A DNA stretch of 64,000 nucleotides. It comes from a virus. The position numbers were made by a program, and so were the translations under genes. Below, one piece after another: positions 1 to 64,000 of this stretch. The notes beneath the pieces were generated by a model. That model was not told the DNA's origin, made no database searches, and saw only the letters and a program-made list of their open reading frames with translations. Positions within the stretch are counted from its first letter, which is position 1; each line of letters starts with the position of its first letter. The stretch is taken from positions 77,738 through 141,737 of the IMG/VR virus record IMGVR_UViG_3300044692_000034. The stretch is one strand, 5' to 3'.

Positions 1-122
1 AGCAAATCGCCGGCGGCGTGAGAGTCAGAGCGTAGGCCGTTGACGCGTCGCATCGCAGCCATGAGAGCCGACACCGCATCGAGAGCGTTGACGCGGTGCA
101 GAGTGTTCGGCGGGCGGTCCAC
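1..122 (-). CDS. Partial hypothetical protein (runs off left edge)
   Basis: GTG at 122 directly after DUF1643 stop; frame open to window edge (MDRPPNTLHRVNALDAV...). Confidence 0.4.
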   Translation of the reverse strand, partial: MDRPPNTLHRVNALDAVSALMAAMRRVNGLRSDSHAAGDL

Positions 123-123
123 G

Positions 124-672
124 TCACCCATCGTAAACCACCGGCACAACCGCCTTCGGTATGTACAGCGGGTGCTCAGGCTCGCCGCCCTTGCACAGCC
201 TGAGCGCGTACAGCTCGCTACGCGCCGCGTCCCGTAGCAGGCGCGTTACGTGCTGAGCCCTGCCGTCGACAGGGCCTTTGTTGGCGCCCCACGCGCACAC
301 GATGCGGCCGGCGCGCGCAGCCTCTTGCGTGAGGTAGTTGTCGTTGAGTGGCCCTACCGGGTCCTCGGCCGCCGCCATGTCACGCGGCTTCGTCGCTCGG
401 TACGCGTACAGGTTGCAGACGACCAAGCCGCCATACCCCCAGCGCTGCGCGTACCCGACGCACTTACGCACCGTCGGGTCGAGCTTGTGTTCCGTCGCTG
501 TGCTCGGGTTGAGCATGACGAACAAACAGATCTGGACGGTGTGGTCCCACACGCGCCAGAGCCGGTATCTGTGAACCGGCTCGGCAGTCCCGTTCTTGTG
601 GTACGTGGCTCCCTCTCGACCAAGGATGTCGCCCCACGCTTCGATGACGGGAGACTCAGTTGCCTCGTTCAC
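124..672 (-). CDS. DUF1643 family protein
   Basis: Motifs HRYRLWRVWD, FVMLNPSTA, DPTVRKC, NLYAYRAT.P, CAWG, HPLY. Confidence 0.9.
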   Translation of the reverse strand: MNEATESPVIEAWGDILGREGATYHKNGTAEPVHRYRLWRVWDHTVQICLFVMLNPSTATEHKLDPTVRKCVGYAQRWGYGGLVVCNLYAYRATKPRDMAAAEDPVGPLNDNYLTQEAARAGRIVCAWGANKGPVDGRAQHVTRLLRDAARSELYALRLCKGGEPEHPLYIPKAVVPVVYDG

Positions 673-886
673 CTTGCGACTCCTTTATGACGTCGTCGAT
701 GGCCTTGTCGACGGTGCGCCGCATCAGCTCCTTCATCTGTGGATCGTCCATGTACAGCCACGGGCTCAGGTCGTAGATGCTGCATCCCAGGGCCTCGGCG
801 ACCTCGCCGAGGTTCTTGCCCTCGGTGCTGTACATGTGCCGAGCACGCGCCATAGCTTCTTCAGAGAGCCGAAACGGGCGAGCCAT
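656..886 (-). CDS. Small HTH DNA-binding protein
   Basis: From internal ATG 886: KNLGEVAEALGCSIYDLSPWL helix-turn-helix pattern. Confidence 0.6.
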   Translation of the reverse strand: MARPFRLSEEAMARARHMYSTEGKNLGEVAEALGCSIYDLSPWLYMDDPQMKELMRRTVDKAIDDVIKESQGERGN

Positions 887-1868
887 CGCCGTATACCTCC
901 GCCGCTCGCAGATGCTCTTCGACTTGCGCGATGTACCGCTGGACGTCAGCGGCCGGACCCCGCTCGGCCGGTGCGGTCGGCAGCGACCACACTTCCCACC
1001 AGTACATGTCGATTCCCTCGAACCATGCTTGCGCGACACCGACTCTGGCTTCGCTGCCCTTGCGCCAGCGGTACAGCGCCCTCTCTGAGAGCCCCAGCCG
1101 CTTGGCCAAGCTCTCTTCGCTGAGCACCGTCACGTGCGTGCCGTCTTCAGCGATGTCGACGTAAGCCGCGAGGTACGCCTCAATGGCAGCAAGCAACGCC
1201 CGTGAGTCGATTGTCTTGTAGTTGCGCTGTGTGCGCACCTGCGTCGACTTCGGAACTACCTGGTCGGGGTGGACCCCCTCGCGCTTCTCCTTCCGGAGTC
1301 GGTAGCCGATACGACCGACCTCCAGAGCTTGAGCGTGTCGGACGGGGTCCTGCTTACGGCGCTCGCGGTACGCCTTCTGCGACGCCCTGACCTTCTCTCT
1401 GTTCCGCGCGCGCCACCGCCTTGACGCGGCCGTGTCAAGCTCGCGCTTGCGTTGCCGTGCCTCCTCGGTCATGACACCTTTCCGGTACGTGACCCAGTTC
1501 TTGTCGCACGTCTTGCAGTAGTACCGCTCTTCGCCGTAGAACCCTTCGGCGAGAGGCTTGACGTCCTTGCAGCGTGCGCAGCGCCGCACAACGACGCCGT
1601 CTTCCTCCCAGGTGGCGCGGCGAGCTTGCGCCCGCTCCTCCCGCTCAGCTTCTTCTTTGTCGTGGCACGCCTGGCAGACAGCCGACCGCCGCCGCGACAC
1701 ACCACGGCCCTTCTTCCCGTCCCCCCACGGGAACGCGCGGCCCGGCTTCTTCTCAAGGCAGTGGAAGCAATGCCGCCACGTACACAGCGGCCCATCGAGC
1801 TTGCACTCCTCGCACTTCTGCTGCCGGCCGACGAGAGTGCCCCTACCGCACGGGCACGGCTTCACCAC
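861..1868 (-). CDS. Multi-Zn-finger protein with C-terminal HTH
   Basis: Many CxxC pairs (RCARCKDVKP..F....YCKTC), basic coiled region, LAKRLGLSERALYRWR HTH; start estimated at GTG 1868. Confidence 0.65.
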   Translation of the reverse strand: MVKPCPCGRGTLVGRQQKCEECKLDGPLCTWRHCFHCLEKKPGRAFPWGDGKKGRGVSRRRSAVCQACHDKEEAEREERAQARRATWEEDGVVVRRCARCKDVKPLAEGFYGEERYYCKTCDKNWVTYRKGVMTEEARQRKRELDTAASRRWRARNREKVRASQKAYRERRKQDPVRHAQALEVGRIGYRLRKEKREGVHPDQVVPKSTQVRTQRNYKTIDSRALLAAIEAYLAAYVDIAEDGTHVTVLSEESLAKRLGLSERALYRWRKGSEARVGVAQAWFEGIDMYWWEVWSLPTAPAERGPAADVQRYIAQVEEHLRAAEVYGDGSPVSAL

Positions 1869-2148
1869 CGTCTGCTTGCCCGTCCGGGTCTGTCCCGCAG
1901 AGCGGGCAAGCTCCGACGAAGGCACCGTCTGGTTCGACCCAGGATCCGCAGCCGGTGCAACGGCGAGCGCCGTGACCGACGAACCGCCAGCGTTCGTCGT
2001 CTCCGCGTCCGACTCGTCGGTAGAGATACCGCCCACGAGCAGCTTCAGCGTGGCACCACCCTCGCGAGTCGATCCACCTGAACGTCTCCGACCGCGCGGT
2101 CGCGGTTGAGCCGTCGAAAGGTCCTCCTTCGACGGCTCTGCGGGCCAT
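1843..2148 (-). CDS. Hypothetical Zn-ribbon protein
   Basis: ATG 2148 just after Ku stop; EGGPFDG motif, CTGC...CPLCG. Confidence 0.55.
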   Translation of the reverse strand: MARRAVEGGPFDGSTATARSETFRWIDSRGWCHAEAARGRYLYRRVGRGDDERWRFVGHGARRCTGCGSWVEPDGAFVGACPLCGTDPDGQADGGEAVPVR

Positions 2149-2152
2149 GCGC

Positions 2153-3082
2153 TCACTTGACCGACGCGAACAACGCCGCGACGCGCTCGATCTCGTCGTC
2201 GGTCGTCCGCGCCTCGACGGCCTGGATGGGCTTGCCGGCGCGGGCGCGCTCGAGGAGCTTTGCGCGCTGCTCATTGCGCGTGTCATGCAGGCCCTCGATG
2301 TAGCTCGCCGGGCGCACGAGACGTTCCATGGCGCGCCCCGCAGCCGCCATCTGCCCCTCGCTGAGCACGTCCAGGTCGAGCAGGCCCGCAGGCGGGAGCG
2401 CGCGTAGCGTCTCCTGCCACGCCAGCTCCAGCACGACGAGGTGAGCGTTATTCTCGTTGCCGCGAGCGACGACCACCCCAAGCGCCTGATTCGTACGCTT
2501 CGTCCATCTGACGACGGCAGCCTTGCCAGTGCGCTTGAGCCCGACGTACACCATGCAGACGAACTTGTGCGACGACTGGTCGCGCGGGAGGACGTAGTGC
2601 GCGTCGCGAACCAGCTCGCGCGGCACGTGCGCGAGCGAGACGGTCGCCTCGATGTTCATGCCGTCGATCTTGGTGTTGATGTCGATGGCCTTGAGCTGTT
2701 CCGTAAGGTCGACCCACGACTCGGCGTGCCACACGCCCCACTCGATGCGCTCCTCGACGACAGTGGTCGCCGGCGCCGTAGCCAGCTCCACCGGCGGCGG
2801 CTGCTCCTCTTGCGCGAACGGGTCCACGTCCGCCTGAGCGGGAGCCGGTGCGGCTGCCGGCGCCGGTGCGCGCACGGGCTCGATGATCGGCCCTTCGTCG
2901 AACGGCGCGAAGAGGTCGAGGTTCAGCTCGGGCTGCTGCTCGACGGCAGGTGCCTCGGCGGGTTCGTTGACGACGACGCGCCTGACCTCGTGCTGCGCCT
3001 CCACGAGCTTGCCGGACGCCTTCATGAGCGAGACGTCCGCGCTCGCCCTGCCGACCTTCAGCGTTGTCCTTTGGTTTGCCAT
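2153..3082 (-). CDS. ku: Ku-like dsDNA end-binding protein
   Basis: HYVLP...YVGLKRTGKAAVVRWTKRTNQALGVV...LVVLELAWQETLR matches the prokaryotic Ku core; N-terminal LKVGRASADVSLMKA strand. Confidence 0.75.
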   Translation of the reverse strand: MANQRTTLKVGRASADVSLMKASGKLVEAQHEVRRVVVNEPAEAPAVEQQPELNLDLFAPFDEGPIIEPVRAPAPAAAPAPAQADVDPFAQEEQPPPVELATAPATTVVEERIEWGVWHAESWVDLTEQLKAIDINTKIDGMNIEATVSLAHVPRELVRDAHYVLPRDQSSHKFVCMVYVGLKRTGKAAVVRWTKRTNQALGVVVARGNENNAHLVVLELAWQETLRALPPAGLLDLDVLSEGQMAAAGRAMERLVRPASYIEGLHDTRNEQRAKLLERARAGKPIQAVEARTTDDEIERVAALFASVK

Positions 3083-3112
3083 GTTTGTCCTAGCCCCCTG
3101 CGTGGACGCGGC

Positions 3113-3877
3113 CTACGCGCCGCGCGTGGTGGTGTGCTTGCCGAGACTGCGGCTCCGTCCCGGCTCCGCCTGCTCGTCTCCGTCGTCGATCCGGCCGCCG
3201 CGCGTCTCGTACATGGCAGCGCTCGCCGACGCGTATACGTCGCTGCCCTGCGATGCGAACGTTGCCGCGAGCCCGGAGCTGCGACGCATCGACGCCCGCA
3301 CGCCGGTGTCCGTGGCGGCGTAGTTGAACGCCTCGCCTGCGTCGGCGAGACCCATCTCCCGTGCCGTCGCCTCGGCCGACTGGTTGGCGCCGATGTACAG
3401 GAACCGCCAGCCCTCCTTCTTGCGCTCCGCGATGGCCTCGGCGCACGTCTCCGCCGACGCCTCGCTCTTGTTGTTCTTGCCGTCGGTGACGATCACCATG
3501 AGCACGGAGTCGTCTTCGTCGACGACCTTGTCGATCTCCGCGCCGTACTCGATGATCGCGTCGAATAGCGGCGTCTTGCCGCGCGGTTTGAAGTCGTCTG
3601 ACGTGATCTCGTTGACCTTGTCGGGCTTCTCGCCTTTGACCTTGATGCGCAGCACCTCGTGCGGCGGCTGCCAGTCGAACCACGCCATCCAGATGCGCGT
3701 GCCTTTGACACCCTTGAGCCCTGCCGTGAACTCATTGACGCCGACGATGGTTGCCTCCTTGATCCTGCCCATCGAGCCGGACTCGTCGAGCAGCATCGCG
3801 ACGATGCGCTTGCCCTTCGCCTTGGTGTCCTTCACGGCCTTTGCCGCATCGGCGGCCGACTTGTGGTCGTCTGACAT
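3113..3877 (-). CDS. von Willebrand factor A domain protein
   Basis: MIDAS LLDESGSM, GKTPLFDAI, VIVTDGKNNKS, GWRFLYIGAN. Confidence 0.85.
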   Translation of the reverse strand: MSDDHKSAADAAKAVKDTKAKGKRIVAMLLDESGSMGRIKEATIVGVNEFTAGLKGVKGTRIWMAWFDWQPPHEVLRIKVKGEKPDKVNEITSDDFKPRGKTPLFDAIIEYGAEIDKVVDEDDSVLMVIVTDGKNNKSEASAETCAEAIAERKKEGWRFLYIGANQSAEATAREMGLADAGEAFNYAATDTGVRASMRRSSGLAATFASQGSDVYASASAAMYETRGGRIDDGDEQAEPGRSRSLGKHTTTRGA

Positions 3878-3889
3878 ACGCGTCTCCTC

Positions 3890-4753
3890 CTAGTAGATGT
3901 TCAGCCTGCGACACGCCCGCAGGAACTCCATGCGCGCCACGGAGTACGGCATGCCGAACATGCACCTGACTCCATCGGGCAGCACACAGTCTGGTGTGTC
4001 CCAGCCGGCTTCGGCGGGGCACAGGACCTTCCCTTCGCAGAACCGTGCACGTAGGTCAGCTCGCTTGACCTTCTCCCTCGTCTCGTTGCTCGGAAGCGGC
4101 ACGCCAAGCGCCTCCAACACCACGGGCTGCATCAGCTCGTCGAGTTCGACGACGATGCCGGCGTCGATACAGCCCTGCGCCGCATCGGGGAAGTACGGCG
4201 CGTCGCGCTCCTCGCAGTAGGCCCGGATGGCGTCCATGGCTGCACGTTGCGCAAGCGTTTCGAGAGCGCGCTTGAGCGGCGAGCCGAGGTCGGTGATGTA
4301 CGCCTCGTGGGCGTCATGGCAGAGCGCGTACTGACGCTCGGAGAGCGGCGCGTCGAGGTACATGGAGTCGAAGATGTCGAGCACGAGCATGGAGTGCTCT
4401 GCGACGGAAAGCGGCCACAGCGTCTGGCCGAAGAACCGGTTGCAGTTGGCGAGGCCGGTCGCGACATCGTCGAGGCAGATGCCCTCGGCGAGCGGGGCGA
4501 GGAAATCGATCGGCCCCTTCGTGAGCCCGTTGATCGATGTGCGGCTCGCGGGGTGGTTGCCGCCCGGATTGATCGTATGGTTCGGTTCGCTGTCGGCCGA
4601 CAGGATGGCGCGGCGCTGCATCTCCTCGTCGACGCTCATGCTCTCCGGCTTCTCCTGCGCCTCTCGCACCCTCAGCTCGTCAGGGGTCGGGTCGCGGTGG
4701 CAGTGCGGACACCTGATGCCCAACGTCTCGTACATGCTCGGCGCAACGCTCAC
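3890..4753 (-). CDS. HD-domain 5'-deoxynucleotidase (YfbR/DatZ-like)
   Basis: LANCNRFFGQ, SVAEHS, ALCHDAHEAYITDL, VKRADL. Confidence 0.85.
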   Translation of the reverse strand: MSVAPSMYETLGIRCPHCHRDPTPDELRVREAQEKPESMSVDEEMQRRAILSADSEPNHTINPGGNHPASRTSINGLTKGPIDFLAPLAEGICLDDVATGLANCNRFFGQTLWPLSVAEHSMLVLDIFDSMYLDAPLSERQYALCHDAHEAYITDLGSPLKRALETLAQRAAMDAIRAYCEERDAPYFPDAAQGCIDAGIVVELDELMQPVVLEALGVPLPSNETREKVKRADLRARFCEGKVLCPAEAGWDTPDCVLPDGVRCMFGMPYSVARMEFLRACRRLNIY

Positions 4754-4801
4754 CCTAACCCCATTTCTTTCATGACTACGTAGTTGGCCAACTATAGCCG
4801 C

Positions 4802-5581
4802 CTAGCCGGCGGCAGGCGGCCAATCTCCAGGAGGCGCGAGGTCAGGCATAAACATGATCTCGCATGCCATGACTCCTGGCTTGTACACGGCACTGAATGT
4901 CACCACTTCGAACCGGTCCCATCGGTCGTCGGGGATCCAGCCGCCGAGCGGGTCGACGAGCTGCACCGGCTTCTTTGGGTCGAACTTGGAGGCGTCCTTC
5001 TTGCGGCCCTGGTGGACCTCGACAACGTCTGTTTCGAGTAGTTCCGCGATGAACGTGTTTGCGATCTTCCAGGTGTACCGCGAGGCGCCGACGTCACCGA
5101 GCGGACCTTGGTCCCAATCGATGTCAGCGTAGTTGACCTCGAAGTACCTGCCGCGCACGAGCGTGTCTCCGAGGAACTTGCAGAACGGGTACACGAGGTT
5201 GTCGCGGTCACGCCGCTGCCTGTTCTCGAACGTGAACTCGACGTGAACCATCATCCGCTCGCAGCCGCGCGGCAACGACGTCGCATGCAACGCCTCCGCA
5301 AACGCCGTCTGCCACATCTTCTTGCGCGGCTGCCACACCATCGGATCCTCGCCGTTGTCGTTCTCGAACGGCTCCGGAAACCCGTGGTGCTCGATCCAGT
5401 AGTACGCCCGCTTGCACACCCGGCACAACCCGTGCCCCCGCTTCGGCTTCTTCGCCGGCGGCACGAACTCGTGGTGCCGCTCCAGCCTGATCGTGACCGG
5501 CTCGACCGTCGGATACTCCGGTGCGGGTTCTTCTGGTATGGGCAGCCCCATCTGTGTCATGAAACGGAACGATACCGCCAC
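4802..5581 (-). CDS. RusA-like Holliday junction resolvase
   Basis: RRDRDNL...KFLGDTLV...IPDD acidic motifs with an insertion. Confidence 0.6.
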   Translation of the reverse strand: MAVSFRFMTQMGLPIPEEPAPEYPTVEPVTIRLERHHEFVPPAKKPKRGHGLCRVCKRAYYWIEHHGFPEPFENDNGEDPMVWQPRKKMWQTAFAEALHATSLPRGCERMMVHVEFTFENRQRRDRDNLVYPFCKFLGDTLVRGRYFEVNYADIDWDQGPLGDVGASRYTWKIANTFIAELLETDVVEVHQGRKKDASKFDPKKPVQLVDPLGGWIPDDRWDRFEVVTFSAVYKPGVMACEIMFMPDLAPPGDWPPAAG

Positions 5582-6221
5582 GCGTACGGCTCAAGCTTGT
5601 CCACCGCAACATGTGCTCCTTGCAGCAGAACGCCGACACTCGAGGGATACCTACCAGCGACTTGCCGCACAGCCGGCACACCTTGTGACTTCTCGCGGCC
5701 TGACGTCTGTACACCATGCTATGTGCACGAGAACAGAACCGTGAGTCGCGTCGCTTAGCAGCGAATCGTTCGTTGCAGTACAGGCAGCGTCGCCGGCGAC
5801 AACAGATGCGGTCCCTGTGCGTCTTCGGCTGGAACTCTCGCTTGCACCAATCGCACAGCCGAGGCGGCGGCGGCGTCTTTGACCGGCGGCGACCCTTGTA
5901 AGCGCATGTCGGTGTGCAGAATCGACCATTCTTACGTCCCACGAACGGTGTGTCGCACGCTGCGCACACGTGCTGGTAACGCGGCTGACGGCGCAACGGC
6001 CTGCACTCGGGACACAGGACCTGGTCACGCCGGTTAGCGAGAAACGCGTCAGCACACTCCTCGCAGTACTTGAGCATCGCCGGCTCGGGCTCGATGCCCT
6101 TAGTCCACGTACCCACAGCAGACGGCGACACCCCCAACATCTCCGCGATCACGCGCACGCTCTCGCCGTTGGTCTTGAGCACACGAGCACGAGTCTTGAC
6201 AACCTCGGAGTACAGCGTCAT
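5208..6221 (-). CDS. HTH plus repeated Zn-finger protein
   Basis: N-terminal HTH (SVRVIAEMLGVSPSAVGTW) and repeated CxxC..F......FCS..C units; 3' end overlaps the RusA-like gene. Confidence 0.65.
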   Translation of the reverse strand: MTLYSEVVKTRARVLKTNGESVRVIAEMLGVSPSAVGTWTKGIEPEPAMLKYCEECADAFLANRRDQVLCPECRPLRRQPRYQHVCAACDTPFVGRKNGRFCTPTCAYKGRRRSKTPPPPRLCDWCKREFQPKTHRDRICCRRRRCLYCNERFAAKRRDSRFCSRAHSMVYRRQAARSHKVCRLCGKSLVGIPRVSAFCCKEHMLRWTSLSRTRGGIVPFHDTDGAAHTRRTRTGVSDGRAGHDQAGAAPRVRAAGEEAEAGARVVPGVQAGVLLDRAPRVSGAVRERQRRGSDGVAAAQEDVADGVCGGVACDVVAARLRADDGSRRVHVREQAAA

Positions 6222-6388
6222 ACAGCTACTCCGCGCCTCTTGACCTCTGCAACAACGAGAGCAAGAGTCCAGTACCCACCAAAGTGTTCGTAAGCGTCAC
6301 CCGCTCGCGCCCACTCCTCTCTCAGCTCCTCGTCGCTCATCTCGACGAGGAGCTGTCGGTACTCGGACTCTCGGCTCTCAGCGCTCAC
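6218..6388 (-). CDS. Small hypothetical protein
   Basis: GTG 6388 after nrdJ stop; stop overlaps next start. Confidence 0.5.
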   Translation of the reverse strand: MSAESRESEYRQLLVEMSDEELREEWARAGDAYEHFGGYWTLALVVAEVKRRGVAV

Positions 6389-6392
6389 GTGC

Positions 6393-9215
6393 CTAACCGC
6401 AGCCGGTGTTGTGCGTGGGGTCCCTCTGGCACGTCCAGCACGTACCGGTACGCACCATGACTCCGCCGCAGTGGCACGGCTTGGTGCCGGTGGGTCGCAG
6501 CTCCACGACCTTGCCGCTGAGCGGTACGGCCGGAAACTTGCCGTTCTTGTGGACGATGTCGACGAGCGGTTCGCCACCCACGAAGAACGCCGGCCCCGTC
6601 TTCTCTACCTCCTGCGCGTCAAGGCGCGCGGTCATCGTGGCCTTGACGTCGTCGGTGAGCACGCCGGCTTCCTCTGCGTCCGTGACGCTGCCGTAGCGCG
6701 CCATGAACCAGCGCCAGATGTAGTCCGGCACGCTCGATGCGTTCCAGATCTCCGGGTTGCTCGTCTCACCCCGGGGCTCGAACTCCTCGCCGATGAACTG
6801 GTGTGCGAACTGCTCGGCCGGGACGCCGTACTGGAGCCCGACGCTCACGGCCTTCGCCCAGCAGCCCAGCATGCCGCTGAGGAACGACCCCTCGTTCCCG
6901 AACCCGTTGACGAAGATCTCGCCGGGCGTGCCGTCCTCGTGGTGACCGACGGTCAGGTACCCCTTGTGGCCGCCGACCGTGAACTTGTGCGTCACGGACG
7001 TGCGGGTGTCGGGAAGCCGGCGCCGTTGCGGCAAGTACATCGCCACATCGGCCTCGGCAGCCGTCTCGGCAGGACTGTTCTTCTTGATGTGCGTGAGCGC
7101 TGCCGTGACCTTGCTGTTGTCACGGAAGACGCTGATGCACTTGGCGCCACCCTTCCATGCCCTCACGTAGCAGTCGAGCACGTCCTCGCGGGTCGCCACC
7201 TCGGCGAGATTGACTGTCTTGCTCGGCGCGCCGGAGAGGAACGGTTGGATCGCGCAGACCATGTCGATATGCCCGTGCGCGTGGATGTCGTTTGCGCAGT
7301 CGAAGACCCGCCGGTCGCTGTCGACGATGAGCGAGTGGAATCGGTCGAGGTCGTTGCTGATCAGCGCCTCGACTGCCTCTTCGATGACGTCCGGGAGGTA
7401 CCCGAGCCGATCCATGGCACGCCCCACCGCACGATTGACGATGATGACGCTGCCGCCGCCCGCGAGGCCCTTGTGCTTGATGAGCGAGAAGTCAGGCTCG
7501 CAGCCGGTGGTGTCGCAATCCATCAGGTGCGACACCGTGCCGGTCGGGGCGATGACGGTCACCTGCGAGTTGCGGTAGCCGCCCACGTCACCGAACTCCA
7601 CCGCGTCGGACCAGTCGTCGACGGCAGCGGCCCACAGCGGCGTCGGCATCTCGGCGCGTGACAGCGCACTGTTGTGCTTCGAGATGACGGCGCGGTGCGT
7701 CGCCTTGTTCTCCTCGTAACGGTCGTACGCGCCGAGGGATTGAGCGAGCACAGCGCTGCGCCGGTACGAGCGGCCGGTGAGCAGAGCCGTGACGCTCGCG
7801 GCCATGTCCCGACCCTCAGGCGAGTCGTACGCGAGGCCCTGGCACATGAGCAGCGCGCCGAGATTGCTGTAGCCGAGGCCGAGCTGCCGCAGCTCACGCG
7901 TGTTCTTGTCGATCTGTGGGGTGGGGCCTTCGGAGTATTCGCAGCAGATGTCCATCGCCGTGATCAGGATGTCGATCGTGTGCCGGTATCCGTCGACGTC
8001 GAAAGACCCGTCGCTGTTCAGGAACTTGAGCAGATTGATCGATGCGAGATTGCAGGCAGAGTCCTCGTTGAGCCACGTCTCGGCGCACGGGTTGCACGTC
8101 GTGATGGGGCTGTACTTGCCGTGTAGGTACGGTGTCGTGTGCCACTCGTTCGCACGGTCAAGGAACACGAGCCCGGGGTCGCCGCAGACCCACGCGGCGT
8201 CCACAGCCGTCCTGAGCAGGTCACCGGCGTTGACGGTCTGCACCGTGTCGCCCGTGACGCGCGCCGTGAGCGACCACTGGTCCGTCGTGCTCATCCCCGT
8301 GGCACGCCGCATGAACTCATCCGATGCTCCGACTGAGAGGTTCGCGTTCTGAAAGCTCGTAACCTCCGCGATCGTCTTTTCGCCCTCGGGGGTGAACGGA
8401 TCGATGTTGTGGCCGGCGTCCCTGAGCGTGCGCATGCGGCCGTCTTCGCGGCGCTTGCACTCGATGAAGTCGAAGATATTCGGATGGTCGGCGTCTTCGA
8501 TGACCATCTTCGCTGCTCGGCGGTGCGCGCCGCCGGACTTGAGCGTGCCGGCATTGGCGTCCCCGAGGCGCATGTACGACGTCGGGCCGCTCGCGTAGCC
8601 GCCCGTGCTCAGCGTCTCCATGTCACCACGCAGTGCACTGATGTTGACGCCCGAACCGGCGCCGGACTTGAAGATCGCAGCCTCGGTGTTGACCCAATCC
8701 ATGATAGAATGCTGGCCCTTGCCGCCCATCTTCTCGCCGAGCATCGTGTCCTCGATGCGAAGGAGGTAGCACGCGCTCGCGCACTGCCGGCGCCCCGGCA
8801 CGCCCAGGTTGAGCCACACCGGCGTGTTGAACGCAGCCATCTGGTGGAGCAGGATGTAGCTCAGCTCGTCGAAGAACGTCAGGGCCGCCGACGCGTTACG
8901 CCACGCACCGTCGCCCGTCGGGTCGCCGAAGTACCCGGCGTTGTAGCCCCAGATGGTGATCTGCTCCACTACGCGCCGGACCATCGACCGGACGCTGTTC
9001 TCCTTCGCGCCGTTGACAGTTGCGAAGTACAGCTTGGCGGAGACGCCGACCGCTTTGGGGCTCCAATCGGCGGGGTACTCGACGTCCTTCTGCGAGAAGT
9101 CGCCTAGCTCGGCGTCGCCACGAGCCCAGGAGATGTCGTTGTAGGGGTTGCTGCCCTTCTTGGTGAAGCGCCGCCCAATCGGCACTTTCTTCTTCGGTGT
9201 GTCTAGAGCTGTCAT
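6393..9215 (-). CDS. nrdJ: Class II (B12-dependent) ribonucleotide reductase with C-terminal TSCPD/Zn-ribbon domain
   Basis: AAFNTPVWLN, SACY, TCNPCAE, LGLGYSNLG, VIAPTGT, SKTVN, RRRLP..R.S.THKF. Confidence 0.97.
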   Translation of the reverse strand: MTALDTPKKKVPIGRRFTKKGSNPYNDISWARGDAELGDFSQKDVEYPADWSPKAVGVSAKLYFATVNGAKENSVRSMVRRVVEQITIWGYNAGYFGDPTGDGAWRNASAALTFFDELSYILLHQMAAFNTPVWLNLGVPGRRQCASACYLLRIEDTMLGEKMGGKGQHSIMDWVNTEAAIFKSGAGSGVNISALRGDMETLSTGGYASGPTSYMRLGDANAGTLKSGGAHRRAAKMVIEDADHPNIFDFIECKRREDGRMRTLRDAGHNIDPFTPEGEKTIAEVTSFQNANLSVGASDEFMRRATGMSTTDQWSLTARVTGDTVQTVNAGDLLRTAVDAAWVCGDPGLVFLDRANEWHTTPYLHGKYSPITTCNPCAETWLNEDSACNLASINLLKFLNSDGSFDVDGYRHTIDILITAMDICCEYSEGPTPQIDKNTRELRQLGLGYSNLGALLMCQGLAYDSPEGRDMAASVTALLTGRSYRRSAVLAQSLGAYDRYEENKATHRAVISKHNSALSRAEMPTPLWAAAVDDWSDAVEFGDVGGYRNSQVTVIAPTGTVSHLMDCDTTGCEPDFSLIKHKGLAGGGSVIIVNRAVGRAMDRLGYLPDVIEEAVEALISNDLDRFHSLIVDSDRRVFDCANDIHAHGHIDMVCAIQPFLSGAPSKTVNLAEVATREDVLDCYVRAWKGGAKCISVFRDNSKVTAALTHIKKNSPAETAAEADVAMYLPQRRRLPDTRTSVTHKFTVGGHKGYLTVGHHEDGTPGEIFVNGFGNEGSFLSGMLGCWAKAVSVGLQYGVPAEQFAHQFIGEEFEPRGETSNPEIWNASSVPDYIWRWFMARYGSVTDAEEAGVLTDDVKATMTARLDAQEVEKTGPAFFVGGEPLVDIVHKNGKFPAVPLSGKVVELRPTGTKPCHCGGVMVRTGTCWTCQRDPTHNTGCG

Positions 9216-9216
9216 C

Positions 9217-9852
9217 CTAGTCGAATAGTTTCGTGGTTTCCAGGTCGCCGCGCTTCTTGAGGAGCCTGTACCCCTCGTTAGCCCATTGCTCGAACCTGTC
9301 GGCAATGTCGCAGATCATTGTGATGCCGTCCTTGCGCTCTGCGTTCGTGCCTTCCGCCTTGCGCGTCCCGAACTCGCCTCTGTAGGGATACGCACCGATG
9401 TACGCGATCGCCCACTTGATTTCTTCGGGCTTGTACTTCTTGAGCCACTTCTCAACCGCGTCGAAGCGGTCGTCGGTTAGCTTGCTGTTCGGATGCCCGG
9501 TCTGCTCTTTCCAGTAGTTGAAGATGTCCTGAACGATTGGCCGCTTCGGGCTCTTTGCTCTCGCGTTGTCACGCTCATTCTCCAGCCGCGTGACCTTTGA
9601 CCTATAGCTGCGTAGCTCCCTCTCCGCTTCGGCGAGTTGCTGCAACGCTCGTTCTGCTTCCGTCTTGTAGTGCTGGCAGTCTTCGCACAGTAGCTCACCG
9701 GTGGTGCCATCGACGAGCCGTAGCTGAGGTCGCGGGGCCTGCGGATCTGCGACCTGGCTCGGGTGGTACGAGTGGTGGTAGTCAGGCGCAATCGAGTCCG
9801 GCAGCAGGTCGTCCGGGTGCACTCCTCCTAGCTCATCGATGGCTCGTGCCAT
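9217..9852 (-). CDS. Putative replication initiation protein (helical DnaD/phage rep C-terminal-like domain)
   Basis: VQDIFNYWKEQTGH...LTDDR...KYKPEEIKWAI pattern after a coiled coil. Confidence 0.55.
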   Translation of the reverse strand: MARAIDELGGVHPDDLLPDSIAPDYHHSYHPSQVADPQAPRPQLRLVDGTTGELLCEDCQHYKTEAERALQQLAEAERELRSYRSKVTRLENERDNARAKSPKRPIVQDIFNYWKEQTGHPNSKLTDDRFDAVEKWLKKYKPEEIKWAIAYIGAYPYRGEFGTRKAEGTNAERKDGITMICDIADRFEQWANEGYRLLKKRGDLETTKLFD

Positions 9853-10475
9853 TACGACTCCTCGATCGCCGGCCGAGTACGAAGAGGCCTCTCGCGGTGC
9901 CGCATGACCTTGCCCTTGAGACCCTGCATGAACGCCTGGTTCCTGCACCCGTTGGGGCAATCGATGTACAAGCCGCCGCCGGGCTCGGCGGGCTGCGCAG
10001 CAATCCTAATTTCACCGTACACAGGATCGTTTCTCGTGTACGCCGGGACTGCCTGTCTTGGTGCTCTTGTCCTCAGCCATGCCCCCTGCGCCCCGCAGAA
10101 CATGCAGTCGCAGCTCACCATGACCATCCACGGCTCGTGAATCTCGTCGAGCAGCGCCAAGACGTCCATGAGCTTCTTTGCGCGGCGTGCCGGCGGGGGC
10201 GGTGGTGCGACATCGATGCTGCGCGCGTGGCTCTCGCCCGGCCGCAGCAGGTCACGGTACGTCAATCCGAGAGGACGAAGGATGTCGTTGATCTTGCAGT
10301 CGTACACGAAACAGTGCACGCTCGCGTTCCCTTCGAGCCCTTCTTTGACGAGCAGGTTGTGATCGTCTCCGTCGTGCGCCGGGCACTTCGCACGGAACTT
10401 GTGGATAGGGCCGCGCGGATCGAACCCATGCGCGTCAAGCGCCTCGTACACAGTGCGGCAAGGGTCCGCGCTCAC
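9852..10475 (-). CDS. Primase-type zinc-binding domain protein
   Basis: AKCPAHDGD...L.V.EG..G...VHCF...C...DIL..LGL; no TOPRIM domain seen. Confidence 0.7.
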   Translation of the reverse strand: MSADPCRTVYEALDAHGFDPRGPIHKFRAKCPAHDGDDHNLLVKEGLEGNASVHCFVYDCKINDILRPLGLTYRDLLRPGESHARSIDVAPPPPPARRAKKLMDVLALLDEIHEPWMVMVSCDCMFCGAQGAWLRTRAPRQAVPAYTRNDPVYGEIRIAAQPAEPGGGLYIDCPNGCRNQAFMQGLKGKVMRHRERPLRTRPAIEES

Positions 10476-10957
10476 CCTATCCACGCCCCAACGCGACGCT
10501 GACTCGGCCTCCAGTAGTACTCGTACTGGCACTGCTGGCACAGCGGCTCCCCGGTCTCAGGCAGCTTGACAACCGCCGGCCTGTCAGTGTGGACGTGGCA
10601 CCACTCCCACCCCGGGTACGTCCCACGGAACGGAAGCCCGTCTGCTTCGGGGTCGACCATACCGCCGTCTTGCGTGACGTGCACCGCGATGGTCGGCACG
10701 GGCATATGGGTGCGGTCTGTCTGGAATGGGCCGCAATGCGGCCCCTCGCAGATCGTGTACTCGTGCTCGTAGTGGACGACCTTGGCGTACCCGCACACGG
10801 GGCACAGCCTCAGGATCCACATGAGTGGGCGGTCGCCTGGTGTCTCACGCAGGTTCGTTGAGTCGCAGCCGCCGCACTTCTCTGGCAGCGTGTCCATCGT
10901 GCCGGCTGTGTACGACCCGCAGTCGAGACACTGAACCTGTTTTTGCGGACGTATCAC
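10472..10957 (-). CDS. Cys-rich hypothetical protein
   Basis: Several CxxC pairs; tightly packed in operon. Confidence 0.6.
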   Translation of the reverse strand: MIRPQKQVQCLDCGSYTAGTMDTLPEKCGGCDSTNLRETPGDRPLMWILRLCPVCGYAKVVHYEHEYTICEGPHCGPFQTDRTHMPVPTIAVHVTQDGGMVDPEADGLPFRGTYPGWEWCHVHTDRPAVVKLPETGEPLCQQCQYEYYWRPSQRRVGAWIG

Positions 10958-10959
10958 AG

Positions 10960-12090
10960 CTACGCCTCAACTTCGGGGTTGCCGCACGCCTCGGACGCCT
11001 TCTTCGGGTCGCCCTTGGCGAACACGAGCACGTGCTGATGGCAGCGCTCAAGCTTGCGGCTCGCGTTCACGTGCTTCGCGGCGCGGAGCATGGCCGTGCC
11101 CACGGAGCCCAGCAAGATGGCCTCGTTGTACAGGTGCATGCCGCAATCCTGCGCCGCCTGAATCGCGTCCTTCATCACGCCGTACGCGAAGCCTGTCTTC
11201 TTGTTGCGGACCTCGCCGAGCACCCACACACTGAACGCGTCCTTGACGAGCAGGTCAGTTGACTGAGCCATCGCGGAGCGCAGCATTGCCCTGAACGTCG
11301 AGTACGGTGCCGTCGACAGGTCGCGCGGGTCGTCGCTGTACACCTCCAGGTCGGCGTATGGCGGGCACGTCATGACCAGGTTGGCTTTGTCGAGTCCCAT
11401 CGACCGCAGGCTGGTAGCGTCGCCCTCGTGCCACGTAGGCGCCGCAGGCGTACGCCCGAAATCAAATGCTCCGCTGAGGATTTCCTCAGCCTGCTTGCGA
11501 TTATCCTCGACCTGTTCTGGCCGTAGCTCGACGCCGGTGTACTCGCGGCCGAGCGCGCCGGAGACGACACCGCGCACAGCACCACCCGCGAACGGGTCTA
11601 GGACCTTGAGCCCTGGCGCACTGAACCAGCGGACGATGATCTCGCACAGCAGCGGATCGAAGACGCTCGTGCCGGTCTTGAGTGACCCACTTGCGCCTTC
11701 CATCTCCTTCTCGCGGTCGTAGTACTTGGTGCGGAACTCCTTGGTCGAGATCTCCCGGCCAAGCTCCGCCTCGACCTCCGCCTTACGCGTGTAGAACTTC
11801 GGGTCGCCGTTGACGCCGGAGTTCATCATGAGACCCTTGTCGCGGCCCAGCTCTGAGCGGAGCCCGATGCTCAACCACTGGTCGCGACGTTCCTTCCAGT
11901 ACCCGGCGCGCGTGTCGAGCACAGTGAACGGCGGCACCACGAACTTGTCGGTCAGTTTAGGCGCGGCGCCCTTGATGGCAATGACCTCGCCGGCGAGGTT
12001 GCGTTGCTCACCGTGGTCAACCTCCATGTCGAATCCGAGCTGCGGTGTGAGCGCATCCTTCAACGCAGCGTCTGCCTTCTTACCGGCCAA
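10960..12090 (-). CDS. DNA amino-methyltransferase (N4C/N6A)
   Basis: VLDPFAGG (SAM-binding), TCPPY (catalytic), TSVFDP. Confidence 0.9.
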   Translation of the reverse strand: MAGKKADAALKDALTPQLGFDMEVDHGEQRNLAGEVIAIKGAAPKLTDKFVVPPFTVLDTRAGYWKERRDQWLSIGLRSELGRDKGLMMNSGVNGDPKFYTRKAEVEAELGREISTKEFRTKYYDREKEMEGASGSLKTGTSVFDPLLCEIIVRWFSAPGLKVLDPFAGGAVRGVVSGALGREYTGVELRPEQVEDNRKQAEEILSGAFDFGRTPAAPTWHEGDATSLRSMGLDKANLVMTCPPYADLEVYSDDPRDLSTAPYSTFRAMLRSAMAQSTDLLVKDAFSVWVLGEVRNKKTGFAYGVMKDAIQAAQDCGMHLYNEAILLGSVGTAMLRAAKHVNASRKLERCHQHVLVFAKGDPKKASEACGNPEVEA

Positions 12091-12304
12091 GGCTCACCTC
12101 TCCCTTCCCTACCGTGAGGTGCCACCCGCCGCACGCATCGCAGCGATACGCACCCCCCGGTTCGACCTCTGCTGGCACAGCCGCCTGCGCGTTCTCCATG
12201 TGGATGCTCACGGCCCGGCGTAGAGCCCTGCCCTGCGTACTGAAGTAAGCTTTGCCGGTCGGGCACACCGGCGTCGTCTTGTGTGGCTGCCGCTTCAGGC
12301 TCAT
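12080..12304 (-). CDS. Small Zn-binding phage protein
   Basis: CPTGK..F and AYRCDACGGWHLT motifs. Confidence 0.7.
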   Translation of the reverse strand: MSLKRQPHKTTPVCPTGKAYFSTQGRALRRAVSIHMENAQAAVPAEVEPGGAYRCDACGGWHLTVGKGEVSLGR

Positions 12305-13779
12305 ACGTCAAGCTCCGCCATGCCGCACGCCTCAGCCGCCTTCTTCCAGTCGCCCTTCACGAACACGAGAACGTGCTGGTGGCAGCGAGTGATCTTGCGG
12401 GTACGCATGCTGCCCGCAGACCGCAATGCCGCAGTGCCGATGGAGTTCACGAGGACCAGCTCGTTGTAGAGCGGCATGTCGCATTCGCGCGCCATGAGCT
12501 TCGTGTCAGTCACGAGGTCGTATGGCATGCCCGATTTGGCGTTGCGTGCCTCACCGATCACGACCACGGCGAAGCGGTCCTTCTTCAGGCGCTCGGCTGC
12601 TGCTGCTAGAGCTTGCGAGAGGAGCGCACGGAACGTCGCATACGTCGCCGTCGAGAGATCGCGTGGATCGTCGGAGTAGACCTCCAGGTCCGCGTAGGGC
12701 GGGCACGTGAAGATGAGGTCAGCGCTTGTCGGAGCGTCGGCGATGTTGCGAAGCTGTGTGGCATCTCCCTCGATCCACGTCGGCTTGATGAACTCGCGAC
12801 CGATGTCAATGCGGTCGGCGGTGTTGACGGTCGTGCAACGCGCGTTGAGCCATTCGGCTTGGTCGCGGTTGTCGGTGACCTGCTCGGCGCGTAGCTCGAT
12901 GCCGGTGTAGCGGCGGCCGAGCACGCCGGCCATGATCCCTCTCACGGCCCCGCCAGCGAAGGGGTCGAGCACGACGGCGCCGGGTGCACTGAACCAGCGG
13001 TACGCCACTTCGCAGAGCAAGGGGTCGAAGATGCTCGTGCCGGTCTGCTCGCCCGGTTCGTTGTAGATCGTCTCGGGCCGCATGCCGATCGTCTTCCACG
13101 CGCTGCGGCGTTCCTGCCAGTACGCCTGCCGCGTGTCCAGGATCGTGAGCGGCGGCACGACGAACTTGTCGGACAGGCTCGGTGGCTTGGTGAGCACTGT
13201 CTCGACCTGTATGTTGAAGCCGAGCTGCGGGGCGAGAGACGCCGCGAGCGTCGCATCGGCGCCGGTGCCTTCTTGCTTCGGCTCGGCGCCCTCGCGGTTC
13301 TGCTCGAACTTCTCGCGTCCGGGCCATGCCAGCGCGTCGGTACGCAGAGAGCGGCGCCGTAGCGGCTCATGCCCGCCGTCCACAGCCCCGAACAGGTCGG
13401 CTGCCGGTTCCGGTTCCGGCTCGGGCTCGGGCTCCGGCTCCGGCGTGGACTCGGGAGCCGACTCCTCGACGACGACCAGTTCTTCCGGTGCCGGTGGCGC
13501 ATCGGGCACAGCTACGCCGCACGTCCCGTCACAGTCTGTGAACCCGCATGCGCCGCACGCGGCGTCGACGAGCGTCTGGCCCCTCACGGGCACGGGCGCA
13601 AGCACAGGCTCATCCCACTCAGGTTCGTAATCGGTCTCCGGCTCCGGCTCGTCGAACAACGACGGCCCCGCCGAGCTGACCTTGCCTAGAGCACGCGCGC
13701 GTTCGATAGCTGCACTAGCAGATGCCAGTGCCTCTGGAGACATGTTCTCCAGACCCCTCTTCGGTTCAGCGCGGGCCAT
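12301..13779 (-). CDS. Second DNA amino-methyltransferase with Pro/Glu-rich N-terminal extension
   Basis: VLDPFAGG, TCPPYADLEVYSDDPRDLS; paralog of 10960..12090. Confidence 0.9.
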   Translation of the reverse strand: MARAEPKRGLENMSPEALASASAAIERARALGKVSSAGPSLFDEPEPETDYEPEWDEPVLAPVPVRGQTLVDAACGACGFTDCDGTCGVAVPDAPPAPEELVVVEESAPESTPEPEPEPEPEPEPAADLFGAVDGGHEPLRRRSLRTDALAWPGREKFEQNREGAEPKQEGTGADATLAASLAPQLGFNIQVETVLTKPPSLSDKFVVPPLTILDTRQAYWQERRSAWKTIGMRPETIYNEPGEQTGTSIFDPLLCEVAYRWFSAPGAVVLDPFAGGAVRGIMAGVLGRRYTGIELRAEQVTDNRDQAEWLNARCTTVNTADRIDIGREFIKPTWIEGDATQLRNIADAPTSADLIFTCPPYADLEVYSDDPRDLSTATYATFRALLSQALAAAAERLKKDRFAVVVIGEARNAKSGMPYDLVTDTKLMARECDMPLYNELVLVNSIGTAALRSAGSMRTRKITRCHQHVLVFVKGDWKKAAEACGMAELDV

Positions 13780-14252
13780 CAGACAGCTAGTGAGTCCTGG
13801 CCTGCCACATCGCCCTTCTCGCGATGGTTGCTCGGGCGGCCCATCCACTGCCGGATGGTTCCGATCTTCGGCCACCGGTGGTTGGCCAGAAGGAAGTCGT
13901 CGAGCTTCGCGAAGAACGCTTCGCGCTTCTCCGGGTCGGACGTGAGTTCCTTGTCCTGCGCCGGCTCGGTAAGCGCGTGCCACGGCGCGTCGAACTCCAG
14001 CGCCGCCTCAGTGAGCCCCGTCGACGACCAGAACGCGGCGACGGCCTCGGCCTCGGCCAGCCGTTGCAGGCGCGTCACCGACCCCTGCACCGGGATGTCG
14101 AACATCTCGGCCATCTGCTCACGCGTGTACGAGCTGCCAAGCCGGTAGACGGCGTCGACGATCAGCAGGAGCATGCGCGTTGGCACGGCGTCCGACTGCT
14201 TGATCAGTCCGAGCTGCTGAAAACTCGTGTACTTGCTTCTGTAGCGGCTCAT
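13779..14252 (-). CDS. Hypothetical protein (possible HTH)
   Basis: YTREQMAEMFDI; coupled to neighbours. Confidence 0.6.
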   Translation of the reverse strand: MSRYRSKYTSFQQLGLIKQSDAVPTRMLLLIVDAVYRLGSSYTREQMAEMFDIPVQGSVTRLQRLAEAEAVAAFWSSTGLTEAALEFDAPWHALTEPAQDKELTSDPEKREAFFAKLDDFLLANHRWPKIGTIRQWMGRPSNHREKGDVAGQDSLAV

Positions 14253-14467
14253 TACTCCTCCTTCGGAGCGGTCGGCAACGCGCTCCGGATTCTGTCCAAT
14301 TCCCTCATCTCGTTCCGGTAGCTCTCGTGGGCCGCCTCCCTGGCCCGCTTGATCTCCCGTATCGCCCTACGCCACGTCTTCTTGTCTTCTTTGCTCGCGC
14401 TGCTGTCAATGAGCCCAACGATCCAGTCCAACTCGTTAGGTGTCAGCTCTGCGCGCGCTACAGCCAT
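14252..14467 (-). CDS. Hypothetical protein
   Basis: Stop/start coupling with flanking genes. Confidence 0.6.
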   Translation of the reverse strand: MAVARAELTPNELDWIVGLIDSSASKEDKKTWRRAIREIKRAREAAHESYRNEMRELDRIRSALPTAPKEE

Positions 14468-14751
14468 CAGCAGTCCAACCGTTCGACGCCGACGGCAAAG
14501 ATGGCTCGCTCGGCTTCGAGCGCCGCTGCGTCAGCGACAAACTCGGCCGAGCAGCCCGGGTTCTGAATGGCGTTGAGGGTCGCCATACGAACCCTCGAAC
14601 GGATCTGGCCGACCGCATTGCTGCCCAGCGCGTAGCGCCGGGCCGGCTTCGCACCGGGTCCCAGGAGCGAAGCGCGAACGAGATCGGCCTGTGTCGTAGA
14701 CGACACGGATCCGGACGTATGAGATTGAGAACCACCAGTAAGATCCGGCAC
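14467..14751 (-). CDS. Hypothetical protein
   Basis: GAGGAGG RBS before GTG. Confidence 0.55.
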   Translation of the reverse strand: MPDLTGGSQSHTSGSVSSTTQADLVRASLLGPGAKPARRYALGSNAVGQIRSRVRMATLNAIQNPGCSAEFVADAAALEAERAIFAVGVERLDC

Positions 14752-15013
14752 AACGCCTCCCTCATAGGCGTTCGTTAGGACGGTCGCTCAGTCGTATGGA
14801 CCCCGGCTGAGCAGAGAGCACAGCGTATACCCGCCCGGCGCGAGCATGTTGGGGCGTCTCGCCGAAGTGTCTGGCGCGGCGCCCTAACTTGCCGCTCTAC
14901 ATGAGAGACCCGGCCGCATACCCGCCAAATGCAGGCGGTCTGCGGGTTTTGAGAGTGTCGTCAACTACCCGTTTGGTAGCCGTGCTGACACTCTTCCGGA
15001 CCTCTCGGCCCGC

Positions 15014-15598
15014 TTAGTCCAACGGACCTTTACCGTTGCCCTCGGCGAGCACCTTTTCCATCTTGGCCCTCATGTTGTCGAGGAGCCGGCCGGCGCCGCT
15101 CGTGTTGCCCGCCGCAAGCATGCGGTCGAACTCGCGCATCACCGCGTCTTCGCCGGTGCCGAGGTACTCGACGAAGATCGGGGTCAGCTCGGCGCTGACC
15201 TTCCACTCCTCGATGTTGCGGGTGTCGTCGTCGCGCCACTCGCCGATCGGCGTCTTGATGTAGCGTGAGACCTGGCAGAGCGCCGACACCCGGACGCGGC
15301 TACGCGGGTCGATGAGGCCGCCACGCAACGGGACCTGAGCACCACGCATCGCAACACGCGTCGTGACCGTCTCGTTCGGGCCGACGAGGTTGTTGACGGT
15401 GATCTCCGGGTCGCCGTCGAGAACGCCGTTCTCGAAGAGCTGCTGCTGCGTCAGGTCCTGCTCGTGCGCGCCGTTGGCCGCAGCCGCCGCGCGCTCCGCA
15501 ATCGTCAGCGGCTTGCCCTTCGGCTTCTCGTCCTCGCCGACCAGCTCACTGCGCGGCGTCTCCTTCTGCCCACTCTTGTTCGTTGTTTGGTCGCTCAT
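15014..15598 (-). CDS. Hypothetical protein
   Basis: GGAGG RBS, phage-like codon usage. Confidence 0.7.
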   Translation of the reverse strand: MSDQTTNKSGQKETPRSELVGEDEKPKGKPLTIAERAAAAANGAHEQDLTQQQLFENGVLDGDPEITVNNLVGPNETVTTRVAMRGAQVPLRGGLIDPRSRVRVSALCQVSRYIKTPIGEWRDDDTRNIEEWKVSAELTPIFVEYLGTGEDAVMREFDRMLAAGNTSGAGRLLDNMRAKMEKVLAEGNGKGPLD

Positions 15599-15890
15599 CC
15601 GATCCTCCCGTCAACGCCGACACCACGATGTCGACCAGTTTCATGTAGTGCTTGCCTGACCGCTCAAACCGCACATCGAGAAACCCGGGGTTGTCGACTG
15701 CGATCCCGCTGCGCTTGATGTCATACTCGCACAGCGCCCTCGCGGCAGCCTCAAGGCGGTCCTTGGTGAGCGGCAGGGTACTGCCGCCTTCCTCTTGCTG
15801 CTGCCGGACCTGCTCTTCTTGCCGCTTCTCGTCCTCCCGCACGAAGTCTTCGAACAGGTTGCCCCAGCCTGTGTCAAGTGGCCCCGCCAT
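15546..15890 (-). CDS. Hypothetical protein
   Basis: ATG 15890 with AAGGA RBS. Confidence 0.5.
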   Translation of the reverse strand: MAGPLDTGWGNLFEDFVREDEKRQEEQVRQQQEEGGSTLPLTKDRLEAAARALCEYDIKRSGIAVDNPGFLDVRFERSGKHYMKLVDIVVSALTGGSDERPNNEQEWAEGDAAQ

Positions 15891-16353
15891 CTGTTCCTTC
15901 CGTGTCGTAGTACCGCTCAAGGTACAGGACCCTGTCATCGTGGCCGTCGAGAAGTTCGAAGAACGTGCGTGGTAGCTCCGTCACGCGCACCTTCCTGTTG
16001 TGCCGCTCATGATTGTCGTGGCAGCCACGGCACAGCGGTATGACGTTGCGCCACTCCAACTCAAGGCTGAGGAAGTGCTGTACCGGCAAGATGTGATGCG
16101 GGTCAATCCATGACGGGCTGCCGCACACGACACAGCAGCCCTCGGTTGCCGCGTACGCCAGTTCTTTCACCGCATCTGGTAGCGGGTCGCGGCGGTTGCT
16201 GTTCGCCACAGCGCGTTGTTTAAACTCACGCACCTTGCCGGCGTCAGCCTTGAGCGGCTTGTCACCCGGCTTAAGCCCTGACGTCCGCTTGAGCCCCTTC
16301 TCAGGGTCGCGTTTGAGCGGCTTGTCCCCCCGCCGTAGCTGCGACCGTTTCAA
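15874..16353 (-). CDS. HNH endonuclease
   Basis: CVVCG...DPHHI...NVIPLCRGCHDNHE; basic KPLKR repeats at N-terminus. Confidence 0.85.
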   Translation of the reverse strand: MKRSQLRRGDKPLKRDPEKGLKRTSGLKPGDKPLKADAGKVREFKQRAVANSNRRDPLPDAVKELAYAATEGCCVVCGSPSWIDPHHILPVQHFLSLELEWRNVIPLCRGCHDNHERHNRKVRVTELPRTFFELLDGHDDRVLYLERYYDTEGTDGGAT

Positions 16354-16877
16354 AAGAGCCGCGTGGGGTCTAGCTCGATGTCGAACTTCTGTTCCAGCTT
16401 GCGGACGTCGTCGGCGATCGCGAGGTTGTAGACGGGCACGCCGTAGTGCCGGCACAGCCGCATCGACTGCGCGGTGCCGCCGGTCTCGCGGCCGTTGGGC
16501 GTCCAGCACACTTGCATGTCAACAGGCTCGTTGCAGTTGCGGCCGAGCACCTGATGCGTATTCCTCGCCATGAGCAGCTGACCCGTACTCCCGAGCCGGT
16601 CCCACGCAGGATGGAACTTGCGCGCCAGCATCATCGCTAGCGGCGTCGGATAGTTGTAAACCTTCGCGGCCAGCAACGGCACGTTCTTGTTGAACGACAT
16701 GAACGGTAGATAGACCGTCGCGTGCGTACCAGCGCCCTTCTCGAACGCCTGGTCCATGCCGGCGGCGTGCCCGCTGTAGCACTCCCACGACAGGCTCGCG
16801 AGATGCTGCGCGAGCCTGTACGCCATCTGCATGACCTCGACCGGCGAACGTCGCGACCCTACGCCTGCATAAACCAT
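16350..16877 (-). CDS. SLOG/DprA-like nucleotide-binding protein
   Basis: YAGVGSR, SGHAAGMDQAFEKGA, ARNTHQVLG, CWTP..GGTAQ. Confidence 0.8.
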   Translation of the reverse strand: MVYAGVGSRRSPVEVMQMAYRLAQHLASLSWECYSGHAAGMDQAFEKGAGTHATVYLPFMSFNKNVPLLAAKVYNYPTPLAMMLARKFHPAWDRLGSTGQLLMARNTHQVLGRNCNEPVDMQVCWTPNGRETGGTAQSMRLCRHYGVPVYNLAIADDVRKLEQKFDIELDPTRLF

Positions 16878-16919
16878 TTGATCCTATGCCTTCATGTTTG
16901 CTGCTACCGCCGGCTGCAT

Positions 16920-17531
16920 CTACTCTCCGTCGTCGCACACCATGCCCGAACCGTACACGCTCGTATACGTTCGCCAGTCAACCCACGCGTCGCCGACCCA
17001 GAAGCCCCACACGCGAGCCGCCCGACCAGTCACGACCAGCGTCCATGCGCCCTCGGCGCGTGTCCTTGTGATGTGGGCGTGCTCGGCCTTGCGGTACCTG
17101 ATGCATGGCGCTCGCATGATCTCGACCGTGTAGCCGGAGCCGTTGCACTTCGGGCAGTTGAGCCACGGGCCGCCTCCGTTCACGGCTCCGGGGCGCATGC
17201 ACTCGCACGTGGTGAGGTCTTCGTACATGCCGCGCAGCACAACCGTGACGAACGGCCATGGGTGGTCGTGCGTGTCGCGGTCGTGCGAGTTCGGCAAGAA
17301 GCGGTGGAGCATGACCTTGTGCGAATGCGTCGACGTTGACCCGTCCGGCAGCGTCACGGCCTCGCGGCTTGTCGTGAACAGCATCCACCGCAGCAGCACC
17401 GGGCACGCTGCGTCGCCGATGACCTCGGGGTTGTGCCACCACCGCGCGACCCTCGGCGCCACGTAGCTGACCAGCGAAGCCAACGCCGTTGCCAGCCACG
17501 CCACACCCCACACCTTCAAGTGCTTCCGCAC
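16920..17531 (-). CDS. Cupin-fold (cysteine dioxygenase-like) phage protein
   Basis: LHRF....DRDTHDHPWPF.TVVLRG.Y, H.I....AWTLV.TG..R.WGFW. Confidence 0.75.
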   Translation of the reverse strand: MRKHLKVWGVAWLATALASLVSYVAPRVARWWHNPEVIGDAACPVLLRWMLFTTSREAVTLPDGSTSTHSHKVMLHRFLPNSHDRDTHDHPWPFVTVVLRGMYEDLTTCECMRPGAVNGGGPWLNCPKCNGSGYTVEIMRAPCIRYRKAEHAHITRTRAEGAWTLVVTGRAARVWGFWVGDAWVDWRTYTSVYGSGMVCDDGE

Positions 17532-17535
17532 AGTG

Positions 17536-18615
17536 CTACTCCTCGTCGCTTACAGGCTCATCTTGCCGGCGCTCAGATGCGCCCATCCACACCCTGGACC
17601 CGAGGGACTTGTCCCAGTCGGAGAACTCCTGCGTGGCCGGCGTCTTCGACTCCACGCGGTCGAAGGAGCCGAGCCTACCACCAAGGTTGTCGACGAAGTG
17701 GACGAGGGTGGCAGCGCGTGTCGCCGGCGCCACACTCGCGCCGTGCTCAACCCTGCCGTGGTGCGAGCAGATGATGTGCAGCAGCTCATCAAACAGTGCG
17801 TTGTCGTCAAAGTCTTCTGAGATCTGCTCGATACATGACGAGACCAGGTGGAACGTGAGCGGCAGCTCCCCGAAGAGCATGCCGTGTGTCGTCATGCTCA
17901 CCGTGTAGCCGTCGAGCGCGTACACGTTGATCTTGCCGATGTCGTGCAGGAGCGCGCCCGCGAGAGCCAAGTCGTAGTTGATCTCACCCGGGAAGTTGCC
18001 GGCCATGAGACGTACCCCCTCGGCCACCGTCACAGTGTGTTCGAGCAGACCATGCTTGTACGCCTGGTGGACCTTGAGCGCAGCCGGCGCATCGACGAAC
18101 CGCTCGTACGTCTCGTCGTCGTTGAAGATCATCGTGAGCAACGAGACGATCGGCGGGCTCGTGACCGTCTTGAGCAACGCATCGAGCCGGGCGCATAGGC
18201 TCGCCACGGAGTCCTGCGGCCCCTGCACGAGATCGACGATATTGTACTCGTCGTCCTTCGCAGCCCTAACGTGGAGCTGCCCGTTCGTCATGTTCGGGAT
18301 GAGCCGTGGCCCGAACTGCTCGTGCACCTCGACGCGGCCTTGCGCACGGAGTATGTCGCCGTTCTTGACACCGCTCATGCGCTCGACGTCGTCCCATGCG
18401 ACCATCTCGATCTCACTCGTGCGGTCGGAGAGCATGAACACGATGTACGGGACGCCGTCCTTCTTCTGCTTGTTCTCGACCTTCGAGACGACGAATGCTT
18501 GGTCGATGGCGTCGCCGGCGGTCATCTCGCGTACCGGCTTGCGGCGTTCGATGTACGACAGCTCGGTAACGGCTGGCGTTTCGGGTTCTGCCACTTCTGT
18601 GGTCACGTCCGTCAT
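17536..18615 (-). CDS. yhaM: YhaM/Cbf1-like 3'-5' exonuclease (OB fold + HD domain)
   Basis: KKDG.PY...LSDRTSEI...W OB fold; APAA..HQAY.HGLLEHT; GALLHDIGK; SHHG..E.GA. Confidence 0.88.
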   Translation of the reverse strand: MTDVTTEVAEPETPAVTELSYIERRKPVREMTAGDAIDQAFVVSKVENKQKKDGVPYIVFMLSDRTSEIEMVAWDDVERMSGVKNGDILRAQGRVEVHEQFGPRLIPNMTNGQLHVRAAKDDEYNIVDLVQGPQDSVASLCARLDALLKTVTSPPIVSLLTMIFNDDETYERFVDAPAALKVHQAYKHGLLEHTVTVAEGVRLMAGNFPGEINYDLALAGALLHDIGKINVYALDGYTVSMTTHGMLFGELPLTFHLVSSCIEQISEDFDDNALFDELLHIICSHHGRVEHGASVAPATRAATLVHFVDNLGGRLGSFDRVESKTPATQEFSDWDKSLGSRVWMGASERRQDEPVSDEE

Positions 18616-19862
18616 ATGCTGTCGACCCTTTCTGCGACCTCTTCGAACGCGGCCGTCAGCTCCGCGTCGGCAGCGTCGTTCTCTTCCTTTGACAGAGGGC
18701 CACGGTCGGAGTCGTCAGGCACCCAAATGCCGAACGTCTTGCCGTTGCCGGTCGCGTTGTTCCGGAACCGCAGCTCCATGCGACCCTTCGCGTTCTTGAC
18801 CGGGATGGGGCCGTGAGCGGTCACCCACGCCTTGAGCGCACCATGCAACTGGTTCTTCACGTATGTTGACTGGACGTACTCGGCGGCTGCTGCCTTGGCC
18901 TCCGGTAGCGTCCCTATGCCGCCCTCGAAGACTCTGTCGACGGCGTTGAGCGGGCAGCGCGTCGGCGCCGAGCAGTAGCCGCAATGGTGCCCAGGAGACG
19001 GCGAGAAGATCTCGCTCTTGCTGCCGCCCATGAGCGCACGATCCAGAAGCTCCACCAGCATGGTCATCTCCTCTCGGAGCGACTCCATGTCAGAGCGGCG
19101 AACCATTCCATACCGTGCGACGCCTTCGAACGGGTAGAACTCTCGCAGCTCCACGAACTGCGCGCTCGGGTACGTCTCCAACGCGAGGAGTCCGTAGAAC
19201 CGCTGCTGGAAGTACCCGTGGTACGACAGGTGGTCCGGGTCGTCCCAGTGGTCACCCTTGTTCTGATCCGGGTGGTCACGCGGCGGTCCCTCCGGGGGAG
19301 CCTTTCGCGTCGTCTTCCAGTCGAGGATGGTTAGGCCGGGAACGCTGCGTTGCGCGTTGACGGGCGCGCCGAGGATGGCGTCGGGCTGGCCCGTGATCTG
19401 CCTGTTGATGACCTCACCGGTCGTCGGATGCGGATATGACACCGCCGTCGCGAGTCGTCGCTCCACGGCGATGAGCCGGCGCATACCGAACGTGTTCTCG
19501 TGACAGAACTTGATCATGACGATGCGGAGCACGCGGCGCTCACGCGCGCTCGGCAGCACGACCTCGTCGTCAGGGACGTCGCGTTGCCGACAGACCTCAT
19601 ACAAGATCCGCAGCCCCTCGCCGACCGGCATCTTGACGATCTTGTGGGCGCGCATGTACCGCAACACCTGCGCAGCGGCACGATGGAACAAGATGCCTCG
19701 GGCCTGCGCGTCGTTGGTGTACTTGCCGCCGCCCTCGAGCCCGAACAACGCGCTGAGCGTGCAGTCGTCAAAGTTGGCCATGAGCGACTGCCGGTAGTCG
19801 GGGTACGCCTCGATGACCTCCGGCAGGGTGCGTGCCGGCAGCGTCCTCTTACGCCTGCCCAT
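18612..19862 (-). CDS. PD-(D/E)XK exonuclease (RecB/Cas4-like)
   Basis: RGILFH, GQPD, ILDWKT, Q..FY, C-terminal HCGYC...C. Confidence 0.8.
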   Translation of the reverse strand: MGRRKRTLPARTLPEVIEAYPDYRQSLMANFDDCTLSALFGLEGGGKYTNDAQARGILFHRAAAQVLRYMRAHKIVKMPVGEGLRILYEVCRQRDVPDDEVVLPSARERRVLRIVMIKFCHENTFGMRRLIAVERRLATAVSYPHPTTGEVINRQITGQPDAILGAPVNAQRSVPGLTILDWKTTRKAPPEGPPRDHPDQNKGDHWDDPDHLSYHGYFQQRFYGLLALETYPSAQFVELREFYPFEGVARYGMVRRSDMESLREEMTMLVELLDRALMGGSKSEIFSPSPGHHCGYCSAPTRCPLNAVDRVFEGGIGTLPEAKAAAAEYVQSTYVKNQLHGALKAWVTAHGPIPVKNAKGRMELRFRNNATGNGKTFGIWVPDDSDRGPLSKEENDAADAELTAAFEEVAERVDSI

Positions 19863-20985
19863 CGCCCACCAGCTTCGCGCGCTCCTCCAGGTATTCCGCC
19901 TTTGCTGCGTCGAAGCGCTCGCGCAGCTCCTTGCCGGACTTCCGGGCCGCCTCGATGGCCTCCTTGTCGTCCTCGCCGGTGGCGGTGTCGAGCGCCGCCG
20001 TGATCGACGCCGCCTCGGTCATGAAGTCGGTGTGCTTGGTGTGCCACTCGGCGTCGAGCGCCGCAACCTTCTTGTCATTCTCGAAGTCGTCGAGGTCGGC
20101 CGTGGCGGACTCGACCCACGTATCGATGGCGTCCTGCGACGCGCCGCTGACGATCAACTCCACCGTGAAGTAGTCGAAGCCGCCGAAGTCCAGCTCCCTG
20201 GCGCGGTCGACGATGGCGAGCACCTCGGGCGGGAGCGTCGAGTTCTTGCGGGCCTCGTCGGCGCCGATCTCCTCGTACTCCGCATCCGTCGAGTTGATCG
20301 TCTCGTCCTCTCCCTCGACGATGATGCCGCCGAGCGGAGTCGCCTGCCTGGCCGCCTGCCGCTCCGCAGCCGCGAGCAGCATGACCGACTTCTGCTTGGA
20401 CCACGGGGAGTACGACGACGCGTCGGTCGGTTCGTACTGGTCGAGGTACGCGAGGAAGAACCCCTTCTGCCGGCCCGTCTTCGGGTCCCACACCTCGGCC
20501 CACGAGGCGACCATTGGGCCGCGCTTGCTCGGGTGCGCGTAGACGTGCCTGACCTTGCTCGTGCGGTCGGGCTCGTGCGTGACGGCGAACTGGTCGTTCT
20601 CGTGGATGACGTCGCCGCGCATGTCCATGCGGTTGCGCTGGACGATCTTCCGGAGGCCGTCACGGCCGACCATGATGAGCAGCTTGCCGGGATTGCCGTT
20701 GCGCCCGTTCGACTTGGTGAACCAGATCTCGGACGTGTACGGGTCGAGCCCGTAAGCGAACGCCAGCTCCAGTGCGCTGGCCAGCTCGTTGTCATCGAGC
20801 TTGTCGGCCTTCGAGCGGAGCAGGGCCTTCTGCGTCTCCGGCAGGCTCGACCAGATCGTCTGCCTGGTCGCGAACTGCCGCTCCTGGCGGCGCTCGGAGA
20901 CGACCAACTCCCCGCGCTCCACCGGCGGAGGGACAATGAACCCCTCGTCCCTCTCCGTCTTGTCCTTCGCCTTTGTCTCCGGCAT
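19849..20985 (-). CDS. Bet/RecT-family ssDNA annealing protein
   Basis: YGLDPY..EIWF.K, IMVGRDGLRKI, PW......ML..AAERQAARQA; adjacent to exonuclease. Confidence 0.85.
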   Translation of the reverse strand: MPETKAKDKTERDEGFIVPPPVERGELVVSERRQERQFATRQTIWSSLPETQKALLRSKADKLDDNELASALELAFAYGLDPYTSEIWFTKSNGRNGNPGKLLIMVGRDGLRKIVQRNRMDMRGDVIHENDQFAVTHEPDRTSKVRHVYAHPSKRGPMVASWAEVWDPKTGRQKGFFLAYLDQYEPTDASSYSPWSKQKSVMLLAAAERQAARQATPLGGIIVEGEDETINSTDAEYEEIGADEARKNSTLPPEVLAIVDRARELDFGGFDYFTVELIVSGASQDAIDTWVESATADLDDFENDKKVAALDAEWHTKHTDFMTEAASITAALDTATGEDDKEAIEAARKSGKELRERFDAAKAEYLEERAKLVGDGQA

Positions 20986-21064
20986 GCCTGCTCTCCCAAC
21001 TAGACGACAATCGGTTGTTGGGAACACGCTACAAGCCGCACCGGCGGCAAAACTGCCGAACAGG

Positions 21065-21226
21065 CTACCTCCCTACGACAAGCAGCTCAGTGCCGCACGC
21101 GTCGCAGGTGACCTGCTCCCCGTTGCTCACATCGCCCTCTACTTCGAACACCTCTCCGCACGCCTGGCAATTCAAGCGCGACCAGTGGCCTTCGTACTGC
21201 GCGTCTGCCATGAGCGACTCATCCAT
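21065..21226 (-). CDS. 53-aa Zn-ribbon protein (not in ORF track)
   Basis: MDESLMADAQYEGHWSRLNCQACGEVFEVEGDVSNGEQVTCDACGTELLVVGR; -10-like TAATGT 6 nt upstream. Confidence 0.6.
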   Translation of the reverse strand: MDESLMADAQYEGHWSRLNCQACGEVFEVEGDVSNGEQVTCDACGTELLVVGR

Positions 21227-21960
21227 GACACGACATTAGCTGAGCTGCGCCTTCGAGAAGGCGTCGCTCTCATCGCGGTGCCTCGGCAGTCGGACGAACC
21301 TGAGTGCCATTGAGACGGTGCTTCGAGCTAAAGGCGTCCTCTGTGAACCCAGTGAGTCGGCGCAGCTCAGCCCGGCGGCACGGTACCAAGACAGCGACGC
21401 GGCCCGTAGAGGAGGAGAGGATCCCGGGCCGCGTCGCGTACTCCCCCGCGCACGATTCGGAAGAGCACGCCGCAGGCTAACCACGCACGAACACGCATCA
21501 GCCGACACCTAGCCGAACGGCCGGCAACAAGAAGACGCGGCAGAACTGGAGCCCAGACGAGTTATGCGCGTCCTCGTTGATATGGGGGCTACAGCTCTAC
21601 CGCGCCGCGTGAGCCTACAGCAGCCGTTGCCTCAACTGCTCTGCGGTGGAATCTTGTTTGAACCATTTGCAGCTAGCTTCCGAACTGCTTTAGGTGGTGT
21701 TCAGATGCTGGGGGGTGAGGGGACGAGCGGACTTCGGGAGATAGCGGACATTCAATCCCCCACCCCCCTTCCCCCCGCCCCCATGAGTCAAAAATGGTGT
21801 GCGGAGAACGAGTTAGCGTGGCCCCTTTGACGGGCGAAGCGGCGACGGTGAGTTTCGTGCGAGGTTGCCGGCCTGTGATGCACGAACTGAGTCGTCCGCA
21901 CGGTAAGCCGATGCATCTGTTAGGCTTACCGCGTCTGGTGTTGAGCGCGGCAGACCTTAC

Positions 21961-21999
21961 ACGACCCCCGGAACGCCAACCGGGGGTCGTGCTCTTTCT
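21961..21999 (+). terminator. Intrinsic terminator-like hairpin
   Basis: acgacccccgg-aacgccaa-ccgggggtcgt followed by gctctttct. Confidence 0.6.
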
Positions 22000-22057
22000 G
22001 GCCGTCATCCTATTCATGTACGCTGCCGCCGTAAGGCCCCATCAACGGAGGTTCAGC

Positions 22058-22396
22058 ATGTCTCAGCGCCGCCACTTCTGGAACGGCGACACCACGGACC
22101 CGGCGCCCGCCCCCGCGCCGAGCCCCGCTCCCACGCCCACCCCGGCGCCGCCGGCCACCATCTTCGGTCTCACGCTGCCGGCAGGGTGGGTACAGACGGA
22201 CCACAACTCGTTCACCAAGCCCAACTCGGGTGTGAGCGCCATGACCACCATCGACGGATGGATCTTCACGAACATCGCGTACGTCGAAGCAGCAACGTTC
22301 TGGGGGCAGATGTCGTCGCAGCCCGGCTACAGCAGCCTGCCGCCCGTGACCAGCGTCTCGACCACCGTCACCGTCACCGGCAACGTGGGCGGATAG
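22058..22396 (+). CDS. Pro-rich hypothetical protein
   Basis: GGAGG RBS; TACGCT -10-like hexamer at 22019-22024. Confidence 0.6.
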   Translation: MSQRRHFWNGDTTDPAPAPAPSPAPTPTPAPPATIFGLTLPAGWVQTDHNSFTKPNSGVSAMTTIDGWIFTNIAYVEAATFWGQMSSQPGYSSLPPVTSVSTTVTVTGNVGG

Positions 22397-22406
22397 GCTC
22401 CCGCCC

Positions 22407-22880
22407 ATGTACAAAACCATTCGCCGCGCGCTCGCGGCGCTACTCCCCCTGGCGGCCGTGCTCGCCCTGCACAGCTCGTCCGCGCTCGCGTGCACATCGA
22501 GCACGCCCACACCGCCGACGCCGTGGCCGGACAACCCCGCCACGACGTACACCGACGCGAACACGCACGCGATCGTCTGCTCGACGACGAGCCTGCACAT
22601 GGGCGACGCCGAGTGGACCCTCGCGAACCTCACGTACGGCGACTGGTGCAGCCGCCGCGAGCAGTGCCCCATCGACGGCACCGACGCGTGGGTCGGGTCG
22701 TGGGACACGCGCCCGCTCAAGCCCGTCCCCGGCCAGCCACGCGAGGTCTTCGCCGAGGTCTTCTGGTACAACACGACCTGGCGGCAAGCCTGCGAGTACG
22801 AAGGCGTCCTCCAAGGCGTCGACGTGAGCATGACCCTGGAGGCCGGCACCGGCCTCTGGGACGGTTGCTTCAGCTACTAG
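22407..22880 (+). CDS. Secreted Cys-containing protein
   Basis: Signal peptide (RRALAALLPLAAVLA...SALA). Confidence 0.7.
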   Translation: MYKTIRRALAALLPLAAVLALHSSSALACTSSTPTPPTPWPDNPATTYTDANTHAIVCSTTSLHMGDAEWTLANLTYGDWCSRREQCPIDGTDAWVGSWDTRPLKPVPGQPREVFAEVFWYNTTWRQACEYEGVLQGVDVSMTLEAGTGLWDGCFSY

Positions 22881-22885
22881 CGCTT

Positions 22886-22919
22886 GCGTGGTCCCCGGCT
22901 CGTGCGCTGGGGACCACGC
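22886..22919. terminator. Hairpin between convergent genes
   Basis: gcgtggtcccc...ggggaccacgc. Confidence 0.6.
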
Positions 22920-22926
22920 GCTCAGC

Positions 22927-23127
22927 CTAGAAGACCTCGTGCTCGTCCCAGTTGGGGTCTGTGAAGTCGCTAGGCGGCTCGATGTGCACGATCGTCCCGT
23001 TGATCGACAGCACATCTCCAGGCTTGAGGCGGACGCCTCCTACCCACGCCGCCGTCCCACGGTCCGTCACCTTCTTATACGTGATTGACTGCCCCGTCAC
23101 GTCCTTGTCGTTGACTGTGACGGTCAT
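22927..23127 (-). CDS. Small hypothetical protein
   Basis: ATG 23127 after upstream stop. Confidence 0.55.
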   Translation of the reverse strand: MTVTVNDKDVTGQSITYKKVTDRGTAAWVGGVRLKPGDVLSINGTIVHIEPPSDFTDPNWDEHEVF

Positions 23128-23131
23128 GGGC

Positions 23132-23458
23132 TTACGTCCACGCCGCTGTCGGCCGCGACCCTGCGATCTTTTTCGCCTCATACCAGTCCCCCCTCACGAT
23201 GAACTTGATCTGTGCGCCGTTGACGATAAAACGATTACTCGCTCGGTCGTACTTGATCTCGTCGTCGCGGAACTCTTTGCGTAGCTCCACCTCAACCATG
23301 CGGCGCTGCTGCTCCGCGTGCGCAAGCGTGTGCGAGAGCACCACCACGTACGCATGCGGCGTGTCTCGCACGTGCTCCGCCACTGCTCGCACTGCGGCTA
23401 GACGCTTTCCGTTACGCCTACCTAGCTGATAGTCGAGTTCTGCTTCCAGCATGCCCAT
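23132..23458 (-). CDS. Hypothetical protein
   Basis: ORF with phage-like codon usage. Confidence 0.55.
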   Translation of the reverse strand: MGMLEAELDYQLGRRNGKRLAAVRAVAEHVRDTPHAYVVVLSHTLAHAEQQRRMVEVELRKEFRDDEIKYDRASNRFIVNGAQIKFIVRGDWYEAKKIAGSRPTAAWT

Positions 23459-23482
23459 GCCGGAATGCTCGCACAGAAGACC

Positions 23483-23506
23483 GCCGGCCGCCCTAAGGCG
23501 GCCGGC
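23483..23506. terminator. GC-rich hairpin
   Basis: gccggccgcc-ctaa-ggcggccggc. Confidence 0.5.
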
Positions 23507-23687
23507 TGAGTCAAGCCCTCACTCACTCCGACGAAGTCCCGTCAACACCCGTAGCCGATGCGGCAGAGTCCGATCAGAGAGCGACGTTCGAAGGTATTGG
23601 TATCGGTGCTGCCGAGCAGCGTACCAAAGACACCACGACCCGAGCCTAAGCCCGGGTCGTGGCACTACACCTGCCGCCGGCGAACAG

Positions 23688-24224
23688 CTAGTACGTCGTC
23701 GTCACCGGGCCGGAGACGACGTTGATGTCGATCGCGGGGAACCCGTCCAGGAAGTCCGGCGTCAGATCGACGACCCACTCCTTCGCGACGCCGTGCTTCG
23801 GGTGGTCCACGTCGCGGCAGTACGCCACGATGTGGTCCTCCCAGATGTTGCCGTACGCGTTCGTGCCCGTGATGTGCGTACCACTCGGGTCGACTGGCGT
23901 GCCGATGGAATGCACCTTGCCCTTCGCGCACGTCGCGAGGTCGAACTGGCCGACGAGCCCACCGGACGACGTCAGGCTCGCGTCGACGCCGTCGATCGCG
24001 GCGCAGTCGGCATCGCCAGCCGTGGTGAGCGCGTTGATGTCCGCCTGGTTGACGCTCACCGGATTCGCCACCGTGCCGGGCGGACGCCCGTTCAGCGACG
24101 CCTTGAACTGGAGGCCGTGGCACTGGTTGTACGGCTTCGTCGGGTTCGCGTGAGCGACCCCGGGTGCGACGAGCGCGAGCGCCGCAGCGCCCACGGTCAC
24201 AAAGGCGCGCATGCCCTTGAACAT
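23688..24224 (-). CDS. Secreted protein
   Basis: Signal peptide ending VAHA; AGGAGG RBS; four Cys. Confidence 0.75.
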   Translation of the reverse strand: MFKGMRAFVTVGAAALALVAPGVAHANPTKPYNQCHGLQFKASLNGRPPGTVANPVSVNQADINALTTAGDADCAAIDGVDASLTSSGGLVGQFDLATCAKGKVHSIGTPVDPSGTHITGTNAYGNIWEDHIVAYCRDVDHPKHGVAKEWVVDLTPDFLDGFPAIDINVVSGPVTTTY

Positions 24225-24453
24225 GTGATCCTCCTGGATCGTGCCGGGCTGCTCCCCATTAGAACAGCCCTACCAGTTGGGTTCGTGCACTCGACCCCGA
24301 GAGCACGTCCGGATACCCGGCGGGCACTCTCCCACAGCACCACCATGAACGCAAACGGGCCGCATCTCTGCGGCCCGATCGCTCACTGCCCGATGTAGTA
24401 GTGACTTGGCGGACGGGCTGATCACCGACGCCCGTAGGCGTCCCCGTCCGATG

Positions 24454-24527
<74 letters not shown>

Positions 24528-24549
24528 ACGGGGAGGAGAAGGTACACGG

Positions 24550-27279
24550 TTACATGAGAACCCACAACCACGTCGGCGCAACCGAGTACGTCAACTTGAT
24601 GAAGTGGCCGTTTGGGACTGGCACCCACCCCGACGTCACGCCCATGTCGACGCCATCGACCTCTATCTTCGTCACCGTGCCGCCCGTGACCTGCACCATC
24701 GCGCTGCGGCCGAAGTCGTTCACCTGCTCCACGGTGGTCGCTGGGACCGCTAGCACATCGCCTCCGGTGACCGGCCCGAGGTACCGGTTCATGTCCTCGA
24801 TGACGATGTTCTGGCCACCCAGCTTGGACGGCTTCAGTAGCTCGTTGTGGCTGAAGTTGATCCGCCCGACCAGTGCGTTGTTCTGGTCGACGATGTGCGT
24901 GCCGTGGCTGGTCTCGATGTTCATCTGCTCGATGACGAGTGGGAAGCGGCAGCCGGCCGGCGCGTCTGTCTCAAACGCGTGCGTTGCCTCTTCGACGCTC
25001 ATGTTCACGATGGTCGCGCCGTGGTACGCCACCGACCCGAGCCCGAACACGCCACCCGCCGAGACGCAGTACACGCTCGCCCACCGCAGGCACGCAAGGT
25101 GGTCGGTGACCGTACCGGCGTAGTAGAAGTCCTGGCAGCCGTAACTGATCGACACACAGTTGTCGTTCTCGTTGACGTCGGGGAGCTTGCGGCCCATACC
25201 CTGCTGGTTGGTGGGGCGCCGCGCGTTCATCTGGCTGGCGGTGCGGCCGGTAAGCGCCGTGAAGTTACCTTCGCTGAACTGTGCGACGTGCTGGAGGTTG
25301 AGCGCGCAGAAGCACGGGTTCGCCGGCGCAATGATCTTGAAGCCGCTGTACGAGAACAAGACGTTCGTGTAGTGGCCGGTCATGCCGTTGTCATCGAGGA
25401 CGCTGACGTCCTGCACGGTCGGGCCTCCGATGAAGCTCGGCACACCCCAGTCGTCGTCGAAGTCCTGTCCGACGATGCACGCGTACAGGCAGACGCCGTC
25501 GTGCTGCCCTGTCTGCTGGTTCCAATGGTTCCAAGCCGAGCCCTCGTCGACGCCGACTATCCTCCCAGAGAACTTTTGGTCGGTGTCGGCTTGGATCCAG
25601 ATCGGCAGCGCCATGTTCCCGAGCGTCGGGCCGCCAACGATCAGGTCAGGCTTGAACATGTAGCCGCCGACGGAGAGCTTCATCTCGGCGTTGTTCGTGC
25701 CGTCTCCGGTTGCGTCGCAGTGTTTCGCATAGGCGTCCGCCATGCAGTCGAGGAACGCTTGCGTGTCGTCGGTGCCGTACACCGCGCGCTCTCCGGCAAC
25801 TGCGGATGTTGCGGCGTCCGTGAGCACCACCGTGTTCTCATCGATGACGCTCGCGATGGTCGTCAGGTGCTCAAGACCGTCGGTGTCCCAATCGGAGCCG
25901 GCTCCGTCGACCATGATTGCCTTGCCGACGTCGGCTGTCGTGAAGCTCGCGCTTGCGCTCGACAGATGCGTCTTCGTGCCGGACGAGATCACCACGTCCT
26001 GGAGGACGAAGGCGTCACGCTTGGCGCCGTAGTCCTCGGGGAAGTACCTGTTGCGGCCGACGTCGTCTCGTGTGTCGGGGTAGAGCGGAACCCACTCGTC
26101 GCCGATCTGCTCGGACGAGCGGTACCGCCGCCCCAGGCTGTTCGACGCGCTCGACGGGTTGGCGGGTGTTACCGCATTCGAGTTCGCCGACCCTGAGCCG
26201 TCGTCGTTCGTGGCCGTAACGACACACCTGATCGACTTGCCGATGTCGTCGGACGTGATCGTGTACGTGGAGTCAGTGGCGTCGGTAATGTTGACGCCGT
26301 TGCGCTGCCACTGGTACGTGAAGCCCGTCGGACTGTGCGTCCACGTGCCGTTCGTCGTCGTGAGCGTGGAGCCCGTTGTCAGGCTGCCGGAGACGGCCGG
26401 CGCCACGGTGTTCGCCGGCGCCAAGCTCGGCGCTGTCGGCGTCACCGTGTTCGAGTCGGCGCTCGCCGACCCTTGCGTGTTGGTCGCTGTCACGGTGCAC
26501 TTGATGGAGTGCCCCTCGTCTCCGCCGACGAGCGTGTAGGTGTTGCCCGTCTCGCCTGAGATGTTGGCGCCGTCCCTCTTCCACTGTTTCGTGAACGTTG
26601 GGCTCGGGGAGCCGGACCATGACCCGTTGTTGCACGTCAGCACGTTGCCGGTCGTGGCCGTGCCCGTGATAGCCGGCTCGACGGTGTTTGCCGGTGCGCT
26701 GTCTCCGCCGCTTGGCATGGTGACGAGCGCGTCCACACCGTAGTGCGTGTGGTTGAACGTGTCGAACTGGATTGTGGACGGTGGCTCCGATGGGTCTGCG
26801 GGCGTAAATCCCTTGAATAGGCCGTTGTTGAGGCCGTCGCCGCCGGTAGTGGCTGTCAGGTTCCCATCGTCGGGGGAGTCGACCTCGTTGTCGAACACGT
26901 GCGCCTTGAACGCGTAGCCGCCGTTCGGGAGGTACACGGCGACGACGTAGTACGTCCCCGACGGAAACGGGTCTATGTCGATTGGGTCGTCGAGGAGCAC
27001 CTCGTTCCACTCGCCGTGCGCGAGCCCCGTCGGGAACGCCTTCACGGCGACCAGCTCGGCGTCCGAGTGCAGGATCGCTGTGTGATCGAACGAATACACG
27101 TAGGCGTAGCAGCCGGCCATGTTCTCGGCACCCGTGCCGGGGAAGATGCGCACGCCGTCGAGTGTCGCTCCGCTGTCGCCGTTGATCACGGCTATCTGCG
27201 TACCGACGACGATCGCCGAGTGGTCGGTGTCGTTGCTGTAGCCGACGAGGTCGTCGCTACCGAAGACGCTAATGCTCAT
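24550..27279 (-). CDS. Tail spike / receptor-binding protein (DUF4082-like N-terminus, two Ig-like repeats, probable beta-helix)
   Basis: GWNEV.L..PI...YVVAVYLPNG.Y; two APANTV.PA..G modules; EDYGA and GTDDTQAF beta-helix entry motifs. Confidence 0.75.
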   Translation of the reverse strand: MSISVFGSDDLVGYSNDTDHSAIVVGTQIAVINGDSGATLDGVRIFPGTGAENMAGCYAYVYSFDHTAILHSDAELVAVKAFPTGLAHGEWNEVLLDDPIDIDPFPSGTYYVVAVYLPNGGYAFKAHVFDNEVDSPDDGNLTATTGGDGLNNGLFKGFTPADPSEPPSTIQFDTFNHTHYGVDALVTMPSGGDSAPANTVEPAITGTATTGNVLTCNNGSWSGSPSPTFTKQWKRDGANISGETGNTYTLVGGDEGHSIKCTVTATNTQGSASADSNTVTPTAPSLAPANTVAPAVSGSLTTGSTLTTTNGTWTHSPTGFTYQWQRNGVNITDATDSTYTITSDDIGKSIRCVVTATNDDGSGSANSNAVTPANPSSASNSLGRRYRSSEQIGDEWVPLYPDTRDDVGRNRYFPEDYGAKRDAFVLQDVVISSGTKTHLSSASASFTTADVGKAIMVDGAGSDWDTDGLEHLTTIASVIDENTVVLTDAATSAVAGERAVYGTDDTQAFLDCMADAYAKHCDATGDGTNNAEMKLSVGGYMFKPDLIVGGPTLGNMALPIWIQADTDQKFSGRIVGVDEGSAWNHWNQQTGQHDGVCLYACIVGQDFDDDWGVPSFIGGPTVQDVSVLDDNGMTGHYTNVLFSYSGFKIIAPANPCFCALNLQHVAQFSEGNFTALTGRTASQMNARRPTNQQGMGRKLPDVNENDNCVSISYGCQDFYYAGTVTDHLACLRWASVYCVSAGGVFGLGSVAYHGATIVNMSVEEATHAFETDAPAGCRFPLVIEQMNIETSHGTHIVDQNNALVGRINFSHNELLKPSKLGGQNIVIEDMNRYLGPVTGGDVLAVPATTVEQVNDFGRSAMVQVTGGTVTKIEVDGVDMGVTSGWVPVPNGHFIKLTYSVAPTWLWVLM

Positions 27280-27689
27280 GTGAGTCTCTGAATCCAGATC
27301 GTCTTGGGGTCGTAATCGGTTGGGTCTGGTTCTGCGTCATCGGGGTCGGTGACAACCATTCCCGCGCTTGTCCCCTGGCCGTTGGTCCAGTTCCCCTCGC
27401 CGTCCAGGACGAGCGCCTGCCCTGCCTGCGGGTCGCTCATCTGGACAACGACGACCTCGTTCCAGGTCGTGTCGTGCCCTGAGTTCGCTGTGCCGATCCT
27501 GTGGAGCTGCCACAAGTGGTCGAGCGCTTCAATGAACGCGTTGTCGCGCTCATTGATGGCGAAGAAAGACTGCCCCGCGAACAAGCTCGCCAGCGACACC
27601 GCAGCACGCCCATCCTGCGGGTTTACATAGTCGAGACCGTCGCCTGGTCCGCGCCCGGGCTTGTACGCGTACTTGATGTAGGTGGCCAC
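27276..27689 (-). CDS. Hypothetical virion-associated protein
   Basis: Coupled to tail spike; GQAL..DG..WTN and C-terminal IWI motifs. Confidence 0.6.
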   Translation of the reverse strand: MATYIKYAYKPGRGPGDGLDYVNPQDGRAAVSLASLFAGQSFFAINERDNAFIEALDHLWQLHRIGTANSGHDTTWNEVVVVQMSDPQAGQALVLDGEGNWTNGQGTSAGMVVTDPDDAEPDPTDYDPKTIWIQRLT

Positions 27690-27698
27690 GGCCTTGTC

Positions 27699-28130
27699 CT
27701 ATTTCTGCAATGTCGGCGGATACGGGTACAGGCTGCGACAGAAGCTCTCGATGTCGGCTTGGCTGCGAGACAACGGCAACCGCTCGGAGATCCTGACTCG
27801 CCGTCCGCGCGCATTCTCTGCCGTGGCCTTACTACGCGCATACGCCGCCTTGTCCTTCTGCCGTAGGAGGTTGCCGACGTCGTTCGCTAGCGAGATTAGG
27901 TCGGTGTTTGCGTCGTAGGACTCAAAGTCGCGTGAGACTCCACGTGCGCATCCGTCGCGAAGTTGGTCGGTTTGCGCAACTTGGCTCGCACGAGCCGCGT
28001 CACGCACATCAGCACGCGTCTTGACACCAAGAGCCCACACGGCGATGACGAGTGCACCGACAGCCGCGAGCATTGCAATGAACAACTTGGCGACCATGCG
28101 TGTGCTCTTATTTCTGTCGTCTTCGCTCAT
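27699..28130 (-). CDS. Single-pass membrane protein (lysis cassette)
   Basis: One TM helix then helical domain with two Cys. Confidence 0.65.
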   Translation of the reverse strand: MSEDDRNKSTRMVAKLFIAMLAAVGALVIAVWALGVKTRADVRDAARASQVAQTDQLRDGCARGVSRDFESYDANTDLISLANDVGNLLRQKDKAAYARSKATAENARGRRVRISERLPLSRSQADIESFCRSLYPYPPTLQK

Positions 28131-28546
28131 AGCTTCGGCCCTGTGACCTTCTCGCTCGCGTACTGATGACATGTCAACGGCCCGGTGTAGTCCGGCGTCT
28201 TGATGAGCGGCGGGACGTGCGGGTACCGGCGCTGCGCGGCTGTAATCACGCGCGGCGGTACGTTGAGATCGCGGAGCAGGTTGATGGTCGCGTCCGTTTG
28301 CGCGTTCGTCCGCTCACATGCGTCGACGGTTTGGCTCCAGCGTTGGCCCTGGTACAGCATCGCTGAGATCACGAATGTCACGGCTGCAATGACGATCGCA
28401 GCGCATACTGCTTTGACGACCTTGCCGTACCTGGCGTCTAGGTCACGCCGATACGCGCCCATCGACGACACCAACTCGTCGATGCGGTCACGTTTCGCAC
28501 CATCTTGCCTGTCGTCTCCTGGTCCGGTCTTGATGTCGCGGCTCAC
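28127..28546 (-). CDS. Single-pass membrane protein (lysis cassette)
   Basis: One TM helix; ACERTN and C-terminal Cys. Confidence 0.65.
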   Translation of the reverse strand: MSRDIKTGPGDDRQDGAKRDRIDELVSSMGAYRRDLDARYGKVVKAVCAAIVIAAVTFVISAMLYQGQRWSQTVDACERTNAQTDATINLLRDLNVPPRVITAAQRRYPHVPPLIKTPDYTGPLTCHQYASEKVTGPKL

Positions 28547-28689
28547 TGTCGCCACCTCCGTAGCTCCATGACCACGCCCGGGACCAACAACAGGACTACG
28601 AACACGATGGCCCAGGATTCCATCGAGTCCGGAAAGGCTCTCCACAACAGGCCACACAGGGCGGTCACTCCCGTGAACCAGAAGGTCAT
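28543..28689 (-). CDS. Small membrane protein
   Basis: 48 aa, hydrophobic; ATGA and GTGA overlaps with neighbours. Confidence 0.5.
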   Translation of the reverse strand: MTFWFTGVTALCGLLWRAFPDSMESWAIVFVVLLLVPGVVMELRRWRQ

Positions 28690-28937
28690 ACCTTTAGTTC
28701 CTCTTCTAGGGCTGGCGGATCGGCCGGTGGGATAGGGGGCGCGGGCGGACGCCTTAGCTCGCCAAGCGCGTCCGCTCCCTGTCCCACGGCCAACAGCCCG
28801 CCAAACACGGTCACGAATAGTGGTTCGACGATATGGTCGGGGGTAACGACCCACACCACGAAGCAGGCGACCAAACCGATCATTCCGAACAGGCGCAGAC
28901 CGGCTGTGCTCCATTCGGACAGCGACTTGGGTGTCAT
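28686..28937 (-). CDS. Holin-like 2-TM protein
   Basis: Two TM segments, directly downstream of endolysin. Confidence 0.55.
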   Translation of the reverse strand: MTPKSLSEWSTAGLRLFGMIGLVACFVVWVVTPDHIVEPLFVTVFGGLLAVGQGADALGELRRPPAPPIPPADPPALEEELKV

Positions 28938-29002
28938 TACCCGTCGTGATGGCGACTCCTTCACCGTTTCCCCCTGACACCGGACTTATCCCCCTCGACT
29001 GC

Positions 29003-29815
29003 CTACCGGCAGTATTCGTGGCGGCGGTCGGCCGCGCGCTCCTTCTCGACGGCGTTGCGCTTCTCCGGGTTGCGGATGAGGTTCTGGATGTTGCTGCTCA
29101 TCCCGCCGGAGACGTTGTCAGCCTGACTGCTGCCGATGCCGAGGATGTACGCCGCCCAGGCGCCGTTCTGCTTCGTCTCGGTGCCGTACGTGCCGTCGAC
29201 GGTGACGCGACGGTCCTTGCGGCCGCAGCCATCTGCGCGGTCGTTGATGGACTCTTGGAGCGCCGAGACGTCCCGGCCTGTCATGCCAAGAGTCAGGTTC
29301 CGGTACGCCGCCTCCTGCGGGTACGGGACTCGCACGGCGCCCACCACCAGCGTGCGCGAGCGGGTGCGCTTGTACACGCCGCCGCCGTTGTTCTGGGAGC
29401 CGGCGGCCCCTGCGCTCGTGTTGCCCTCGATGCACGTGACGGTGGTGCTCGTCTTGCTCACGAGCACACCGACGTGGTCGGAGGGGTCATGGCTCACGCC
29501 CGGCCACTTGAAGTAGATGAAGTCGCCGGGTTGCGCGTCGTCGACATGGATGGGTCGGTAGTCGCCGAACCCGTTCATGACGTCCGGCGTGAAGCCCGTC
29601 GTGATCTGCTTGCAGCCGCCGTGCACCGCGACAGCGTTCGCGAAGCACTGGCACCACGGCACGCCCACGGCCGCGTTCTTCACCCACGGGTAGCCGGAGT
29701 CGATCTCCCACTGCGTGATGCCGTCCTGCCCGGGTCCCTTGTTCGAGCCGGGCGGGCTCTCCACGACCTTGTTGACGCGGTTGCTTGCCCACTCGAGGGC
29801 GTGACTGGCGCTCAC
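29003..29815 (-). CDS. Endolysin (CHAP domain + peptidoglycan-binding domain)
   Basis: E.P.GSN, PWCQCF, QPGD, DHVGV, IEGNTS; L.LGM.G.DV.ALQ...VDG.YG..T. Confidence 0.9.
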   Translation of the reverse strand: MSASHALEWASNRVNKVVESPPGSNKGPGQDGITQWEIDSGYPWVKNAAVGVPWCQCFANAVAVHGGCKQITTGFTPDVMNGFGDYRPIHVDDAQPGDFIYFKWPGVSHDPSDHVGVLVSKTSTTVTCIEGNTSAGAAGSQNNGGGVYKRTRSRTLVVGAVRVPYPQEAAYRNLTLGMTGRDVSALQESINDRADGCGRKDRRVTVDGTYGTETKQNGAWAAYILGIGSSQADNVSGGMSSNIQNLIRNPEKRNAVEKERAADRRHEYCR

Positions 29816-30363
29816 GGTGCCACCCCCGCCCACTCCGGCGGCTTCTCGCTCGGCGGGACGCTACCGGCCGGTACCTCGAGCGACAGGTCCGTGGGCGCAC
29901 CGATGACGGGTTCCGTGGGCGCGCTGGACGGAACGGGAGCCGACGAATGCGGAGCCATGTCGTCGGCTGCTCGCGTTGTCTGCGCGCGCTTCCGTTCGCC
30001 GTCGAGGTAGTCAGCCAAGACCATGCGCATGACGCCCTCGACGTCGCCGAGGTTGGGGTACGCCGTCTGCTGCACATGACCGACGAGCGGTTCGAGCGCG
30101 TGCGTCGTCAGCTCTGTCGTGGGTGGCGCTGACTGCGCGGCGATGGCGAGGTTGGCCTGCTTGTAGCGGCCGATCATCGTCACGACGGCGAGGACGATGG
30201 AGATCGTCCCGCCGCCTACGGTGCCGAGCGTCTGCTGCGAATGGTCACCGAAGATGAACGCGAGCACGGCTGCGGCGAATCCGCCGGCCGTGAACGTGAT
30301 GCCGAGCTTGGTTGCGACTCCGATGACTCGCTGCTCGGGGGTTTGCGTGTCCTGAACAGACAC
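29812..30363 (-). CDS. Holin-like membrane protein
   Basis: Two N-terminal TM helices, immediately upstream of endolysin. Confidence 0.6.
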   Translation of the reverse strand: MSVQDTQTPEQRVIGVATKLGITFTAGGFAAAVLAFIFGDHSQQTLGTVGGGTISIVLAVVTMIGRYKQANLAIAAQSAPPTTELTTHALEPLVGHVQQTAYPNLGDVEGVMRMVLADYLDGERKRAQTTRAADDMAPHSSAPVPSSAPTEPVIGAPTDLSLEVPAGSVPPSEKPPEWAGVAP

Positions 30364-30390
30364 GAGACTGGTCCTCCTCTGTAGTTTTGG

Positions 30391-32466
30391 TCATATCGAC
30401 TTCTGGCCTGTTACGACCGCTAGGCGCTGGAGTAGCGCTTCGAAGCCCTCGCGGTTTTCGTCGAGGGACACGCTCGCTGTGAGCGTGTCGTGCGTGTAGG
30501 AGACGGCCGCGATCGTCCCATCGCGGCCCCACCCGCCGGTGTCGGGGTCGATCCTGTGGGAACAGCGAACGAGTTCTCCAACGACGAGGTGTGCCGGGTC
30601 AATCGAGACGCCCGTGAAGATGTCGCGGACACCGCCGAGCCCCACAGCCTGGAACGACCCCTTGAATGGAATGGTCCGGTTTGACTGCAGGAACAGGTCT
30701 CCGATCCGGGCTCCCACAGCGGTGGTAATAGCCGAAGACGCCTCCAGGATTTTTGTGCGCCTAAACCCTCGGCGGTCCATGAGAGTGCCAGTCGCAACTG
30801 CCAAGTACAGGTCATCGACGTACATGGCGATGCCGCTTGTCGGCCCCTCCACGAAGACGTCGAATTCGTACGGGCCGTCGTTAGCAACAAAAACAAAGTC
30901 GACTTTTGTCCAGGTGTTGAGAGGAAGGTCGGCGTTGCCGAGCAGAAGGGTCCTGTCTGGATCTTCGTCGAACGGGAACATTGTCAACCCGACTGACGTG
31001 ACTGACACGGTGCGGTAGAGCCAGATGGACAGCTGGTATGACAGCCCAGGTGTCAACGTCGGGAACGTTGTCCCGGCGTCGACTCCGCTTGCTCCTGCTG
31101 TCATACGTAGGCTGTTCGAGCCCGTGTGCTTCTGCGTGGTGCTCTGCGCGATAGTGCCTGTGTCCTGAGACCAGCCCGTGGGCACGCCGCCGGTAGCGGA
31201 CTCCATGCTCGGGTTAGATATGGCCGGCCCGTCCGCCCATGGCGGCCCGGCCTGCGTGCGCTTGACAGACACGGGGTTACCGTCCGGTCCTGTGCCTTCG
31301 ACGATGACGCGGTTGTAGAGGTCTTCGCCGGAGTTAGCGGAGGCATCTTGGAAGTCCGTCCCGCGCCACTCGCCGATCTCGTAGACCGGCACGCTCTGCC
31401 TCGGCTTGAACCGCAGTTTACGACCAGGCACGACACGAATGTCGAAGTTTTCGTACGCGTTTACGGCCGTAATGACCTCTCGTGGTGTGTGCGCTCCGTC
31501 CATCGACAACTCAGGGATGTTGAACGTCCCTGAGTCGATATCGGACAAATCAGCGGAGAGCAACGGGGCGGCCTGCGTCAACGCATCTTTGATGACAGTG
31601 CCAGCGCGCAAGACGCTCTGCCCGCCACTTTCGTATGCCTTCTTCGCAAAGATACGAATCCCGGAGATTTGGACCGTCAGATCGACTGTGGGTGTTATGA
31701 CGCTTGCGTTACCTGCTCTTAGATCGATAGCGATAGCGCGTACTGGCGCACTGCTGTAGTCGAGGTCAGATGTGTCGCTTGAAACACCAGACGTGAAGTG
31801 CGCGAACCGCACCGTGTTGGTCGTGAAATCGTAATCGGCTGGATCATCCTGGCCTGTAATGTTCACATCGACGTCAACGGTTCCGAATCCGCTTGTAAGC
31901 GCCCAATCGATCGAAACGTATTCGATCAGCAAGTCTTCGCCCATGTCGAACACAGCTCCGCATGGGTCGCGCAGTAGGCCGGTGCCGTCGATGGCTGTGT
32001 TAGCCGGGCGCGTGATACTCAGACCCGCGTCACCGGCCTGAACCTGGCCAGCCGCATGGAACTCGTACAGCGGTGCCGTGACGCTTGCGCGTACGTCCTG
32101 GAAGGAGCTGAGCCTCGTGTGGACGTATCGCATGTAGTAAACGTCGTCGTCAAGGTGGTACTGCCAGCCTTCGCACTGCACGCTGATCTGCGGGTTCTCG
32201 CCATCGTCGATCGGCGTTTCTTTGATGCGGCCGTCCCACACGACCCTGCCGCCCACTTCGATCTCGACGGGCGTGAACGTGCCTAGGTCGGGGTAGATGC
32301 CGCGCGGGTCGCGCTTCAGGATGAACGAGGCCGTATCCGGCCCCATCGCGTTGAACGTGAACTGAACCTGTTCGGGGAGGACGCCGCGATAGCGATCGAT
32401 CCCCATTGTCTCCCAGGTCCCGTTGAACGCCTCAACACGAACGGCAATGGAGTGCGGATCGTTCAT
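30391..32466 (-). CDS. Minor tail / baseplate hub protein with carbohydrate-binding module
   Basis: VVWDGRI, VQCEGW, YNRVIVEG; NPSME..PTGW...HTGSNSLR CBM-like insert. Confidence 0.75.
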   Translation of the reverse strand: MNDPHSIAVRVEAFNGTWETMGIDRYRGVLPEQVQFTFNAMGPDTASFILKRDPRGIYPDLGTFTPVEIEVGGRVVWDGRIKETPIDDGENPQISVQCEGWQYHLDDDVYYMRYVHTRLSSFQDVRASVTAPLYEFHAAGQVQAGDAGLSITRPANTAIDGTGLLRDPCGAVFDMGEDLLIEYVSIDWALTSGFGTVDVDVNITGQDDPADYDFTTNTVRFAHFTSGVSSDTSDLDYSSAPVRAIAIDLRAGNASVITPTVDLTVQISGIRIFAKKAYESGGQSVLRAGTVIKDALTQAAPLLSADLSDIDSGTFNIPELSMDGAHTPREVITAVNAYENFDIRVVPGRKLRFKPRQSVPVYEIGEWRGTDFQDASANSGEDLYNRVIVEGTGPDGNPVSVKRTQAGPPWADGPAISNPSMESATGGVPTGWSQDTGTIAQSTTQKHTGSNSLRMTAGASGVDAGTTFPTLTPGLSYQLSIWLYRTVSVTSVGLTMFPFDEDPDRTLLLGNADLPLNTWTKVDFVFVANDGPYEFDVFVEGPTSGIAMYVDDLYLAVATGTLMDRRGFRRTKILEASSAITTAVGARIGDLFLQSNRTIPFKGSFQAVGLGGVRDIFTGVSIDPAHLVVGELVRCSHRIDPDTGGWGRDGTIAAVSYTHDTLTASVSLDENREGFEALLQRLAVVTGQKSI

Positions 32467-34571
32467 TACGGCGTTCGGAGGAGGAACGACCGGGGAACGA
32501 CGTCGACCTGAAGGCACCCTGAGTACGATGCCTGGTCTGAACCGGTCGTGGAGTCAGGGTTGTCAGGGACGAGGTTCGATGGCTTGATGAACCACTGCAC
32601 GAGCCCGGGGGGTGGCTCGATGAGCGTGCCGCCGAGCCCCGTGTCTCGCTGCCCGGCGGGCCACGGCCTACTCAGTGCGGAGTTGTACGTGATGCCGGCA
32701 AGGTCCCAAGTCAACTTCTTGGTGATCTCGTTATTCGTCCGGACCCACGACGGGTACACGCCTCCTTGCGTCGATTTGGCTGTCGGGCCAAGAGCCCGTT
32801 GCCTGATCGGCACGCAGATGATGTAGTTGATGCCGAAGTTGCCGGTGGATCCCGCACCGACAGACCCTTGGAGGTCAAGTATGACGCCGGATGGCTCGAC
32901 AGGATCACAGAACAGCGTGATCGTGCCTATACGCGTCAGCCTGTACACGTCCCCAGACGAAGGCGTGACGACCGGCGATCCTTCTGTGCCGTATTCGTCT
33001 GTGTAGACCGTTGCGCCGTACGAGGCAACGGTCGGTTTCGCCGACAACATCATCGTCGGGTTGACTAGTCCGGGGTTGAGCTTGAGTCCAGCCCAGACCT
33101 CAAGAATCAGGTCATGCTGCGTGAAGTCGTCTGGAGACAGCAGCGACGGCGTAACGTTCCACGTAGCGTGAACCGTGGTAGCGCCCGACACATTGACCTC
33201 GGCGACACTGCCCCTGAATGCATTTGCGTCACTAGTTGACGTCAGGCCGCTCAGAGTCCTCCCGTTGATTGCAGAGTCCTCGGCTATCAGTAGCCCGAAC
33301 GGGACCCTGTTGATACCGAAGTCCGTCTGAGCCCAGCTCACGAGCATGAATGCAGGCGGGTCGTCAGCAGTCTGCGACGTGATAAGTAGGTCTGCCTTCG
33401 CCGGGGCGGTACCGGGGATCTCGTTACCGAACCACGAGTACGTCGGAACGAACCCGGCGGGGTCGAACGGCAAGAACTGATTTGCCGAAACGAACGGGCA
33501 GAATTCGAAGTAGTTGATCTTTCCGCCCGTTGACCCCGGCTCCCAGGAGAATCCGATCCCCCCTTCGGGCATGGCAACCTTTTCGGTTGGCGACAGCGTG
33601 TACCCAGTTCCGCCGGTGGCAGCGTACGTCGTGACCGGAGTAGGAAGCCCTGTCTTCCAGAACGACAAGATGAAACCGTCCTGGGATGCCTGTGCCAGAA
33701 GCCAACAGGTCGTGTTCGCCGGAATCCCCGAAAGAATGTTCACCGTCGCCCTATTGACGCGAACGTTGTTAGTTACTACGTCGATTTTGATCGCACCAGG
33801 GCCGGCGCCCGTGTAGTCGGCGTAAAGCTCTATGAATGTCACAGCCGACACGATGCGCATGGCAATCCCTGCCTTCCATGACGCGTTCATCACGGGCGGC
33901 GTTGTAAAGCTGAGTAGGGCTTGACCCTCTCTCCACGTGTAGCCTCGCGCGGTGTGCCTGAGGCGCCGGTATTCAGTTGATGTCGATCCGGCATCGACGA
34001 GGGTTCCGTTCGAGACCAGCGTGTGCTCTGGGGTGCCGGCATCGAACACGTAGTCATCGAGGATGTCGTCGTATGCGAAGCGGTCGCGGATCGTGCATGG
34101 CGCCCACAGGCCAAGCGGTTCCGTAGGGAACGTGATCGCGACGCGCATCGAGTTCGTCTGCACGAATTCGACGGGGTTGTACGCGGGTGACCACGTACCG
34201 GGACCCATGATGACGAAGAACGTCGAAAGGCCGCCCTCTGGAGCCCATTCGACCATCCTCCCTACGGCTGCGCTGTTCATGACGCGCAGGAGCGTCTCAA
34301 CGTTGGCTGTGGCCTGCGCCAACGTATTCCCCTTGACGTACGCGGTCCAGGCGATAGCGCCGTTGTCGTGTGTCTCGCCTACGCTCAGAGACCCTCCGTA
34401 CCGACGCGAGCGGGAGCTGTTCTGCTGCGTGCTCACACCGGGCGTGAAGGTGAAACCAGCGTCCCTGTCTCTGAAGTATCCGGTTGCGGAACCGGAGGCA
34501 GAGTTTAGGTCTAGGAGCGGAACGACTCGGCCGCCGCCATCAACGGTGACCACGCGAAGTGTGTCGGCCAC
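32466..34571 (-). CDS. Minor tail protein (distal tail/Dit-like)
   Basis: Immediately after tape measure; IPGTAPA motif. Confidence 0.7.
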   Translation of the reverse strand: MADTLRVVTVDGGGRVVPLLDLNSASGSATGYFRDRDAGFTFTPGVSTQQNSSRSRRYGGSLSVGETHDNGAIAWTAYVKGNTLAQATANVETLLRVMNSAAVGRMVEWAPEGGLSTFFVIMGPGTWSPAYNPVEFVQTNSMRVAITFPTEPLGLWAPCTIRDRFAYDDILDDYVFDAGTPEHTLVSNGTLVDAGSTSTEYRRLRHTARGYTWREGQALLSFTTPPVMNASWKAGIAMRIVSAVTFIELYADYTGAGPGAIKIDVVTNNVRVNRATVNILSGIPANTTCWLLAQASQDGFILSFWKTGLPTPVTTYAATGGTGYTLSPTEKVAMPEGGIGFSWEPGSTGGKINYFEFCPFVSANQFLPFDPAGFVPTYSWFGNEIPGTAPAKADLLITSQTADDPPAFMLVSWAQTDFGINRVPFGLLIAEDSAINGRTLSGLTSTSDANAFRGSVAEVNVSGATTVHATWNVTPSLLSPDDFTQHDLILEVWAGLKLNPGLVNPTMMLSAKPTVASYGATVYTDEYGTEGSPVVTPSSGDVYRLTRIGTITLFCDPVEPSGVILDLQGSVGAGSTGNFGINYIICVPIRQRALGPTAKSTQGGVYPSWVRTNNEITKKLTWDLAGITYNSALSRPWPAGQRDTGLGGTLIEPPPGLVQWFIKPSNLVPDNPDSTTGSDQASYSGCLQVDVVPRSFLLRTP

Positions 34572-37500
34572 TACACCACCCCGAGGCTGATACGAGACGC
34601 CGAACGAGAACCCTGATAGCCGAGCCCGCTTGTCACGGTCTTTCCGATTTGCGTCAGCATGGCGGGGTCGCCTGGTGTCAGCGTGTTGATGTTGTTCACA
34701 ATGGTTGTGCCGCTGCCAGTGCCGCCGAAGAGGTCGACGCCCATGGCTGCGGCCTTGCCGGCGAGCGCCGGAGAGACAGACGGAACGTTCGGGCCGCCGT
34801 AAGCGCCCACCGAATTCGGGTTGTTGACACCGCCGAGCACACCGACGCCCGACTGGTTGATATATCCGCCGTAGCCGACGATCTGCTGGAGCCGGTTAGC
34901 TTGGTCGAGTTGCGCTTGCTGGTCGGCTGTGAGCCCTGTCGTTTCGGTTGTGTCGGGGGGCTGCTGCTTCGAGTCTTCGTAGTTCTGGTCTTGGATCGAC
35001 CGGTCCGGTGCTGTCATGGCGACGCTCTGGCGCTCTTGCGCAATGTCAAGAACGTCGAGGCGTGCATCTTCGATGTCGAACGGCAAATCGCCGGCAATGT
35101 CCTGCCAGTTCTTCATGTTCGCCTTGTAGTGGCTGATGCTGGCGCGGATCCCGGAGCGGTCCTTTTGCTTGGCGTGCGTGAGAGAGTTCGTCAGATTCGT
35201 GATGATCGTGTCGTACGTTGCGATGATGCGCTTGACGACGTTGTATGCCTCTTCGAGCTTGTGCCAGATCGCGATGCGCAGGTTGTAGAGGTCGGTCAGC
35301 TCATTGACGCGCTGGTTGACCTCGTCGACGTTCACGTCTCCGGTCGTCTCGTTGACGAACGTCTCCTGACTCTGGCCGTACGCGCGGTCCTTCTGCGTGT
35401 ACTGCTTCTGCATCGTGTCAAGCTGCGCCTGAACCTTGTTGTACGCCGTGATGTTGTCGCCTGTGACCTTCCTCAGGGAACCCACGCTGTACGGGTTTCT
35501 CGCGCCACTCGTTCCGAGCACGCCACCGGCTGCGAACTTACGAACCTTTCCGCCCATTGCACGTCGCATAGCCCCACCACGCGCCATGAACTGACGAGCT
35601 TGAGATGCAACCTGGTCGTAGCGTGCGGGGAAGGCGCTGCGCTGCACGGCTTGCGCGAGCGAGCCCGCCGAGCCACGCCACGGCCGGTGCGACTCCGCAG
35701 CCCTGAAGTAGTCCTCCGCCGCGAGGAGCGGGATGCCGGCATGCTTCCAGCCTTGCGACGGCCGCTGCTGGAACACGCCGATGGAGTCGCGGTCGCCGTA
35801 ACCGAGGTTCTGGACGCCGGACTCAACGATTGCTGCTTCCCATCCCGACAGCTGCTCAACCGGTGACGCCTTAGTGACCTGGATGGCCTTGCGAATCGCT
35901 GCGACGACAGCCGGGTCCGGGTGGATCTTGCCGCCATCTCCAGAGAACGAACCCGTCACGCCACCCGAGGCGGACGCTGACGCCAGAACGCGGTTCGCTA
36001 CGCCAGTAGCCACCTTCAAGACCTGGTTGGCGAGCGCGCCAACCGCACCACCATTCTTGACCTTCGGCTGCGGTACACGTGGGAGTGCCGCTGCGGCGCC
36101 TGCGCTCGTGGCCGAGCTGGCATCCACGCCCATCACGGTGCCCTTGTCCTCGCCCTCGTGGATGTGGTCAGGCGTTCCGCCCGGATAGTCGCCGACAGTG
36201 CCGAGGTTCTGGCCACGACTCACACGCTGGCCGACCTTCACGGCCCTGGACCCGAAGTGCGTCAGGAAGTACGTGGCTTTGTTGTCGCCGCTCAGGTACA
36301 TGGACCAGCCGAACGGACCTCCGGCGCCCTCGTACGCGCCTGCGCTCGGGCTACGGCCACTGAACCGCGCGATGGTGCCGCCAACCGGCGCGCCCACCCG
36401 CTCACCCGGCTTGCCGAAGACGTCAATGGCCGGATAGCCGGGCAGACCGGCCGTCTGGTGCGTCGGCGTGAAGCTGGCTGGAAGCTGGAGCATGCCGCCA
36501 CCGGCGTAGTGCCGCATGCCAGAGCCCCACAGTTGCGAGAGGCTGCCCCAGGGGAGTCCGCCTGCCGCCTGAGTAAACCCGAGCGCGTAGTCCAGGATTT
36601 GCATCTGCGGCTCGTTGACGACGCCTTCGGTGCCGCTCATGGCTGCGACCGGACGCCCTGTGGGGTCGAGCAGGATGTGGTCGTCTGCGCTGGAGCCGCC
36701 GTAGGGGCTTGCCATGCCGCCGTGCGCGTTGGCTTTGACGCGCGGCTGCGTGCCGGTTCCGGTGGGGCCGGCGCTGCCTTCCTCGGGGCCACCAATGTAC
36801 GACTGCCCCTTGACAATGTTCTTGGCTTCGCTGATGGAGAATCCGTAGACCTCCATCTCCTGCTCAAGGTACTGTCGGACCTGCGTGAGCCCCGCCTTGG
36901 TCGTCTTACCGGCCCGGTCCATCTGCTTCTTGATGGCGTCGGCTGCGGCGGAGAAGTTGGAGGCGAGTTTGTCTTTGCCTTGCGCGCTGAACGAGTCGAG
37001 GTCGTCGCGCACGAGCGTCATGTTCTGTTGAACGAACTTGTGGATCTGCTCCGTGCCGTCCTTGGCGCTGATCGAACCGTCGTGCATGCCGTCTTTGACG
37101 GCCTTGATCCCAATGCCGATGTTCTTTGACATCGCCTCGGACCACGACTGCGAGCCCTGCTGGAACGCCTTGTTGATCTCGTCCGTGTTGAACTTGATGT
37201 TGTCGCGGAGGTCCTTGATGTTGAGGACGCCCTGCTCACGGATCTTGTTGAAGTTCCCGAACAGCTCCGCTGCGGCACGCGGGTCGAGGATGTCCTGCGC
37301 GCGGATCTGCTTGAACGCTCGCGGGAACCTGCCGAACTGGTCCTGAATCCCCTGGATCGTCGGCTTCAGGTTCTCGAATTGCTTCTGGAGGTCCTTGAGG
37401 GTCGACTTGTTGAGCTTCTGGATCTCGTCAACGCTGAGCCCGAGGACCCTGCTCAACGCCGAGAGGTCCTCGTTACCTGCCTTGCCGGCGATTGCGCGGG

Positions 37501-40500
37501 CGAACGCCCCGCTGATCTGGTTGACGTTCGTGAACGGCGCCGTCTGGATGACCTGGTTCGGGTTACGCGGCGCTGGACCGGGCGTCACGCCCGGGAAGTA
37601 CTGGCTACCACGCGTCGTGAACGATGGAAGCACGGCAGCGGCGCTGCGATTCAGCAGGTTCGCTGACGCTTGCTGCGCGTTCGTCGCGTTCGTTCGCGCC
37701 TGCTGCGCTCTCTGGCCCGACAACGGGTCCGGAACCAGCCCGAACGTAAAGTTCGACAGCACCTTTTGTGCCTTCTGAACCGGGTTACCCGGCGCGGTCA
37801 TGTACGTCAGCAGCGCCACCACCGCAGCGGCCGGCCCAGACACCTTCGACAGGAACGAAGTGGCGCCCTCTCCGAGCGTCGCAACGCTCAACGCACGCGC
37901 CCCGGCGCCCACGGTACCCGCAGCAGCTCGCGCGCCCGCTGCAACGCGCCCCGCGCGGCTCAACGCGACGTCCTCCACGGGGGTTGCGGCGGCCTTGGCA
38001 GCAGCGAGACGCGCCCTGCGTGCGTCCTCATACGTGGGACCGGCGATGAACACGCCCTCGGCGGTCCTGACGACACCTTCTGCTGCGCTGCCGCCGCCCC
38101 GTGCGACTGCTCCGGTGGCGATACCGCCAGCGATGGCGCCGGCTGCGCCCCCACCACCGCCGATAATCGTGCCACCCGCCTGCGCAGCGTCATTCTCGGC
38201 CATGATGGTGCGTGCCTGCCGCAGGAGCTTGATGAGAGCGTTCATGCCGGAGATGGCTGCGGCGAGCCTGAGTGCCTTGACGAGCCCACCGGCCACGACG
38301 AGCGCGCCGATGGCGGTGCCGATAGCCGGGACCTTGTCGATGATCTCGTTGATCAGGCTCAGTGTCGTGTTCAGCATGCCGACGAACACGACGAGCGGCC
38401 CGTGGTCGCCGGTCAGCTTCTCGAAGATCTCGATGATCTGCGAGACGGCCTGAATGAACGCCGGTCCGAAGCTCGTGCTCGCGTTTTCGATGAGGTCGTG
38501 GAGCGCGGGCAGGAGGTCTTGCCGGATCGCGTCGATCAGTGGCGTGATCTTGCGACCATCGCCGAGGTCGAAGAATTCCTTCGCGGCGTCCTTGAGTAGG
38601 CCACCGGCGTCCAAGATCGCCGGGCGCGCGTTCGTGAAGTAGTCCTTGATCGCGTTCTCGCCCTTGGCGCTCTCCGTCCAGTCTTTGAAGACAGCGGCCT
38701 GCTCCTGGAGGATTCGGAGCATGTCGGAGCCGAGCGGGTACGCGTCCTTGAAGATGTTGTAGAGCGCGATACCGAGGTTCTCGGTGATGTCGAGGAGTTC
38801 GTGGACGACCCGCTCCGTCTCCTGGAAGAACTGCTTCATCTTGCCGTTGTCGCGGGTCGCTTGCGCCTGGTTACGGATGAAGACGGTCCACTGGTAGATC
38901 GTCTTGCTAATGGAGTCCGTTAGGTCGCCGCCGGCGACGGTGACATCCACGACAGCCTTGAGCAGATTGATCAGGCCCTTGCCGACAAGCTCGATGGTCT
39001 TGTCGTTGCGTTCCATGATCGTGCCAAGGTCGCGACCGAAGCCGTCGGAGCCCAGGAACTTGCCTAGGACCTCGATGAAGTCGCCGAGTGTGCCGCTCGT
39101 GCGCACAATGCCCGTACGGAAGACGTCGAAGTTCGCCATGGCGTCCTTGACGCCGGCCTCAACACCCGTGAATAGCTTCTGTCCTGCGGCCTGCTGTAGT
39201 GCTGTGTAGGTCGTATTCTCCTTGACGAGGTACTTGACGAAGTCGGCCTGCGCTGGTGAGAGTTGCTTCAGCTTCGCCGCGTACGTGTTCGCGGCCGACG
39301 TGCCCTTCTCTTGAGCTGTCGTGACGCCCGCTTGCGCGACACCGACGTCGTGGAGCGCTTCAGCCTGGTTGTTTGCTGCGTCAGTCACCTGCTTCTGCGC
39401 TTGGACAACCTGGTCAGACCCCTCGACGCCCTTCTTTTGTGCGTCGGCGTAGTCCTCGCGGGCACGCTGCGCCTGAATCTGTACGTCCTTCAGGTTGTCG
39501 CGCGCTTGCTGAAGGTTATTTTGGGCTTCTTCGACGCCGAGGCGGCTCGCGTTCGGGCCATGCTGCGCTGCCTGTAGCGCCTTCTGCGCCTCCTGCACCT
39601 GCAACGCCGCTGCGCGCTCGCTCGTGCCGGCCTCCTCGGAAGCGCGCTTCATGTCCTCGAGGTCGCGGGTGGCCTGCTCGCGCGCCTGATTCAGCGCGAC
39701 CAGCGAGTCCTTCTCAGCCTGTTGGTCCTGCTGGAGCGTGCGGCTCGCGTTGTGCAGCGACTCAGCCGCGCTCCGCTGCCGTGAGCCGGCGGTCACAGCG
39801 TTCTGCGAGGCTCGTGCCTGCGCGTTGAGACCAGCGGTGACGGCCGGGCCGATGCCCTGCGCGGCGAGCCCGATGGTGCCAAGCGCCTGCGCCGCAGCCG
39901 ACCCGTAGTTCGGGAGCGTTGCAAGCAGGCCCGTCAACGGGCCGAGAGACGACGCAGCACCCACCGCACCGGCCGTGAACGTGCTCAACGCCTGGATCGC
40001 GGCGCCGATAGCCTCAACAAACCCGGTCGACCTGATGACGCGCATCGCGATACCGAGCTGCCGGAGCCCGTTGACGGACTGGTTGCTTTCAGGACCGAGG
40101 CTCGACAGCAGCGAACCGAGCCCGCTACGTCCACCACCCCCGCCCCTGCCAACCGACGTAAACGCGCGAGCTGTGTCGTCGGCGGCCTGGATGCTGCGCT
40201 TGGCGGCTGCCTCGTCAGCTTCGGCGCGGCGGCGTGCGCTGCGCTCGGCCTCGGCGTCGCTCTTGATCCGCTCGCGCTGGATGAGTGCGTCGTTTGCGAT
40301 CTGCGCCTTGACACGCGTCGCATCGATCTTGAGCTGTTCTTCGACTGCCTGCGCCTCGATGCGGGACTGCTGACGCGCCTTCTGGCTGTCGATCCTGATC
40401 AGCTCGGACGCGGTCTGGCTGTGCTGCCGGACCTGCTGCGCCTCCGCTGCCTTCTGCTCCTGCTGGAGCTGTCGGTACGCCGCGTTGAACGACCGCGAGT

Positions 40501-40744
40501 CGAAGTCAGCGCCGAGCGTGGCCCTGAACTTCTCTTTGGCCTTGGCCTTGGCCTCTGCTTCCTTGAGCTTCGCGTCGTAGATCGCGAATGCGCGCTCGTC
40601 GACCTCCGCGCCAAGGTTCGCCTTGATCGGCTTGGCGGTCTCGGCCTCCAGCTTCTTGAGCTTGGCCTCGTACCGGTTGGCGCCGGAGTCGTCGACGTCG
40701 AAGCCGAGGCGCGCTGAAACGCCAGCTACGTCAAGATCGGCCAC
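34571..40744 (-). CDS. Tape measure protein with M23 peptidase and lysozyme-like domains
   Basis: 2057 aa, helical, Ala/Gly-rich; AIDVFG...V.APV.G...HIH (M23); IVESG..NL.YGDRDS.G.FQQRPSQGW. Confidence 0.93.
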   Translation of the reverse strand: MADLDVAGVSARLGFDVDDSGANRYEAKLKKLEAETAKPIKANLGAEVDERAFAIYDAKLKEAEAKAKAKEKFRATLGADFDSRSFNAAYRQLQQEQKAAEAQQVRQHSQTASELIRIDSQKARQQSRIEAQAVEEQLKIDATRVKAQIANDALIQRERIKSDAEAERSARRRAEADEAAAKRSIQAADDTARAFTSVGRGGGGGRSGLGSLLSSLGPESNQSVNGLRQLGIAMRVIRSTGFVEAIGAAIQALSTFTAGAVGAASSLGPLTGLLATLPNYGSAAAQALGTIGLAAQGIGPAVTAGLNAQARASQNAVTAGSRQRSAAESLHNASRTLQQDQQAEKDSLVALNQAREQATRDLEDMKRASEEAGTSERAAALQVQEAQKALQAAQHGPNASRLGVEEAQNNLQQARDNLKDVQIQAQRAREDYADAQKKGVEGSDQVVQAQKQVTDAANNQAEALHDVGVAQAGVTTAQEKGTSAANTYAAKLKQLSPAQADFVKYLVKENTTYTALQQAAGQKLFTGVEAGVKDAMANFDVFRTGIVRTSGTLGDFIEVLGKFLGSDGFGRDLGTIMERNDKTIELVGKGLINLLKAVVDVTVAGGDLTDSISKTIYQWTVFIRNQAQATRDNGKMKQFFQETERVVHELLDITENLGIALYNIFKDAYPLGSDMLRILQEQAAVFKDWTESAKGENAIKDYFTNARPAILDAGGLLKDAAKEFFDLGDGRKITPLIDAIRQDLLPALHDLIENASTSFGPAFIQAVSQIIEIFEKLTGDHGPLVVFVGMLNTTLSLINEIIDKVPAIGTAIGALVVAGGLVKALRLAAAISGMNALIKLLRQARTIMAENDAAQAGGTIIGGGGGAAGAIAGGIATGAVARGGGSAAEGVVRTAEGVFIAGPTYEDARRARLAAAKAAATPVEDVALSRAGRVAAGARAAAGTVGAGARALSVATLGEGATSFLSKVSGPAAAVVALLTYMTAPGNPVQKAQKVLSNFTFGLVPDPLSGQRAQQARTNATNAQQASANLLNRSAAAVLPSFTTRGSQYFPGVTPGPAPRNPNQVIQTAPFTNVNQISGAFARAIAGKAGNEDLSALSRVLGLSVDEIQKLNKSTLKDLQKQFENLKPTIQGIQDQFGRFPRAFKQIRAQDILDPRAAAELFGNFNKIREQGVLNIKDLRDNIKFNTDEINKAFQQGSQSWSEAMSKNIGIGIKAVKDGMHDGSISAKDGTEQIHKFVQQNMTLVRDDLDSFSAQGKDKLASNFSAAADAIKKQMDRAGKTTKAGLTQVRQYLEQEMEVYGFSISEAKNIVKGQSYIGGPEEGSAGPTGTGTQPRVKANAHGGMASPYGGSSADDHILLDPTGRPVAAMSGTEGVVNEPQMQILDYALGFTQAAGGLPWGSLSQLWGSGMRHYAGGGMLQLPASFTPTHQTAGLPGYPAIDVFGKPGERVGAPVGGTIARFSGRSPSAGAYEGAGGPFGWSMYLSGDNKATYFLTHFGSRAVKVGQRVSRGQNLGTVGDYPGGTPDHIHEGEDKGTVMGVDASSATSAGAAAALPRVPQPKVKNGGAVGALANQVLKVATGVANRVLASASASGGVTGSFSGDGGKIHPDPAVVAAIRKAIQVTKASPVEQLSGWEAAIVESGVQNLGYGDRDSIGVFQQRPSQGWKHAGIPLLAAEDYFRAAESHRPWRGSAGSLAQAVQRSAFPARYDQVASQARQFMARGGAMRRAMGGKVRKFAAGGVLGTSGARNPYSVGSLRKVTGDNITAYNKVQAQLDTMQKQYTQKDRAYGQSQETFVNETTGDVNVDEVNQRVNELTDLYNLRIAIWHKLEEAYNVVKRIIATYDTIITNLTNSLTHAKQKDRSGIRASISHYKANMKNWQDIAGDLPFDIEDARLDVLDIAQERQSVAMTAPDRSIQDQNYEDSKQQPPDTTETTGLTADQQAQLDQANRLQQIVGYGGYINQSGVGVLGGVNNPNSVGAYGGPNVPSVSPALAGKAAAMGVDLFGGTGSGTTIVNNINTLTPGDPAMLTQIGKTVTSGLGYQGSRSASRISLGVV

Positions 40745-40863
40745 ATCCGGCTCCGACGGTCAAGAAGTGGCCGAAAGTGGCCTGCACACGGGCGCAGAGC
40801 CGGGAGTCCCACTGCCCACGCGGGCGAGAGAGCGAACAGCAGTGGGACTCGGGTAGGCATGGC

Positions 40864-41295
40864 TCAACGGCCCCGCTTTGGCCACATGCGCGCATCAAGG
40901 CGCTGCTTCGCCGCCAGCACGCGCGCCATCGCATCGTTGTACCGATCGACCGGGCGTGGAGCCTCATGCGGCGCGGGCGGCAACGGACCTTCCTGCCACT
41001 GACTGTTGCGTAGCGGGTCGAGGTCGTGAGGTTCCATGCCAGCCTTGATGCGTTCGTCGTTCTCGATGCGTGCGCTTAGGTCGCGGAGCCGGCGCCAACT
41101 GGTTCGGTCGAGGATCCGCTCTTCGTCCCATCCGTAGGCGGAGGCGAATCGGTTGAGGACGTCAGACTCGTCTCCGAAGACGGCGGCGTCGAACTCGGCG
41201 TCTGTGAGTGGTCGTCGGACGGCTCGGGCACCTTGAGGGTCATCTGGACGCCGAACAACCCCAGCATCGAGTTGATCCTCGGCCCGAGTTTTCCC
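40864..41295 (-). CDS. Tail assembly chaperone frameshift extension (gpT-like, -1 frame)
   Basis: -1 frame open from slippery G GGA AAA (41295-41289) to TGA 40864; encodes ...FASAYGWDEERILDRTSWRRLRDL... Confidence 0.7.
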   Translation of the reverse strand, partial: GKTRAEDQLDAGVVRRPDDPQGARAVRRPLTDAEFDAAVFGDESDVLNRFASAYGWDEERILDRTSWRRLRDLSARIENDERIKAGMEPHDLDPLRNSQWQEGPLPPAPHEAPRPVDRYNDAMARVLAAKQRLDARMWPKRGR

Positions 41296-41951
41296 AGGAC
41301 GTTGTCCTTGTACTGCGCGGAGATGACCTCGGAGCAGACGACGCCCAGCTCGATGAGCATGTGGAAGGGCTCGTCCATGAGCGCGTCGCCGGCCTCCTTG
41401 ATCTTCTCGCGGATGGTCTCCTCGCCGTCGGCGGCGTAACGCCTGACGTCATCGTTCGGCATGCAGATCAAGCCGATGAGCGACGTCATCTGGTCCTCGG
41501 CCATCTCGATCATCATCGGGAAGACCTTGACGAAGCACTCCTGCGCGCTTGGCGTACGCGGACGCTTCAACTTGTTCCCGCTCGCCTGCCAATCCTGCTC
41601 CGACAGGTGACCGAGAGGATCGGGACCCATCATCGGGCCGCCGGTGCGCTCATCCAGGATCGGCATGCGCCGCACGAGCGGACGCCCCTGCCTGTCGTAC
41701 TGCACCTCACCGTCGACGACGACGGGCTCCTCGCGCATGAGGGGCTCCGGGGAGTACTGCGCCCGTGCGAACGCGCGGTCCAGGTCGACGGTGTTCTCCG
41801 CCTCGTACTCCTTGATGTACTGCTGCCATGCGCTCTGGATCTCCGGGGCCGCTTTGGCGACCTCGTCCAGGGTGCGCAGAACGCGGACGGCCTTACGACC
41901 CGAGAAGTCGTAGATCGTCACGGTCCGGTTGGTGAGCCTTACTTCGACCAT
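41076..41951 (-). CDS. Tail assembly chaperone (gpG-like)
   Basis: Between tail tube and tape measure; GGAGAGG RBS; slippery heptamer near 3' end. Confidence 0.75.
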   Translation of the reverse strand: MVEVRLTNRTVTIYDFSGRKAVRVLRTLDEVAKAAPEIQSAWQQYIKEYEAENTVDLDRAFARAQYSPEPLMREEPVVVDGEVQYDRQGRPLVRRMPILDERTGGPMMGPDPLGHLSEQDWQASGNKLKRPRTPSAQECFVKVFPMMIEMAEDQMTSLIGLICMPNDDVRRYAADGEETIREKIKEAGDALMDEPFHMLIELGVVCSEVISAQYKDNVLGKLGPRINSMLGLFGVQMTLKVPEPSDDHSQTPSSTPPSSETSLTSSTDSPPPTDGTKSGSSTEPVGAGSAT

Positions 41952-42010
41952 GATCCTCTCCTGGCTCAGGCTCGCGCCGACGTACGCCAACGCGAGCAGA
42001 GCCGCTTTGG

Positions 42011-43363
42011 TTACGTGAACGCCGGCTGCTGACAGCCGACGGTGCAGGTGTAGAGATCGACGCCCGGGAGCTTCTGGAAGCGGCCGGTGAGCCCGACCTC
42101 GGCCGAGCCCTGGTCCGGGTTCGGGCCGGGACTGTCCGGGATCTCCCACTGGACGCCCTCGACGTCGATCGCGAACGACGCGTACGTCTGCCCGCCGGAG
42201 TCCTTCTTCTGAAGGTTGGCGGAGTAGCCGCCGATCGGCGGGACCCGCTTGACGGGCTTGGTGCCGGCCACCGGCGTGGGATCGTTGTAGACCCACCGGT
42301 TCCACTTCTCCAGCATCGTGTTGTCGAACAGCATGGTCGCGCCGATGGTGGCGCCGACGTTGCCGCGCGCGAAGTCGAACGGGACGGTGTCGTCTCCGTA
42401 CACGAACGAGAGGTCCAGGTTGAGGGTGAACTGGAACTGCGTCTGTCCCTCAAAGACCTGGCCGTCGAGGGTGTACGAGCCGTGGCCCTCGGTATAGATG
42501 AGGACCGGACTGGACGGCATGTCGACGGTCGGCTCCGTGGCTTCGTCGTACACCTCACCCGGGTCGACGAACATGATCGTCGGGGTGACGCGGAGGACCT
42601 TGGCGCCGGTGCTCGCCTCGATGACGAGCTGCCCGATCCTGCCGTCGTTCATCTTGAGGCGCTGGATGCTGCCGATGGTGGCGCCGACGGTCTGCCACCA
42701 CGTCATCCAGAACCCGACGCCGCCGCCCGGCTTCGTCGCGTGCGAAGCGTTGACACCCGGCGTGGACTGCACGAACGTGACGTGCGGGCTGCTGCCGCCC
42801 GTCAGGTTGTTCGTGTACGCCTTGATCGCGGGCATCGGGCGCTTGGCTCTCAGCCCACCGTACGTGAGCGTGATCGCCGCCGGCCACGGGCCGCCCGTGC
42901 AGGTGACGTTGCCGGCACCGATGTACGGGTGAGCTTGGAGCGCGGCCTGCACCGCACCGGCCGTCGCGTTGAAGTTCAGCGGCGTGGTCGGGCGCCCCTC
43001 GATGTCGAGCAGGATGCTGCCGCCCGTGGGCGTGCCTCCGAGCGCGATGGTGTCGATCTCGTTGGTGCCGGAGAGCAGGACGTCTTCGTCGCCGTGGAAC
43101 ATCCACAGCAGCCACGCCAGCTCATCGACGGACCCTTCGACGCCCGGCGTGCCGGTGCCGGTCATCGAGTTCAGCCACGTGGTGACGTCGCCGAACGCGG
43201 TGCCATCCGAGAAGTTCTCCGTACCAGACTCGACGGCGACCTGTGCGCCACCGGTCACGAGCTTGAACGAGACGTCTGCGTCGGTGGCCGGCGTTCCCTT
43301 GGCCGACTGCTTCGCAGCCCAGACGCGATAGATGTTGGTCTCTGAGAGGGCAGCGTTGGACAT
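42011..43363 (-). CDS. Major tail tube protein
   Basis: AKQSAKGTPA N-terminus; inserted TNE..TI...GTPTGG...LNFNATA..VQAAL domain; position. Confidence 0.8.
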   Translation of the reverse strand: MSNAALSETNIYRVWAAKQSAKGTPATDADVSFKLVTGGAQVAVESGTENFSDGTAFGDVTTWLNSMTGTGTPGVEGSVDELAWLLWMFHGDEDVLLSGTNEIDTIALGGTPTGGSILLDIEGRPTTPLNFNATAGAVQAALQAHPYIGAGNVTCTGGPWPAAITLTYGGLRAKRPMPAIKAYTNNLTGGSSPHVTFVQSTPGVNASHATKPGGGVGFWMTWWQTVGATIGSIQRLKMNDGRIGQLVIEASTGAKVLRVTPTIMFVDPGEVYDEATEPTVDMPSSPVLIYTEGHGSYTLDGQVFEGQTQFQFTLNLDLSFVYGDDTVPFDFARGNVGATIGATMLFDNTMLEKWNRWVYNDPTPVAGTKPVKRVPPIGGYSANLQKKDSGGQTYASFAIDVEGVQWEIPDSPGPNPDQGSAEVGLTGRFQKLPGVDLYTCTVGCQQPAFT

Positions 43364-43656
43364 TACTTCTCACCGTCCTTCTCTGCCTTGCTCTTGTCGC
43401 GGCCGGCGGATGGCTTCGGAGGCTTCTCCGGCTCCTGCTCCGGCTCCTCGTAAGCCTTCGCGAGCGCTGTCCTCTTGAGAGGCGCGTACTTGTCGAGCCT
43501 GGCGATGGTGGCTTGGTCGTCGACCACGAAGACGCCGTTCGGGCTGCCCTCGACCAACTCCCTGACGTTGACCGTCGTGCTGTCGTTCACGAAAACCGTG
43601 CCCAACGCATCCAGGTCCGTGTACCCCGCCTTTGGCGTGTATGCCACCGCTGTCAC
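43363..43656 (-). CDS. Hypothetical structural-region protein
   Basis: Coupled to tail tube gene. Confidence 0.6.
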   Translation of the reverse strand: MTAVAYTPKAGYTDLDALGTVFVNDSTTVNVRELVEGSPNGVFVVDDQATIARLDKYAPLKRTALAKAYEEPEQEPEKPPKPSAGRDKSKAEKDGEK

Positions 43657-43810
43657 CGGCCCGACCCCCCTTGGAATCTGACTCGCGGCTTGCTGCCCAT
43701 GCAGCGCCGCTGACTTTATTCGACTCCTAAGTGGGGGCTGACCCCGGCTTCGGTGGGCTCTAGGATGCCGAGCGGTGCGGAGTGCGTGTGCACTCCCTAG
43801 CCGTTCGGCG

Positions 43811-44263
43811 CTACGTCATGTTTTCGTCGTAGCACTGGAACAGGACGCTGCTCATGCCGGTGTAGCCCTGTCCGCTGTCGCTCTCAAGCATCTGGTGGCC
43901 GCGCCACTCCTGCGACTCGATGACCCGCAGGCCCGCCATCTGCCAGTTGAATTTGTCGATGAGCAGGCGCCGGCATGCGCTGTACAGCTCTTCGTTCCGT
44001 GGCCACGTCAGCGTGCGGTACCAGATGTCGATGATGGTGCGACGGAACTCGCTCTCGAACCTGGCGGCCGTGATGGCGTTGGTATGGATCAGCCCGATTA
44101 CGGCGTCCTGGCCAACTGCGGTGCCTTCTCCTTCGCGCGGCGCGGGGGTGCCGTCTGCCGGCTGCCTCCAGATCGGCGGCAGCGACATGTTCGTGCCGTC
44201 GCGTGGGTCGCGGCCGATGCTGTTCTCGATGAGGTACGCCTGGATGCGGTCGGCGATGATCAC
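43811..44263 (-). CDS. Tail terminator / neck protein
   Basis: IQAYLIENSIG pattern; synteny. Confidence 0.6.
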   Translation of the reverse strand: MIIADRIQAYLIENSIGRDPRDGTNMSLPPIWRQPADGTPAPREGEGTAVGQDAVIGLIHTNAITAARFESEFRRTIIDIWYRTLTWPRNEELYSACRRLLIDKFNWQMAGLRVIESQEWRGHQMLESDSGQGYTGMSSVLFQCYDENMT

Positions 44264-44664
44264 AGGACTGTGCTCTTGAATCGGGTCCGCGACCGCTTGC
44301 TCGCGAACGTTTTCTGAACCGAGATGCGTAGCTCCTTCTCGAACACCTTCGCCATCAGGATGGCGTTGGCTTCGAGGAACTTGGCACGGCCGCCACGCGG
44401 ATGCTTGAAGTGCAGCGCCTCATGTTGCTTGACGGCGTACGCTCCTTCAACACGGACGAGGACGTACCGTGGCAGGACGGTGACACTCACATGGTCGGCG
44501 AGCGAGTACCCGGGGTCTGGGTCACGTGCCGGGTCGCCGACTGGGATGTCGGCGATGGTGGCGAGCGCCAGCTCATCGCCAACAGTCTTGAGGACGTCGT
44601 GGCCAGCTTCTTCCATGGCCGCCACGAGCCGCTTTGCAAGACCGTCGAACTTGCTGCTAGGCAC
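44260..44664 (-). CDS. HK97 gp10-like neck protein
   Basis: YAVKQHE...HP.GG.AKFLE motif. Confidence 0.75.
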   Translation of the reverse strand: MPSSKFDGLAKRLVAAMEEAGHDVLKTVGDELALATIADIPVGDPARDPDPGYSLADHVSVTVLPRYVLVRVEGAYAVKQHEALHFKHPRGGRAKFLEANAILMAKVFEKELRISVQKTFASKRSRTRFKSTVL

Positions 44665-45022
44665 GCCTGAGGATGATACGGGTTACGCCTGGTAGGCCGG
44701 GCGTGGTCGTACGCCGCCGCCACCGCACGATGCCAGTCTCCGCGTCCTGTCCGTCAATTTGGAACTCGATGCCGTAGCCGACTTCGAATTCCAGCACAGC
44801 TGCGTCTATAACCATGGTCCGGTCGAGGAGCTGGTCGATGACGGGGAGCCCGAGGTCTCCTCGGCTTGCCCGTGTCCTGTCCTCGTCGACCTCTACGCAG
44901 AGTACGCGTTCCTTCCCTGACCACACTTCTGTGCCGGGTACCGCTGGCCTGTCCCACTCGGCTTCCTGCCCCGGACCAGTCACGCGCGTAAGAACGCAGT
45001 TCGTGATCGTCGGGAGCTTCAC
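44657..45022 (-). CDS. Head-tail adaptor/stopper
   Basis: EWDRP...VWSG motif; synteny. Confidence 0.55.
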   Translation of the reverse strand: MKLPTITNCVLTRVTGPGQEAEWDRPAVPGTEVWSGKERVLCVEVDEDRTRASRGDLGLPVIDQLLDRTMVIDAAVLEFEVGYGIEFQIDGQDAETGIVRWRRRTTTPGLPGVTRIILRRA

Positions 45023-45864
45023 CGCACGAGCACCCCCCGAGACCCCCTGACGATCGTGTTCAGCTCCGGTGTGGAGAACAGGTCGTTGTCGAGATTCGGC
45101 TTGGCGTACGTGATTGCCTGGCCGTCGGCTTCTCGACGGACGACTCTCGCGTCGATCGTGCCGTTCGTCGTCCCGTACATCTCCTGCGCGAGAAGGAACA
45201 TGGCGCGCTGGACGTCGGCGCCGGCATAGTCCAAGCCGTGCTCGTAGCCAATGGTGGTGCGCTGCCCCGGCATCCCGTACGACGGGATCCAGTACAGCTT
45301 CGACGTTGACGGGTTGTATCTGATGCCTGCGATGGTGTCGGGGGCCCATGCCACGCCGCTGATGTCGTCGTGGACCTCGCGGATCGTGCGCAGGTACTTC
45401 CAGGTCAAGAATGCGACGAGCCTGTGCGGGATGACCGTCTCGCGGACGTATCGGGGTACGGCCGCGTACCCGAGCGCGTCCTCTAGCCGTACCTCGATCT
45501 GCGTGCGCTTGTCAGCAAGCTGCTCATCGGTGTCGTCGGGGTACAGGCTCGCGAGTACAGACAGCGGGCACAGGAAACCGCCGACGATCTCGTGGTACGT
45601 GTAGAGAGCCTGCACAAGCCCCCCGTACGTGAACTTCCAGCGTGCCACGAGCGTGTCCAGTAGCGCGGTCTGCGTACCGTTGAGCTGGTAGGTGAACACA
45701 CCTGTGCCGGCCTCTGTGGCTGCCGTGTCGGGCAGCAGGATCGTGCCGTCGGCGCGGGTGAGCTGGACCACAGCCGTGTCGGGCGACGGGTCGACGGGCG
45801 TGGTACCGGCTGTGACGGTGACCTTGATGGTGGGGTTGCTGCCTTGCAGGATTCTGTCGATCAT
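45019..45864 (-). CDS. Head-tail connector protein
   Basis: N-terminal Ig-like (GTGVFTY) plus LGYAAVPRY..E, IGYEHG, DVQRA. Confidence 0.7.
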   Translation of the reverse strand: MIDRILQGSNPTIKVTVTAGTTPVDPSPDTAVVQLTRADGTILLPDTAATEAGTGVFTYQLNGTQTALLDTLVARWKFTYGGLVQALYTYHEIVGGFLCPLSVLASLYPDDTDEQLADKRTQIEVRLEDALGYAAVPRYVRETVIPHRLVAFLTWKYLRTIREVHDDISGVAWAPDTIAGIRYNPSTSKLYWIPSYGMPGQRTTIGYEHGLDYAGADVQRAMFLLAQEMYGTTNGTIDARVVRREADGQAITYAKPNLDNDLFSTPELNTIVRGSRGVLVR

Positions 45865-46166
45865 TAGCCTACCTCGAGGCGGCCGAGGTCTCGTGTTGGC
45901 GGCGCCAACGATACCTCATCGGCGGCTGGTCCTTCTGCGGGCTCGTCGGGTTCAGGCAACGCAGGCGTCACGTTGATGACACCTTCTTCGCCGGTGGTTG
46001 ACCACGTGTAGCGCCACTGCCCGAGCTGCGGGAGCCACAACCGGGCCTTGCCCAGAGGCGCCGGCATGCTCCCATGGAACCCGTCGGGCGCATCGAATTC
46101 GAGGGTGCCGTCACGCGGCCCGCGCAGCATGATCGTTGAACCTTGTGGACGTTCGTGCGTGCGCAT
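45864..46166 (-). CDS. Hypothetical structural protein
   Basis: GQWRYTW Ig-like strand; operon position. Confidence 0.55.
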   Translation of the reverse strand: MRTHERPQGSTIMLRGPRDGTLEFDAPDGFHGSMPAPLGKARLWLPQLGQWRYTWSTTGEEGVINVTPALPEPDEPAEGPAADEVSLAPPTRDLGRLEVG

Positions 46167-46170
46167 GCGC

Positions 46171-46500
46171 TTACCCCAGGTCCTCGGTCACGACGAACGA
46201 CGGGTTGCGTTCCTTGTTGTTCGGGAACGTTTGGATCTTGCCGACGGTCCACGTCACCTCGATCTCGCAGAAGTACGTGCCTGCGGTGTCAAGGTCGCTC
46301 GCGCCCCATGTGTACGACCAGAGGCCGCTCGCGCCGGCCGGCACGTCGCAGGTGCCTTCGATGGGGTCGACGCGCGCGTCGCACACCGCGATGAACTTGA
46401 CGGACGTCGCGCCGCTGATGTCGACGGGGCCGTCGTTGTCGGTGAGCTGCCCGCCGATGTCGGGGGTGGTGTCGCCTGTTTTCCACTCGGGGATTGCCAT
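46171..46500 (-). CDS. BppU-like Ig-fold virion protein
   Basis: KTGDT.P....L, PVDISGAT.V.F, G..SYTW...DLDTAG.Y..E.EVTW..G..QTFPN; GGAGG RBS. Confidence 0.75.
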   Translation of the reverse strand: MAIPEWKTGDTTPDIGGQLTDNDGPVDISGATSVKFIAVCDARVDPIEGTCDVPAGASGLWSYTWGASDLDTAGTYFCEIEVTWTVGKIQTFPNNKERNPSFVVTEDLG

Positions 46501-46508
46501 GTCGCCTC

Positions 46509-48539
46509 CTACGGGAACCTGTCCGAAAGGACGTTGTTGACTGTGTTGCTGTCCAGGACTGCGTTCTCGGAGTTCTCGTCGAGGAGCACATCGATGGTTG
46601 ACGTACTGTCGTCGAGCTGAACGTTCACCGAGTTGGCCGCGAATACGGCGTTCACCGTGTTCTCGTCGAGGACTACTGCCTTCGTAGAACCGAAAAGTTC
46701 TGTGTTGGTCGGCTCCGCGCTCAAGACGAGCTTGTCGAGCGGCGTCGCATCCAAGATCACGTTGACCGGCATGGTGAGCGGCGGGCGGCCAAGCGCACGC
46801 AATCCGCCCGTTGCACTGCCGTGCCCCGCTGCCGTACCGATGAGCGCAGCGGGCGCATGGGGCACGCCAGACATCGCACCCGAGCCGGCGGCCGTGCCAC
46901 GCAGAAGGCTTACGATGCCGGTGGTATGCGAAAGTTCGTCGCCGGTTTGCCCCTGGTCGGTGTGAGCGGTGACGTCGCAAGCGAGCTGGAAGCCGACGTC
47001 AGCAAAGACAGCGGTGTACGACGCCGACGTCGCGCCACTGATGTTCGTTTGGTCGAACGTGTCGGGATCGACCCGGACCCACTGGTACGTGAACGTGAGC
47101 GGCGGCATCCCGAACCAGTTGCCGTCGTCCGGGTTGCTGACGGTGACCGTGACACCAACGTCGACTGTGGTCTTGTTGAGCGGGAACGCTGGTCCGACAT
47201 GGCTCGGCTCCGGGACCCTGAAGACGTACGCGCCCGTAGCGAGAGTCGCCGACGCCTCTCCTGAGTCGTTCGTCGCGTAGACGCGACAGTTGACATCATG
47301 AAATGAGATGTCGGCGCTCTTCGTAAGCACCAAGCTGTCGTCGGACGACCGGGCTTGGAACGTATGCCCACCGATCGAGAAGAACTCGTACTCGAACGTA
47401 GGGGTCGGCGAACCAGACCACGCACCCGGGTCAACCGTGATCGTTACCTCTGAGTTGTCGGCCGGGAGGTAGACGCCTGCCGTGAGGTCACGCACGTAAT
47501 CGCCGTGGAGTGTCGGAGCGACAACGTTGACTGGCGGCTCGGCCGGGAAATCGGGGCCGCCCGTCAGGGTGCCGGAGCCATCGGCGCTGCCTGAGAGCAG
47601 CGGTGGCGCATGCGCGGCGCCAGTGAGAGAACTGACGCCTGCCATGGTGCCCACTAGTGCCGGCACAAAGTTGATGGCGCCGGTTAGCGTGCTCGTGCCC
47701 GCCGAAGTGCCGGAGAGGATCGCGACTACCTTGACGGAGCCGGTTGTGGCGCCTGTCCCTGCCATGGTGCCGGTGAGCTGCCCCGGCCGTGAGACGGTGC
47801 CGCTCATGGCGCCCAAGCCGGCCATGGTCCCCGACAGGTGGTCAGAGACCCGCACGGTGCCGCTCATCGAGCCCGTGCCATGCATGCTGCCCGAGATCGC
47901 AGCGCCCGTCGGCGGTGCGCTCGCAGCACCGAGGTAGCAGTCGTCCAGGAAGACTTCGAAGTTCTGGTTGCCGATGCCAGTAAGGCCGCTCGTGTACACC
48001 GAGTCGGTGAACGTAAGGAGCACATTCGAGAAATCGTTGACGTACGCTGTGAGCACGTCGTCAACTATCTGGAAGAGGATGACGTCACCGGGGCTCATAG
48101 ACCACGTGCCCCCGGACTCGTCACTTGTCAGCAGTGTCAGGTCGCTGTCAGCGAAGATGCCGTCGGCGCGTTCGATCTTGTATGAGTCGGTTCCGAGTGC
48201 GTTGATGTACCACGAGAACCGGTAGCCCGTCGTACCAAACCCGACGTTTGCGATGCGAAGCCACAACGCCATCTGGATGTCGTTGGAGTTACCGATACCG
48301 TCGCGGTACTCCAACGCGATAGCGGAGTCCGTCAAGATGTTGCCGTCATCCCAGACCTGTGACGCGCAGTCACCTGAGCCGTTGGCCTGCGTGCCGTCAG
48401 ACCAGTAGCCCATGGTGTTGAACCCACCATAGACGTCACTTGCCGACCAGGACGTTCCGCCCGGGTTGTTACCGAGTTCTGTGCCGTCAGTCCAGCCGTC
48501 GAAGTTGTCGACTTCGGTTAGGCCGTCAGTAAACGGCAC
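46509..48539 (-). CDS. Fibre/decoration protein (lectin-like N-domain, Gly-rich repeats, Ig-like modules)
   Basis: About 21-aa LSGTMAG.GAMSG repeats; FTYQW...ISGATSASYT...DVG..L.C.VTA. Confidence 0.7.
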   Translation of the reverse strand: MPFTDGLTEVDNFDGWTDGTELGNNPGGTSWSASDVYGGFNTMGYWSDGTQANGSGDCASQVWDDGNILTDSAIALEYRDGIGNSNDIQMALWLRIANVGFGTTGYRFSWYINALGTDSYKIERADGIFADSDLTLLTSDESGGTWSMSPGDVILFQIVDDVLTAYVNDFSNVLLTFTDSVYTSGLTGIGNQNFEVFLDDCYLGAASAPPTGAAISGSMHGTGSMSGTVRVSDHLSGTMAGLGAMSGTVSRPGQLTGTMAGTGATTGSVKVVAILSGTSAGTSTLTGAINFVPALVGTMAGVSSLTGAAHAPPLLSGSADGSGTLTGGPDFPAEPPVNVVAPTLHGDYVRDLTAGVYLPADNSEVTITVDPGAWSGSPTPTFEYEFFSIGGHTFQARSSDDSLVLTKSADISFHDVNCRVYATNDSGEASATLATGAYVFRVPEPSHVGPAFPLNKTTVDVGVTVTVSNPDDGNWFGMPPLTFTYQWVRVDPDTFDQTNISGATSASYTAVFADVGFQLACDVTAHTDQGQTGDELSHTTGIVSLLRGTAAGSGAMSGVPHAPAALIGTAAGHGSATGGLRALGRPPLTMPVNVILDATPLDKLVLSAEPTNTELFGSTKAVVLDENTVNAVFAANSVNVQLDDSTSTIDVLLDENSENAVLDSNTVNNVLSDRFP

Positions 48540-48552
48540 GGCGACTCCCGGT

Positions 48553-48840
48553 CTACTGGAGGCCGGTCAACTGATCGGCGAAGAAGAAGAAGTTGTTCTC
48601 TTCGGCTTGCGTGCCCTGGCCCTCAGCGATCGCGATGAGGGCTGTGAGCTGCGAGAACGCGGACTTGACGAGCGTGACGTCGTCCTCGGTGTATCCCATG
48701 CCCATAAGGGTCGGGGTGTCGCGGGCCGCGAGGTACGCCTGGATCTTCTCAATCGTCGCGAACTGGTTATGCAGCCCGATGATGCAGTTGCCGATCGTCC
48801 GGTCCAGCGTGGCCTTGTCGACTGGGATTCCGACGCTCAT
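48553..48840 (-). CDS. Hypothetical protein
   Basis: GAGG RBS; operon. Confidence 0.65.
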   Translation of the reverse strand: MSVGIPVDKATLDRTIGNCIIGLHNQFATIEKIQAYLAARDTPTLMGMGYTEDDVTLVKSAFSQLTALIAIAEGQGTQAEENNFFFFADQLTGLQ

Positions 48841-48842
48841 GG

Positions 48843-49094
48843 TTAGTCCTCGTCGAGTGCGGTCACGGTATACGTCAGTTCGCGTGAGATGGTCGTGCTG
48901 CCATCGTTCGCGAGACTGAAATCTGTTTGTTCGACGTGGTATCCGGCTGCACCACCGTCAGTGCTGACAACCAATACATCTCCAGAGATGACAAGGTCTG
49001 GCTCTACCTGGAGTGCCTCGAGGATCGTGAAGTATCCATCGGTGGGGTTGAACGGACCACGTTGCTGTCCGTTGAAAAGAAGATAGGTAGCCAT
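48843..49094 (-). CDS. Hypothetical protein
   Basis: Operon position. Confidence 0.55.
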   Translation of the reverse strand: MATYLLFNGQQRGPFNPTDGYFTILEALQVEPDLVISGDVLVVSTDGGAAGYHVEQTDFSLANDGSTTISRELTYTVTALDED

Positions 49095-49095
49095 G

Positions 49096-50160
49096 TCAGT
49101 CCGCTGTCGTGGTGTAAGCACTCGTCGCGAACGTCGCGGGCGTTTGGGTCGTAGACACCGTCACGCTCGTGCACGTTCCGTACTTGCGCAGCTCACCGCT
49201 CACGTTGGTGGATGAGATTCCTTGGACGTTGGCGAATGCCACGATGGTGCTGCTGCCGGCCGTGCACGCCGCATACGCGATTGCGGAGCCGTTTGACGAA
49301 GAACCGCCTGATGCTGCGCCCATCACAGACGAATTGACCTGAGCCGGCGCGTATCCGGTGTACGTCGGCTTATGCGAGCCGTCGTTCGCTGCCGTAGCGC
49401 CGTCGCTGTCGGTGAACGCGAGGATGCTCAGCGCGATGTAGAACGGGTCGACGAGTGCCGGGAACCGGGTCTTCTGGTTCTCCTGATCGATGATCTGGTT
49501 CTCCCAGACATCCGACCAGCCCGTCCCGCCCGAGATCGTGTTCGTCTTCTTCTTCAGCTCGTCGGAGGCGGCCTGCCCCCACACCGCTGCGTGCTGCGCA
49601 AAGACCTGCTCCAGCCACACGTTGAACGCATCGCTGGACAGGATTGGAAGTTGCATGTACTGCCCGGCGTGCGGGTTCAACCACACGCGCTTGTCCTCTG
49701 GGATCTCCGTCGCAGCTTTGGCCCAGGGGCCATCGAAGACGCATGAGCGTTGAGCGTTGATCAGCTCAGCCGCCTCGTTCGTGTTGAACGTCTTCTCCTC
49801 GCCGAGCGGTTCCTTGATCGCCTCGAGGCCCTGCTGCGAGAGCATGTACGTCTTGCCCTCGATCCGCCAATGCCGGTGGGGCATGGCGAGACGGCGGGCG
49901 AACGTCTCCGCCGTCTCGTCGTGCATCTCGATCGTGTGCGGGTGGCTCTGCGCGAGCAACGCGAGCCGTGTCGCGTTCTGCTGCTCGTCCAGGTCGACGA
50001 CGTACCCCTTCTTGACCAGCGCCTGGACCTGCTTCGAAACGGCCAGCTCTGACCTGTTCGCGGCATAGGGGTCCGTGCGCAGCATGTGCGTCACGTCCTC
50101 GATATTCCGTGGGCAGCCCAGGTGGACGAGCGTCCGCCTGTCCAGTTCAAGAAGGGGCAT
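49096..50160 (-). CDS. Virion protein with C-terminal fibre-associated domain
   Basis: YIAL, YTGYA, SSN.SAI.Y..C, TP.F motifs in C-terminal third. Confidence 0.65.
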   Translation of the reverse strand: MPLLELDRRTLVHLGCPRNIEDVTHMLRTDPYAANRSELAVSKQVQALVKKGYVVDLDEQQNATRLALLAQSHPHTIEMHDETAETFARRLAMPHRHWRIEGKTYMLSQQGLEAIKEPLGEEKTFNTNEAAELINAQRSCVFDGPWAKAATEIPEDKRVWLNPHAGQYMQLPILSSDAFNVWLEQVFAQHAAVWGQAASDELKKKTNTISGGTGWSDVWENQIIDQENQKTRFPALVDPFYIALSILAFTDSDGATAANDGSHKPTYTGYAPAQVNSSVMGAASGGSSSNGSAIAYAACTAGSSTIVAFANVQGISSTNVSGELRKYGTCTSVTVSTTQTPATFATSAYTTTAD

Positions 50161-50180
50161 TCTGCGTGAGTCCCTTGTCG

Positions 50181-50630
50181 TTAGCTCGTGCGCTTGGCGC
50201 GAGCACGACGCGCCGCCGTGGGCTTGGCGGCGGTGCCGAGCGGAGCCGCGTCGCCGTTGGGCTCCGCGTCTCCGCCGTTGGACTCGCCGTCGTCCTCTCC
50301 GCTGTCGGCCTGCTCATCGGCGGCGCTCTCACCGGTGTCACCCGTGTCGTCGCCGCCGTCGTCGGCAGAGGCCGACGAGTCGGGCTCCTCGTCCGACTCG
50401 CCGCCCGTGTCCTCGTCTCCGTCGCCGTCGTCGCTGTCGTCGTCGGCGCCGTCCCACTCGTAGTGGACCTCGAGGTCGACCGGGTCGAAGGACTCGGGGC
50501 TGGCCGCAAGGATCGGGTGACCCTCACGGATGCGCTTGCCCTTCGCAACGATCACGCTGGCGCCCTCAAACGTCGTCGCAAACGTGCGGTTCGCGACGAA
50601 CACAGCGCCGCGCTTCTTGTCTTCGGCCAC
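50181..50630 (-). CDS. Acidic small protein after capsid gene
   Basis: KGKRIREGHPIL...PESF then D/E-rich tail. Confidence 0.65.
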   Translation of the reverse strand: MAEDKKRGAVFVANRTFATTFEGASVIVAKGKRIREGHPILAASPESFDPVDLEVHYEWDGADDDSDDGDGDEDTGGESDEEPDSSASADDGGDDTGDTGESAADEQADSGEDDGESNGGDAEPNGDAAPLGTAAKPTAARRARAKRTS

Positions 50631-50645
50631 GGTCTCCCCCGTTCC

Positions 50646-52232
50646 CTACTTGACCTTCAGGACGCGGAACGCGTTCGGCGAGAGCACCACCGACGTGTTC
50701 CGCCAGAAGGCGACGATGCCGCGCTGGCCCGTCGGCCGGCCGGACGTGCCGAACAGGTGCGGCACCAGCTCGATGTCCATGCCGACCCGGTCGACGATCA
50801 GGAAGTAGCGCCAGTCGCCGACCGCGAGGATCAGGTTGCCGGTGGCGATACCGCTCGCCATCGCCGAGCACTCGTTCGCCGGCCGCCCGAGGAGCTGCGC
50901 CCCGAGGTTGCCCGGCGTCGGGACCTGGTTCTGGAACCCGAGCTGGAGGTTCTGCACGAAGATGTTCGCGCCGCCCGCCGTGTCGAACTGGCGGGTGAGG
51001 TCGTAGACGGAGAGGTTGCCGACCCACTGCGCGCGGGCGCGGAAGCGGGCGGGCAGGTTCTCCCACACCTTGTAGATGTCGGCCACGGCGAACGTGGCGG
51101 AGCCGGCGCCGGTGACGACCGTCGTCGCGCCCGTCAGGAAGCCGCTCGGCTCGTCGGAGCCGTCGCCGTCCGTGAACTTCTGCGCCTCGACGTCGTCCTT
51201 GCCGTCCTGGATCATGACGGCGATGTCGGACTGGAGCGAACCCCAGTCCTGGCCGATCTCGACCGAGTACGGGATGAACGCGTCGCATCGGACCGGCGTG
51301 GCGTCCGGCTGCGCGAGCGTCGGCGAGTCGTCGGTCATCTGCGCGGCCTGCGCCTTGTACGACACCGAGACACCGGCGGAGCTGACGCCCTGCCACGTCG
51401 TCGTCGCGATGGACTCGACGCGGGCGATGTTGCGGTACGGGTTGACCGAGTGGTTCGACGTCGGGATGATCGTCGGGTCGAGCGTGAACGGCACCGCGAA
51501 GCCGCCGCCGGAGCCGGCGGTCGACAGCGCGCGCTGCTCCTCGTTCGTCAGCGGGCGGCCCATGAGGCTCTTGCCGAACGCGCGCTTGTACTCCGGCGAG
51601 CCCGTCGACAGGATGCGCCGCGCGAGGAAGTCGGCCTGGTCGCTGCCCAGCTCGACGTCCGCGTCACGGAACTTCTCCAGCAGGCCCGCGATGTGCTCCT
51701 GCGCACGCTCCCGCGACACCTCGGGGTGCGGGAACGTCGTGTTCTTGTCCTCGAGCGCGCGGAGAACGTTGTCCCTCAGCTTCGAGGACTCCTCGGCGGG
51801 AGAGCGCGCCCAGTTGCGGATGGCCCAGACGTCGTAGATGTTGGTCGGACCGGAGTCGCGAGTCGTGTGAAACGTGGCACCGCGCTCCGACGACCCGCCG
51901 CCGTCGTTGATGTTCTTGAGCCGGTCCGCGCGAGCGCGCAGCTCCTTGATGATGTCCTCGTTCTCCTCCAGCTCCTCGTTGTAGTCGTTCCACGACTTGC
52001 GCTGAGCCTCCGGCATGATCTGGCCGGCGAACGCGGAGTCCAGCTCCGTCAGGGCGGTGCGGATCTGCGCCTGGCGGACCTCGAACTCCTCGATCGTGCG
52101 CGGCCGATCGTTCGTCGGCAGGCCCGCGAGGAAGAGGGCGTTGGACGTACGCTGCCACGACTCCTCGTCGTGCAGCAGGGAACGGAGGGCGGTCACGCCC
52201 GCCGGGATGGTGAGGGACTTCACAGTCTCCAC
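50646..52232 (-). CDS. HK97-fold major capsid protein with N-terminal delta domain
   Basis: Coiled-coil N-terminus; GGFAVP..LDPTII; GDG..EP.G; LLGRP; GDW..F.IVDR.G; AFRVL. Confidence 0.95.
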   Translation of the reverse strand: METVKSLTIPAGVTALRSLLHDEESWQRTSNALFLAGLPTNDRPRTIEEFEVRQAQIRTALTELDSAFAGQIMPEAQRKSWNDYNEELEENEDIIKELRARADRLKNINDGGGSSERGATFHTTRDSGPTNIYDVWAIRNWARSPAEESSKLRDNVLRALEDKNTTFPHPEVSRERAQEHIAGLLEKFRDADVELGSDQADFLARRILSTGSPEYKRAFGKSLMGRPLTNEEQRALSTAGSGGGFAVPFTLDPTIIPTSNHSVNPYRNIARVESIATTTWQGVSSAGVSVSYKAQAAQMTDDSPTLAQPDATPVRCDAFIPYSVEIGQDWGSLQSDIAVMIQDGKDDVEAQKFTDGDGSDEPSGFLTGATTVVTGAGSATFAVADIYKVWENLPARFRARAQWVGNLSVYDLTRQFDTAGGANIFVQNLQLGFQNQVPTPGNLGAQLLGRPANECSAMASGIATGNLILAVGDWRYFLIVDRVGMDIELVPHLFGTSGRPTGQRGIVAFWRNTSVVLSPNAFRVLKVK

Positions 52233-53353
52233 GGCTCCTTGGTGTTGCCTCGGAGAGGAGTGGGGGCTGACCCCGGCGCCTCAAGGTAATCGGGCCGCTC
52301 GCGGCGCTCTCGGCGCGGCTGCGGCCCCTCGACGATGTCCTCCTTGCCCGGGAGGGGCGGGTGTTCGCGCTGCCAAGCAGGCACGAAATCCTTGTCGCCG
52401 GCCGGTGTGTCAGCCGGCGTGTCTGCGCCCTCCTCGGACTCGCCCGAGGCGCGCTCCGCCGGCTCGTCAGCCGTTGCGTCTGGAGCTTCCGGAGTCGCCT
52501 CGCGGGCGCCCTCCGGCGTCTCCTTCTCGGCAGGTGACGTCTCGGCCGCGCCGTCTTCGGGGTCGGCCTTCTCGTCGGCGCGCTGAGTGGAGACGGTGAT
52601 GTGCTCGCGCGGCTGCTCACGCTCGGGCGAGACCTTGCGAGCAATCAGATCTGCGAGGGTTGCGCCCTCTCCGGCCATGCGCAGCATCTCCGGGTCGCCG
52701 AGACCGAGGCCCGCAGCGATGTACTCGTCCGTCAACGAGCGGAGACCGGCTGTCGCATCGGGATAGGCCGGGAACGTGACAGGCCCGAACTCGCTGACGC
52801 GCATCTCCTTGATGGTGCGCTCAGGAATGCCGTTCGGGTTGTGCTCGGAACGGGGCGGCTCCTGGTTCCAGTCCTCTTTGATGATGCTGAAGCGGAAGCT
52901 AGCGCCGTAGAGCCCGGCTTCGAGGCCGGGGAGAAGGGTGCTGCGCACGTAGTCGGCGTCGAGCAGGTCGACCTCGTACGCGCCACCGGTATTGTCCTCG
53001 GCGAGAGACCGGATCGGGCCGAGCGGCTTGCTACCGATCTGCGGGTCCCGGCCATGTTGGAACAGGACCTTCATGCCCGTCCTGTTCTCTTTGAACGTCT
53101 TCTTGGCAGCCCCGGGCGCGATGCGCTCCATGAAGTTGCCCTCGAACCAAGAGTCGATCTCGGTCCAGCGGTTGAACACGCAGAAGTGCCCGGCCATGAC
53201 TGGCGTGTCACCGTCGCCGGAGCCGTTCTTCGCGCGCAGCTCGATCCCCGGGATGGTTAGCTCTCCCTCGGAAGGGGGAGACCAGAGGCGGATGAGGTTG
53301 TCCCTCGGCGCCTCGTACCGACCCGGAGGCGGCGGCGTTGACTTGCCACTCAT
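52220..53353 (-). CDS. HK97-family prohead protease
   Basis: F.ERIAPGA, VLFQHG, YGASFRF, RTIKE....EFGPVTFPAY..A. Confidence 0.93.
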   Translation of the reverse strand: MSGKSTPPPPGRYEAPRDNLIRLWSPPSEGELTIPGIELRAKNGSGDGDTPVMAGHFCVFNRWTEIDSWFEGNFMERIAPGAAKKTFKENRTGMKVLFQHGRDPQIGSKPLGPIRSLAEDNTGGAYEVDLLDADYVRSTLLPGLEAGLYGASFRFSIIKEDWNQEPPRSEHNPNGIPERTIKEMRVSEFGPVTFPAYPDATAGLRSLTDEYIAAGLGLGDPEMLRMAGEGATLADLIARKVSPEREQPREHITVSTQRADEKADPEDGAAETSPAEKETPEGAREATPEAPDATADEPAERASGESEEGADTPADTPAGDKDFVPAWQREHPPLPGKEDIVEGPQPRRERRERPDYLEAPGSAPTPLRGNTKEPWRL

Positions 53354-53383
53354 GGCGGGGCAGGCTAGGCGCTATCTGAACGC

Positions 53384-55117
53384 CTAGTCACCGCCACCTG
53401 TACTTTCGTTAGGACCGGGTCCTTTGTCCATGAAGGGCCACAGGAACGTGCCGGGTTCCCGCGCAGCGCGATGCTTGACGAACGTGTTCCCGAAGCGCAG
53501 GTTGACCATTGTCCGGTCGTCGTCGACCTCGGCCTGCTCGGCAAGTCGCCGCTGCTCCTCCGCTTCTGTCGCCTCGCGCGCGAGCCGCACCTGCCGCGCG
53601 TAGTCGTTCTCTTCGATGACGTCGGCGTCTGGGACGTCGTAGTCTGCTGACGCCGCGCCGCTTGTGCCGTTCGCGCTCGCGCCGGCACCGTTGCCATTCC
53701 CGTTCGAGTTGCCGTTCCCGTTGCCGTTGAGGAGGTTGCTGCTGTTCGTCTCCGGCTGTGACGCTGAGCCGGGCGGTTGGAGCTGGACGCTGACGAGCCC
53801 CGTGTGCTTCAGCAGCGTCATGTCCCCGGCGTTGACAGCCTTCACGACGCTGTCAGGCTCGAAGCCTTCCTTCACAAGGATGGCGATCGTGGTGGCGTCC
53901 GCCTGGAGCGCAGCGGCCGTGTCGGTCGCGTCCTCCTGGAGGAAAGAGATGTCGCTCGGGTCGTACCACAAGCGGACGCCCTGCCCGCGCGGAAGGTCGA
54001 CGATCCGCTGGAGGCTGCCGCACGCGTTGCGCCACATGGGACGCATCGCGAGGTCACCGAACGCGCGCTTGGCCTGCCCGTAGTTGCTGTACGTGCTGGC
54101 GTCAAGACCTTCGCTCAGCCCGATGATGATCGGCGGGACTCGTGCGGCTGCGCAAATGCGTGTCTCGCCCGCGCCCTGCACTTCCTTGAATGACGCCTGT
54201 TGCATGTTGGCTCCGACGAGCGTCACGTCAGCGCCGCCACCGAGGTAGATGGTCTTGTAGGCGTTCATGACGCCCGTGTGTTCTTCCTCGAACGCCTCGA
54301 CGAACTCCTTGAAGTTCTTCGGCGTGATGTCCTTGTCGAGCGAGACGATCGTGTTCACTGTCGCGCCCTGCTCGAAGAACTTCAGCTTGTGTGTGGTGGC
54401 TGCGTCGTCGCTCCGGATCTCTTTGATGACCGGAGTGATCCACGACATGCCACGAAACCGGCCCGTCGGGTCCGGCACGAGCTTGAAGTGAGCGACCTCG
54501 TCCGCGAGAAATGTTTTGACCGGCTGGCCTGAGTTGCGGCCACCCGGATGGTAGATGTAGCCGATGACCTCGGTGTCCCACTCCCACAGAGGATGATCGC
54601 TGTTCGGCTTGAGCTGCGACCCACCGACGATCGTGACCCAGTCAGGCTGGAGGCGCCGGCACGACCACGGCGCCGTACCGAACTGCGACTTCGGGCCACG
54701 CGCGATGAACGCGTTGCCGGCGAGGTCAACATCGAGGGACATGATTGACAGTAGGTCGCTTGTGCTGCCGCCCGCCCAGGGCTCTTCCAACGGGAGTAGC
54801 GCTTGCGTTCCGAAGAGCGCGCCGGCTTTGCCGTTGTCCATCTGCTGGAACTGGAAGCGGGCTTCGCTGAACAGCAGCATGCGTGCGACGAGGCACGCGT
54901 ACACGACGCCGTTGTTCTTCATGGCGCCTTGCACCATGCCCTGGAAGTCGGCGGGGATCTCGTCGGCTGGCTGCCCGAGGCTGTACTGGTTGTTGTTCGG
55001 CATCGGGAAGCCGTTGAGCATGATCATCGACAGCCAGTCGTCGACGGTCAGTGTCGGCCACGTCTCCCCAGATCGCGCCTGCTGACGCCCCCCGAGCCAG
55101 TCACGAAGGACGCTCAT
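53384..55117 (-). CDS. HK97-family portal protein
   Basis: NGVVYAC, LAGNAF, EVAHF, RGMSWI, FFEQGAT, RICAAARVPP..IG, TYSNY. Confidence 0.95.
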   Translation of the reverse strand: MSVLRDWLGGRQQARSGETWPTLTVDDWLSMIMLNGFPMPNNNQYSLGQPADEIPADFQGMVQGAMKNNGVVYACLVARMLLFSEARFQFQQMDNGKAGALFGTQALLPLEEPWAGGSTSDLLSIMSLDVDLAGNAFIARGPKSQFGTAPWSCRRLQPDWVTIVGGSQLKPNSDHPLWEWDTEVIGYIYHPGGRNSGQPVKTFLADEVAHFKLVPDPTGRFRGMSWITPVIKEIRSDDAATTHKLKFFEQGATVNTIVSLDKDITPKNFKEFVEAFEEEHTGVMNAYKTIYLGGGADVTLVGANMQQASFKEVQGAGETRICAAARVPPIIIGLSEGLDASTYSNYGQAKRAFGDLAMRPMWRNACGSLQRIVDLPRGQGVRLWYDPSDISFLQEDATDTAAALQADATTIAILVKEGFEPDSVVKAVNAGDMTLLKHTGLVSVQLQPPGSASQPETNSSNLLNGNGNGNSNGNGNGAGASANGTSGAASADYDVPDADVIEENDYARQVRLAREATEAEEQRRLAEQAEVDDDRTMVNLRFGNTFVKHRAAREPGTFLWPFMDKGPGPNESTGGGD

Positions 55118-55212
55118 GGAACCACCCTCACGATTGAAGTACCTGTTTCCTGTATGACGAGAGCGCCGCCGACCATGCTAACTTCGGTCGCGAACTCGTA
55201 TCGGAACCGAAG

Positions 55213-55503
55213 ATGACCCTCACGAAACTGACCTTTGTTGCTGCTCTCGTTGCCCTCCCGCTCGCGGCTTGCGGCCAGGGACGACAGACGGCGACGACGT
55301 GCACCGACAACGACTTCTACAGTCGCGCCGTCGACATCGCTCACGTCACGTACGGCATTCCGAAGGACGGCCGGTACCTCGCGCTGAGCGCCGCCCATTA
55401 CGACAACGGGCAGGCCGCGACGGTGCATGTGCGTTTCGACGGCACGACGCACGATGTCGACGTCCGTTGCGTCAACGGGCACGCCGAAGTCGACACTCAC
55501 TGA
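55213..55503 (+). CDS. Lipoprotein
   Basis: Lipobox LAAC after hydrophobic signal. Confidence 0.7.
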   Translation: MTLTKLTFVAALVALPLAACGQGRQTATTCTDNDFYSRAVDIAHVTYGIPKDGRYLALSAAHYDNGQAATVHVRFDGTTHDVDVRCVNGHAEVDTH

Positions 55504-55736
55504 GGGGTCCTCCGGTTGCCTCGCGGTGGCGAACTGACCAAGAACGCCACCGCGAGCAACAGGACCCCTAGCACCACGATGGCGACCCAGGGGGCTAGTC
55601 CCCATGCCAGGCCCCCGGTTACGCAGCACAGCCCCAGGACCGCGAGGAGCTGCGCGACATAGAGCCGCGCCTTCTGCGACGGGACGGCGCGCTCGGTACG
55701 CCTCCCTGTCGGGTTTGTGTTAGTCGCGGCTGCCAT
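55497..55736 (-). CDS. Small 2-TM membrane protein (pre-portal)
   Basis: Two TM helices; GGAGG RBS. Confidence 0.7.
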   Translation of the reverse strand: MAAATNTNPTGRRTERAVPSQKARLYVAQLLAVLGLCCVTGGLAWGLAPWVAIVVLGVLLLAVAFLVSSPPRGNRRTPQ

Positions 55737-55966
55737 CGAGCCTCCCGTAGAGGACCGTGGTCACGGGCTCTCCTCCCGTGGAGACGGTCGGTTCGATGGC
55801 CGCATCGTGTGGCGTTTCGTGCGTGCGGGTCATGGCCGGGCACGGTACGCGCGCCCGCGATTGGACCAGCCGGTGGACTACCCGAACGGCAGTTTGCTTA
55901 CGCCGTGTTCAGGTAGAACGCTGGCAACGACGCGCCAATCCCGGCGCTTGGTCATAGGAGGCCATC

Positions 55967-56221
55967 GTGAGCAAGGACACCAAGGACTTCCCGTCCGCCC
56001 TCGGCGCCCCGGCCGAGCACCCCGCGAACCCGAAGATCGTCGGTCCGTCGACGGATCCGCTGGTCGTTGAGGAGGGCACCCGCAAGACGGTGCCGATCCA
56101 GGACCCGCCCGGCCCGTCGCCGTTCAAGTACGTCGACGACCGGGGCAAGGAGCATGACAGCGCCGGCGACGCGATGGACGCGACGCGCAAGAACGCCGAG
56201 CGCAAGAACGACAGCGACTAG
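55967..56221 (+). CDS. Hypothetical protein
   Basis: AGGAGG RBS. Confidence 0.65.
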   Translation: MSKDTKDFPSALGAPAEHPANPKIVGPSTDPLVVEEGTRKTVPIQDPPGPSPFKYVDDRGKEHDSAGDAMDATRKNAERKNDSD

Positions 56222-56227
56222 CTGCCG

Positions 56228-56593
56228 GTGAGCGACTTCATCGAACGCGTCCGTGAGGTCGCTCGCAACCACGGATACGCAATCGGCGTCCACGGCTCGC
56301 AGAAACGTGACCTGGACCTCATGGCCATGCCGTGGACGCCTGAAGCGTGCAGCGCGCAGGACCTCGTAGACGCCATCTCCGAGGAACTCGACCTCCATCA
56401 GCGTGCCGTCAACCTGTACGCCGAGCCCGATGGGCCGCGCGTCATGCCGAACCCGGAGCCGAAGCCATGGGGCCGGCTCGCGTGGTCACTCGACGGCTGT
56501 CCGTCTCACTGGAAGTACGTCGACATCAGCGTCGCGCCGCGAGCCGGAGAAGCAGTTCCGGTGATCGCCTACCAAGTGGTAACTTCGAAGTGA
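56228..56593 (+). CDS. Minimal nucleotidyltransferase-like phage protein
   Basis: GYAIGVHGSQKRDLDL (GS..DxD) and distal YVDIS. Confidence 0.55.
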   Translation: MSDFIERVREVARNHGYAIGVHGSQKRDLDLMAMPWTPEACSAQDLVDAISEELDLHQRAVNLYAEPDGPRVMPNPEPKPWGRLAWSLDGCPSHWKYVDISVAPRAGEAVPVIAYQVVTSK

Positions 56594-56599
56594 CATGCC

Positions 56600-56627
56600 C
56601 GGCCGGGGTGGGAGCGCACCCCGGCCG
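56600..56627. terminator. Hairpin between convergent genes
   Basis: cggccggggtg-ggagcg-caccccggccg. Confidence 0.65.
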
Positions 56628-56633
56628 AGTTGT

Positions 56634-56999
56634 CTAGAGCCGCCAGGGCTCCGAGCCGGGATCGTACCCCTTCGTCTCGCTTGACTTCGCGGCGTTCTGG
56701 TGTCGCTTCAGGTGCGCCTCGACGCCGGCGCGGTCCGCATCGGGGATGTTCGCTCCCGGTAGACGCGCCAGCGCGTTGTTGACGCCGTTCAGGTTTGCAG
56801 CTCCCGGCTTGCCATTGACGACCTCGTGGTGCGGGAACTTGTACGCCGCCTTCTTCGTCTGGTCCGCGCTTCCGTCGACCCACGCGTACATCAGCCGCAG
56901 TGTCGACCTGCCGGCGTCGTCAGGGATCTTGCTGACCTGAGAATTCGCATCCCAGGTCCCTTCGACCACCTTCGTGTTGTGTGGACCGATTGCAGGCAA
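56634..56999 (-). CDS. Stand-alone head-associated domain (WD...YAWVD...YKFPHH) ending EPWRL
   Basis: GAGGAGG RBS before TTG; domain I recognise as usually fused to phage prohead proteases. Confidence 0.7.
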   Translation of the reverse strand: MPAIGPHNTKVVEGTWDANSQVSKIPDDAGRSTLRLMYAWVDGSADQTKKAAYKFPHHEVVNGKPGAANLNGVNNALARLPGANIPDADRAGVEAHLKRHQNAAKSSETKGYDPGSEPWRL

Positions 57000-57400
57000 C
57001 TGACCTCCTCGATGCAAGTTGCCGTGCACGGTACCGGCGACAGCCCGAGCGTGTGTACCATGCCTATGCTCCCGGCCGGACAGCCCGGGGCGTGTATGGC
57101 TCAAAGGCGTTGACGGCGGCTGGTGGTCTATGGGAGGACTCCGGCCGCCGTTGGCGTCTCCTGTACCATGCGCCGCGCGACGTCGAGCGGGCCGCCTCAT
57201 ACCCTGCGACCCCAGAGGGCGAACACTCTCCACGACCCCATAACGACCAGGTGCGGGGAGCCGTCGGATCAGGTGCGAACAATCTCCCGGCTAGTCCTCC
57301 GACGCCGCCTACTTTCTCGCGTAGTGGGTATCGGGGGTGCGCAGGCTGCGCGCACCCGTGTAGCCTGCCGGCCACTCTTGGCCCGCCGTAGGAGCGCCCC

Positions 57401-57535
57401 GTGACTAAACTCGCTGCTGTACTTGCCGCTGTGTCAGTCGTGTTCGCCGGTGCTGTCCTTTTCGCACCGCACGCGATCCCTGACCACCAGCCAAGTGTCC
57501 GCCTTGGCCAGACGCAATACGCATCTGTTCGTTAG
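57401..57535 (+). CDS. 44-aa membrane peptide (not in ORF track)
   Basis: AGGAG RBS; MTKLAAVLAAVSVVFAGAVLFAPHAIPDHQ... Confidence 0.5.
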   Translation: MTKLAAVLAAVSVVFAGAVLFAPHAIPDHQPSVRLGQTQYASVR

Positions 57536-57627
57536 CGTGTCAAGTTCTTGAGCGGCCGTGGCCGTGGCTGTGGGCGCTGCTTGTACACGTTTGAGTCTGC
57601 GTGAACTACGATCACGAACATCTTGGT

Positions 57628-57702
57628 TCCTTGATATGCGTCGGACTGCAAATCCGTTCCCATCGCAAGGTGACGCCGGTTCGATCCCGGCCCGGGGATT
57701 CA
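57628..57702 (+). tRNA. Atypical/degenerate tRNA-Cys(GCA)-like element lacking a D-arm
   Basis: Anticodon arm cgga-ctGCAaa-tccg; T arm gccgg-ttcgatc-ccggc; U discriminator; weak acceptor stem. Confidence 0.5.
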
Positions 57703-57875
57703 TGACGACGATACCTGTACTCGGATCGACGAAAGTCCGCGAAGTTGAGTGGCCGCCATGCGCCGGCGAATGCCCCAGGTGCACGGCGCGCCTTCAATTC
57801 CACAGCCTGACGGCATGGTGCCTCTCGTGTGGCTGGTCACTCAACCGCGACCACGAGCCCGGCAAGACGGCATGA
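57702..57875 (+). CDS. Small Zn-ribbon protein
   Basis: CPRC...WCLSCGW. Confidence 0.5.
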   Translation: MTTIPVLGSTKVREVEWPPCAGECPRCTARLQFHSLTAWCLSCGWSLNRDHEPGKTA

Positions 57876-58168
57876 CCGGCAAGTTCGCAATCAGTGGCAG
57901 GATCCCAGTCGACGACCAGACGACCGTGTCGCAGGTGTCAGGCGTCGGCGCACCCGTGAAGGACGAGCATGGCAACGTCATCGGCGAGGTCGTCGGTGTC
58001 GGTCACGACCGCCGTGGCCTCTCCGTCGACATGGTGCTGACTGAGCAGGCGTACAGCGACGTCCTGCACGGCCGTGAGCCGGTCTTCTTTACGGCGCCTA
58101 CTCGTGCCGACGCTGAGCGGACATACCGTACGGCGCTCGCGCGACTACGCCGTCAGCACTGGTTCTAA
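57872..58168 (+). CDS. Hypothetical protein with prohead-protease-like segment
   Basis: PVKDEHGNVIGEVVGVGHDRRGLSVDMVL; ATGA coupling. Confidence 0.6.
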   Translation: MTGKFAISGRIPVDDQTTVSQVSGVGAPVKDEHGNVIGEVVGVGHDRRGLSVDMVLTEQAYSDVLHGREPVFFTAPTRADAERTYRTALARLRRQHWF

Positions 58169-58231
58169 AGACGGCAACGGCTCGCCGTCCTAGCGAGCCG
58201 TCAACCTGGAGGGGTTTGGACAACCGGGATG

Positions 58232-58606
58232 CTACACAGCATCCGGGCTCTTGTCGAAGAGTCGCGCTAGCACCCGCTCCACCGCACGGTGTAGGTCGGA
58301 CTCCAGCGCTGCGGCGTCTCCGACTGTGGCAGGCCCAGCCGTGCCGGCAGGGAACGTCACCTCGACCGACACACCTGTCGGCCGGATTCGGATGTCGTAG
58401 ACCGCGCCGGGCGTCTGGCATTCGGACGCAGCCATCTGTTCGACGCCGCGCCGCATCCAATCAAGCGCCTCCGTGATGAACGTCAGGGCGTGGCGGCCGT
58501 CGGAGATGCCGGGGTGCGAGTACGCGCGGTTGAGGGCGTCGCGGGCGTTTGCGATGCACTCGCGCGGCGCGACGCGGTCGGGGCCGATGGGGTCGTTCCA
58601 GTTCAC
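58232..58606 (-). CDS. Hypothetical protein
   Basis: GTGA coupling with upstream gene. Confidence 0.55.
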   Translation of the reverse strand: MNWNDPIGPDRVAPRECIANARDALNRAYSHPGISDGRHALTFITEALDWMRRGVEQMAASECQTPGAVYDIRIRPTGVSVEVTFPAGTAGPATVGDAAALESDLHRAVERVLARLFDKSPDAV

Positions 58607-59268
58607 CTGATCACCAAGTAGTCGCCACGGTTGCGCTTCGGGGGGTTTGTCATCGCTGCCCAGATTCGTGTTTCGAGTTCGGCGATGTGCATGAACGCTG
58701 GTTCGTCGAGCCCTAGCCACCACTCGTTGAGGTCACGCCATGCCCACTCTTCGTCGGAGAGTTCGAGGCATTCGGGCTTGCCGCACCGCGACCCCATGAC
58801 CTGGCTGCCGCATTCGGTGCAGCCCCGGATGCGTGCTACCACTGGCGTCCCCTCGTACGCGACGATGTCTCCGCCGATGGCCTGCTCGTACTTGACGCCA
58901 CCTTCGAGGACCACGGTGCGCCTGTTCTGGTCAGCTACGGCACGCTCGAACTGCTCGGCGAGTCGTTCGCGTGCCGCGTAGTAGGCGGCTTTCTGCGACG
59001 TGTTGTCGCCGGTCACATAGCCGCTGCTGGAGAAGGTTTCGACGTGCAGGCTGTAGGGGACGGCGTACCCGCCCCTGATCTCGTTCTCCGACAGGAGCCC
59101 TGCCTCCCTGACGAGCTTCTCCCATCGTGCGGCTTCGTCTGCTGGCAGCGGAAGCCCTTCGAATCGTTCGTCGATCGACTTCAGCTCTTCGACGCATTCG
59201 TGTATGGCTGCCATGACCTCGGTCCGGAGCATGAGGGTCTCCTCAGCGTAGGAGGCCCATGAAGCCAT
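58603..59268 (-). CDS. Mosaic protein with capsid- and portal-like segments
   Basis: See finding; gap-free motif matches to this phage's capsid protein. Confidence 0.65.
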   Translation of the reverse strand: MASWASYAEETLMLRTEVMAAIHECVEELKSIDERFEGLPLPADEAARWEKLVREAGLLSENEIRGGYAVPYSLHVETFSSSGYVTGDNTSQKAAYYAARERLAEQFERAVADQNRRTVVLEGGVKYEQAIGGDIVAYEGTPVVARIRGCTECGSQVMGSRCGKPECLELSDEEWAWRDLNEWWLGLDEPAFMHIAELETRIWAAMTNPPKRNRGDYLVIR

Positions 59269-59548
59269 CGTGCATGAGGCTGTCGCGTACGAACGCCGGG
59301 ATTGCTTCGAACGCGGTCTGTACTTTGACCGTGATCTTCTGGCCGGTTGACGGCTCGATGGTGTAGCCGAAGAACATGTACGGCATGCCGCCGTACATGA
59401 CGTAGTCCGGGTGGGTTACGACGCGGTACGCGTAGCGCGGCCACACCGGAGTCTCTGTGTTTGCTGCCGCTGGTACACCCTCGGGCATGGACTCCGCCCA
59501 GGGGAGCGCCGGCTGCGGCGTGGTGCTCTTCTCGCGTTGCTTACGCAT
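59243..59548 (-). CDS. Hypothetical protein (portal N-terminus-like segment)
   Basis: Operon coupling; weak similarity to portal N-terminus. Confidence 0.55.
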   Translation of the reverse strand: MRKQREKSTTPQPALPWAESMPEGVPAAANTETPVWPRYAYRVVTHPDYVMYGGMPYMFFGYTIEPSTGQKITVKVQTAFEAIPAFVRDSLMHDGFMGLLR

Positions 59549-60029
59549 GCTGGTACTCAGCGTACCCCGCGACGGCTTCGATGCGCTGATCGTGCCGTTG
59601 CAACCGGTACGCAAGGTAGTCCTTGACCTCACGAGCGTACGGTCCCTTTGACCAGCCCTCCAGCATGAGTACGTCATCCTTCGATTGGACGTCAACCGAG
59701 GCGTCGTATGGCTGTCGGTCTGTGGAGAAGAGATGCGCCCCGTCCCAGCCGACGTTGTCGCGGACGTACGCCACGACCTGACTGAGCGTGCGACCCACGA
59801 CGCATGTCGGCTTGCTTGCGTCAGACGCCGGTACCGCCTGAACGTCAATCTCGGGCGTGTCGCAAATCGCGTCCGCTGCGACTGCACGAGCTATCCCGGT
59901 AAGCGACGTAGTCAACGACTTGATGACGTCGGCTGGTAGCTCGCCGCTGTCGACCAAATCCAGCGGTATCGAAAGACTGAACAGGTGCGAGGGGTAGCGG
60001 CGCGTGGGCAGGCGGTCTGGGTCAGGCAT
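59541..60029 (-). CDS. Hypothetical protein
   Basis: Overlapping stop/start with neighbours. Confidence 0.6.
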   Translation of the reverse strand: MPDPDRLPTRRYPSHLFSLSIPLDLVDSGELPADVIKSLTTSLTGIARAVAADAICDTPEIDVQAVPASDASKPTCVVGRTLSQVVAYVRDNVGWDGAHLFSTDRQPYDASVDVQSKDDVLMLEGWSKGPYAREVKDYLAYRLQRHDQRIEAVAGYAEYQHA

Positions 60030-60768
60030 CGAGTCGAGGGGTTTGGAGTTTGTGCATGACCAAGGCAAGCATCGCTTGCGTCGAGTTGTCCGACTCCTCG
60101 ACCATGCGAAGTTCGTCGTACAGCTCAGGCTCGGCCTGTCGGAACAGCTCGGCTTGGCGGTTCGCTATCGCCAGCGACGCAAGTTCCTGCGAATAGAACG
60201 TCGTCTCCTGACACGCTCTGCACGTCCCCGACCAGTGGTCGCTGCGGCTCTCTGGTTCTTTTGCTTTGACATGGCCGCCGCACTTGTGGCACGTGAAAAC
60301 GTCACCGATCGCTTGGTCTCGGTATTGACGAGAACGCTGCTCCGTCAGGGGGCCGAGCGCTTCGACATCGCGGCGGCGTGCGTAGTCGAGAAATTCGAGG
60401 CGAATCGTAGGCAAGTCGTCAGGGTGCTCAGTCACCGGCACGCCGAAGAGTGTCTTGCGCGGATCTGTCGCGCTGCCGCTGAACCCGACAGCGAAGCCTG
60501 TGTCATGAGGATCGGCGCTGACCATGTCGACCCAATCCACCTTGTGGAACCTGACCTCAAGGTACTTGCCGAGCTCAAACGCCAGTCGCTTACCGGCCGT
60601 GTCGAGCAGGCCCCTGGCGCTCGCTACCTCGCGCGGCAGCGGCTCTATGCCCACCGTCCCGGGTGTTACGCGAGGGTCCACCATGAAGTGCTTCACGCTT
60701 TTGCCCTGCATTTGCGCGGCCTGGAGCACAGCTCGTATCCGACCAAAAGGTGTGGTTGGCTCAGTCAA
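60022..60768 (-). CDS. Hypothetical protein with Zn ribbon
   Basis: TCHKCG...TCRAC; TLFGVPV motif. Confidence 0.6.
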   Translation of the reverse strand: MTEPTTPFGRIRAVLQAAQMQGKSVKHFMVDPRVTPGTVGIEPLPREVASARGLLDTAGKRLAFELGKYLEVRFHKVDWVDMVSADPHDTGFAVGFSGSATDPRKTLFGVPVTEHPDDLPTIRLEFLDYARRRDVEALGPLTEQRSRQYRDQAIGDVFTCHKCGGHVKAKEPESRSDHWSGTCRACQETTFYSQELASLAIANRQAELFRQAEPELYDELRMVEESDNSTQAMLALVMHKLQTPRLDA

Positions 60769-61159
60769 CGGTGAACCTAAAGGTGTCGTAGCCGAACAGT
60801 GTGTTGGCGTGGCGGGTGTAGGCAGGCGGGATGTCCTGCCCGCGCTCGGCGTACTGCCTGGCGATGTGCGCGAGGTACGCGTCTTCCATGTGGTCAGCGG
60901 CCGTGCGCTCCGTGCCCGGCTTCCACACGTACGTGTAGGCGCAGTCAGCGCACGCGTAGATGCAGTCACCGACGTAGTAGACGCGGTCAAAGATGGCGAT
61001 GCCACGGTCAAGTGCAGCGCGGATCGTCGGGTGGTCGAGCATGAGCGAGTACGACGGGCTCACATCCACCCGGTAGATGAACGTCGCCAAGCGGCCACAG
61101 TTGGGCGCCTCGCACTTGGTGCCGAGGGGGATCTCAGGGAGCGGGTCCCACATGCTCAT
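60761..61159 (-). CDS. Hypothetical Zn-binding protein
   Basis: CEAPNC...CADC. Confidence 0.6.
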   Translation of the reverse strand: MSMWDPLPEIPLGTKCEAPNCGRLATFIYRVDVSPSYSLMLDHPTIRAALDRGIAIFDRVYYVGDCIYACADCAYTYVWKPGTERTAADHMEDAYLAHIARQYAERGQDIPPAYTRHANTLFGYDTFRFTVD

Positions 61160-61512
61160 GCCGGCGGCTCCAGCTTGCTCGTCTCGACGGTCTTCTCTCC
61201 GCGTGGCATGGGGTCCACGTACCAGCTCGGGGCATCCGGACCTGCGGTCTGGACGAACGTGCCGGTAGTGGTGCCGCCGTCCTTACTGACCCTGATCTCG
61301 AAGACGCGGTGGCAGGCGGGGCACTCGAACGCATCCGCGTACGGCGGCTCACGGAACGCCATGTCCGCCGGCCGCATGACCATGACGTCCGGGTGTGCGC
61401 AGTACGGGCACGGCATCCACTGCGCGACCTCGAGGCCATGCCCTGTGACCCTTGCGCGCTTCATCGCGGTGGCGTTCAGCTCCTCCATGCTGCTGAACGT
61501 TTCAGGCTCCAT
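61156..61512 (-). CDS. Hypothetical Zn-ribbon protein
   Basis: CPYC...CPAC; AAGGA RBS. Confidence 0.6.
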   Translation of the reverse strand: MEPETFSSMEELNATAMKRARVTGHGLEVAQWMPCPYCAHPDVMVMRPADMAFREPPYADAFECPACHRVFEIRVSKDGGTTTGTFVQTAGPDAPSWYVDPMPRGEKTVETSKLEPPA

Positions 61513-61684
61513 TTGCTGTCCTTTCGTACCTGCGCCATTCGCGGTTGTCTCGGGCTCTCTCAAGTCGAACAGCGGCGCGCTCCCTGCCCAGCTCGCAGTA
61601 CTGCCCGTGTCCGTGCACGTGGCAGTGCCCGCCCTTGCCGATACGGCCGCGCATACGACTCGCCTGCCGGTTACGCCCACGCAT
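61502..61684 (-). CDS. Small basic hypothetical protein
   Basis: Fills gap between neighbouring genes. Confidence 0.4.
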   Translation of the reverse strand: MRGRNRQASRMRGRIGKGGHCHVHGHGQYCELGRERAAVRLERARDNREWRRYERTANGA

Positions 61685-62060
61685 ACCGCACCTTGCGTGG
61701 CGGCTCCGGCACGCGTACCTCGCGTATGGGTTGCATGCTCTCACCCTCCGGGACGATGACGAATTCCAAAGGCCCGACCGACGGCAACGTTTCGAACAAA
61801 CCTTTAGGCCACTCGACCGTGTACTCCATCCGGTAAGTCGTCCCGACAGGTGCGCTCGTGTCGATCTCAGGGCGTAGGCATGCCCCTTGCTCCGGTACCA
61901 CCACCCGCGCCCGCTCACGCACCACCACCCCGCCACTCTCCACGCAGGACCACACACTCAACGCGTCCGTGAGGTCACATGGACCGTCCTGGTCGCAGAG
62001 CACCACACGCGGCGGGAGTATGACACCTTGCTCAACCTCTATCCGTGTCCGCTCGTGCAT
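61671..62060 (-). CDS. Hypothetical protein, probably leaderless
   Basis: TACGCT hexamer 7 nt upstream of ATG. Confidence 0.55.
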   Translation of the reverse strand: MHERTRIEVEQGVILPPRVVLCDQDGPCDLTDALSVWSCVESGGVVVRERARVVVPEQGACLRPEIDTSAPVGTTYRMEYTVEWPKGLFETLPSVGPLEFVIVPEGESMQPIREVRVPEPPRKVRYAWA

Positions 62061-62067
62061 GCCCCAC

Positions 62068-62073
62068 AGCGTA
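62068..62073 (-). promoter_or_regulatory. Putative -10 element (TACGCT)
   Basis: Actinobacterial TANNNT 7 nt before ATG; no RBS. Confidence 0.45.
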
Positions 62074-62465
62074 CCCCACGACCCAAAAAGTTGACTGAGA
62101 ACTGTCTCCCCCCAGACCCCCCACGCGACTTCCGTTGCGATGCCGCCTGCGGCAGCGAATTGAAAGTCTGTGCTCGTGCCGTGGGCACGAGCGGAGAGCG
62201 GTACAGCGGAAGCGAGCCGGCGAGCTGCCGTGAGGGCTGTGGGGGTGCGGCAGTGGACCCGGGCGCGACTGAGCGTGGGGGTCCTTGCCGCGTGGGTGGG
62301 TCACAGCATCCGTGAACCCGGCTGTGTGGCGTGCGGCATGCCTGTATGGGTGGCCGGGGCGCGCACCCCCGAAGGGGGTTTTCGGGCTGCGGTTGCCTGT
62401 ATGGGCCGACGGCGGGCCGCAGCGTGGGCGTGTGCGGCGGTGTCTGTGGCGTTGGGTGGGCGCGA

Positions 62466-62493
62466 GCCCTAACCCGCCGATGCGGGCTAGGGC
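62466..62493 (-). terminator. Hairpin at end of FtsK-like gene
   Basis: gccctaacccgc-cgat-gcgggctagggc overlapping the stop codon. Confidence 0.45.
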
Positions 62494-63905
62494 GTGGGGT
62501 CGGTGTCTGTGCCGTCCCCGAACGGCACAGCACGGCCGTCGTCCGGAAGCGTCCGGTGTAGCCACTCGTCCGCCCGGAGCCCATGAGCGCGACGCGCAAG
62601 ATTTTCGATGTCGGAGTCCGTCAGGTGGAACGCTTTCACGCGCAACGGAACGGCCTCCTCCGCCGCGAGCCACCCGATCCCCCGCGAGTTTTCGGTCGGC
62701 GGGATGGTTGAGGCGTCGTACCCCTGGCTCGCTGCCCGCGTGCCGAGGATCATGTCGCTTGCTTCTGCGGTGCCGGACCGGAACGCCCACCGGTACCCGA
62801 TGAGGTCCCGGAGCGATGTGGGGATCACGTCGTGTGACGGCTTCTGCGCCGCGCCGATGAAGATCACGCCGGGGGCTCGTCCCCTGCGGACCAGGTCCGT
62901 GGCGGTCTCCATGAGTGCGGTGCCGAGCGCCTTGCTCCCTACCTTTGGTCCGGCAAGGCTTGCGTAGTACGGCATCTCGTCCATGACGACGACGATGAGC
63001 TTGAGGCCCATGCTCCTCGTGATCGCCCTCGCCCCCTCCGCCTTCAGGATGTCCTTGCGGCCGTTCATCTCCTCCTGAACGGTTTTCAGGACGTCGAGTG
63101 CTTCTTTGCCGTCAAGGCCGACGAACGCTTTGCAGCACGGCGTCCATGCCGTCATCTCGTAGTCCTTGCCGTCCAGGATGTACAGGTCAACGTCGGGGTC
63201 GAGGGCGGCCGTAGCCACAATCTGGCTCATGCCGACGCTCTTACCCGACCCCGGCTCCCCACCGAGGAGAAGGTTTCGTTGCACGAGCGTGATGGACCGC
63301 TCGTAACCGTCCTCGTCGACAGCGACAGGGATCGGCTCCCACATCGACAACTGCTGCCGGTACAAGTGAGGCCACTCGTACGACTCACCCGTCATGAACG
63401 GGTCACGGCGGACGAGGACAGCCTGAGCCCTGGATGCGTCCATCGGCCGCGCCGGGTCACGAGTCACCTTGACCATGCTGCACTTGAGGGCGCCCGCCAT
63501 CTTCTGCGCCGCTGCGTCAAGCGCAGCGATCTCATCGCCGTTCGCGACCTTCAGCGTCAGCTTCTCCCCGGTCGGGACGTGCGCGACACGCAGCACACGC
63601 GGCGGGTCGACATTCCGCCTGGCGTCCATCGCCGCGCGCCGCCACTGCCGGCGCACCATGCTCGTCGTCAACCACCGCGTCAGCACGCCACGAACCCGGG
63701 CGTTTGACACGAGCACAACCGTTGTGACACTTGTCAAGCCGATCCCGATCTGGGTGCCGAGCCTTAGGCTCAGGGTGAGAGCAGTCACGAACACGACGGT
63801 GAACATCGCCAGCTCGACCCTGACACGCCACAGCAGTCGCACAAACGACGCGATCACATCAGTGCCTTCGCTCTTCCGACTGCCGCTGCGAGATGTTGAA
63901 GCCAT
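62487..63905 (-). CDS. FtsK/SpoIIIE-family DNA translocase (TraB/TcpA-like)
   Basis: N-terminal TM helices; Walker A GGEPGSGKS; Walker B VVVMDE; RRGRAPGV; AAQKPS.DVIPT.LRD. Confidence 0.9.
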   Translation of the reverse strand: MASTSRSGSRKSEGTDVIASFVRLLWRVRVELAMFTVVFVTALTLSLRLGTQIGIGLTSVTTVVLVSNARVRGVLTRWLTTSMVRRQWRRAAMDARRNVDPPRVLRVAHVPTGEKLTLKVANGDEIAALDAAAQKMAGALKCSMVKVTRDPARPMDASRAQAVLVRRDPFMTGESYEWPHLYRQQLSMWEPIPVAVDEDGYERSITLVQRNLLLGGEPGSGKSVGMSQIVATAALDPDVDLYILDGKDYEMTAWTPCCKAFVGLDGKEALDVLKTVQEEMNGRKDILKAEGARAITRSMGLKLIVVVMDEMPYYASLAGPKVGSKALGTALMETATDLVRRGRAPGVIFIGAAQKPSHDVIPTSLRDLIGYRWAFRSGTAEASDMILGTRAASQGYDASTIPPTENSRGIGWLAAEEAVPLRVKAFHLTDSDIENLARRAHGLRADEWLHRTLPDDGRAVPFGDGTDTDPTP

Positions 63906-63912
63906 GTTCAGG

Positions 63913-63918
63913 ATGGTA
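63913..63918 (-). promoter_or_regulatory. Putative -10 element (TACCAT) for leaderless FtsK-like gene
   Basis: TANNNT 7 nt before ATG 63905. Confidence 0.45.
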
Positions 63919-64000
63919 CCGCCGAAACGACGGTGTTACACGCATCAGGGTCGATAAGTCGCATCGCACCACGATGGCGCCGCGCGCGCCAAGAGCAACG

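What the first reader, a model, noticed from the sequence alone, without database searches (positions are those of the whole stretch)
56634..60768. Cluster of small genes built from fragments resembling head-assembly proteins (candidate decoy/mimic system)
Seen: upstream of the portal, where terminase genes normally sit, at least five small ORFs each carry a short segment resembling a head protein. These are 56634-56999 (protease-associated domain plus the protease's C-terminal EPWRL), 57872-58168 (protease-like segment), 58603-59268 (capsid plus portal segments), 59243-59548 (portal N-terminus-like) and 60022-60768 (TLFGVPV, like capsid LLGRP). They are intact, translationally coupled ORFs that are diverged from the phage's own genes, which argues against recent duplication debris. 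Established: portal and capsid proteins are triggers of anti-phage sensors such as Avs2 and CapRel, and satellites use capsid-interfering proteins. Inference: this may be an array of molecular mimics that titrate host sensors, poison competing phages' head assembly, or get co-packaged.
Basis: partly seen in the sequence, partly recalled or inferred. Interest (0 to 1): 0.85.

Follow-up and report, generated by a model that had tools for sequence, protein, structure and literature searches.

The report
Mostly ordinary small genes; one capsid-tagged protein
The supposed array of head-protein mimics is mostly a block of lineage-specific small phage genes with chance-level resemblance to head proteins, but one gene is a genuine split-off prohead-protease accessory domain that carries the protease's own C-terminal tail, probably a tag for loading into the capsid.

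Summary
The window is the last 64 kb of a 141.7-kb uncultured actinophage-like genome. The five ORFs exist. Four have homologues in one related phage, so they are real genes, but they are not all translationally coupled: 57872-58168 lies on the + strand, and 56634-56999 has its own RBS and terminator.

Resemblance to head proteins is at chance level for 57872-58168, 59243-59548 and 60022-60768, by BLAST, Pfam, PHROGs, NCBIfam and profile-profile tests with genome-wide controls.

ORF 58603-59268 is a zinc-ribbon protein. It has a suggestive match to the capsid delta domain (hhalign P 6e-4, best of 182 genes). Its portal-like stretch (Pfam E 6.8e-6, below threshold) is absent from its homologue.

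ORF 56634-56999 is confirmed as head-related. It encodes a widespread unnamed domain, fused in 41 of 86 relatives to S78 prohead proteases and in others to ClpP/S49 types. It ends in EPWRL, as this phage's protease does. This W-x-L end is conserved in 45 of 119 protease homologues. It recurs on stand-alone accessory-domain proteins and on an unrelated small head-module protein in other phages.

The best reading is a portable capsid-docking tail, not a decoy array.

The parts
56634..56999 (-). Gene for a 121-aa stand-alone prohead-protease accessory domain (conserved W, HH, H..H) with a disordered C-terminal tail ending EPWRL.
   Evidence: TTG start with a GAGGAGG RBS 4 nt upstream. Codon score 57. 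1333 representative homologues, fused to S78 in 41 of 86 and to ClpP/S49-type proteases in others. AF2 pLDDT 92, with the tail at 52-63.
56637..56651 (-). Codons for the C-terminal EPWRL (GAG CCC TGG CGG CTC).
   Evidence: Only two of 1060 open frames of at least 80 codons in the genome end W-[RKQLH]-[LIM].
56601..56626 (.). 10-bp GC-rich hairpin between the convergent genes 56228-56593(+) and 56634-56999(-); probably a bidirectional terminator.
   Evidence: Read directly from the sequence.
52220..53353 (-). Prohead serine protease: S78 domain at residues 39-203, a long acidic linker, and a tail ending ...KEPWRL (codons 52223-52237).
   Evidence: Pfam PF04586 E 1.8e-21. Sequence. The tail is conserved in homologues.
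50646..52232 (-). HK97-type major capsid protein with an N-terminal delta (scaffold) domain of about 240 aa.
   Evidence: Pfam PF05065 E 1.4e-30 at residues 243-526. Its start overlaps the protease stop.
53384..55117 (-). Portal protein.
   Evidence: Pfam PF04860 E 9.3e-36. 81% identical to the portal of relative L003.
58603..59268 (-). 221-aa (or 209-aa from ATG 59232) zinc-ribbon protein. It has a delta-domain-like stretch (residues 19-62, 59083-59214) and a portal-like stretch (residues 82-129, 58882-59025).
   Evidence: Pfam portal E 6.8e-6, below threshold. hhalign against the capsid delta domain gives P 6e-4, with 0 of 60 shuffles reaching it and rank 1 of 182 genes. The homologue P0004 is 41% identical and has no portal hit. 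Weak Rad51 match on the same stretch. Atlas neighbours are viral Zn-ribbon proteins.
59243..59548 (-). 101-aa conserved small protein of unknown function.
   Evidence: 46% identical to L004 1227-1532. No family hits. Portal-profile rank 64 of 183.
59541..59984 (-). The start is uncertain: codon 59984 is CTG, and TTG codons lie at 59957 and 60068.
   Evidence: 33% identical to L004 803-1222. Start codons.
60022..60768 (-). 248-aa zinc-ribbon protein (CxxC...CxxC) of unknown function.
   Evidence: 35% identical to L004 37-786. No capsid signal (hhalign P 0.14). No hits in Pfam, PHROGs, NCBIfam or Atlas.
60761..61512 (-). Two further overlapping small cysteine-motif genes, 60761-61159 and 61156-61512, at the head of the co-oriented run.
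   Evidence: Codon scores 75 and 51, 4-nt overlap. Cys motifs are visible in the translations.
58232..58606 (-). 124-aa gene coupled to 58603-59268 by a GTGA overlap; the last gene of the run.
   Evidence: Codon score 44. Start context.
57872..58168 (+). 98-aa gene on the opposite strand. Possibly PRC-barrel-like, not protease-like.
   Evidence: The homologue L003 1303-1599 hits PRC-barrel at E 0.0015. Protease-profile rank 31 of 183, at an unrelated site.

Best explanation
The region between the FtsK/TraB-like gene and the portal is an accessory-gene island, not an array of head-protein mimics. It has two parts. One is a co-oriented, overlapping run of lineage-specific small genes (61512 to 58232), several of them zinc-ribbon proteins of unknown, possibly nucleic-acid-binding or regulatory, function. 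The other is a mixed-orientation patch (55.1-58.2 kb).

Only one gene is demonstrably head-related, 56634-56999. It encodes, as a separate protein, a roughly 105-aa His-rich domain that in most other phages is fused to the prohead protease. After a short disordered linker comes the same C-terminal EPWRL that ends this phage's own S78 protease.

Inferred mechanism: the W-[RL]-L carboxy-terminal tail is the clade's capsid-docking peptide, the counterpart of the HK97 gp4 C-terminal targeting tail. Because protease and accessory domain are encoded separately here, each carries its own copy of the tail. Both are then recruited to the interior of the assembling procapsid, where the accessory domain acts beside the protease.

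What is shown: domain identity, the fusion partners, tail identity, tail conservation, and tail recurrence on other small head-module proteins. What is inferred: that the tail binds the capsid or delta domain, and that the protein is encapsidated.
For: Domain identity. The 121-aa protein has 1333 representative homologues (E<=1e-3), at N-terminal, internal, C-terminal or stand-alone positions. Of 86 scanned, 41 carry Peptidase_S78, 15 carry S49, 6 carry ClpP, and single members carry Mu-like protease, Mu F or capsid domains. One stand-alone homologue, P0010, sits between portal and protease in a TerS-TerL-portal-X-protease module.

Structure. The AF2 model is confident (pLDDT 92) with a low-confidence tail at residues 110-121.

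Tail specificity. Both proteins end EPWRL, with 4 of 15 nucleotides different. They are the only 2 of 1060 open frames of at least 80 codons in the 141.7-kb genome that end W-[RKQLH]-[LIM].

Tail conservation. 45 of 119 protease homologues end W-x-[LIM], and 59 of 119 have the motif within the last 9 residues, after hypervariable linkers. The consensus is PLYG..KE.PSWRL. None of 119 capsid homologues ends this way.

Tail portability. Stand-alone accessory-domain proteins from other contigs end ...IYGQYEEEPAWRL (L022)...PIYGQEVAPSWQL (P0010) and ...EEDWRL (P0083). In phage L088 the protease ends ...PLIGPAGHRESWRL and an unrelated acidic 111-aa head-module protein ends ...ELRGPGGMYGNWRL. Its homologue in L092 has a divergent linker but still ends GGWKL.

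Against fragment mimicry of the rest. BLAST controls, profile libraries and genome-wide hhalign ranks show no signal.

From my own knowledge: the C-terminal part of the HK97 gp4 protease is its capsid-targeting element (Duda, Oh & Hendrix 2013, J Mol Biol 425:2765). I saw the reference cited but could not read the text. T4 and P1 use terminal capsid-targeting sequences for internal proteins (PMC9024508).
Against: No experiment or structure shows that the W-R-L tail binds the capsid. The closest relative of this phage (L003) lacks the 56634-56999 gene at the syntenic site, although its protease keeps the tail (...KEAWRL), so the gene is dispensable or lies elsewhere. Only 2 of 12 other stand-alone accessory-domain representatives carry the exact tail. 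Of the six other loci screened for a second tail-bearing protein (four of them near-complete), only two related ones, L088 and L092, show one. The functions of the other small genes remain unknown, so a head-related role for some of them, especially 58603-59268, is not excluded.
Confidence: 0.6

Rival explanations
1. ORF 58603-59268, alone among the run, is a real head-assembly-related protein. It would be a zinc-ribbon protein whose N-terminal helix-turn motif (L..ID..F.G..LP......W) copies the first part of the capsid delta/scaffold domain, and whose middle copies a portal motif. It would then join or perturb the scaffold-portal interface in the procapsid, as an assembly factor, a packaged protein or a competitor.
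For: hhalign of the two-sequence alignment against a 58-sequence capsid alignment gives P 6e-4 and score 34.5 on delta-domain residues 50-111. None of 60 column shuffles reaches this (maximum 24.6), and the reversed control gives P 0.21. As a single sequence it is the best non-self match of 182 genes (28.3 against the next at 21.9). The motif is conserved in the 41%-identical homologue. Pfam Phage_portal E 6.8e-6 on residues 82-129 and PHROG portal E 0.0095. It ranks second of 182 non-self genes against my portal profile, at the same residues.
Against: With 182 genes tested, P about 1e-3 gives an expectation of about 0.2 chance hits. Both matched regions are helical, so composition and periodicity can inflate the scores. 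The homologue shows no portal hit at E<=1. The same stretch also matches Rad51 weakly (E 0.012). An unrelated 88-aa ORF scores higher against the portal profile. Atlas neighbours are generic viral Zn-ribbon proteins. The AF2 model was unusable (pLDDT 42). Only two family members exist.
Confidence: 0.15
2. The shared W-R-L carboxy terminus is not a capsid-docking tag. It would be another kind of signal, for example a recognition or autoinhibitory element for the protease itself, or a degron or binding site for a host factor. The accessory-domain protein would then be a regulator or substrate of the protease rather than capsid cargo.
For: The tail is found mainly on proteases. The accessory domain is a frequent fusion partner of catalytically unrelated protease families, which fits a regulatory partnership with proteases. 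No binding to the capsid has been shown.
Against: An unrelated acidic small protein in the head modules of L088 and L092 also carries the tail, which points to a location signal shared by several head-interior proteins. The HK97 precedent places targeting in the protease C-terminus (own knowledge, Duda et al. 2013).
Confidence: 0.12
3. One reading: the five ORFs form a system of molecular mimics or decoys of portal, capsid and protease. They would titrate host sensors such as Avs or CapRel, or poison the head assembly of competing phages.
For: The small genes evolve much faster (33-46% identity) than portal (81%), capsid (86%) and protease (73%) between the two related phages, as expected for conflict genes. 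One protein carries an exact copy of the protease tail, and one has weak capsid- and portal-like stretches.
Against: Three of the five ORFs show no similarity to head proteins above genome background. The claimed motifs of 57872-58168 are not conserved. The five are not one transcription unit. The tail-bearing protein belongs to a large family of normal head-module components. No PADLOC or defence-related evidence was sought or found. Fast evolution is equally expected for weakly constrained accessory genes.
Confidence: 0.05
4. The resemblances are debris of a decayed second head module: pseudogenised portal, protease and capsid.
For: On the minus strand, the order of portal-like ORFs followed by the protease-tail ORF is roughly colinear with a head module.
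Against: No colinear six-frame similarity to portal, protease or capsid. The ORFs are intact, carry a codon-usage signal, and keep their length and order in a relative at only 33-46% identity. The accessory-domain gene has a strong RBS and a terminator.
Confidence: 0.02

Closest known systems
C-terminal capsid-targeting region of the HK97 gp4 maturation protease (Duda, Oh & Hendrix 2013; recalled from own knowledge)
   Same: An S78-family prohead protease whose catalytic domain is followed by a linker and a C-terminal element that is not needed for catalysis. The tail here is conserved across the clade although the linkers are hypervariable.
   Different: The sequence is unrelated: HK97 gp4 ends ...FPSNLGK, against ...KEPWRL here. 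Here the same tail is also carried by a separately encoded non-protease protein. Targeting has not been tested.
Capsid-targeting sequences of T4 internal proteins and P1 DarB; encapsulin cargo-loading peptides
   Same: Short terminal peptides shared by several otherwise unrelated proteins direct them into an HK97-fold shell (T4 and P1: PMC9024508; encapsulins: own knowledge).
   Different: The T4 and P1 signals are N-terminal. Encapsulin peptides have a different consensus. Here the tag is a carboxy-terminal W-[RL]-L shared with the protease, in siphovirus-like actinophages.
SaPI1 CpmB and the phage 80alpha scaffolding protein (shared C-terminal capsid-binding residues; own knowledge)
   Same: Two proteins share a C-terminal motif that binds the major capsid protein. 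This is the known example closest to the mimic or competitor idea.
   Different: CpmB is satellite-encoded and redirects capsid size. Here both proteins are encoded by the same phage, and the second belongs to a family normally fused to the protease, so cooperation is more likely than competition.
Prohead proteases with a fused accessory domain (S78, S49/ClpP-type and Mu I-type multi-domain proteins, e.g. P0006-P0154; Halobacterium phage ChaoS9 prohead protease in BFVD)
   Same: The same domain of about 105 aa, 39-61% identical over the best hits. W40, H57, H58, H96 and H100 are invariant in the 70-sequence alignment A5.
   Different: In this phage the domain is split off, encoded 3.3 kb upstream of the protease gene in an accessory-gene patch, and carries its own copy of the tail.

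Membership tests
Prohead-protease accessory domain (unnamed; no Pfam, NCBIfam or PHROG model found) - ORF 56634-56999 | Significant sequence homology over the whole domain to the module found in prohead proteases. | tested here: met
   phmmer finds 566 representatives at E<=1e-10, covering residues 1-105. 41 of 86 scanned carry S78, and others carry S49 or ClpP.
Prohead-protease accessory domain - ORF 56634-56999 | Conserved signature residues (W, K..YKFPHH, H...H). | tested here: met
   W40, H57, H58, H96 and H100 are invariant in 70 sequences and present in the window protein.
Terminal capsid-targeting (cargo-loading) peptide - EPWRL tail | The peptide sits at the extreme terminus, is flexible, and is shared by proteins destined for the capsid interior. 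| tested here: met
   Identical last 5 residues on the protease and the accessory protein. Tail pLDDT 52-63. The tail recurs on other small head-module proteins. Only two frames in the genome carry it.
Terminal capsid-targeting (cargo-loading) peptide - EPWRL tail | The peptide is necessary and sufficient for encapsidation. | not testable with these tools
   This needs prohead expression, truncation and reporter-fusion experiments.
Phage_portal (PF04860) - ORF 58603-59268 | A profile match above the gathering threshold across the portal core. | tested here: not met
   25.9 bits against a 39.1-bit cut-off, with only profile positions 161-206 of 321 matched. The homologue P0004 has no hit at E<=1.
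HK97-type capsid delta/scaffold domain - ORF 58603-59268 N-terminus | Profile-profile similarity to delta domains beyond the genome background. | tested here: inconclusive
   P 6e-4, rank 1 of 182, 0 of 60 shuffles reach it. However, the expectation over 182 genes is about 0.1-0.2, and the region is helical.
Peptidase_S78 - ORF 57872-58168 | A profile match including the catalytic His region, conserved in homologues. | tested here: not met
   No Pfam hit. Protease-profile rank 31 of 183, at residues 1-7. The His and GL of the claimed motif are not conserved in L003 1303-1599, which weakly hits PRC-barrel.
Phage_capsid (PF05065) - ORF 60022-60768 | A profile match to the capsid fold, not only the 6-residue LFG.PV string. 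| tested here: not met
   No Pfam or PHROG hit. hhalign against the capsid alignment gives P 0.14, at a different site.
Phage_portal N-terminus - ORF 59243-59548 | Similarity to the portal N-terminal region. | tested here: not met
   hhalign P 0.21 at portal columns 161-190, not the N-terminus. Rank 64 of 183. tblastn finds nothing.

The most novel reading that the evidence does not exclude
HK97-like actinophages of this clade use a portable carboxy-terminal W-[RL]-L peptide as a general cargo-loading tag, a phage counterpart of encapsulin loading peptides. It would load the maturation protease, a His-rich accessory domain and other small proteins into the procapsid. In this phage a second island protein, 58603-59268, would enter by imitating the capsid's own scaffold helix. 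The island would then encode a set of internal head proteins kept outside the head operon.
Probability: 0.25. Interest if true: 0.65.

Novelty: new variant of a known kind. Interest (0 to 1): 0.42.

Why it matters
If the W-R-L tail is a docking peptide, it gives a simple sequence-readable rule for predicting which proteins are loaded into the capsids of a large clade of actinobacterial phages, and possibly delivered to the host. It would also give a short tag for engineering cargo into HK97-type shells. It draws attention to a widespread prohead-protease accessory domain with conserved histidines, which is not covered by the Pfam, NCBIfam or PHROG models searched here and has no similar solved structure in these searches. 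Its role in head maturation is unknown. The check also shows that eye-matched short motifs between small ORFs and head proteins in GC-rich phage DNA are mostly chance.

Tried and rejected
- Megablast of the region and tblastn of three cluster ORFs against 50,697 phage records: no match.
- The search for related loci for the 221-aa and 248-aa proteins in IMG/VR and JGI metagenomes: no relatives.
- AF2 of the 221-aa protein with a two-sequence alignment: pLDDT 42, unusable.
- Fold searches with the accessory-domain model: Foldseek against PDB gives nothing at E<=0.001 (best 0.92). VIA-align wide gives a best Z of 3.9, so no informative fold match. A profile search of PDB sequences gives only E>0.5 noise.
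- Complex prediction of capsid plus the 121-aa protein: no verdict (score 0.00, controls not run). This is neither support nor evidence against.
- Decayed second head module: rejected.
- A tRNA in 57.4-57.8 kb: ARAGORN finds none, and Rfam gives only a sub-threshold tRNA-Sec-like match.
- dN/dS was not computed. At 33-46% amino-acid identity the synonymous sites are saturated.
- I could not read Duda et al. 2013 or Veesler et al. 2014 in the held library.
- Small-gene blocks between TerL and portal in L090 and the P0172 contig: no tblastn hit from the window's cluster in L090; no DNA was held for the P0172 contig, so it could not be compared.

Full report
CONTEXT. The window is the last 64 kb of a single 141,737-bp IMG/VR virus record, estimated 96% complete. 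It has about 64% G+C, and nearly all long genes lie on the minus strand. The head genes are clear: portal 53384-55117 (PF04860, E 9e-36), S78 prohead protease 52220-53353 (E 2e-21), and an HK97-type capsid protein 50646-52232 with an N-terminal delta domain of about 240 aa. The portal is at most 46% identical to portals of Rhodococcus and Gordonia phages. The host is therefore probably a member of the Mycobacteriales, and the phage is distant from isolated ones. The only TerL match is at genome 43000-44652. An FtsK/SpoIIIE-family gene sits at 62487-63905.

GENE MAP. I trained a codon-usage model on the long genes and combined it with start-site inspection. On the minus strand this gives 61156-61512, 60761-61159, 60022-60768, 59541-59984 (start uncertain), 59243-59548, 58603-59268 (or 59232), 58232-58606, 56634-56999 and 55497-55736. 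On the plus strand it gives 57872-58168, 56228-56593, 55967-56221 and 55213-55503. The run from 61512 to 58232 has 4- or 8-nt start/stop overlaps. ORF 57872-58168 is on the other strand. ORF 56634-56999 is an isolated unit with a GAGGAGG RBS 4 nt before a TTG start and a 10-bp GC hairpin after its stop. The claim of five translationally coupled ORFs is therefore only partly right.

ARE THEY GENES? One related uncultured phage was found on two Logan contigs, L003 and L004. It shares the portal at 81%, the capsid at 86% and the protease at 73%. It keeps the same order of small genes: homologues of 60022-60768 (35%), 59541-59984 (33%), 59243-59548 (46%) and 58603-59268 (41%), then on the opposite strand a homologue of 57872-58168 (34% over 41 aa). 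Intact frames of matching length at such divergence show that these are real, constrained genes, though they evolve much faster than the head genes. No other relatives exist in the phage, IMG/VR or JGI collections. The relative has no counterpart of 56634-56999 at that site.

DO THEY RESEMBLE HEAD PROTEINS MORE THAN CHANCE? tblastn of this phage's portal, protease, capsid and three neighbouring proteins against 55600-62500 gives no hit better than E 0.1. The same search against 18 other 6.9-kb segments of the genome gives equal or higher maxima: 21.2-27.3 bits, against 23.1 for the target. In Pfam, PHROGs and NCBIfam the only head-protein hit is Phage_portal for 58603-59268. I also ran profile-profile comparisons of each ORF, aligned with its homologue, against alignments of 58 capsids, 16 portals and 61 proteases. 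Fourteen of the fifteen were non-significant (P 0.075-0.95). The exception was 58603-59268 against the capsid. Genome-wide, the cluster ORFs other than 58603-59268 rank 14 to 171 of 183 genes against the portal profile and 21 to 181 against the protease profile.

For 57872-58168, the claimed protease His...GL pattern is not conserved in the homologue. That homologue instead gives a weak PRC-barrel hit (E 0.0015). For 59243-59548 and 60022-60768 nothing supports portal or capsid likeness. The LFG.PV string is conserved between the two homologues, but it is only a six-residue motif.

ORF 58603-59268. This protein has a C-terminal zinc ribbon (CxxC...C...C) followed by a strongly conserved DEEWAWRDL.EWW segment. 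Two weak head-like signals exist.

(i) Residues 82-129 match Pfam Phage_portal positions 161-206 (E 6.8e-6, 25.9 bits, below the 39.1-bit cut-off) and PHROG portal (E 0.0095). Against this, the homologue gives no portal hit at E<=1. The same stretch also aligns weakly to Rad51 (E 0.012). An unrelated 88-aa ORF next to TerL scores higher against a portal profile (P 3e-4). I regard this stretch as a generic helix-strand-GG pattern until shown otherwise.

(ii) Residues 19-62 align with capsid delta-domain residues 50-111, sharing L..ID..F.G..LP......W. The hhalign P is 6e-4 and the score 34.5. None of 60 column shuffles reaches it (maximum 24.6), and the reversed control gives P 0.21. It is the top non-self match among 182 genes (28.3 against 21.9 for the next). 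This is suggestive but not decisive. The expectation over 182 genes is about 0.1-0.2, and both regions are helical. The AF2 model was unusable, and Atlas neighbours are generic viral Zn-ribbon proteins.

ORF 56634-56999, THE SOLID PART. An exhaustive phmmer search finds 1333 representative proteins (566 at E<=1e-10) containing this domain of about 105 aa, at N-terminal, internal or C-terminal positions or standing alone. Of 86 scanned, 41 carry Peptidase_S78, 15 S49, 6 ClpP and 5 SDH-type ClpP-like domains. Single members carry Mu-like protease, Mu F or capsid domains. One stand-alone member lies between portal and protease in a canonical TerS-TerL-portal-X-protease module. The domain has invariant W40, H57, H58, H96 and H100 and no Pfam, NCBIfam or PHROG model. 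AF2 gives a confident model (pLDDT 92) with a flexible tail. The fold has no informative match among solved structures. It recurs in multi-domain viral proteins, including a haloarchaeal virus prohead protease. It is a normal head-module component that this phage encodes as a separate protein.

THE TAIL. The protease ends ...KEPWRL and the 121-aa protein ends ...SEPWRL. The codons differ at 4 of 15 positions, so the match is at protein level. Across all six frames of the genome, only these two of 1060 open frames of at least 80 codons end W-[RKQLH]-[LIM]. Among 119 protease homologues, 45 end W-x-[LIM] (24 of them WRL, 12 WLL), and 59 carry the motif within the last nine residues. The motif always follows hypervariable linkers, with the consensus PLYG..KE.PSWRL. 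None of 119 capsid homologues ends this way.

The tail is portable. Stand-alone accessory-domain proteins from other contigs end ...IYGQYEEEPAWRL...PIYGQEVAPSWQL and ...EEDWRL. In phage contig L088 the protease ends ...PLIGPAGHRESWRL, and an unrelated acidic 111-aa protein in the head module ends ...ELRGPGGMYGNWRL. Its L092 homologue is 77% identical in the N-terminal 73 residues and divergent afterwards, yet it still ends ...GGWKL. Six-frame scans of these loci gave no spurious hits. Three other loci (L089, L091, L093) showed only the protease, and L090 is cut off.

MECHANISM. The simplest reading is that W-[RL]-L-COOH is this clade's capsid-docking peptide, equivalent in role to the C-terminal targeting region of HK97 gp4. 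That role of gp4 is from my own knowledge of Duda et al. 2013; the text was not readable here, and HK97's own tail is unrelated. It would be analogous to the terminal capsid-targeting signals of T4 internal proteins and P1 DarB (PMC9024508). Because protease and accessory domain are split in this phage, each needs its own tail. Binding and encapsidation are inferred, not shown. The one complex prediction gave no verdict.

VERDICT. The decoy-array interpretation is not supported as a system. One element, the EPWRL-tagged accessory domain, is real and moderately interesting as a new variant of known capsid-targeting logic. One element, 58603-59268, remains an open and weakly supported candidate for a scaffold-like protein. 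The rest are lineage-specific small genes of unknown function.

Noticed in passing
window 57627-57699 (+): tRNA-like element. Rfam tRNA-Sec scores 23.2 bits (E 0.56, below the gathering score), and ARAGORN calls nothing. The six-frame translation shows the typical T-arm 'GIEPA' signature. It could be a degenerate tRNA or the remnant of an attachment site.
   Followed up: partly
window 62487-63905 (-): 472-aa protein with N-terminal hydrophobic segments and an FtsK/SpoIIIE ATPase domain (PF01580, E 2.4e-9). It resembles the TraB-type translocases of actinomycete conjugative elements, which is unusual next to a phage head module.
   Followed up: no
genome 42366-42632 (-), outside the window, immediately downstream of TerL (43000-44652): 88-aa ORF at the position where a portal gene would normally follow TerL. 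It gives the best non-self hhalign score of the genome against a portal profile (31.5, P 3e-4, portal columns 263-332). This may be chance or a relic of a rearrangement that separated TerL from the portal.
   Followed up: no
L088 4810-5145 and L092 8910-9263: A family of acidic 111-117-aa head-module proteins in related metagenomic phages. They have a conserved N-terminal half and a divergent linker, but retain a W[RK]L carboxy terminus like their proteases.
   Followed up: partly
L090 2048-7952 and the contig of P0172: More distant relatives carry a block of about 6 kb with 13-14 small genes between TerL and the portal, or directly upstream of the portal. The block includes a hexapeptide-repeat transferase and a GerE/sigma-r4-like regulator. 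The TerL-portal junction seems to be an insertion hotspot in this lineage. No tblastn match from the window's cluster in L090; the P0172 contig had no DNA and could not be compared.
   Followed up: partly
window 55213-55503 (+), 55497-55736 (-), 55967-56221 (+): A lipoprotein-like gene, a small membrane-protein gene and an 84-aa gene lie between the portal and the island. They are conserved in the relative at 46%, 68% and 73%, better than the island genes.
   Followed up: no
window 57000-57560: About 550 bp without a convincing ORF lies upstream of 56634-56999. It presumably holds that gene's promoter.
   Followed up: no
window 52229-52232: The protease stop codon and the capsid GTG start overlap (GTGA), so the tail-encoding codons lie directly before the capsid gene start.
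   Followed up: yes

What the first reader, a model, noticed from the sequence alone, without database searches (positions are those of the whole stretch)
56634..56999. Shared C-terminal EPWRL tag between the prohead protease and a stand-alone head domain
Seen: the protease ends ...PGSAPTPLRGNTKEPWRL* (GAG CCG TGG AGA CTG) and this protein ends ...YDPGSEPWRL* (GAG CCC TGG CGG CTC). The peptide is identical but the codons differ, so the similarity is at protein level. Established: HK97-type proteases are recruited into procapsids through interaction with the capsid delta domain. Inference: EPWRL is a procapsid-targeting signal, and this YKFPHH-type domain (which I recall mostly fused to proteases) is loaded as separate cargo or competes for the docking site.
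Basis: partly seen in the sequence, partly recalled or inferred. Interest (0 to 1): 0.75.

Follow-up and report, generated by a model that had tools for sequence, protein, structure and literature searches.

The report
Protease's capsid-docking tail copied onto cargo
A small head-module protein of an uncultured 142-kb soil phage ends in the same five residues (EPWRL) as the phage's head-maturation protease, and comparison with relatives shows this is a conserved end-tag of the protease clade, most likely the peptide that docks both proteins inside the assembling capsid.

Summary
The 121-aa protein (56634-56999, minus strand) and the S78 prohead protease (52220-53353) both end in EPWRL, with four synonymous codon differences.

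It is not chance. The tail is a family motif: 59 of the 120 protease relatives listed end in ..PL[YF]G..KE.[PS]W[RL]L (46 at the very end). A scoring matrix built from 44 independent protease tails ranks the protease and the small protein first and second among 2086 frame ends in the whole genome (15.1 and 13.4 bits; the next is 5.2).

The small protein is a confidently folded 109-residue His-rich domain with no Pfam family and no solved fold. About 75% of its relatives are fused to ClpP, S49 or S78 prohead proteases.

Five other stand-alone copies carry the same tail after linkers of very different length. In two of their phages the protease also ends W-x-[LIM].

Both tails are predicted disordered. 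Tail type tracks the type of capsid scaffold domain, and the motif is absent at the junction of protease-capsid fusions.

Best reading (about 0.6): a shared procapsid-docking peptide. Binding and packaging are untested.

This is a new variant of a known kind. The scan has noted T4-type N-terminal capsid tags in other phages, but not this C-terminal motif.

The parts
56634..56999 (-). Gene for the 121-aa stand-alone head-module protein (TTG start, TAG stop)
   Evidence: ORF and sequence; coding-like GC3 of 0.82; homologues conserve the N-terminus from residue 1
57004..57010 (-). Ribosome-binding site GAGGAGG, 4 bases before the TTG start
   Evidence: read from the sequence
56673..56999 (-). Folded domain, residues 1-109 (motif K-x3-K-F-P-H-H ... 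H-x3-H); unnamed family usually fused to prohead proteases
   Evidence: AlphaFold2 pLDDT 84-98 over residues 1-100; 3058 family representatives; no Pfam or PHROG hit; no solved fold match
56637..56672 (-). Disordered C-terminal tail, residues 110-121 (GYDPGSEPWRL region); the EPWRL codons are 56637-56651
   Evidence: pLDDT below 50 for residues 110-121; scores 13.4 bits against the protease-tail matrix
56592..56634 (.). 13-bp G+C-rich hairpin straight after the stop codon, between convergent genes (terminator-like). No gene overlaps the tail codons
   Evidence: -33.1 kcal/mol, z -3.15, 0 of 200 shuffles fold as well
52220..53353 (-). S78 (HK97-type) prohead protease, 377 aa. Catalytic domain is about residues 10-195, a disordered tether covers about 245-372, and the terminal EPWRL codons are 52223-52237
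   Evidence: PF04586 E=1.8e-21; AlphaFold2 model with tail pLDDT about 35; sequence of the 3' end
50646..52232 (-). Major capsid protein with a long N-terminal scaffold (delta) domain (TIEEFEVRQAQIRTALTELDSAFAGQ). Its start overlaps the protease stop (GTGA at 52220-52223, or GTG at 52230-52232). Proposed docking partner
   Evidence: PF05065 at residues 243-526; aligns from its first residues with the capsid protein of L002
53384..55117 (-). Portal protein
   Evidence: PF04860 E=9e-36

Best explanation
The last residues of the protease (consensus ..P-L-[YF]-G-x-[RK]-K-E-x-[PS]-W-[RL]-L-COOH) form a short linear motif at the end of a long disordered tether. This motif most likely docks the protease onto the inner face of the assembling procapsid. 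The probable site is the N-terminal scaffold (delta) domain of the major capsid protein, by analogy with the C-terminal targeting region of the HK97 protease.

The 121-aa protein is a His-rich domain that in most phages is covalently part of a head-interior protein. In this lineage it is a separate gene, and it carries its own copy of the docking motif on a short flexible linker. It would therefore be co-assembled into the procapsid through the same site as the protease, and would necessarily compete with the protease for that site.

Shown here: the motif, its conservation, its recurrence on stand-alone copies, the predicted disorder, and the association with capsid-scaffold type.

Inferred: the binding partner, encapsidation, and what the domain does once inside. 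A metal-binding or enzymatic role is suggested only by the conserved His and Asp residues.
For: 1. The motif is a clade feature. 46 of the 120 protease relatives listed end W-x-[LI] and 13 more have it 1-2 residues from the end; 33 also have the upstream hydrophobic-hydrophobic-Gly.
2. Genome-wide, the small protein's tail is second only to the protease's own.
3. Five further stand-alone domain proteins end ..ELFGTRRPSAESWRL..ELFGLRAPAREPWRL..RGFEDWRL..NPSAEDWRL and ..PIYGQEVAPSWQL. The linker length differs widely among them, yet W and the terminal L are invariant while the domains are only 49-73% identical to the first sequence of that alignment. This indicates purifying selection on the very end.
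4. There are three paired cases: the window EPWRL/EPWRL; L003 ..PIYGQEVAPSWQL with protease ..WIYGQRRTEERWTM; and L282/L292 ..AEDWRL with protease ..DEPSWRI.
5. Domain-S78 fusions exist within the same set of protease relatives. Two near-identical loci, L160 and L162, encode one that keeps a W-x-L tail, and L138 carries a domain of the same subtype at its N-terminus. A gene fission in which the freed domain kept or gained a tag is therefore plausible.
6. Both tails are predicted disordered and do not pack on their own domains.
7. Tail class goes with the type of delta-domain N-terminus: RNPNR with ELRxWI in 6/6; the EEWLxWL class with LRSVEEL in 6/7; W-x-L never with either. Meanwhile the catalytic-domain tree mixes the tail classes.
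8. None of the protease-capsid fusions examined has the motif at the junction.
9. No gene overlaps the small gene's tail, so overlap constraints cannot explain it there.
Against:
- The association between tail and delta type is confounded, because the tail codons lie next to the capsid gene. The catalytic-domain tree was a quick, weakly resolved one.
- The six tailed stand-alone proteins are each other's closest relatives, so they may represent a single acquisition.
- Within pairs, positions -2 and -4 do not match, so there is no strict co-variation.
- Most stand-alone copies of the domain have no such tail, so the domain does not always need it.
- In the protease, the W codon together with the last base of the preceding codon forms a possible capsid-gene start (CCG-TGG gives GTG). 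Part of the conservation there could reflect gene overlap.
- In 80 loci of protease relatives, no other clearly credible coding ORF carries the tail, so this is not a general cargo system.
Confidence: 0.6

Rival explanations
1. The tail binds the protease itself (an exosite, the oligomer interface or the active site), not the capsid. On this reading the stand-alone domain uses the tail to re-associate in trans with the protease it is fused to in other phages. It then rides into the procapsid as a complex, or regulates the protease.
For: About 75% of domain-bearing proteins are fused to a prohead protease. In L003 the gene sits between portal and protease, exactly where the N-terminal domain of a fusion would lie.
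Against: The domain is fused to three unrelated protease families and also to capsid and MuF proteins. The AlphaFold2 monomer model shows no docking of the tail on the catalytic domain. Tail class switches within well-supported catalytic-domain clades and follows the capsid scaffold type instead. The motif is absent at the junction when the protease is fused to the capsid protein.
Confidence: 0.15
2. The tail is a shared signal for something other than head assembly, such as a C-terminal degron or a chaperone or adaptor recognition site that times the turnover of both proteins, or a portal-binding peptide.
For: Short conserved C-terminal peptides on disordered tethers are typical of degrons and adaptor sites (general knowledge). 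Nothing in these data identifies the partner directly.
Against: The association with the capsid scaffold type and the absence of the motif in protease-capsid fusions are not expected for a degron. Apart from the protease, the only proteins found with it belong to one head-module family.
Confidence: 0.12
3. The tail is a relic of gene fission or duplication from a protease fusion and has no present function in the small protein.
For: Fusions of the domain with an S78 protease exist in the same set of relatives.
Against: There are four synonymous and no non-synonymous differences in the five codons. The terminal W-[RQ]-L is kept in six stand-alone proteins whose domains have diverged to 49-73% identity and whose linkers differ widely in length.
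Confidence: 0.07
4. Chance identity of five residues.
For: Only five residues are identical, and BLASTP finds nothing further.
Against: The tail ranks second of 2086 frame ends against an independently built motif matrix. Only 4 of 212,793 8-mers score as high. The tail recurs in relatives.
Confidence: 0.02

Closest known systems
C-terminal capsid-targeting region of the HK97 maturation protease gp4 (Duda, Oh & Hendrix 2013, J Mol Biol 425:2765; seen only in reference lists; its content is recalled from memory, the paper was not held)
   Same: Same protease family (S78). The same gene order portal-protease-capsid, with a scaffold domain fused to the capsid protein. The targeting information lies at the protease C-terminus, and heterologous proteins fused to it are encapsidated.
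   Different: In HK97 the signal was mapped (as I recall) to a region of tens of residues, not to a defined end motif. No natural second protein is known to carry it. Here it is a 5-15 residue motif at the end of a tether of about 130 disordered residues, and it is found on a separate gene.
Nested protease/scaffold gene pairs that share a C-terminus (herpesvirus UL26/UL26.5; lambda C/Nu3), from general knowledge
   Same: A protease and a second internal head protein share the same C-terminal capsid-binding end, so both are recruited through one site.
   Different: There the sharing comes from in-frame nested translation of one DNA stretch. Here two separate genes 3.3 kb apart encode the peptide with different codons, and the second protein is not a scaffold.
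Encapsulin cargo-loading (targeting) peptides
   Same: A short C-terminal peptide on a flexible linker is appended to otherwise unrelated cargo and docks on the interior of an HK97-fold shell.
   Different: The sequence motif is different. The shell here is a true phage procapsid with portal, protease and scaffold domain. The proposed site is the scaffold domain rather than the shell's P-domain or N-arm pocket. Only one cargo family has been found.
T4 capsid-targeting sequence of internal proteins, and the N-terminal signal of P1 DarB (PMC9024508)
   Same: Portable peptides that load non-structural proteins into phage heads.
   Different: Those are N-terminal, occur in different phage lineages, and (for T4) are removed by the protease. 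This one is C-terminal and copied from the protease itself.

Membership tests
Peptidase S78 (HK97-type prohead protease), for the 377-aa protein | Match to PF04586 above the curated cut-off | tested here: met
   77.4 bits against a cut-off of 21, E=1.8e-21, residues 39-203; phrog_80 head maturation protease, 6.9e-27
Peptidase S78 (HK97-type prohead protease), for the 377-aa protein | Position between the portal gene and a capsid gene that has an N-terminal scaffold domain | tested here: met
   Portal 53384-55117, protease 52220-53353, capsid 50646-52232, all on the minus strand
Protease-associated K-x3-K-F-P-H-H domain family (unnamed; defined here by profile A1/A3), for the 121-aa protein | Full-length match to the family profile with the conserved residues W16, K50, K54, P56, H57, H58, H96 and H100 | tested here: met
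   E=1.6e-54 against the A1 profile. The window's own sequence is one of the 10 that built this profile, so the score is partly circular. Invariant columns are listed. 3058 representatives at E<=0.001
Protease-associated K-x3-K-F-P-H-H domain family | Association with head-morphogenesis genes or fusions | tested here: met
   39 ClpP, 36 S78 and 13 S49 among 118 representatives; capsid and MuF fusions. In this window it lies 1.5 kb upstream of the portal gene on the same strand
Capsid-targeting peptide of HK97-type proteases (functional class) | Located at the C-terminus of the protease and conserved among relatives | tested here: met
   59 of 120 relatives carry W-x-[LIM] at or within 2 residues of the end
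Capsid-targeting peptide of HK97-type proteases (functional class) | Necessary and sufficient to direct a protein into procapsids, and dependent on the delta domain | not testable with these tools
   Only indirect support: association between tail and delta type, and absence of the motif at the junction in protease-capsid fusions
Encapsulin cargo-loading peptide | Shell protein without portal, protease or tail genes, and a cargo peptide of the known consensus | tested here: not met
   Portal, protease and capsid are in the window, a large terminase is elsewhere in the genome, and a tail-fibre-like hit lies next to the head module. The motif E-x-W-R-L differs from the encapsulin consensus as I recall it

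The most novel reading that the evidence does not exclude
HK97-type tailed phages have a natural, transferable C-terminal cargo-loading peptide (minimal core E-x-W-R-L-COOH). It is read by the capsid protein's scaffold domain, in functional parallel to encapsulin targeting peptides. This phage lineage uses it to pack a free, probably metal-binding, enzyme-like domain into the head alongside the protease. That domain may act inside the capsid or be delivered into the host with the DNA.
Probability: 0.35. Interest if true: 0.75.

Novelty: new variant of a known kind. Interest (0 to 1): 0.6.

Why it matters
How HK97-type proteases are counted into procapsids is understood only at the level of "the C-terminal part is needed".

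These data propose a defined end motif of 5-15 residues for a large, so far uncultured protease clade. They also offer a natural experiment: the same motif on an unrelated small protein in at least three phages. Together these make the docking step directly testable with peptides, point mutants and reporter fusions.

The work also gives a first functional handle on a widespread, unnamed domain. It has 3058 representatives, occurs in bacterial phages and appears by fold match in haloarchaeal virus proteins, and rides on ClpP-, S49- and S78-type head proteases.

If the motif is sufficient for loading, it would be a compact tag for packing proteins into HK97-like capsids.

Tried and rejected
- **Known families for the small protein.** Pfam, PHROGs and a relaxed Pfam scan of 56 family members found nothing. 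The DUF6582 lead from the protein atlas was not borne out.
- **Fold searches.** Foldseek against PDB found no match with E<=0.001. The wide VIA search gave a best Z of 3.9. BFVD returned only unnamed viral proteins and one haloarchaeal virus "prohead protease".
- **Cultured phages.** There was no hit for the small protein. Protease hits are at most 39% identical and none aligns to the tail. Che9c and Gordonia ThankyouJordi proteases end in a different R..LLN-type tail. No isolated model phage is therefore available.
- **Other tagged cargo.** In 80 loci of protease relatives, 9 of 6957 ORFs match a loose W-x-L end, and all but one look like non-coding frames. Nothing else in this genome matches.
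- **More paired cases.**
  - The metagenome scan and the genome scan returned almost only fused forms and no new tailed stand-alone copy.
  - The contig of P0279 is not in IMG/VR.
- **Literature.** Duda et al. 2013 and Veesler et al. 2014 are not held.
- **Gene overlap as the cause of conservation.** The idea that overlap with the capsid start codon explains the motif was considered. It cannot apply to the small gene, which is followed by a hairpin and a convergent gene.
- **The neighbouring note on head-protein fragments.** BLASTP between ORFs at 57.7-62 kb and the portal, protease and capsid proteins gave nothing below E=0.01.

Full report
**The observation**

The window is the last 64 kb of a 141.7-kb, 65% G+C viral record. 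On the minus strand lie a portal gene (53384-55117, PF04860), an S78 HK97-type prohead protease (52220-53353, PF04586, 377 aa) and a major capsid protein with a long N-terminal scaffold domain (50646-52232, PF05065 at residues 243-526).

About 1.5 kb upstream of the portal, beyond three small plus-strand genes, is the gene in question (56634-56999, minus strand, 121 aa). It has a TTG start four bases after GAGGAGG and coding-like codon-position G+C (0.64/0.48/0.82).

The gene ends GAG CCC TGG CGG CTC TAG. The protease ends GAG CCG TGG AGA CTG TGA. The peptide EPWRL is identical in both, with four synonymous and no non-synonymous differences.

**Is it chance?**

No.

- Across the whole genome, EPWRL is the only shared C-terminal 5-mer that is not a low-complexity product of a non-coding frame.
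- The tail is a family motif. Of the 120 best protease relatives in the large protein collection, 46 end W-x-[LI] and 13 more have the motif one or two residues from the end. The consensus is ..P-L-[YF]-G-x-[RK]-K-E-x-[PS]-W-[RL]-L.
- A scoring matrix for the last eight residues was built from 44 relatives, leaving out this phage's protease and its 73% relative. It puts the protease (15.1 bits) and the small protein (13.4 bits) first and second among 2086 frame ends of the genome. The third scores 5.2, and the mean is -20 with sd 6.6. Only 4 of 212,793 8-mers anywhere reach 13.4 bits.

**What the small protein is**

It matches no Pfam or PHROG family and nothing in 50,697 phage records. A profile search of 1.84 billion representatives nevertheless finds 3058 relatives.

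Nearly all the best hits are longer proteins with the domain at one end or in the middle. Of 118 scanned, 39 carry a ClpP-type, 36 an S78 and 13 an S49 protease domain. Others are fused to a capsid protein or a MuF-like minor head protein.

AlphaFold2 with a 56-sequence alignment gives a confident model (mean pLDDT 88, pTM 0.80). Residues 1-109 fold into a small alpha/beta domain and residues 110-121, the tail, are disordered. The fold has no clear solved relative: no Foldseek PDB match with E<=0.001, and a best Z of 3.9 in the wide search. BFVD gives only unnamed viral proteins and a haloarchaeal virus "prohead protease".

The conserved residues are rich in His and Asp (H7, D17, D42, H57, H58, D89, H96, H100). 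This hints at metal binding, but that is an inference only.

**The tail recurs on stand-alone copies**

Most stand-alone copies end right after the last helix (..HLEDAQEE) or in a different conserved end (..AGKEPPPLK). Five do not:

| Protein | C-terminal end |
|---|---|
| P0279 | ..KKTELFGTRRPSAESWRL |
| P0281 | ..KKTELFGLRAPAREPWRL |
| P0284 | ..PVRGFEDWRL |
| P0322 | ..GGGNPSAEDWRL |
| P0159 | ..AEPIYGQEVAPSWQL |

Two of these even reproduce the upstream hydrophobic-hydrophobic-Gly of the protease consensus.

These five and the window's protein are each other's closest relatives (49-73% identity to the first sequence of that alignment). Their linkers differ widely in length, yet W and the terminal L are invariant. 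This pattern fits purifying selection on the extreme C-terminus and does not fit a decaying relic.

**Paired cases**

Both partners can be read in three phages.

| Phage | Small protein ends | Protease ends |
|---|---|---|
| Window | EPWRL | EPWRL |
| L003 (order: terminase, portal, domain gene, S78+S49 protease, capsid) | ..PIYGQEVAPSWQL | ..WIYGQRRTEERWTM |
| L282 (protease end read from the 99%-identical contig L292) | ..NPSAEDWRL | ..EPEDEPSWRI |

In L003 the pair even shares IYGQ. In L282 the small gene lies upstream of the terminase genes.

What is shared is W at -3 and an aliphatic last residue. Positions -2 and -4 differ within pairs, so there is no strict residue-by-residue co-variation.

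**Origin**

Within the same set of protease relatives there are domain-S78 fusions. One is a 462-aa protein encoded by two near-identical loci, L160 and L162, that still ends ..TKEEGPSWIL. Another, L138, has an N-terminal domain with the same IPNDAG..AWVD signature as the tailed stand-alone subfamily.

The simplest history is fission of such a fusion, with the freed domain keeping or acquiring its own copy of the end motif. In the fused state the domain enters wherever the protease goes. Once separate, it carries the protease's address. This is the strongest comparative argument that the motif is an address.

**Which partner?**

- Both tails are predicted disordered. In the protease model the catalytic domain (about residues 10-195) is confident, while residues 245-377 are not. 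The tail does not pack back on the enzyme.
- Among 54 separate proteases from related loci, the tail class goes with the type of N-terminal helix of the capsid scaffold domain. RNPNR tails go with ELRxWI in 6/6. Tails of the EEWLxWL class go with LRSVEEL in 6/7, and six further loci whose tails my patterns left unclassified also have it. W-x-L tails are never found with either type.
- A quick catalytic-domain tree mixes the tail classes. W-x-L needs at least 3 changes even on starred branches. One 96%-supported clade holds both W-x-L tails and tails of the other kinds, each with the matching scaffold type.
- None of the protease-capsid fusion proteins examined has the motif at the junction. 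This is expected if the motif's job is to tether the protease to the capsid protein.

These points favour the capsid scaffold domain as the partner. That agrees with what is known for HK97 gp4 (Duda et al. 2013; recalled, not read here).

Caveats: the tail codons are physically next to the capsid gene, so linkage alone could produce part of this association. The tree is also weakly resolved.

**An overlap caveat**

In the protease gene the capsid start overlaps the end, either as GTGA at the stop or as GTG inside CCG-TGG. The same holds in L002 and many relatives, whose capsid proteins begin MAAV or MEAV. Part of the conservation in proteases could thus reflect gene overlap.

This cannot apply to the small gene. 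Its stop codon is followed at once by a 13-bp hairpin (-33.1 kcal/mol; 0 of 200 shuffles fold as well) and a convergent gene.

**Scope**

This is not a general cargo system. No other frame in this genome carries the motif. In 80 loci of protease relatives only one coding-like ORF has a loose match, and that is probably chance.

The domain does not always need a tail. In the five loci with a tail-less stand-alone copy that were examined, the gene sits between the portal or a MuF-sized ORF and a scaffold-like ORF, and no S78 protease was detected.

No isolated phage in the collection has this tail. The nearest cultured proteases are at most 39% identical and end differently.

**Verdict**

It holds that the tail is a procapsid-docking peptide shared by the protease and a separate cargo-like domain, which therefore also compete for one site.

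Rivals:
- The tail binds the protease (0.15).
- The tail is another kind of C-terminal signal (0.12).
- The tail is a functionless relic (0.07).
- Chance (0.02).

The case is a new variant of a known kind. Capsid-targeting signals are known: the HK97 gp4 C-terminal region, nested protease/scaffold pairs, encapsulin targeting peptides, and the T4 and P1 N-terminal signals. To my knowledge, no defined end motif of an HK97-type protease clade that is naturally copied onto a separate gene has been described. My literature searches found no such description.

Noticed in passing
window 58603-59268 (-): This 221-aa ORF has a first ~50 residues (..EELKSIDERFEGLPLPADEAARWEKL) that weakly resemble the N-terminal helix of scaffold (delta) domains in related capsid proteins (best E=9e-4 against a small set). 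It also has a 48-residue sub-threshold Pfam portal match (E=6.8e-6, 25.9 bits against a cut-off of 39.1). It may be a second accessory protein carrying a copied head-assembly element. If the W-R-L tail binds delta domains, this protein could bind it too.
   Followed up: partly
window 57749-62060: The neighbouring first-stage note says that several small ORFs here carry fragments of head proteins. BLASTP against this phage's portal, protease and capsid proteins gave nothing below E=0.01 for any of them.
   Followed up: partly
genome C1:43057-44631 (about 33 kb before the window's start): The only match to a large terminase lies about 88 kb from the portal gene. In relatives (L002, L003, L282) it sits directly upstream of the portal. 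In this phage the head module has been separated from the packaging genes.
   Followed up: partly
window 55213-56593 (+) and 55497-55736 (-): A block of small genes sits between the small gene and the portal. It includes three opposite-strand genes, one with a lipoprotein-like signal (MTLTKLTFVAALVALPLAACGQ), and a possible membrane protein. It looks like an insertion into the head module.
   Followed up: no
L002 243-2777 and 2862-5543: In a related 13-kb viral contig, both the large terminase (844 aa) and the portal (893 aa) are much longer than usual. Each contains an insert that reads like an intein with a homing endonuclease.
   Followed up: no
L003 6992-8767; L282 4957-6801 with L292 3-1925: Some relatives have a double prohead protease: an S78 domain followed by an S49 (SppA-like) domain in one protein of 590-640 aa, still ending in the W-x-[LIM] tail.
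   Followed up: partly
protease relatives, loci L084-L162: There are at least three other conserved C-terminal tail classes in the same protease clade (..VV.RNPNR.., ..REEWL.WLS.., ..WPHVP..EWE.LW..). Each goes with its own type of capsid scaffold N-terminus. This suggests a family of interchangeable tail and scaffold pairs.
   Followed up: partly
window 62487-63905 (-): An FtsK/SpoIIIE-family ATPase (PF01580, E=2.4e-9) lies at the end of the record.
   Followed up: no
L001 1171-7399: In a relative, the tail-less stand-alone domain gene is followed by a run of glycosyltransferase and methyltransferase genes, possibly for capsid glycosylation.
   Followed up: no

What the first reader, a model, noticed from the sequence alone, without database searches (positions are those of the whole stretch)
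58603..59268. One ORF stitching capsid delta-domain, capsid N-arm and portal motifs together
Seen, gap-free: aa29-49 LKSIDERFEGLPLPADEAARW vs capsid delta domain LTELDSAFAGQIMPEAQRKSW (L..[LI]D..F.G..[LM]P......W), and aa59-74 LSENEIRGGYAVPYSL vs capsid LSTAGSGGGFAVPFTL. Then ERLAEQFERAVADQNRRTVVLEGGVKYEQAI resembles the generic HK97 portal motif (N.GK..VLEGG.KY) better than this phage's own portal (EAFEEEHTGVMNAYKTIYLGGG). GLLSENEIR also recalls the portal 'TxNExR' motif, and the C-terminal RNRGDYL echoes the protease's RERPDYL. Inference: a chimeric multi-epitope mimic, partly of other phages' portals.
Basis: partly seen in the sequence, partly recalled or inferred. Interest (0 to 1): 0.85.

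Follow-up and report, generated by a model that had tools for sequence, protein, structure and literature searches.

The report
Phage gene starting like a capsid gene
A small, fast-evolving gene of an uncultured 142-kb soil phage begins like the phage's shell (capsid) protein, carries a short signature of the DNA-entry (portal) protein, and ends in a zinc-binding module; it is probably an accessory protein that uses a copied 'address' to join head assembly, but its function is untested.

Summary
The ORF is a real gene on the minus strand (58603-59268). Its likely start is ATG 59232, which gives 209 aa.

- **Capsid resemblance: real.** A profile of the scaffold (delta) domain plus N-arm was built from 8 related capsids, leaving out this phage's own. 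It hits this protein and both full-length homologues colinearly (E 1e-7 to 2e-5). None of 1000 shuffles per protein reaches those scores. Among all 2090 ORFs of the genome only the capsid and this ORF match.
- **Portal motif: real but short.** Pfam PF04860 gives E 6.8e-6, below its cut-off. It matches the generic HK97 portal, not this phage's portal clade, and the homologues do not score.
- **Other echoes: chance level.** This covers 'TxNExR' and 'RNRGDYL', and also direct comparison with the phage's own head proteins.
- **C-terminal third.** It is a 4-Cys zinc-ribbon module. It also occurs alone, once directly upstream of a portal gene.
- **Family.** It is tiny: five members among about 15 billion proteins.

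My best reading (about 0.4) is a head-assembly accessory or cargo protein addressed by a copied scaffold N-terminus. A neighbouring gene carries the protease's C-terminal tail, which fits this reading. The decoy reading is neither shown nor excluded.

This scan has noted 'virion-fragment' mini-proteins before in other large uncultured phages; those are unchecked AI notes.

The parts
58603..59268 (-). The ORF as given (221 aa, P0001). The coding gene most likely runs 58603-59232 (209 aa, P0002), stop TGA at 58603-58605.
   Evidence: Translation. Database gene call of 209 aa. Homologues at 30-41% identity show it is a real protein gene. GC3 is 0.78 against 0.97 for the capsid gene.
59230..59244 (-). 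Probable translation start: Shine-Dalgarno GAGGAG (59239-59244), then ATG at 59230-59232 (= Met13). The upstream gene's stop TGA lies at 59243-59245.
   Evidence: Sequence read directly. Met13 aligns with the start Met of related capsid proteins.
59101..59238 (-). aa 11-56: copy of the first helix-turn-helix of the capsid scaffold (delta) domain.
   Evidence: Capsid-N HMM without own capsid: 13.4 bits for this stretch, HMM positions 7-52. AF2 helices 4-36 and 43-64 are the only confident part (pLDDT 67-82).
59044..59094 (-). aa 59-75: delta/N-arm junction (LSENEIR-GGYAVPYSLH), corresponding to capsid LTNEEQR...GGGFAVPFTLD with about 8 residues missing.
   Evidence: HMM positions 210-220. BLASTP E 0.019. 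Homologues P0003 and P0004 carry the continuation LDPxxIPTS(..VNPY).
58882..59025 (-). aa 82-129: portal-like stretch ending in RRTVVLEGGVKYEQA.
   Evidence: Pfam PF04860 E 6.8e-6, HMM 161-206. PHROG 12 and 5929. TIGR01537. Same region of own portal picked by hhalign, not significant. The RcGTA portal shows ...RNAGRPMLLEGGLDWK at the aligned place.
58606..58845 (-). aa 142-221: C-terminal module, which occurs alone in P0005 (80 aa) and P0006 (71 aa).
   Evidence: P0006 lies directly upstream of a Mu-type portal gene.
58768..58821 (-). aa 150-167: four invariant cysteines (C150, C153, C162, C167; spacing C-x2-C-x8-C-x4-C in this protein, the middle gap varying among members), a putative zinc ribbon.
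   Evidence: Invariant in all five family members.
58639..58680 (-). aa 197-210: ELETRIWAAMTNPP, the most conserved motif of the family. It resembles the invariant portal motif GETRIxAAxxVPP.
   Evidence: 8/12 identical to own portal 318-329; 3 of 300 shuffles reach this. Best hhalign column block, but E 0.19. Suggestive only.
58232..58606 (-). Downstream gene (124 aa, no known family). Its GTG start overlaps the ORF's stop (GTGA).
59243..60774 (-). Three upstream co-directional genes that travel with the ORF. Homologues lie in the same order in L002, at 35-46% identity.

Best explanation
SHOWN: the ORF is a genuine accessory gene of a 142-kb high-GC soil phage. Its product is a three-part mosaic.
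1. From its first residue it copies the N-terminus of an HK97-type major capsid protein. It has the first scaffold (delta-domain) helix-turn-helix, then, with about 150 residues of scaffold missing, the delta/N-arm junction.
2. A stretch of about 45 aa matches the most conserved motif of generic HK97-family portals.
3. A 75-aa 4-Cys zinc-ribbon plus helical module follows, which also exists as a free-standing small protein in other phages.

INFERRED: the capsid-like N-terminus works as an address. In HK97 the N-terminal scaffold helices form the coiled-coil towers that dock between portal wing domains. A protein carrying the same helices could join those towers, or sit on the portal, and so be built into the procapsid. 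The retained delta/N-arm junction, where the capsid itself is cut, could let the prohead protease release the zinc-ribbon part inside the head or at the portal vertex. In short, it would be a scaffold-addressed head accessory or cargo protein. What the zinc-ribbon module does there is unknown.
For: - Capsid-N profile without own capsid: colinear hits in P0001, P0003 and P0004 (E 1.3e-7, 2e-5, 3.1e-7), with 0 of 1000 shuffles reaching them.
- It is the only non-capsid hit among the genome's 2090 ORFs.
- The probable start Met13 has a good Shine-Dalgarno sequence and aligns with the start Met of related capsids.
- The N-terminal helical hairpin is the only confidently modelled part.
- There is no nucleotide-level similarity to the capsid gene, so the likeness is kept at protein level.
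- The gene lies on the same strand as portal, protease and capsid, about 3.5 kb upstream of the portal. This position is conserved in the relative L001, whose portal is 80% identical.
- The C-terminal module alone is encoded immediately upstream of a portal gene in L004.
- Neighbour P0127 ends in EPWRL, as the prohead protease does. This tail is unique to these two among all ORFs of at least 60 aa, and their codons differ. Related proteases have similar ...W-x-L tails at or near their ends.
- In HK97 the scaffold coiled coils contact the portal wing groove (PMC10275583).
- From my own knowledge: Duda et al. 2013 (J Mol Biol 425:2765; the paper is not held here) reported that the HK97 protease C-terminus directs encapsidation.
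Against: - No experiment, virion proteome or expression data exists for this uncultured phage.
- The three homologues keep different sub-motifs. P0001 lacks LDPxxIPTS, P0004 lacks the first scaffold helices, and P0003 lacks GGYAVP. This looks more like decay of an ancestral capsid piece than conservation of one address.
- The delta-like stretch is closer to other phages' capsids (13/44 identical to L013 and to REQ1) than to its own capsid (8/44). That argues against tight co-evolution with the resident capsid.
- Five related phages with the same head module have no such gene, so it is not needed for assembly.
- Models are poor (pLDDT 50 and 57).
Confidence: 0.4

Rival explanations
1. Immune decoy. 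The protein displays consensus-like pieces of capsid scaffold, N-arm and portal. These would occupy or mislead a host sensor that recognises such head proteins, without triggering it.
For: - The pieces resemble generic or foreign versions better than the phage's own. Pfam's generic portal profile hits while the clade portal profile does not. The delta-like stretch is closer to L013 and REQ1 than to the own capsid.
- The gene and its three upstream partners evolve much faster (35-46% identity) than the adjacent portal and protease (80% and 75%), as arms-race genes often do.
- There is a precedent for a phage protein competing with a structural protein for a sensor: DSAD1 against the tail tube on DSR2 (PMC11087589).
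- Unchecked notes of this scan describe similar virion-fragment mini-proteins in other large phages.
Against: - No hit to any PADLOC model or to any known anti-defence family. No sensor is known for a delta domain or N-arm.
- My understanding is that known sensors of portal and terminase recognise folded proteins, not 10-45-aa motifs (own knowledge, not checked here).
- Family members retain different motifs.
- The C-terminal module, the best conserved part, has no resemblance to a head protein beyond a 12-residue motif.
Confidence: 0.2
2. Evolutionary patchwork without a present role for the head-like pieces. An old illegitimate recombination joined the 5' end of a capsid gene and a scrap of a portal gene to a small zinc-ribbon gene. 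Only the zinc-ribbon module is functional, and the rest is a decaying leader.
For: - The module works alone in P0005 and P0006.
- The homologues keep different remnants of the capsid N-terminus.
- The middle of the protein is predicted disordered.
- The portal-like stretch is not detectable in P0003 or P0004.
- GC3 is lower than in head genes.
Against: - The capsid-like segments are still detectable at E 1e-7 in proteins that share only 30-41% identity overall. P0004 keeps 13 of 16 N-arm residues, more than neutral decay would leave.
- The start codon still coincides with the capsid start.
Confidence: 0.2
3. Assembly interference or size control. A dominant-negative or scaffold-competing protein, in the manner of satellite proteins CpmB or Ccm, acts on co-infecting HK97-type phages or satellites, or tunes this phage's own large capsid.
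For: - It shares the scaffold N-terminus and N-arm motifs used in capsomer and portal contacts (PMC10275583).
- It is closer to foreign capsids than to its own.
- CpmB shares a capsid-binding motif with the helper's scaffold, and Ccm is a capsid paralogue (PMC6893505).
Against: - It is encoded by a complete phage, not a satellite. No satellite features were seen in the region.
- Related phages with the same head genes lack it.
Confidence: 0.12
4. Chance resemblance: an ordinary ORFan whose similarities to head proteins are coincidental.
For: - Pairwise comparison with the phage's own capsid, portal and protease is not significant.
- An equally striking but spurious RAD51 match (E 0.012) appeared and vanished with the family profile.
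Against: - Independent profile tests, shuffles and the genome-wide scan all single out this ORF.
- The homologues from other samples carry complementary capsid motifs.
- Four portal profile libraries agree on the same residues.
Confidence: 0.05

Closest known systems
N-terminal scaffold (delta) domain and N-arm of HK97-type major capsid proteins (PF05065 proteins of Rhodococcus phage REQ1, Mycobacterium phage Brujita, Gordonia phages)
   Same: The first helix-turn-helix from the start Met (motif ..I..eF.G..lP.e...W..l..E), the LT.EE.R junction and the GG[FY]AVP[FY].LDPxxIPTS..VNPY N-arm motif are shared colinearly across the family.
   Different: There is no HK97 fold at all (no A or P domain, no PF05065 hit). 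About 150 scaffold residues are missing, and after the N-arm the protein continues into unrelated sequence.
HK97-family portal proteins (PF04860, TIGR01537; e.g. RcGTA portal 6TE8, PDB 9LW9)
   Same: It has the ...N-x-[GR]-[RK]-x-x-[VL]-L-E-G-G-x-x-[YW] motif with its preceding helix and, about 70 residues later, an E-T-R-I-x-A-A-x-x-x-P-P-like motif, in the portal's order.
   Different: Only about 48 of 321 profile positions match, below Pfam's cut-off. There is no match to its own portal clade, and the homologues do not score. It is not a portal.
Address peptides for procapsid entry: the C-terminal tail of the HK97 prohead protease, and the capsid-targeting sequences of T4 internal proteins
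   Same: A short piece shared with a core head-assembly protein sits at a terminus of an otherwise unrelated protein. A neighbouring gene copies the protease tail EPWRL.
   Different: Here the putative address is a copy of the capsid's own scaffold N-terminus, which I have not seen described. Neither incorporation nor cleavage has been shown.
Satellite capsid-hijack proteins CpmB (SaPI1) and Ccm (SaPIbov5) (PMC6893505)
   Same: They are proteins that copy a scaffold or capsid segment and use the same binding site in the shell.
   Different: Those are encoded by satellites and redirect capsid size. This gene sits in a complete phage next to its own head genes.
DSAD1 of phage SPbeta, competitor of the tail tube protein on DSR2 (PMC11087589)
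   Same: It is a conceptual precedent for a phage protein that occupies the site where a structural protein is sensed.
   Different: There is no sequence or known structural relation, and no sensor is known for the motifs displayed here.

Membership tests
HK97-type major capsid protein (PF05065) | HK97 fold (A and P domains, E-loop) detectable as PF05065 above cut-off | tested here: not met
   No PF05065 hit at E<=0.1 for P0001, P0003 or P0004. The full-length capsid HMM matches only positions 28-80 and 236-248.
HK97-type major capsid protein (PF05065) | N-terminal scaffold (delta) helices and N-arm motif | tested here: met
   Capsid-N HMM E 1.3e-7, 3.1e-7 and 2e-5 for the three full-length members; 0 of 1000 shuffles reach these.
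HK97-family portal (PF04860) | Whole-domain match above Pfam gathering score (39.1 bits) | tested here: not met
   25.9 bits, covering 48 of 321 positions. TIGR01537 gives 11.6 bits against a 112-bit cut-off.
HK97-family portal (PF04860) | Conserved LEGG-type wing motif | tested here: met
   Four profile libraries align aa 98-129 to this motif. It is not detected in P0003 or P0004.
Procapsid-addressed internal or cargo proteins (T4 CTS type, HK97 protease-tail type) | Terminal peptide shared with a core head-assembly protein | tested here: met
   The N-terminus aligns from the start Met with capsid scaffold N-termini.
Procapsid-addressed internal or cargo proteins (T4 CTS type, HK97 protease-tail type) | Physical presence in procapsids or virions and processing by the prohead protease | not testable with these tools
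   The phage is uncultured and there are no proteomes. The complex prediction gave no verdict.
Satellite scaffold or capsid mimics (CpmB, Ccm) | Encoded by a satellite that lacks its own full head module | tested here: not met
   The gene lies in a 141.7-kb virus record, 96% complete, with its own portal, protease, capsid and TerL.
Anti-defence decoys or inhibitors | Similarity to a known anti-defence or defence-associated family, or shown binding to a sensor | tested here: not met
   No PADLOC, Pfam, PHROG or NCBIfam hit of that kind. Binding is not testable.
Zinc-ribbon small proteins | Four conserved Cys in C-x2-C ... C-x2-4-C spacing | tested here: met
   C150, C153, C162 and C167 are invariant in all five members. 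There is no significant match to a named zinc-ribbon family for this protein. Metal binding is not tested.

The most novel reading that the evidence does not exclude
Large uncultured phages may deliberately build small proteins from consensus-like signature pieces of head proteins. Here the pieces are the scaffold tip that docks on the portal, the N-arm, and the portal's LEGG and ETRI..PP motifs, joined to an effector or handle domain. Such proteins could act as molecular mimics in two ways. They could titrate a host sensor of assembling heads, or they could poison the portal-scaffold nucleation step of rival HK97-type phages. This ORF and the protease-tail-bearing neighbour would then be members of a previously undescribed mimic system.
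Probability: 0.2. Interest if true: 0.85.

Novelty: new variant of a known kind. Interest (0 to 1): 0.55.

Why it matters
If the copied scaffold N-terminus is an address, it would be a natural, portable tag for loading proteins into HK97-type procapsids. It would also point to a class of head-internal or portal-vertex proteins in actinobacterial phages that annotation pipelines call hypothetical.

If instead it is a mimic aimed at host sensors or rival phages, it would show that phages recycle the most conserved pieces of their own assembly proteins as weapons.

Either way the case shows that significance appears only at family and profile level. Pairwise comparison with the phage's own proteins would have dismissed it.

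Tried and rejected
- **Pairwise comparison with own head proteins.** BLASTP and Smith-Waterman of the ORF against its own capsid, portal and protease were not significant.
- **RAD51-like match.** It scored E 0.012 (IGGDIVAYEGT~IGGNIMAYSST) but disappears with the family profile, so I treat it as chance.
- **Clade-specific portal profile and hhalign.** Both pick the same portal region but are not significant.
- **Structure models.** AlphaFold2 gave pLDDT 50 for the whole protein and 57 for the C-module. That is too poor for fold searches, so none was run.
- **ESM Atlas look-alikes.** Nothing above noise.
- **Complex prediction.** ORF with capsid residues 1-300: no verdict.
- **More family members.** Searches of the phage database, viral, metagenome and genome contigs found none. 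A profile search of 5.8 billion proteins returned only the known three.
- **A second decayed head module in the cluster.** No other ORF of the genome matches the capsid or the clade portal profile. This includes the 'portal N-terminus-like' ORF at 59243-59548.
- **A shared-tag library.** The C-terminal module occurs once in the genome.
- **Related phages.** REQ1, Brujita, ThankyouJordi, Sbash and one IMG/VR contig have no second capsid-like ORF.
- **Expression and variation.** No RNA holder is listed. The contigs laid show no variants, and the only holders are soil metagenomes that may be the source.
- **Neighbour annotation in homologous loci.** No informative families.

Full report
**What is there**

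The finding's coordinates hold a 221-codon ORF on the minus strand. The window is the last 64 kb of a 141.7-kb IMG/VR virus record judged 96% complete. It has about 65% G+C and is held only by soil metagenome runs, which may themselves be the source of the record.

Downstream on the same strand lie three head genes:
- the portal, 53384-55117 (PF04860);
- an S78 prohead protease, 52220-53353;
- an HK97-type capsid gene with a long scaffold domain, 50646-52232 (PF05065).

The closest isolated relatives of these head genes are Rhodococcus phage REQ1, Mycobacterium phage Brujita and Gordonia phages, at 36-46% identity. The large terminase is not near the portal. It sits about 90 kb away in the record.

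**Gene model**

The upstream gene stops at 59243-59245. GAGGAG follows, and six bases later the ATG at 59232 (Met13). The public gene call also starts there, giving 209 aa. The next gene starts with a GTG that overlaps the stop. GC3 is 0.78, lower than in the portal (0.84) and capsid (0.97) genes.

**Is it a real gene?**

Yes. Exhaustive searches of about 15 billion proteins found four relatives.
- P0003 has 252 aa, is 41% identical and aligns full-length.
- P0004 has 221 aa.
- P0005 (80 aa) and P0006 (71 aa) are short proteins that match only the last 75 residues.

No others were found in phage, viral, metagenome or genome collections.

P0003 comes from a close relative of this phage. Portal and protease there are 80% and 75% identical, but the ORF and the three genes upstream of it are only 35-46% identical, in the same order. 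The ORF therefore belongs to a fast-evolving four-gene block next to a conserved head module.

**Checking the capsid resemblance**

Compared directly with the phage's own capsid, the similarity is not significant. The homologues changed the picture.
- P0004 contains SLDPTLIPTSSQTVNPY, 13/16 identical to the capsid N-arm TLDPTIIPTSNHSVNPY (Gumbel P 3e-5).
- P0003 aligns with the start of the scaffold domain (1 of 500 shuffles reaches its score; Gumbel P about 0.004).

I then built a profile of the scaffold-plus-N-arm columns from eight related capsids, leaving out this phage's own. All three full-length members hit it colinearly:

| Protein | Score | E-value | Residues matched to profile positions |
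|---|---|---|---|
| P0001 | 17.7 bits | 1.3e-7 | 11-56 to 7-52; 65-75 to 210-220 |
| P0004 | 16.5 bits | 3.1e-7 | 48-70 to 218-240 |
| P0003 | 10.6 bits | 2e-5 | both segments |

None of 1000 shuffles per protein reached these scores, and the short members do not hit. Among all 2090 six-frame ORFs of the genome, the profile finds the capsid, then this ORF (E 3.6e-4), then nothing better than E 2.8. The full-length capsid profile behaves the same way.

Met13 aligns with the start Met of the relatives' capsids, so the gene begins as a capsid gene begins. Synonymous sites differ throughout, so this is not a recent duplication.

The stretch is somewhat closer to foreign capsids (13/44 identical to L013 and to REQ1) than to the resident one (8/44). 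Each homologue keeps a different subset of the ancestral capsid motifs.

**Checking the portal resemblance**

Pfam's generic portal model hits aa 82-129 at E 6.8e-6, below the family cut-off. Two PHROG portal families and TIGR01537 give their only or best weak hits on aa 98-129. The solved RcGTA portal shows ...RNAGRPMLLEGGLDWK at the aligned position, against RRTVVLEGGVKYEQ here.

A profile of this phage's own portal clade (40 sequences) picks the same place but without significance. P0003 and P0004 do not score with Pfam.

A second echo is the family's best conserved motif, ELETRIWAAMTNPP, against the portal's invariant GETRICAAARVPP. It is 8/12 identical, 3 of 300 shuffles reach that, and hhalign gives E 0.19. 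It lies in the portal's order but is only suggestive.

The protease echo RNRGDYL is chance-level.

**The C-terminal module**

Four cysteines, D172, W175, A176 and the E-x-E-x-R...A-x-T-x-P-P motif are invariant in all five members. P0006 is encoded directly upstream of a Mu-type portal gene. No named family, structure or atlas cluster matches. The module occurs once in this genome.

**Context that bears on function**

A gene 1.4 kb downstream (56634-57233, P0127) ends in ...SEPWRL, and the prohead protease ends in ...KEPWRL. This tail is unique to these two among all ORFs of at least 60 aa, and three of the five codons differ. Related proteases have similar ...W-x-L tails at or near their ends.

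In HK97 the scaffold's N-terminal coiled coils form towers that dock in a groove between portal wing domains (PMC10275583). According to Duda et al. 2013, which I cite from memory because the paper is not held, the protease's C-terminus directs its encapsidation.

So two accessory genes in one small region each carry a copy of a known head-assembly contact element. Five related phages with the same head module have no second capsid-like ORF, so this is an accessory trait of the lineage.

**Interpretation**

The mosaic is real for the capsid part, and probably real, though short, for the portal part.

I favour a head-assembly-associated accessory or cargo protein (about 0.4). It would be addressed by the copied scaffold N-terminus and possibly trimmed at the retained scaffold/N-arm junction.

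The decoy reading (0.2) fits three things: the consensus-like character of the motifs, the fast evolution, and the DSAD1 precedent (PMC11087589). It has no direct support. A functionless patchwork leader in front of a working zinc-ribbon module (0.2) fits the differential retention of motifs. Interference with other phages' assembly, in the manner of CpmB or Ccm (PMC6893505), remains possible (0.12).

Earlier unchecked notes of this scan describe 'virion-fragment plus tag' mini-proteins in other large uncultured phages. This case resembles them in concept but has no shared tag library.

**Limits**

The family has only three full-length members. The models are poor. There are no expression or proteome data, and the complex prediction gave no verdict.

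Noticed in passing
window 56634-57233 (-) and 52220-53353 (-): P0127 ends in SEPWRL* and the prohead protease ends in KEPWRL*. The tail is unique to these two among all ORFs of at least 60 aa of the genome, and three of the five codons differ. Related proteases have similar W-x-L tails at or near their ends. It is a candidate procapsid-targeting tail on an accessory protein.
   Followed up: partly
G000 about 43000-44700 (-), outside the window: The large terminase (PF03354, 553-aa frame) lies about 90 kb from the portal. This explains why no terminase is seen in the window.
   Followed up: partly
window 58603-60774 (-); L002 37-2292; L003 254-2663: The ORF travels with upstream partners: a 101-115-aa protein with a PVWP-x-Y motif, and a 124-175-aa protein with a [VI]L-x-[LF]-x-GW-x-[KE]G-like motif. 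Both also appear, by eye, next to P0004. This is a conserved but unannotated module.
   Followed up: partly
window 62487-63905 (-): An FtsK/SpoIIIE-like ATPase (PF01580, E 2.4e-9) lies at the very end of the virus record, on the same strand as the head genes.
   Followed up: no
window 58870-58910 (-), aa 121-134: There may be an 11-residue internal duplication in the ORF (LEGGVKYEQAI / GGDIVAYEGTP) relative to P0003. The second copy caused the spurious RAD51 match.
   Followed up: no
window 53384-53800 (-), portal aa 460-577: The portal has a C-terminal extension of about 110 aa beyond its relatives, with an (N-G)n repeat (NGNGNGNSNGNGNG) and an acidic, helical tail.
   Followed up: no
window 52090-52232 (-): The capsid ORF extends about 47 codons upstream of where related capsids start. 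Its true start is uncertain.
   Followed up: no
L004 795-3451: In an unrelated high-GC phage the 71-aa zinc-ribbon protein P0006 sits between another small Cys-rich protein and a 725-aa Mu-type portal. The portal's own C-terminus carries a Cys-rich motif.
   Followed up: no
window 59243-59548 (-): The small ORF said to resemble the portal N-terminus does not match the clade portal profile or Pfam. It is conserved next to the ORF in L002 (46% identity).
   Followed up: partly
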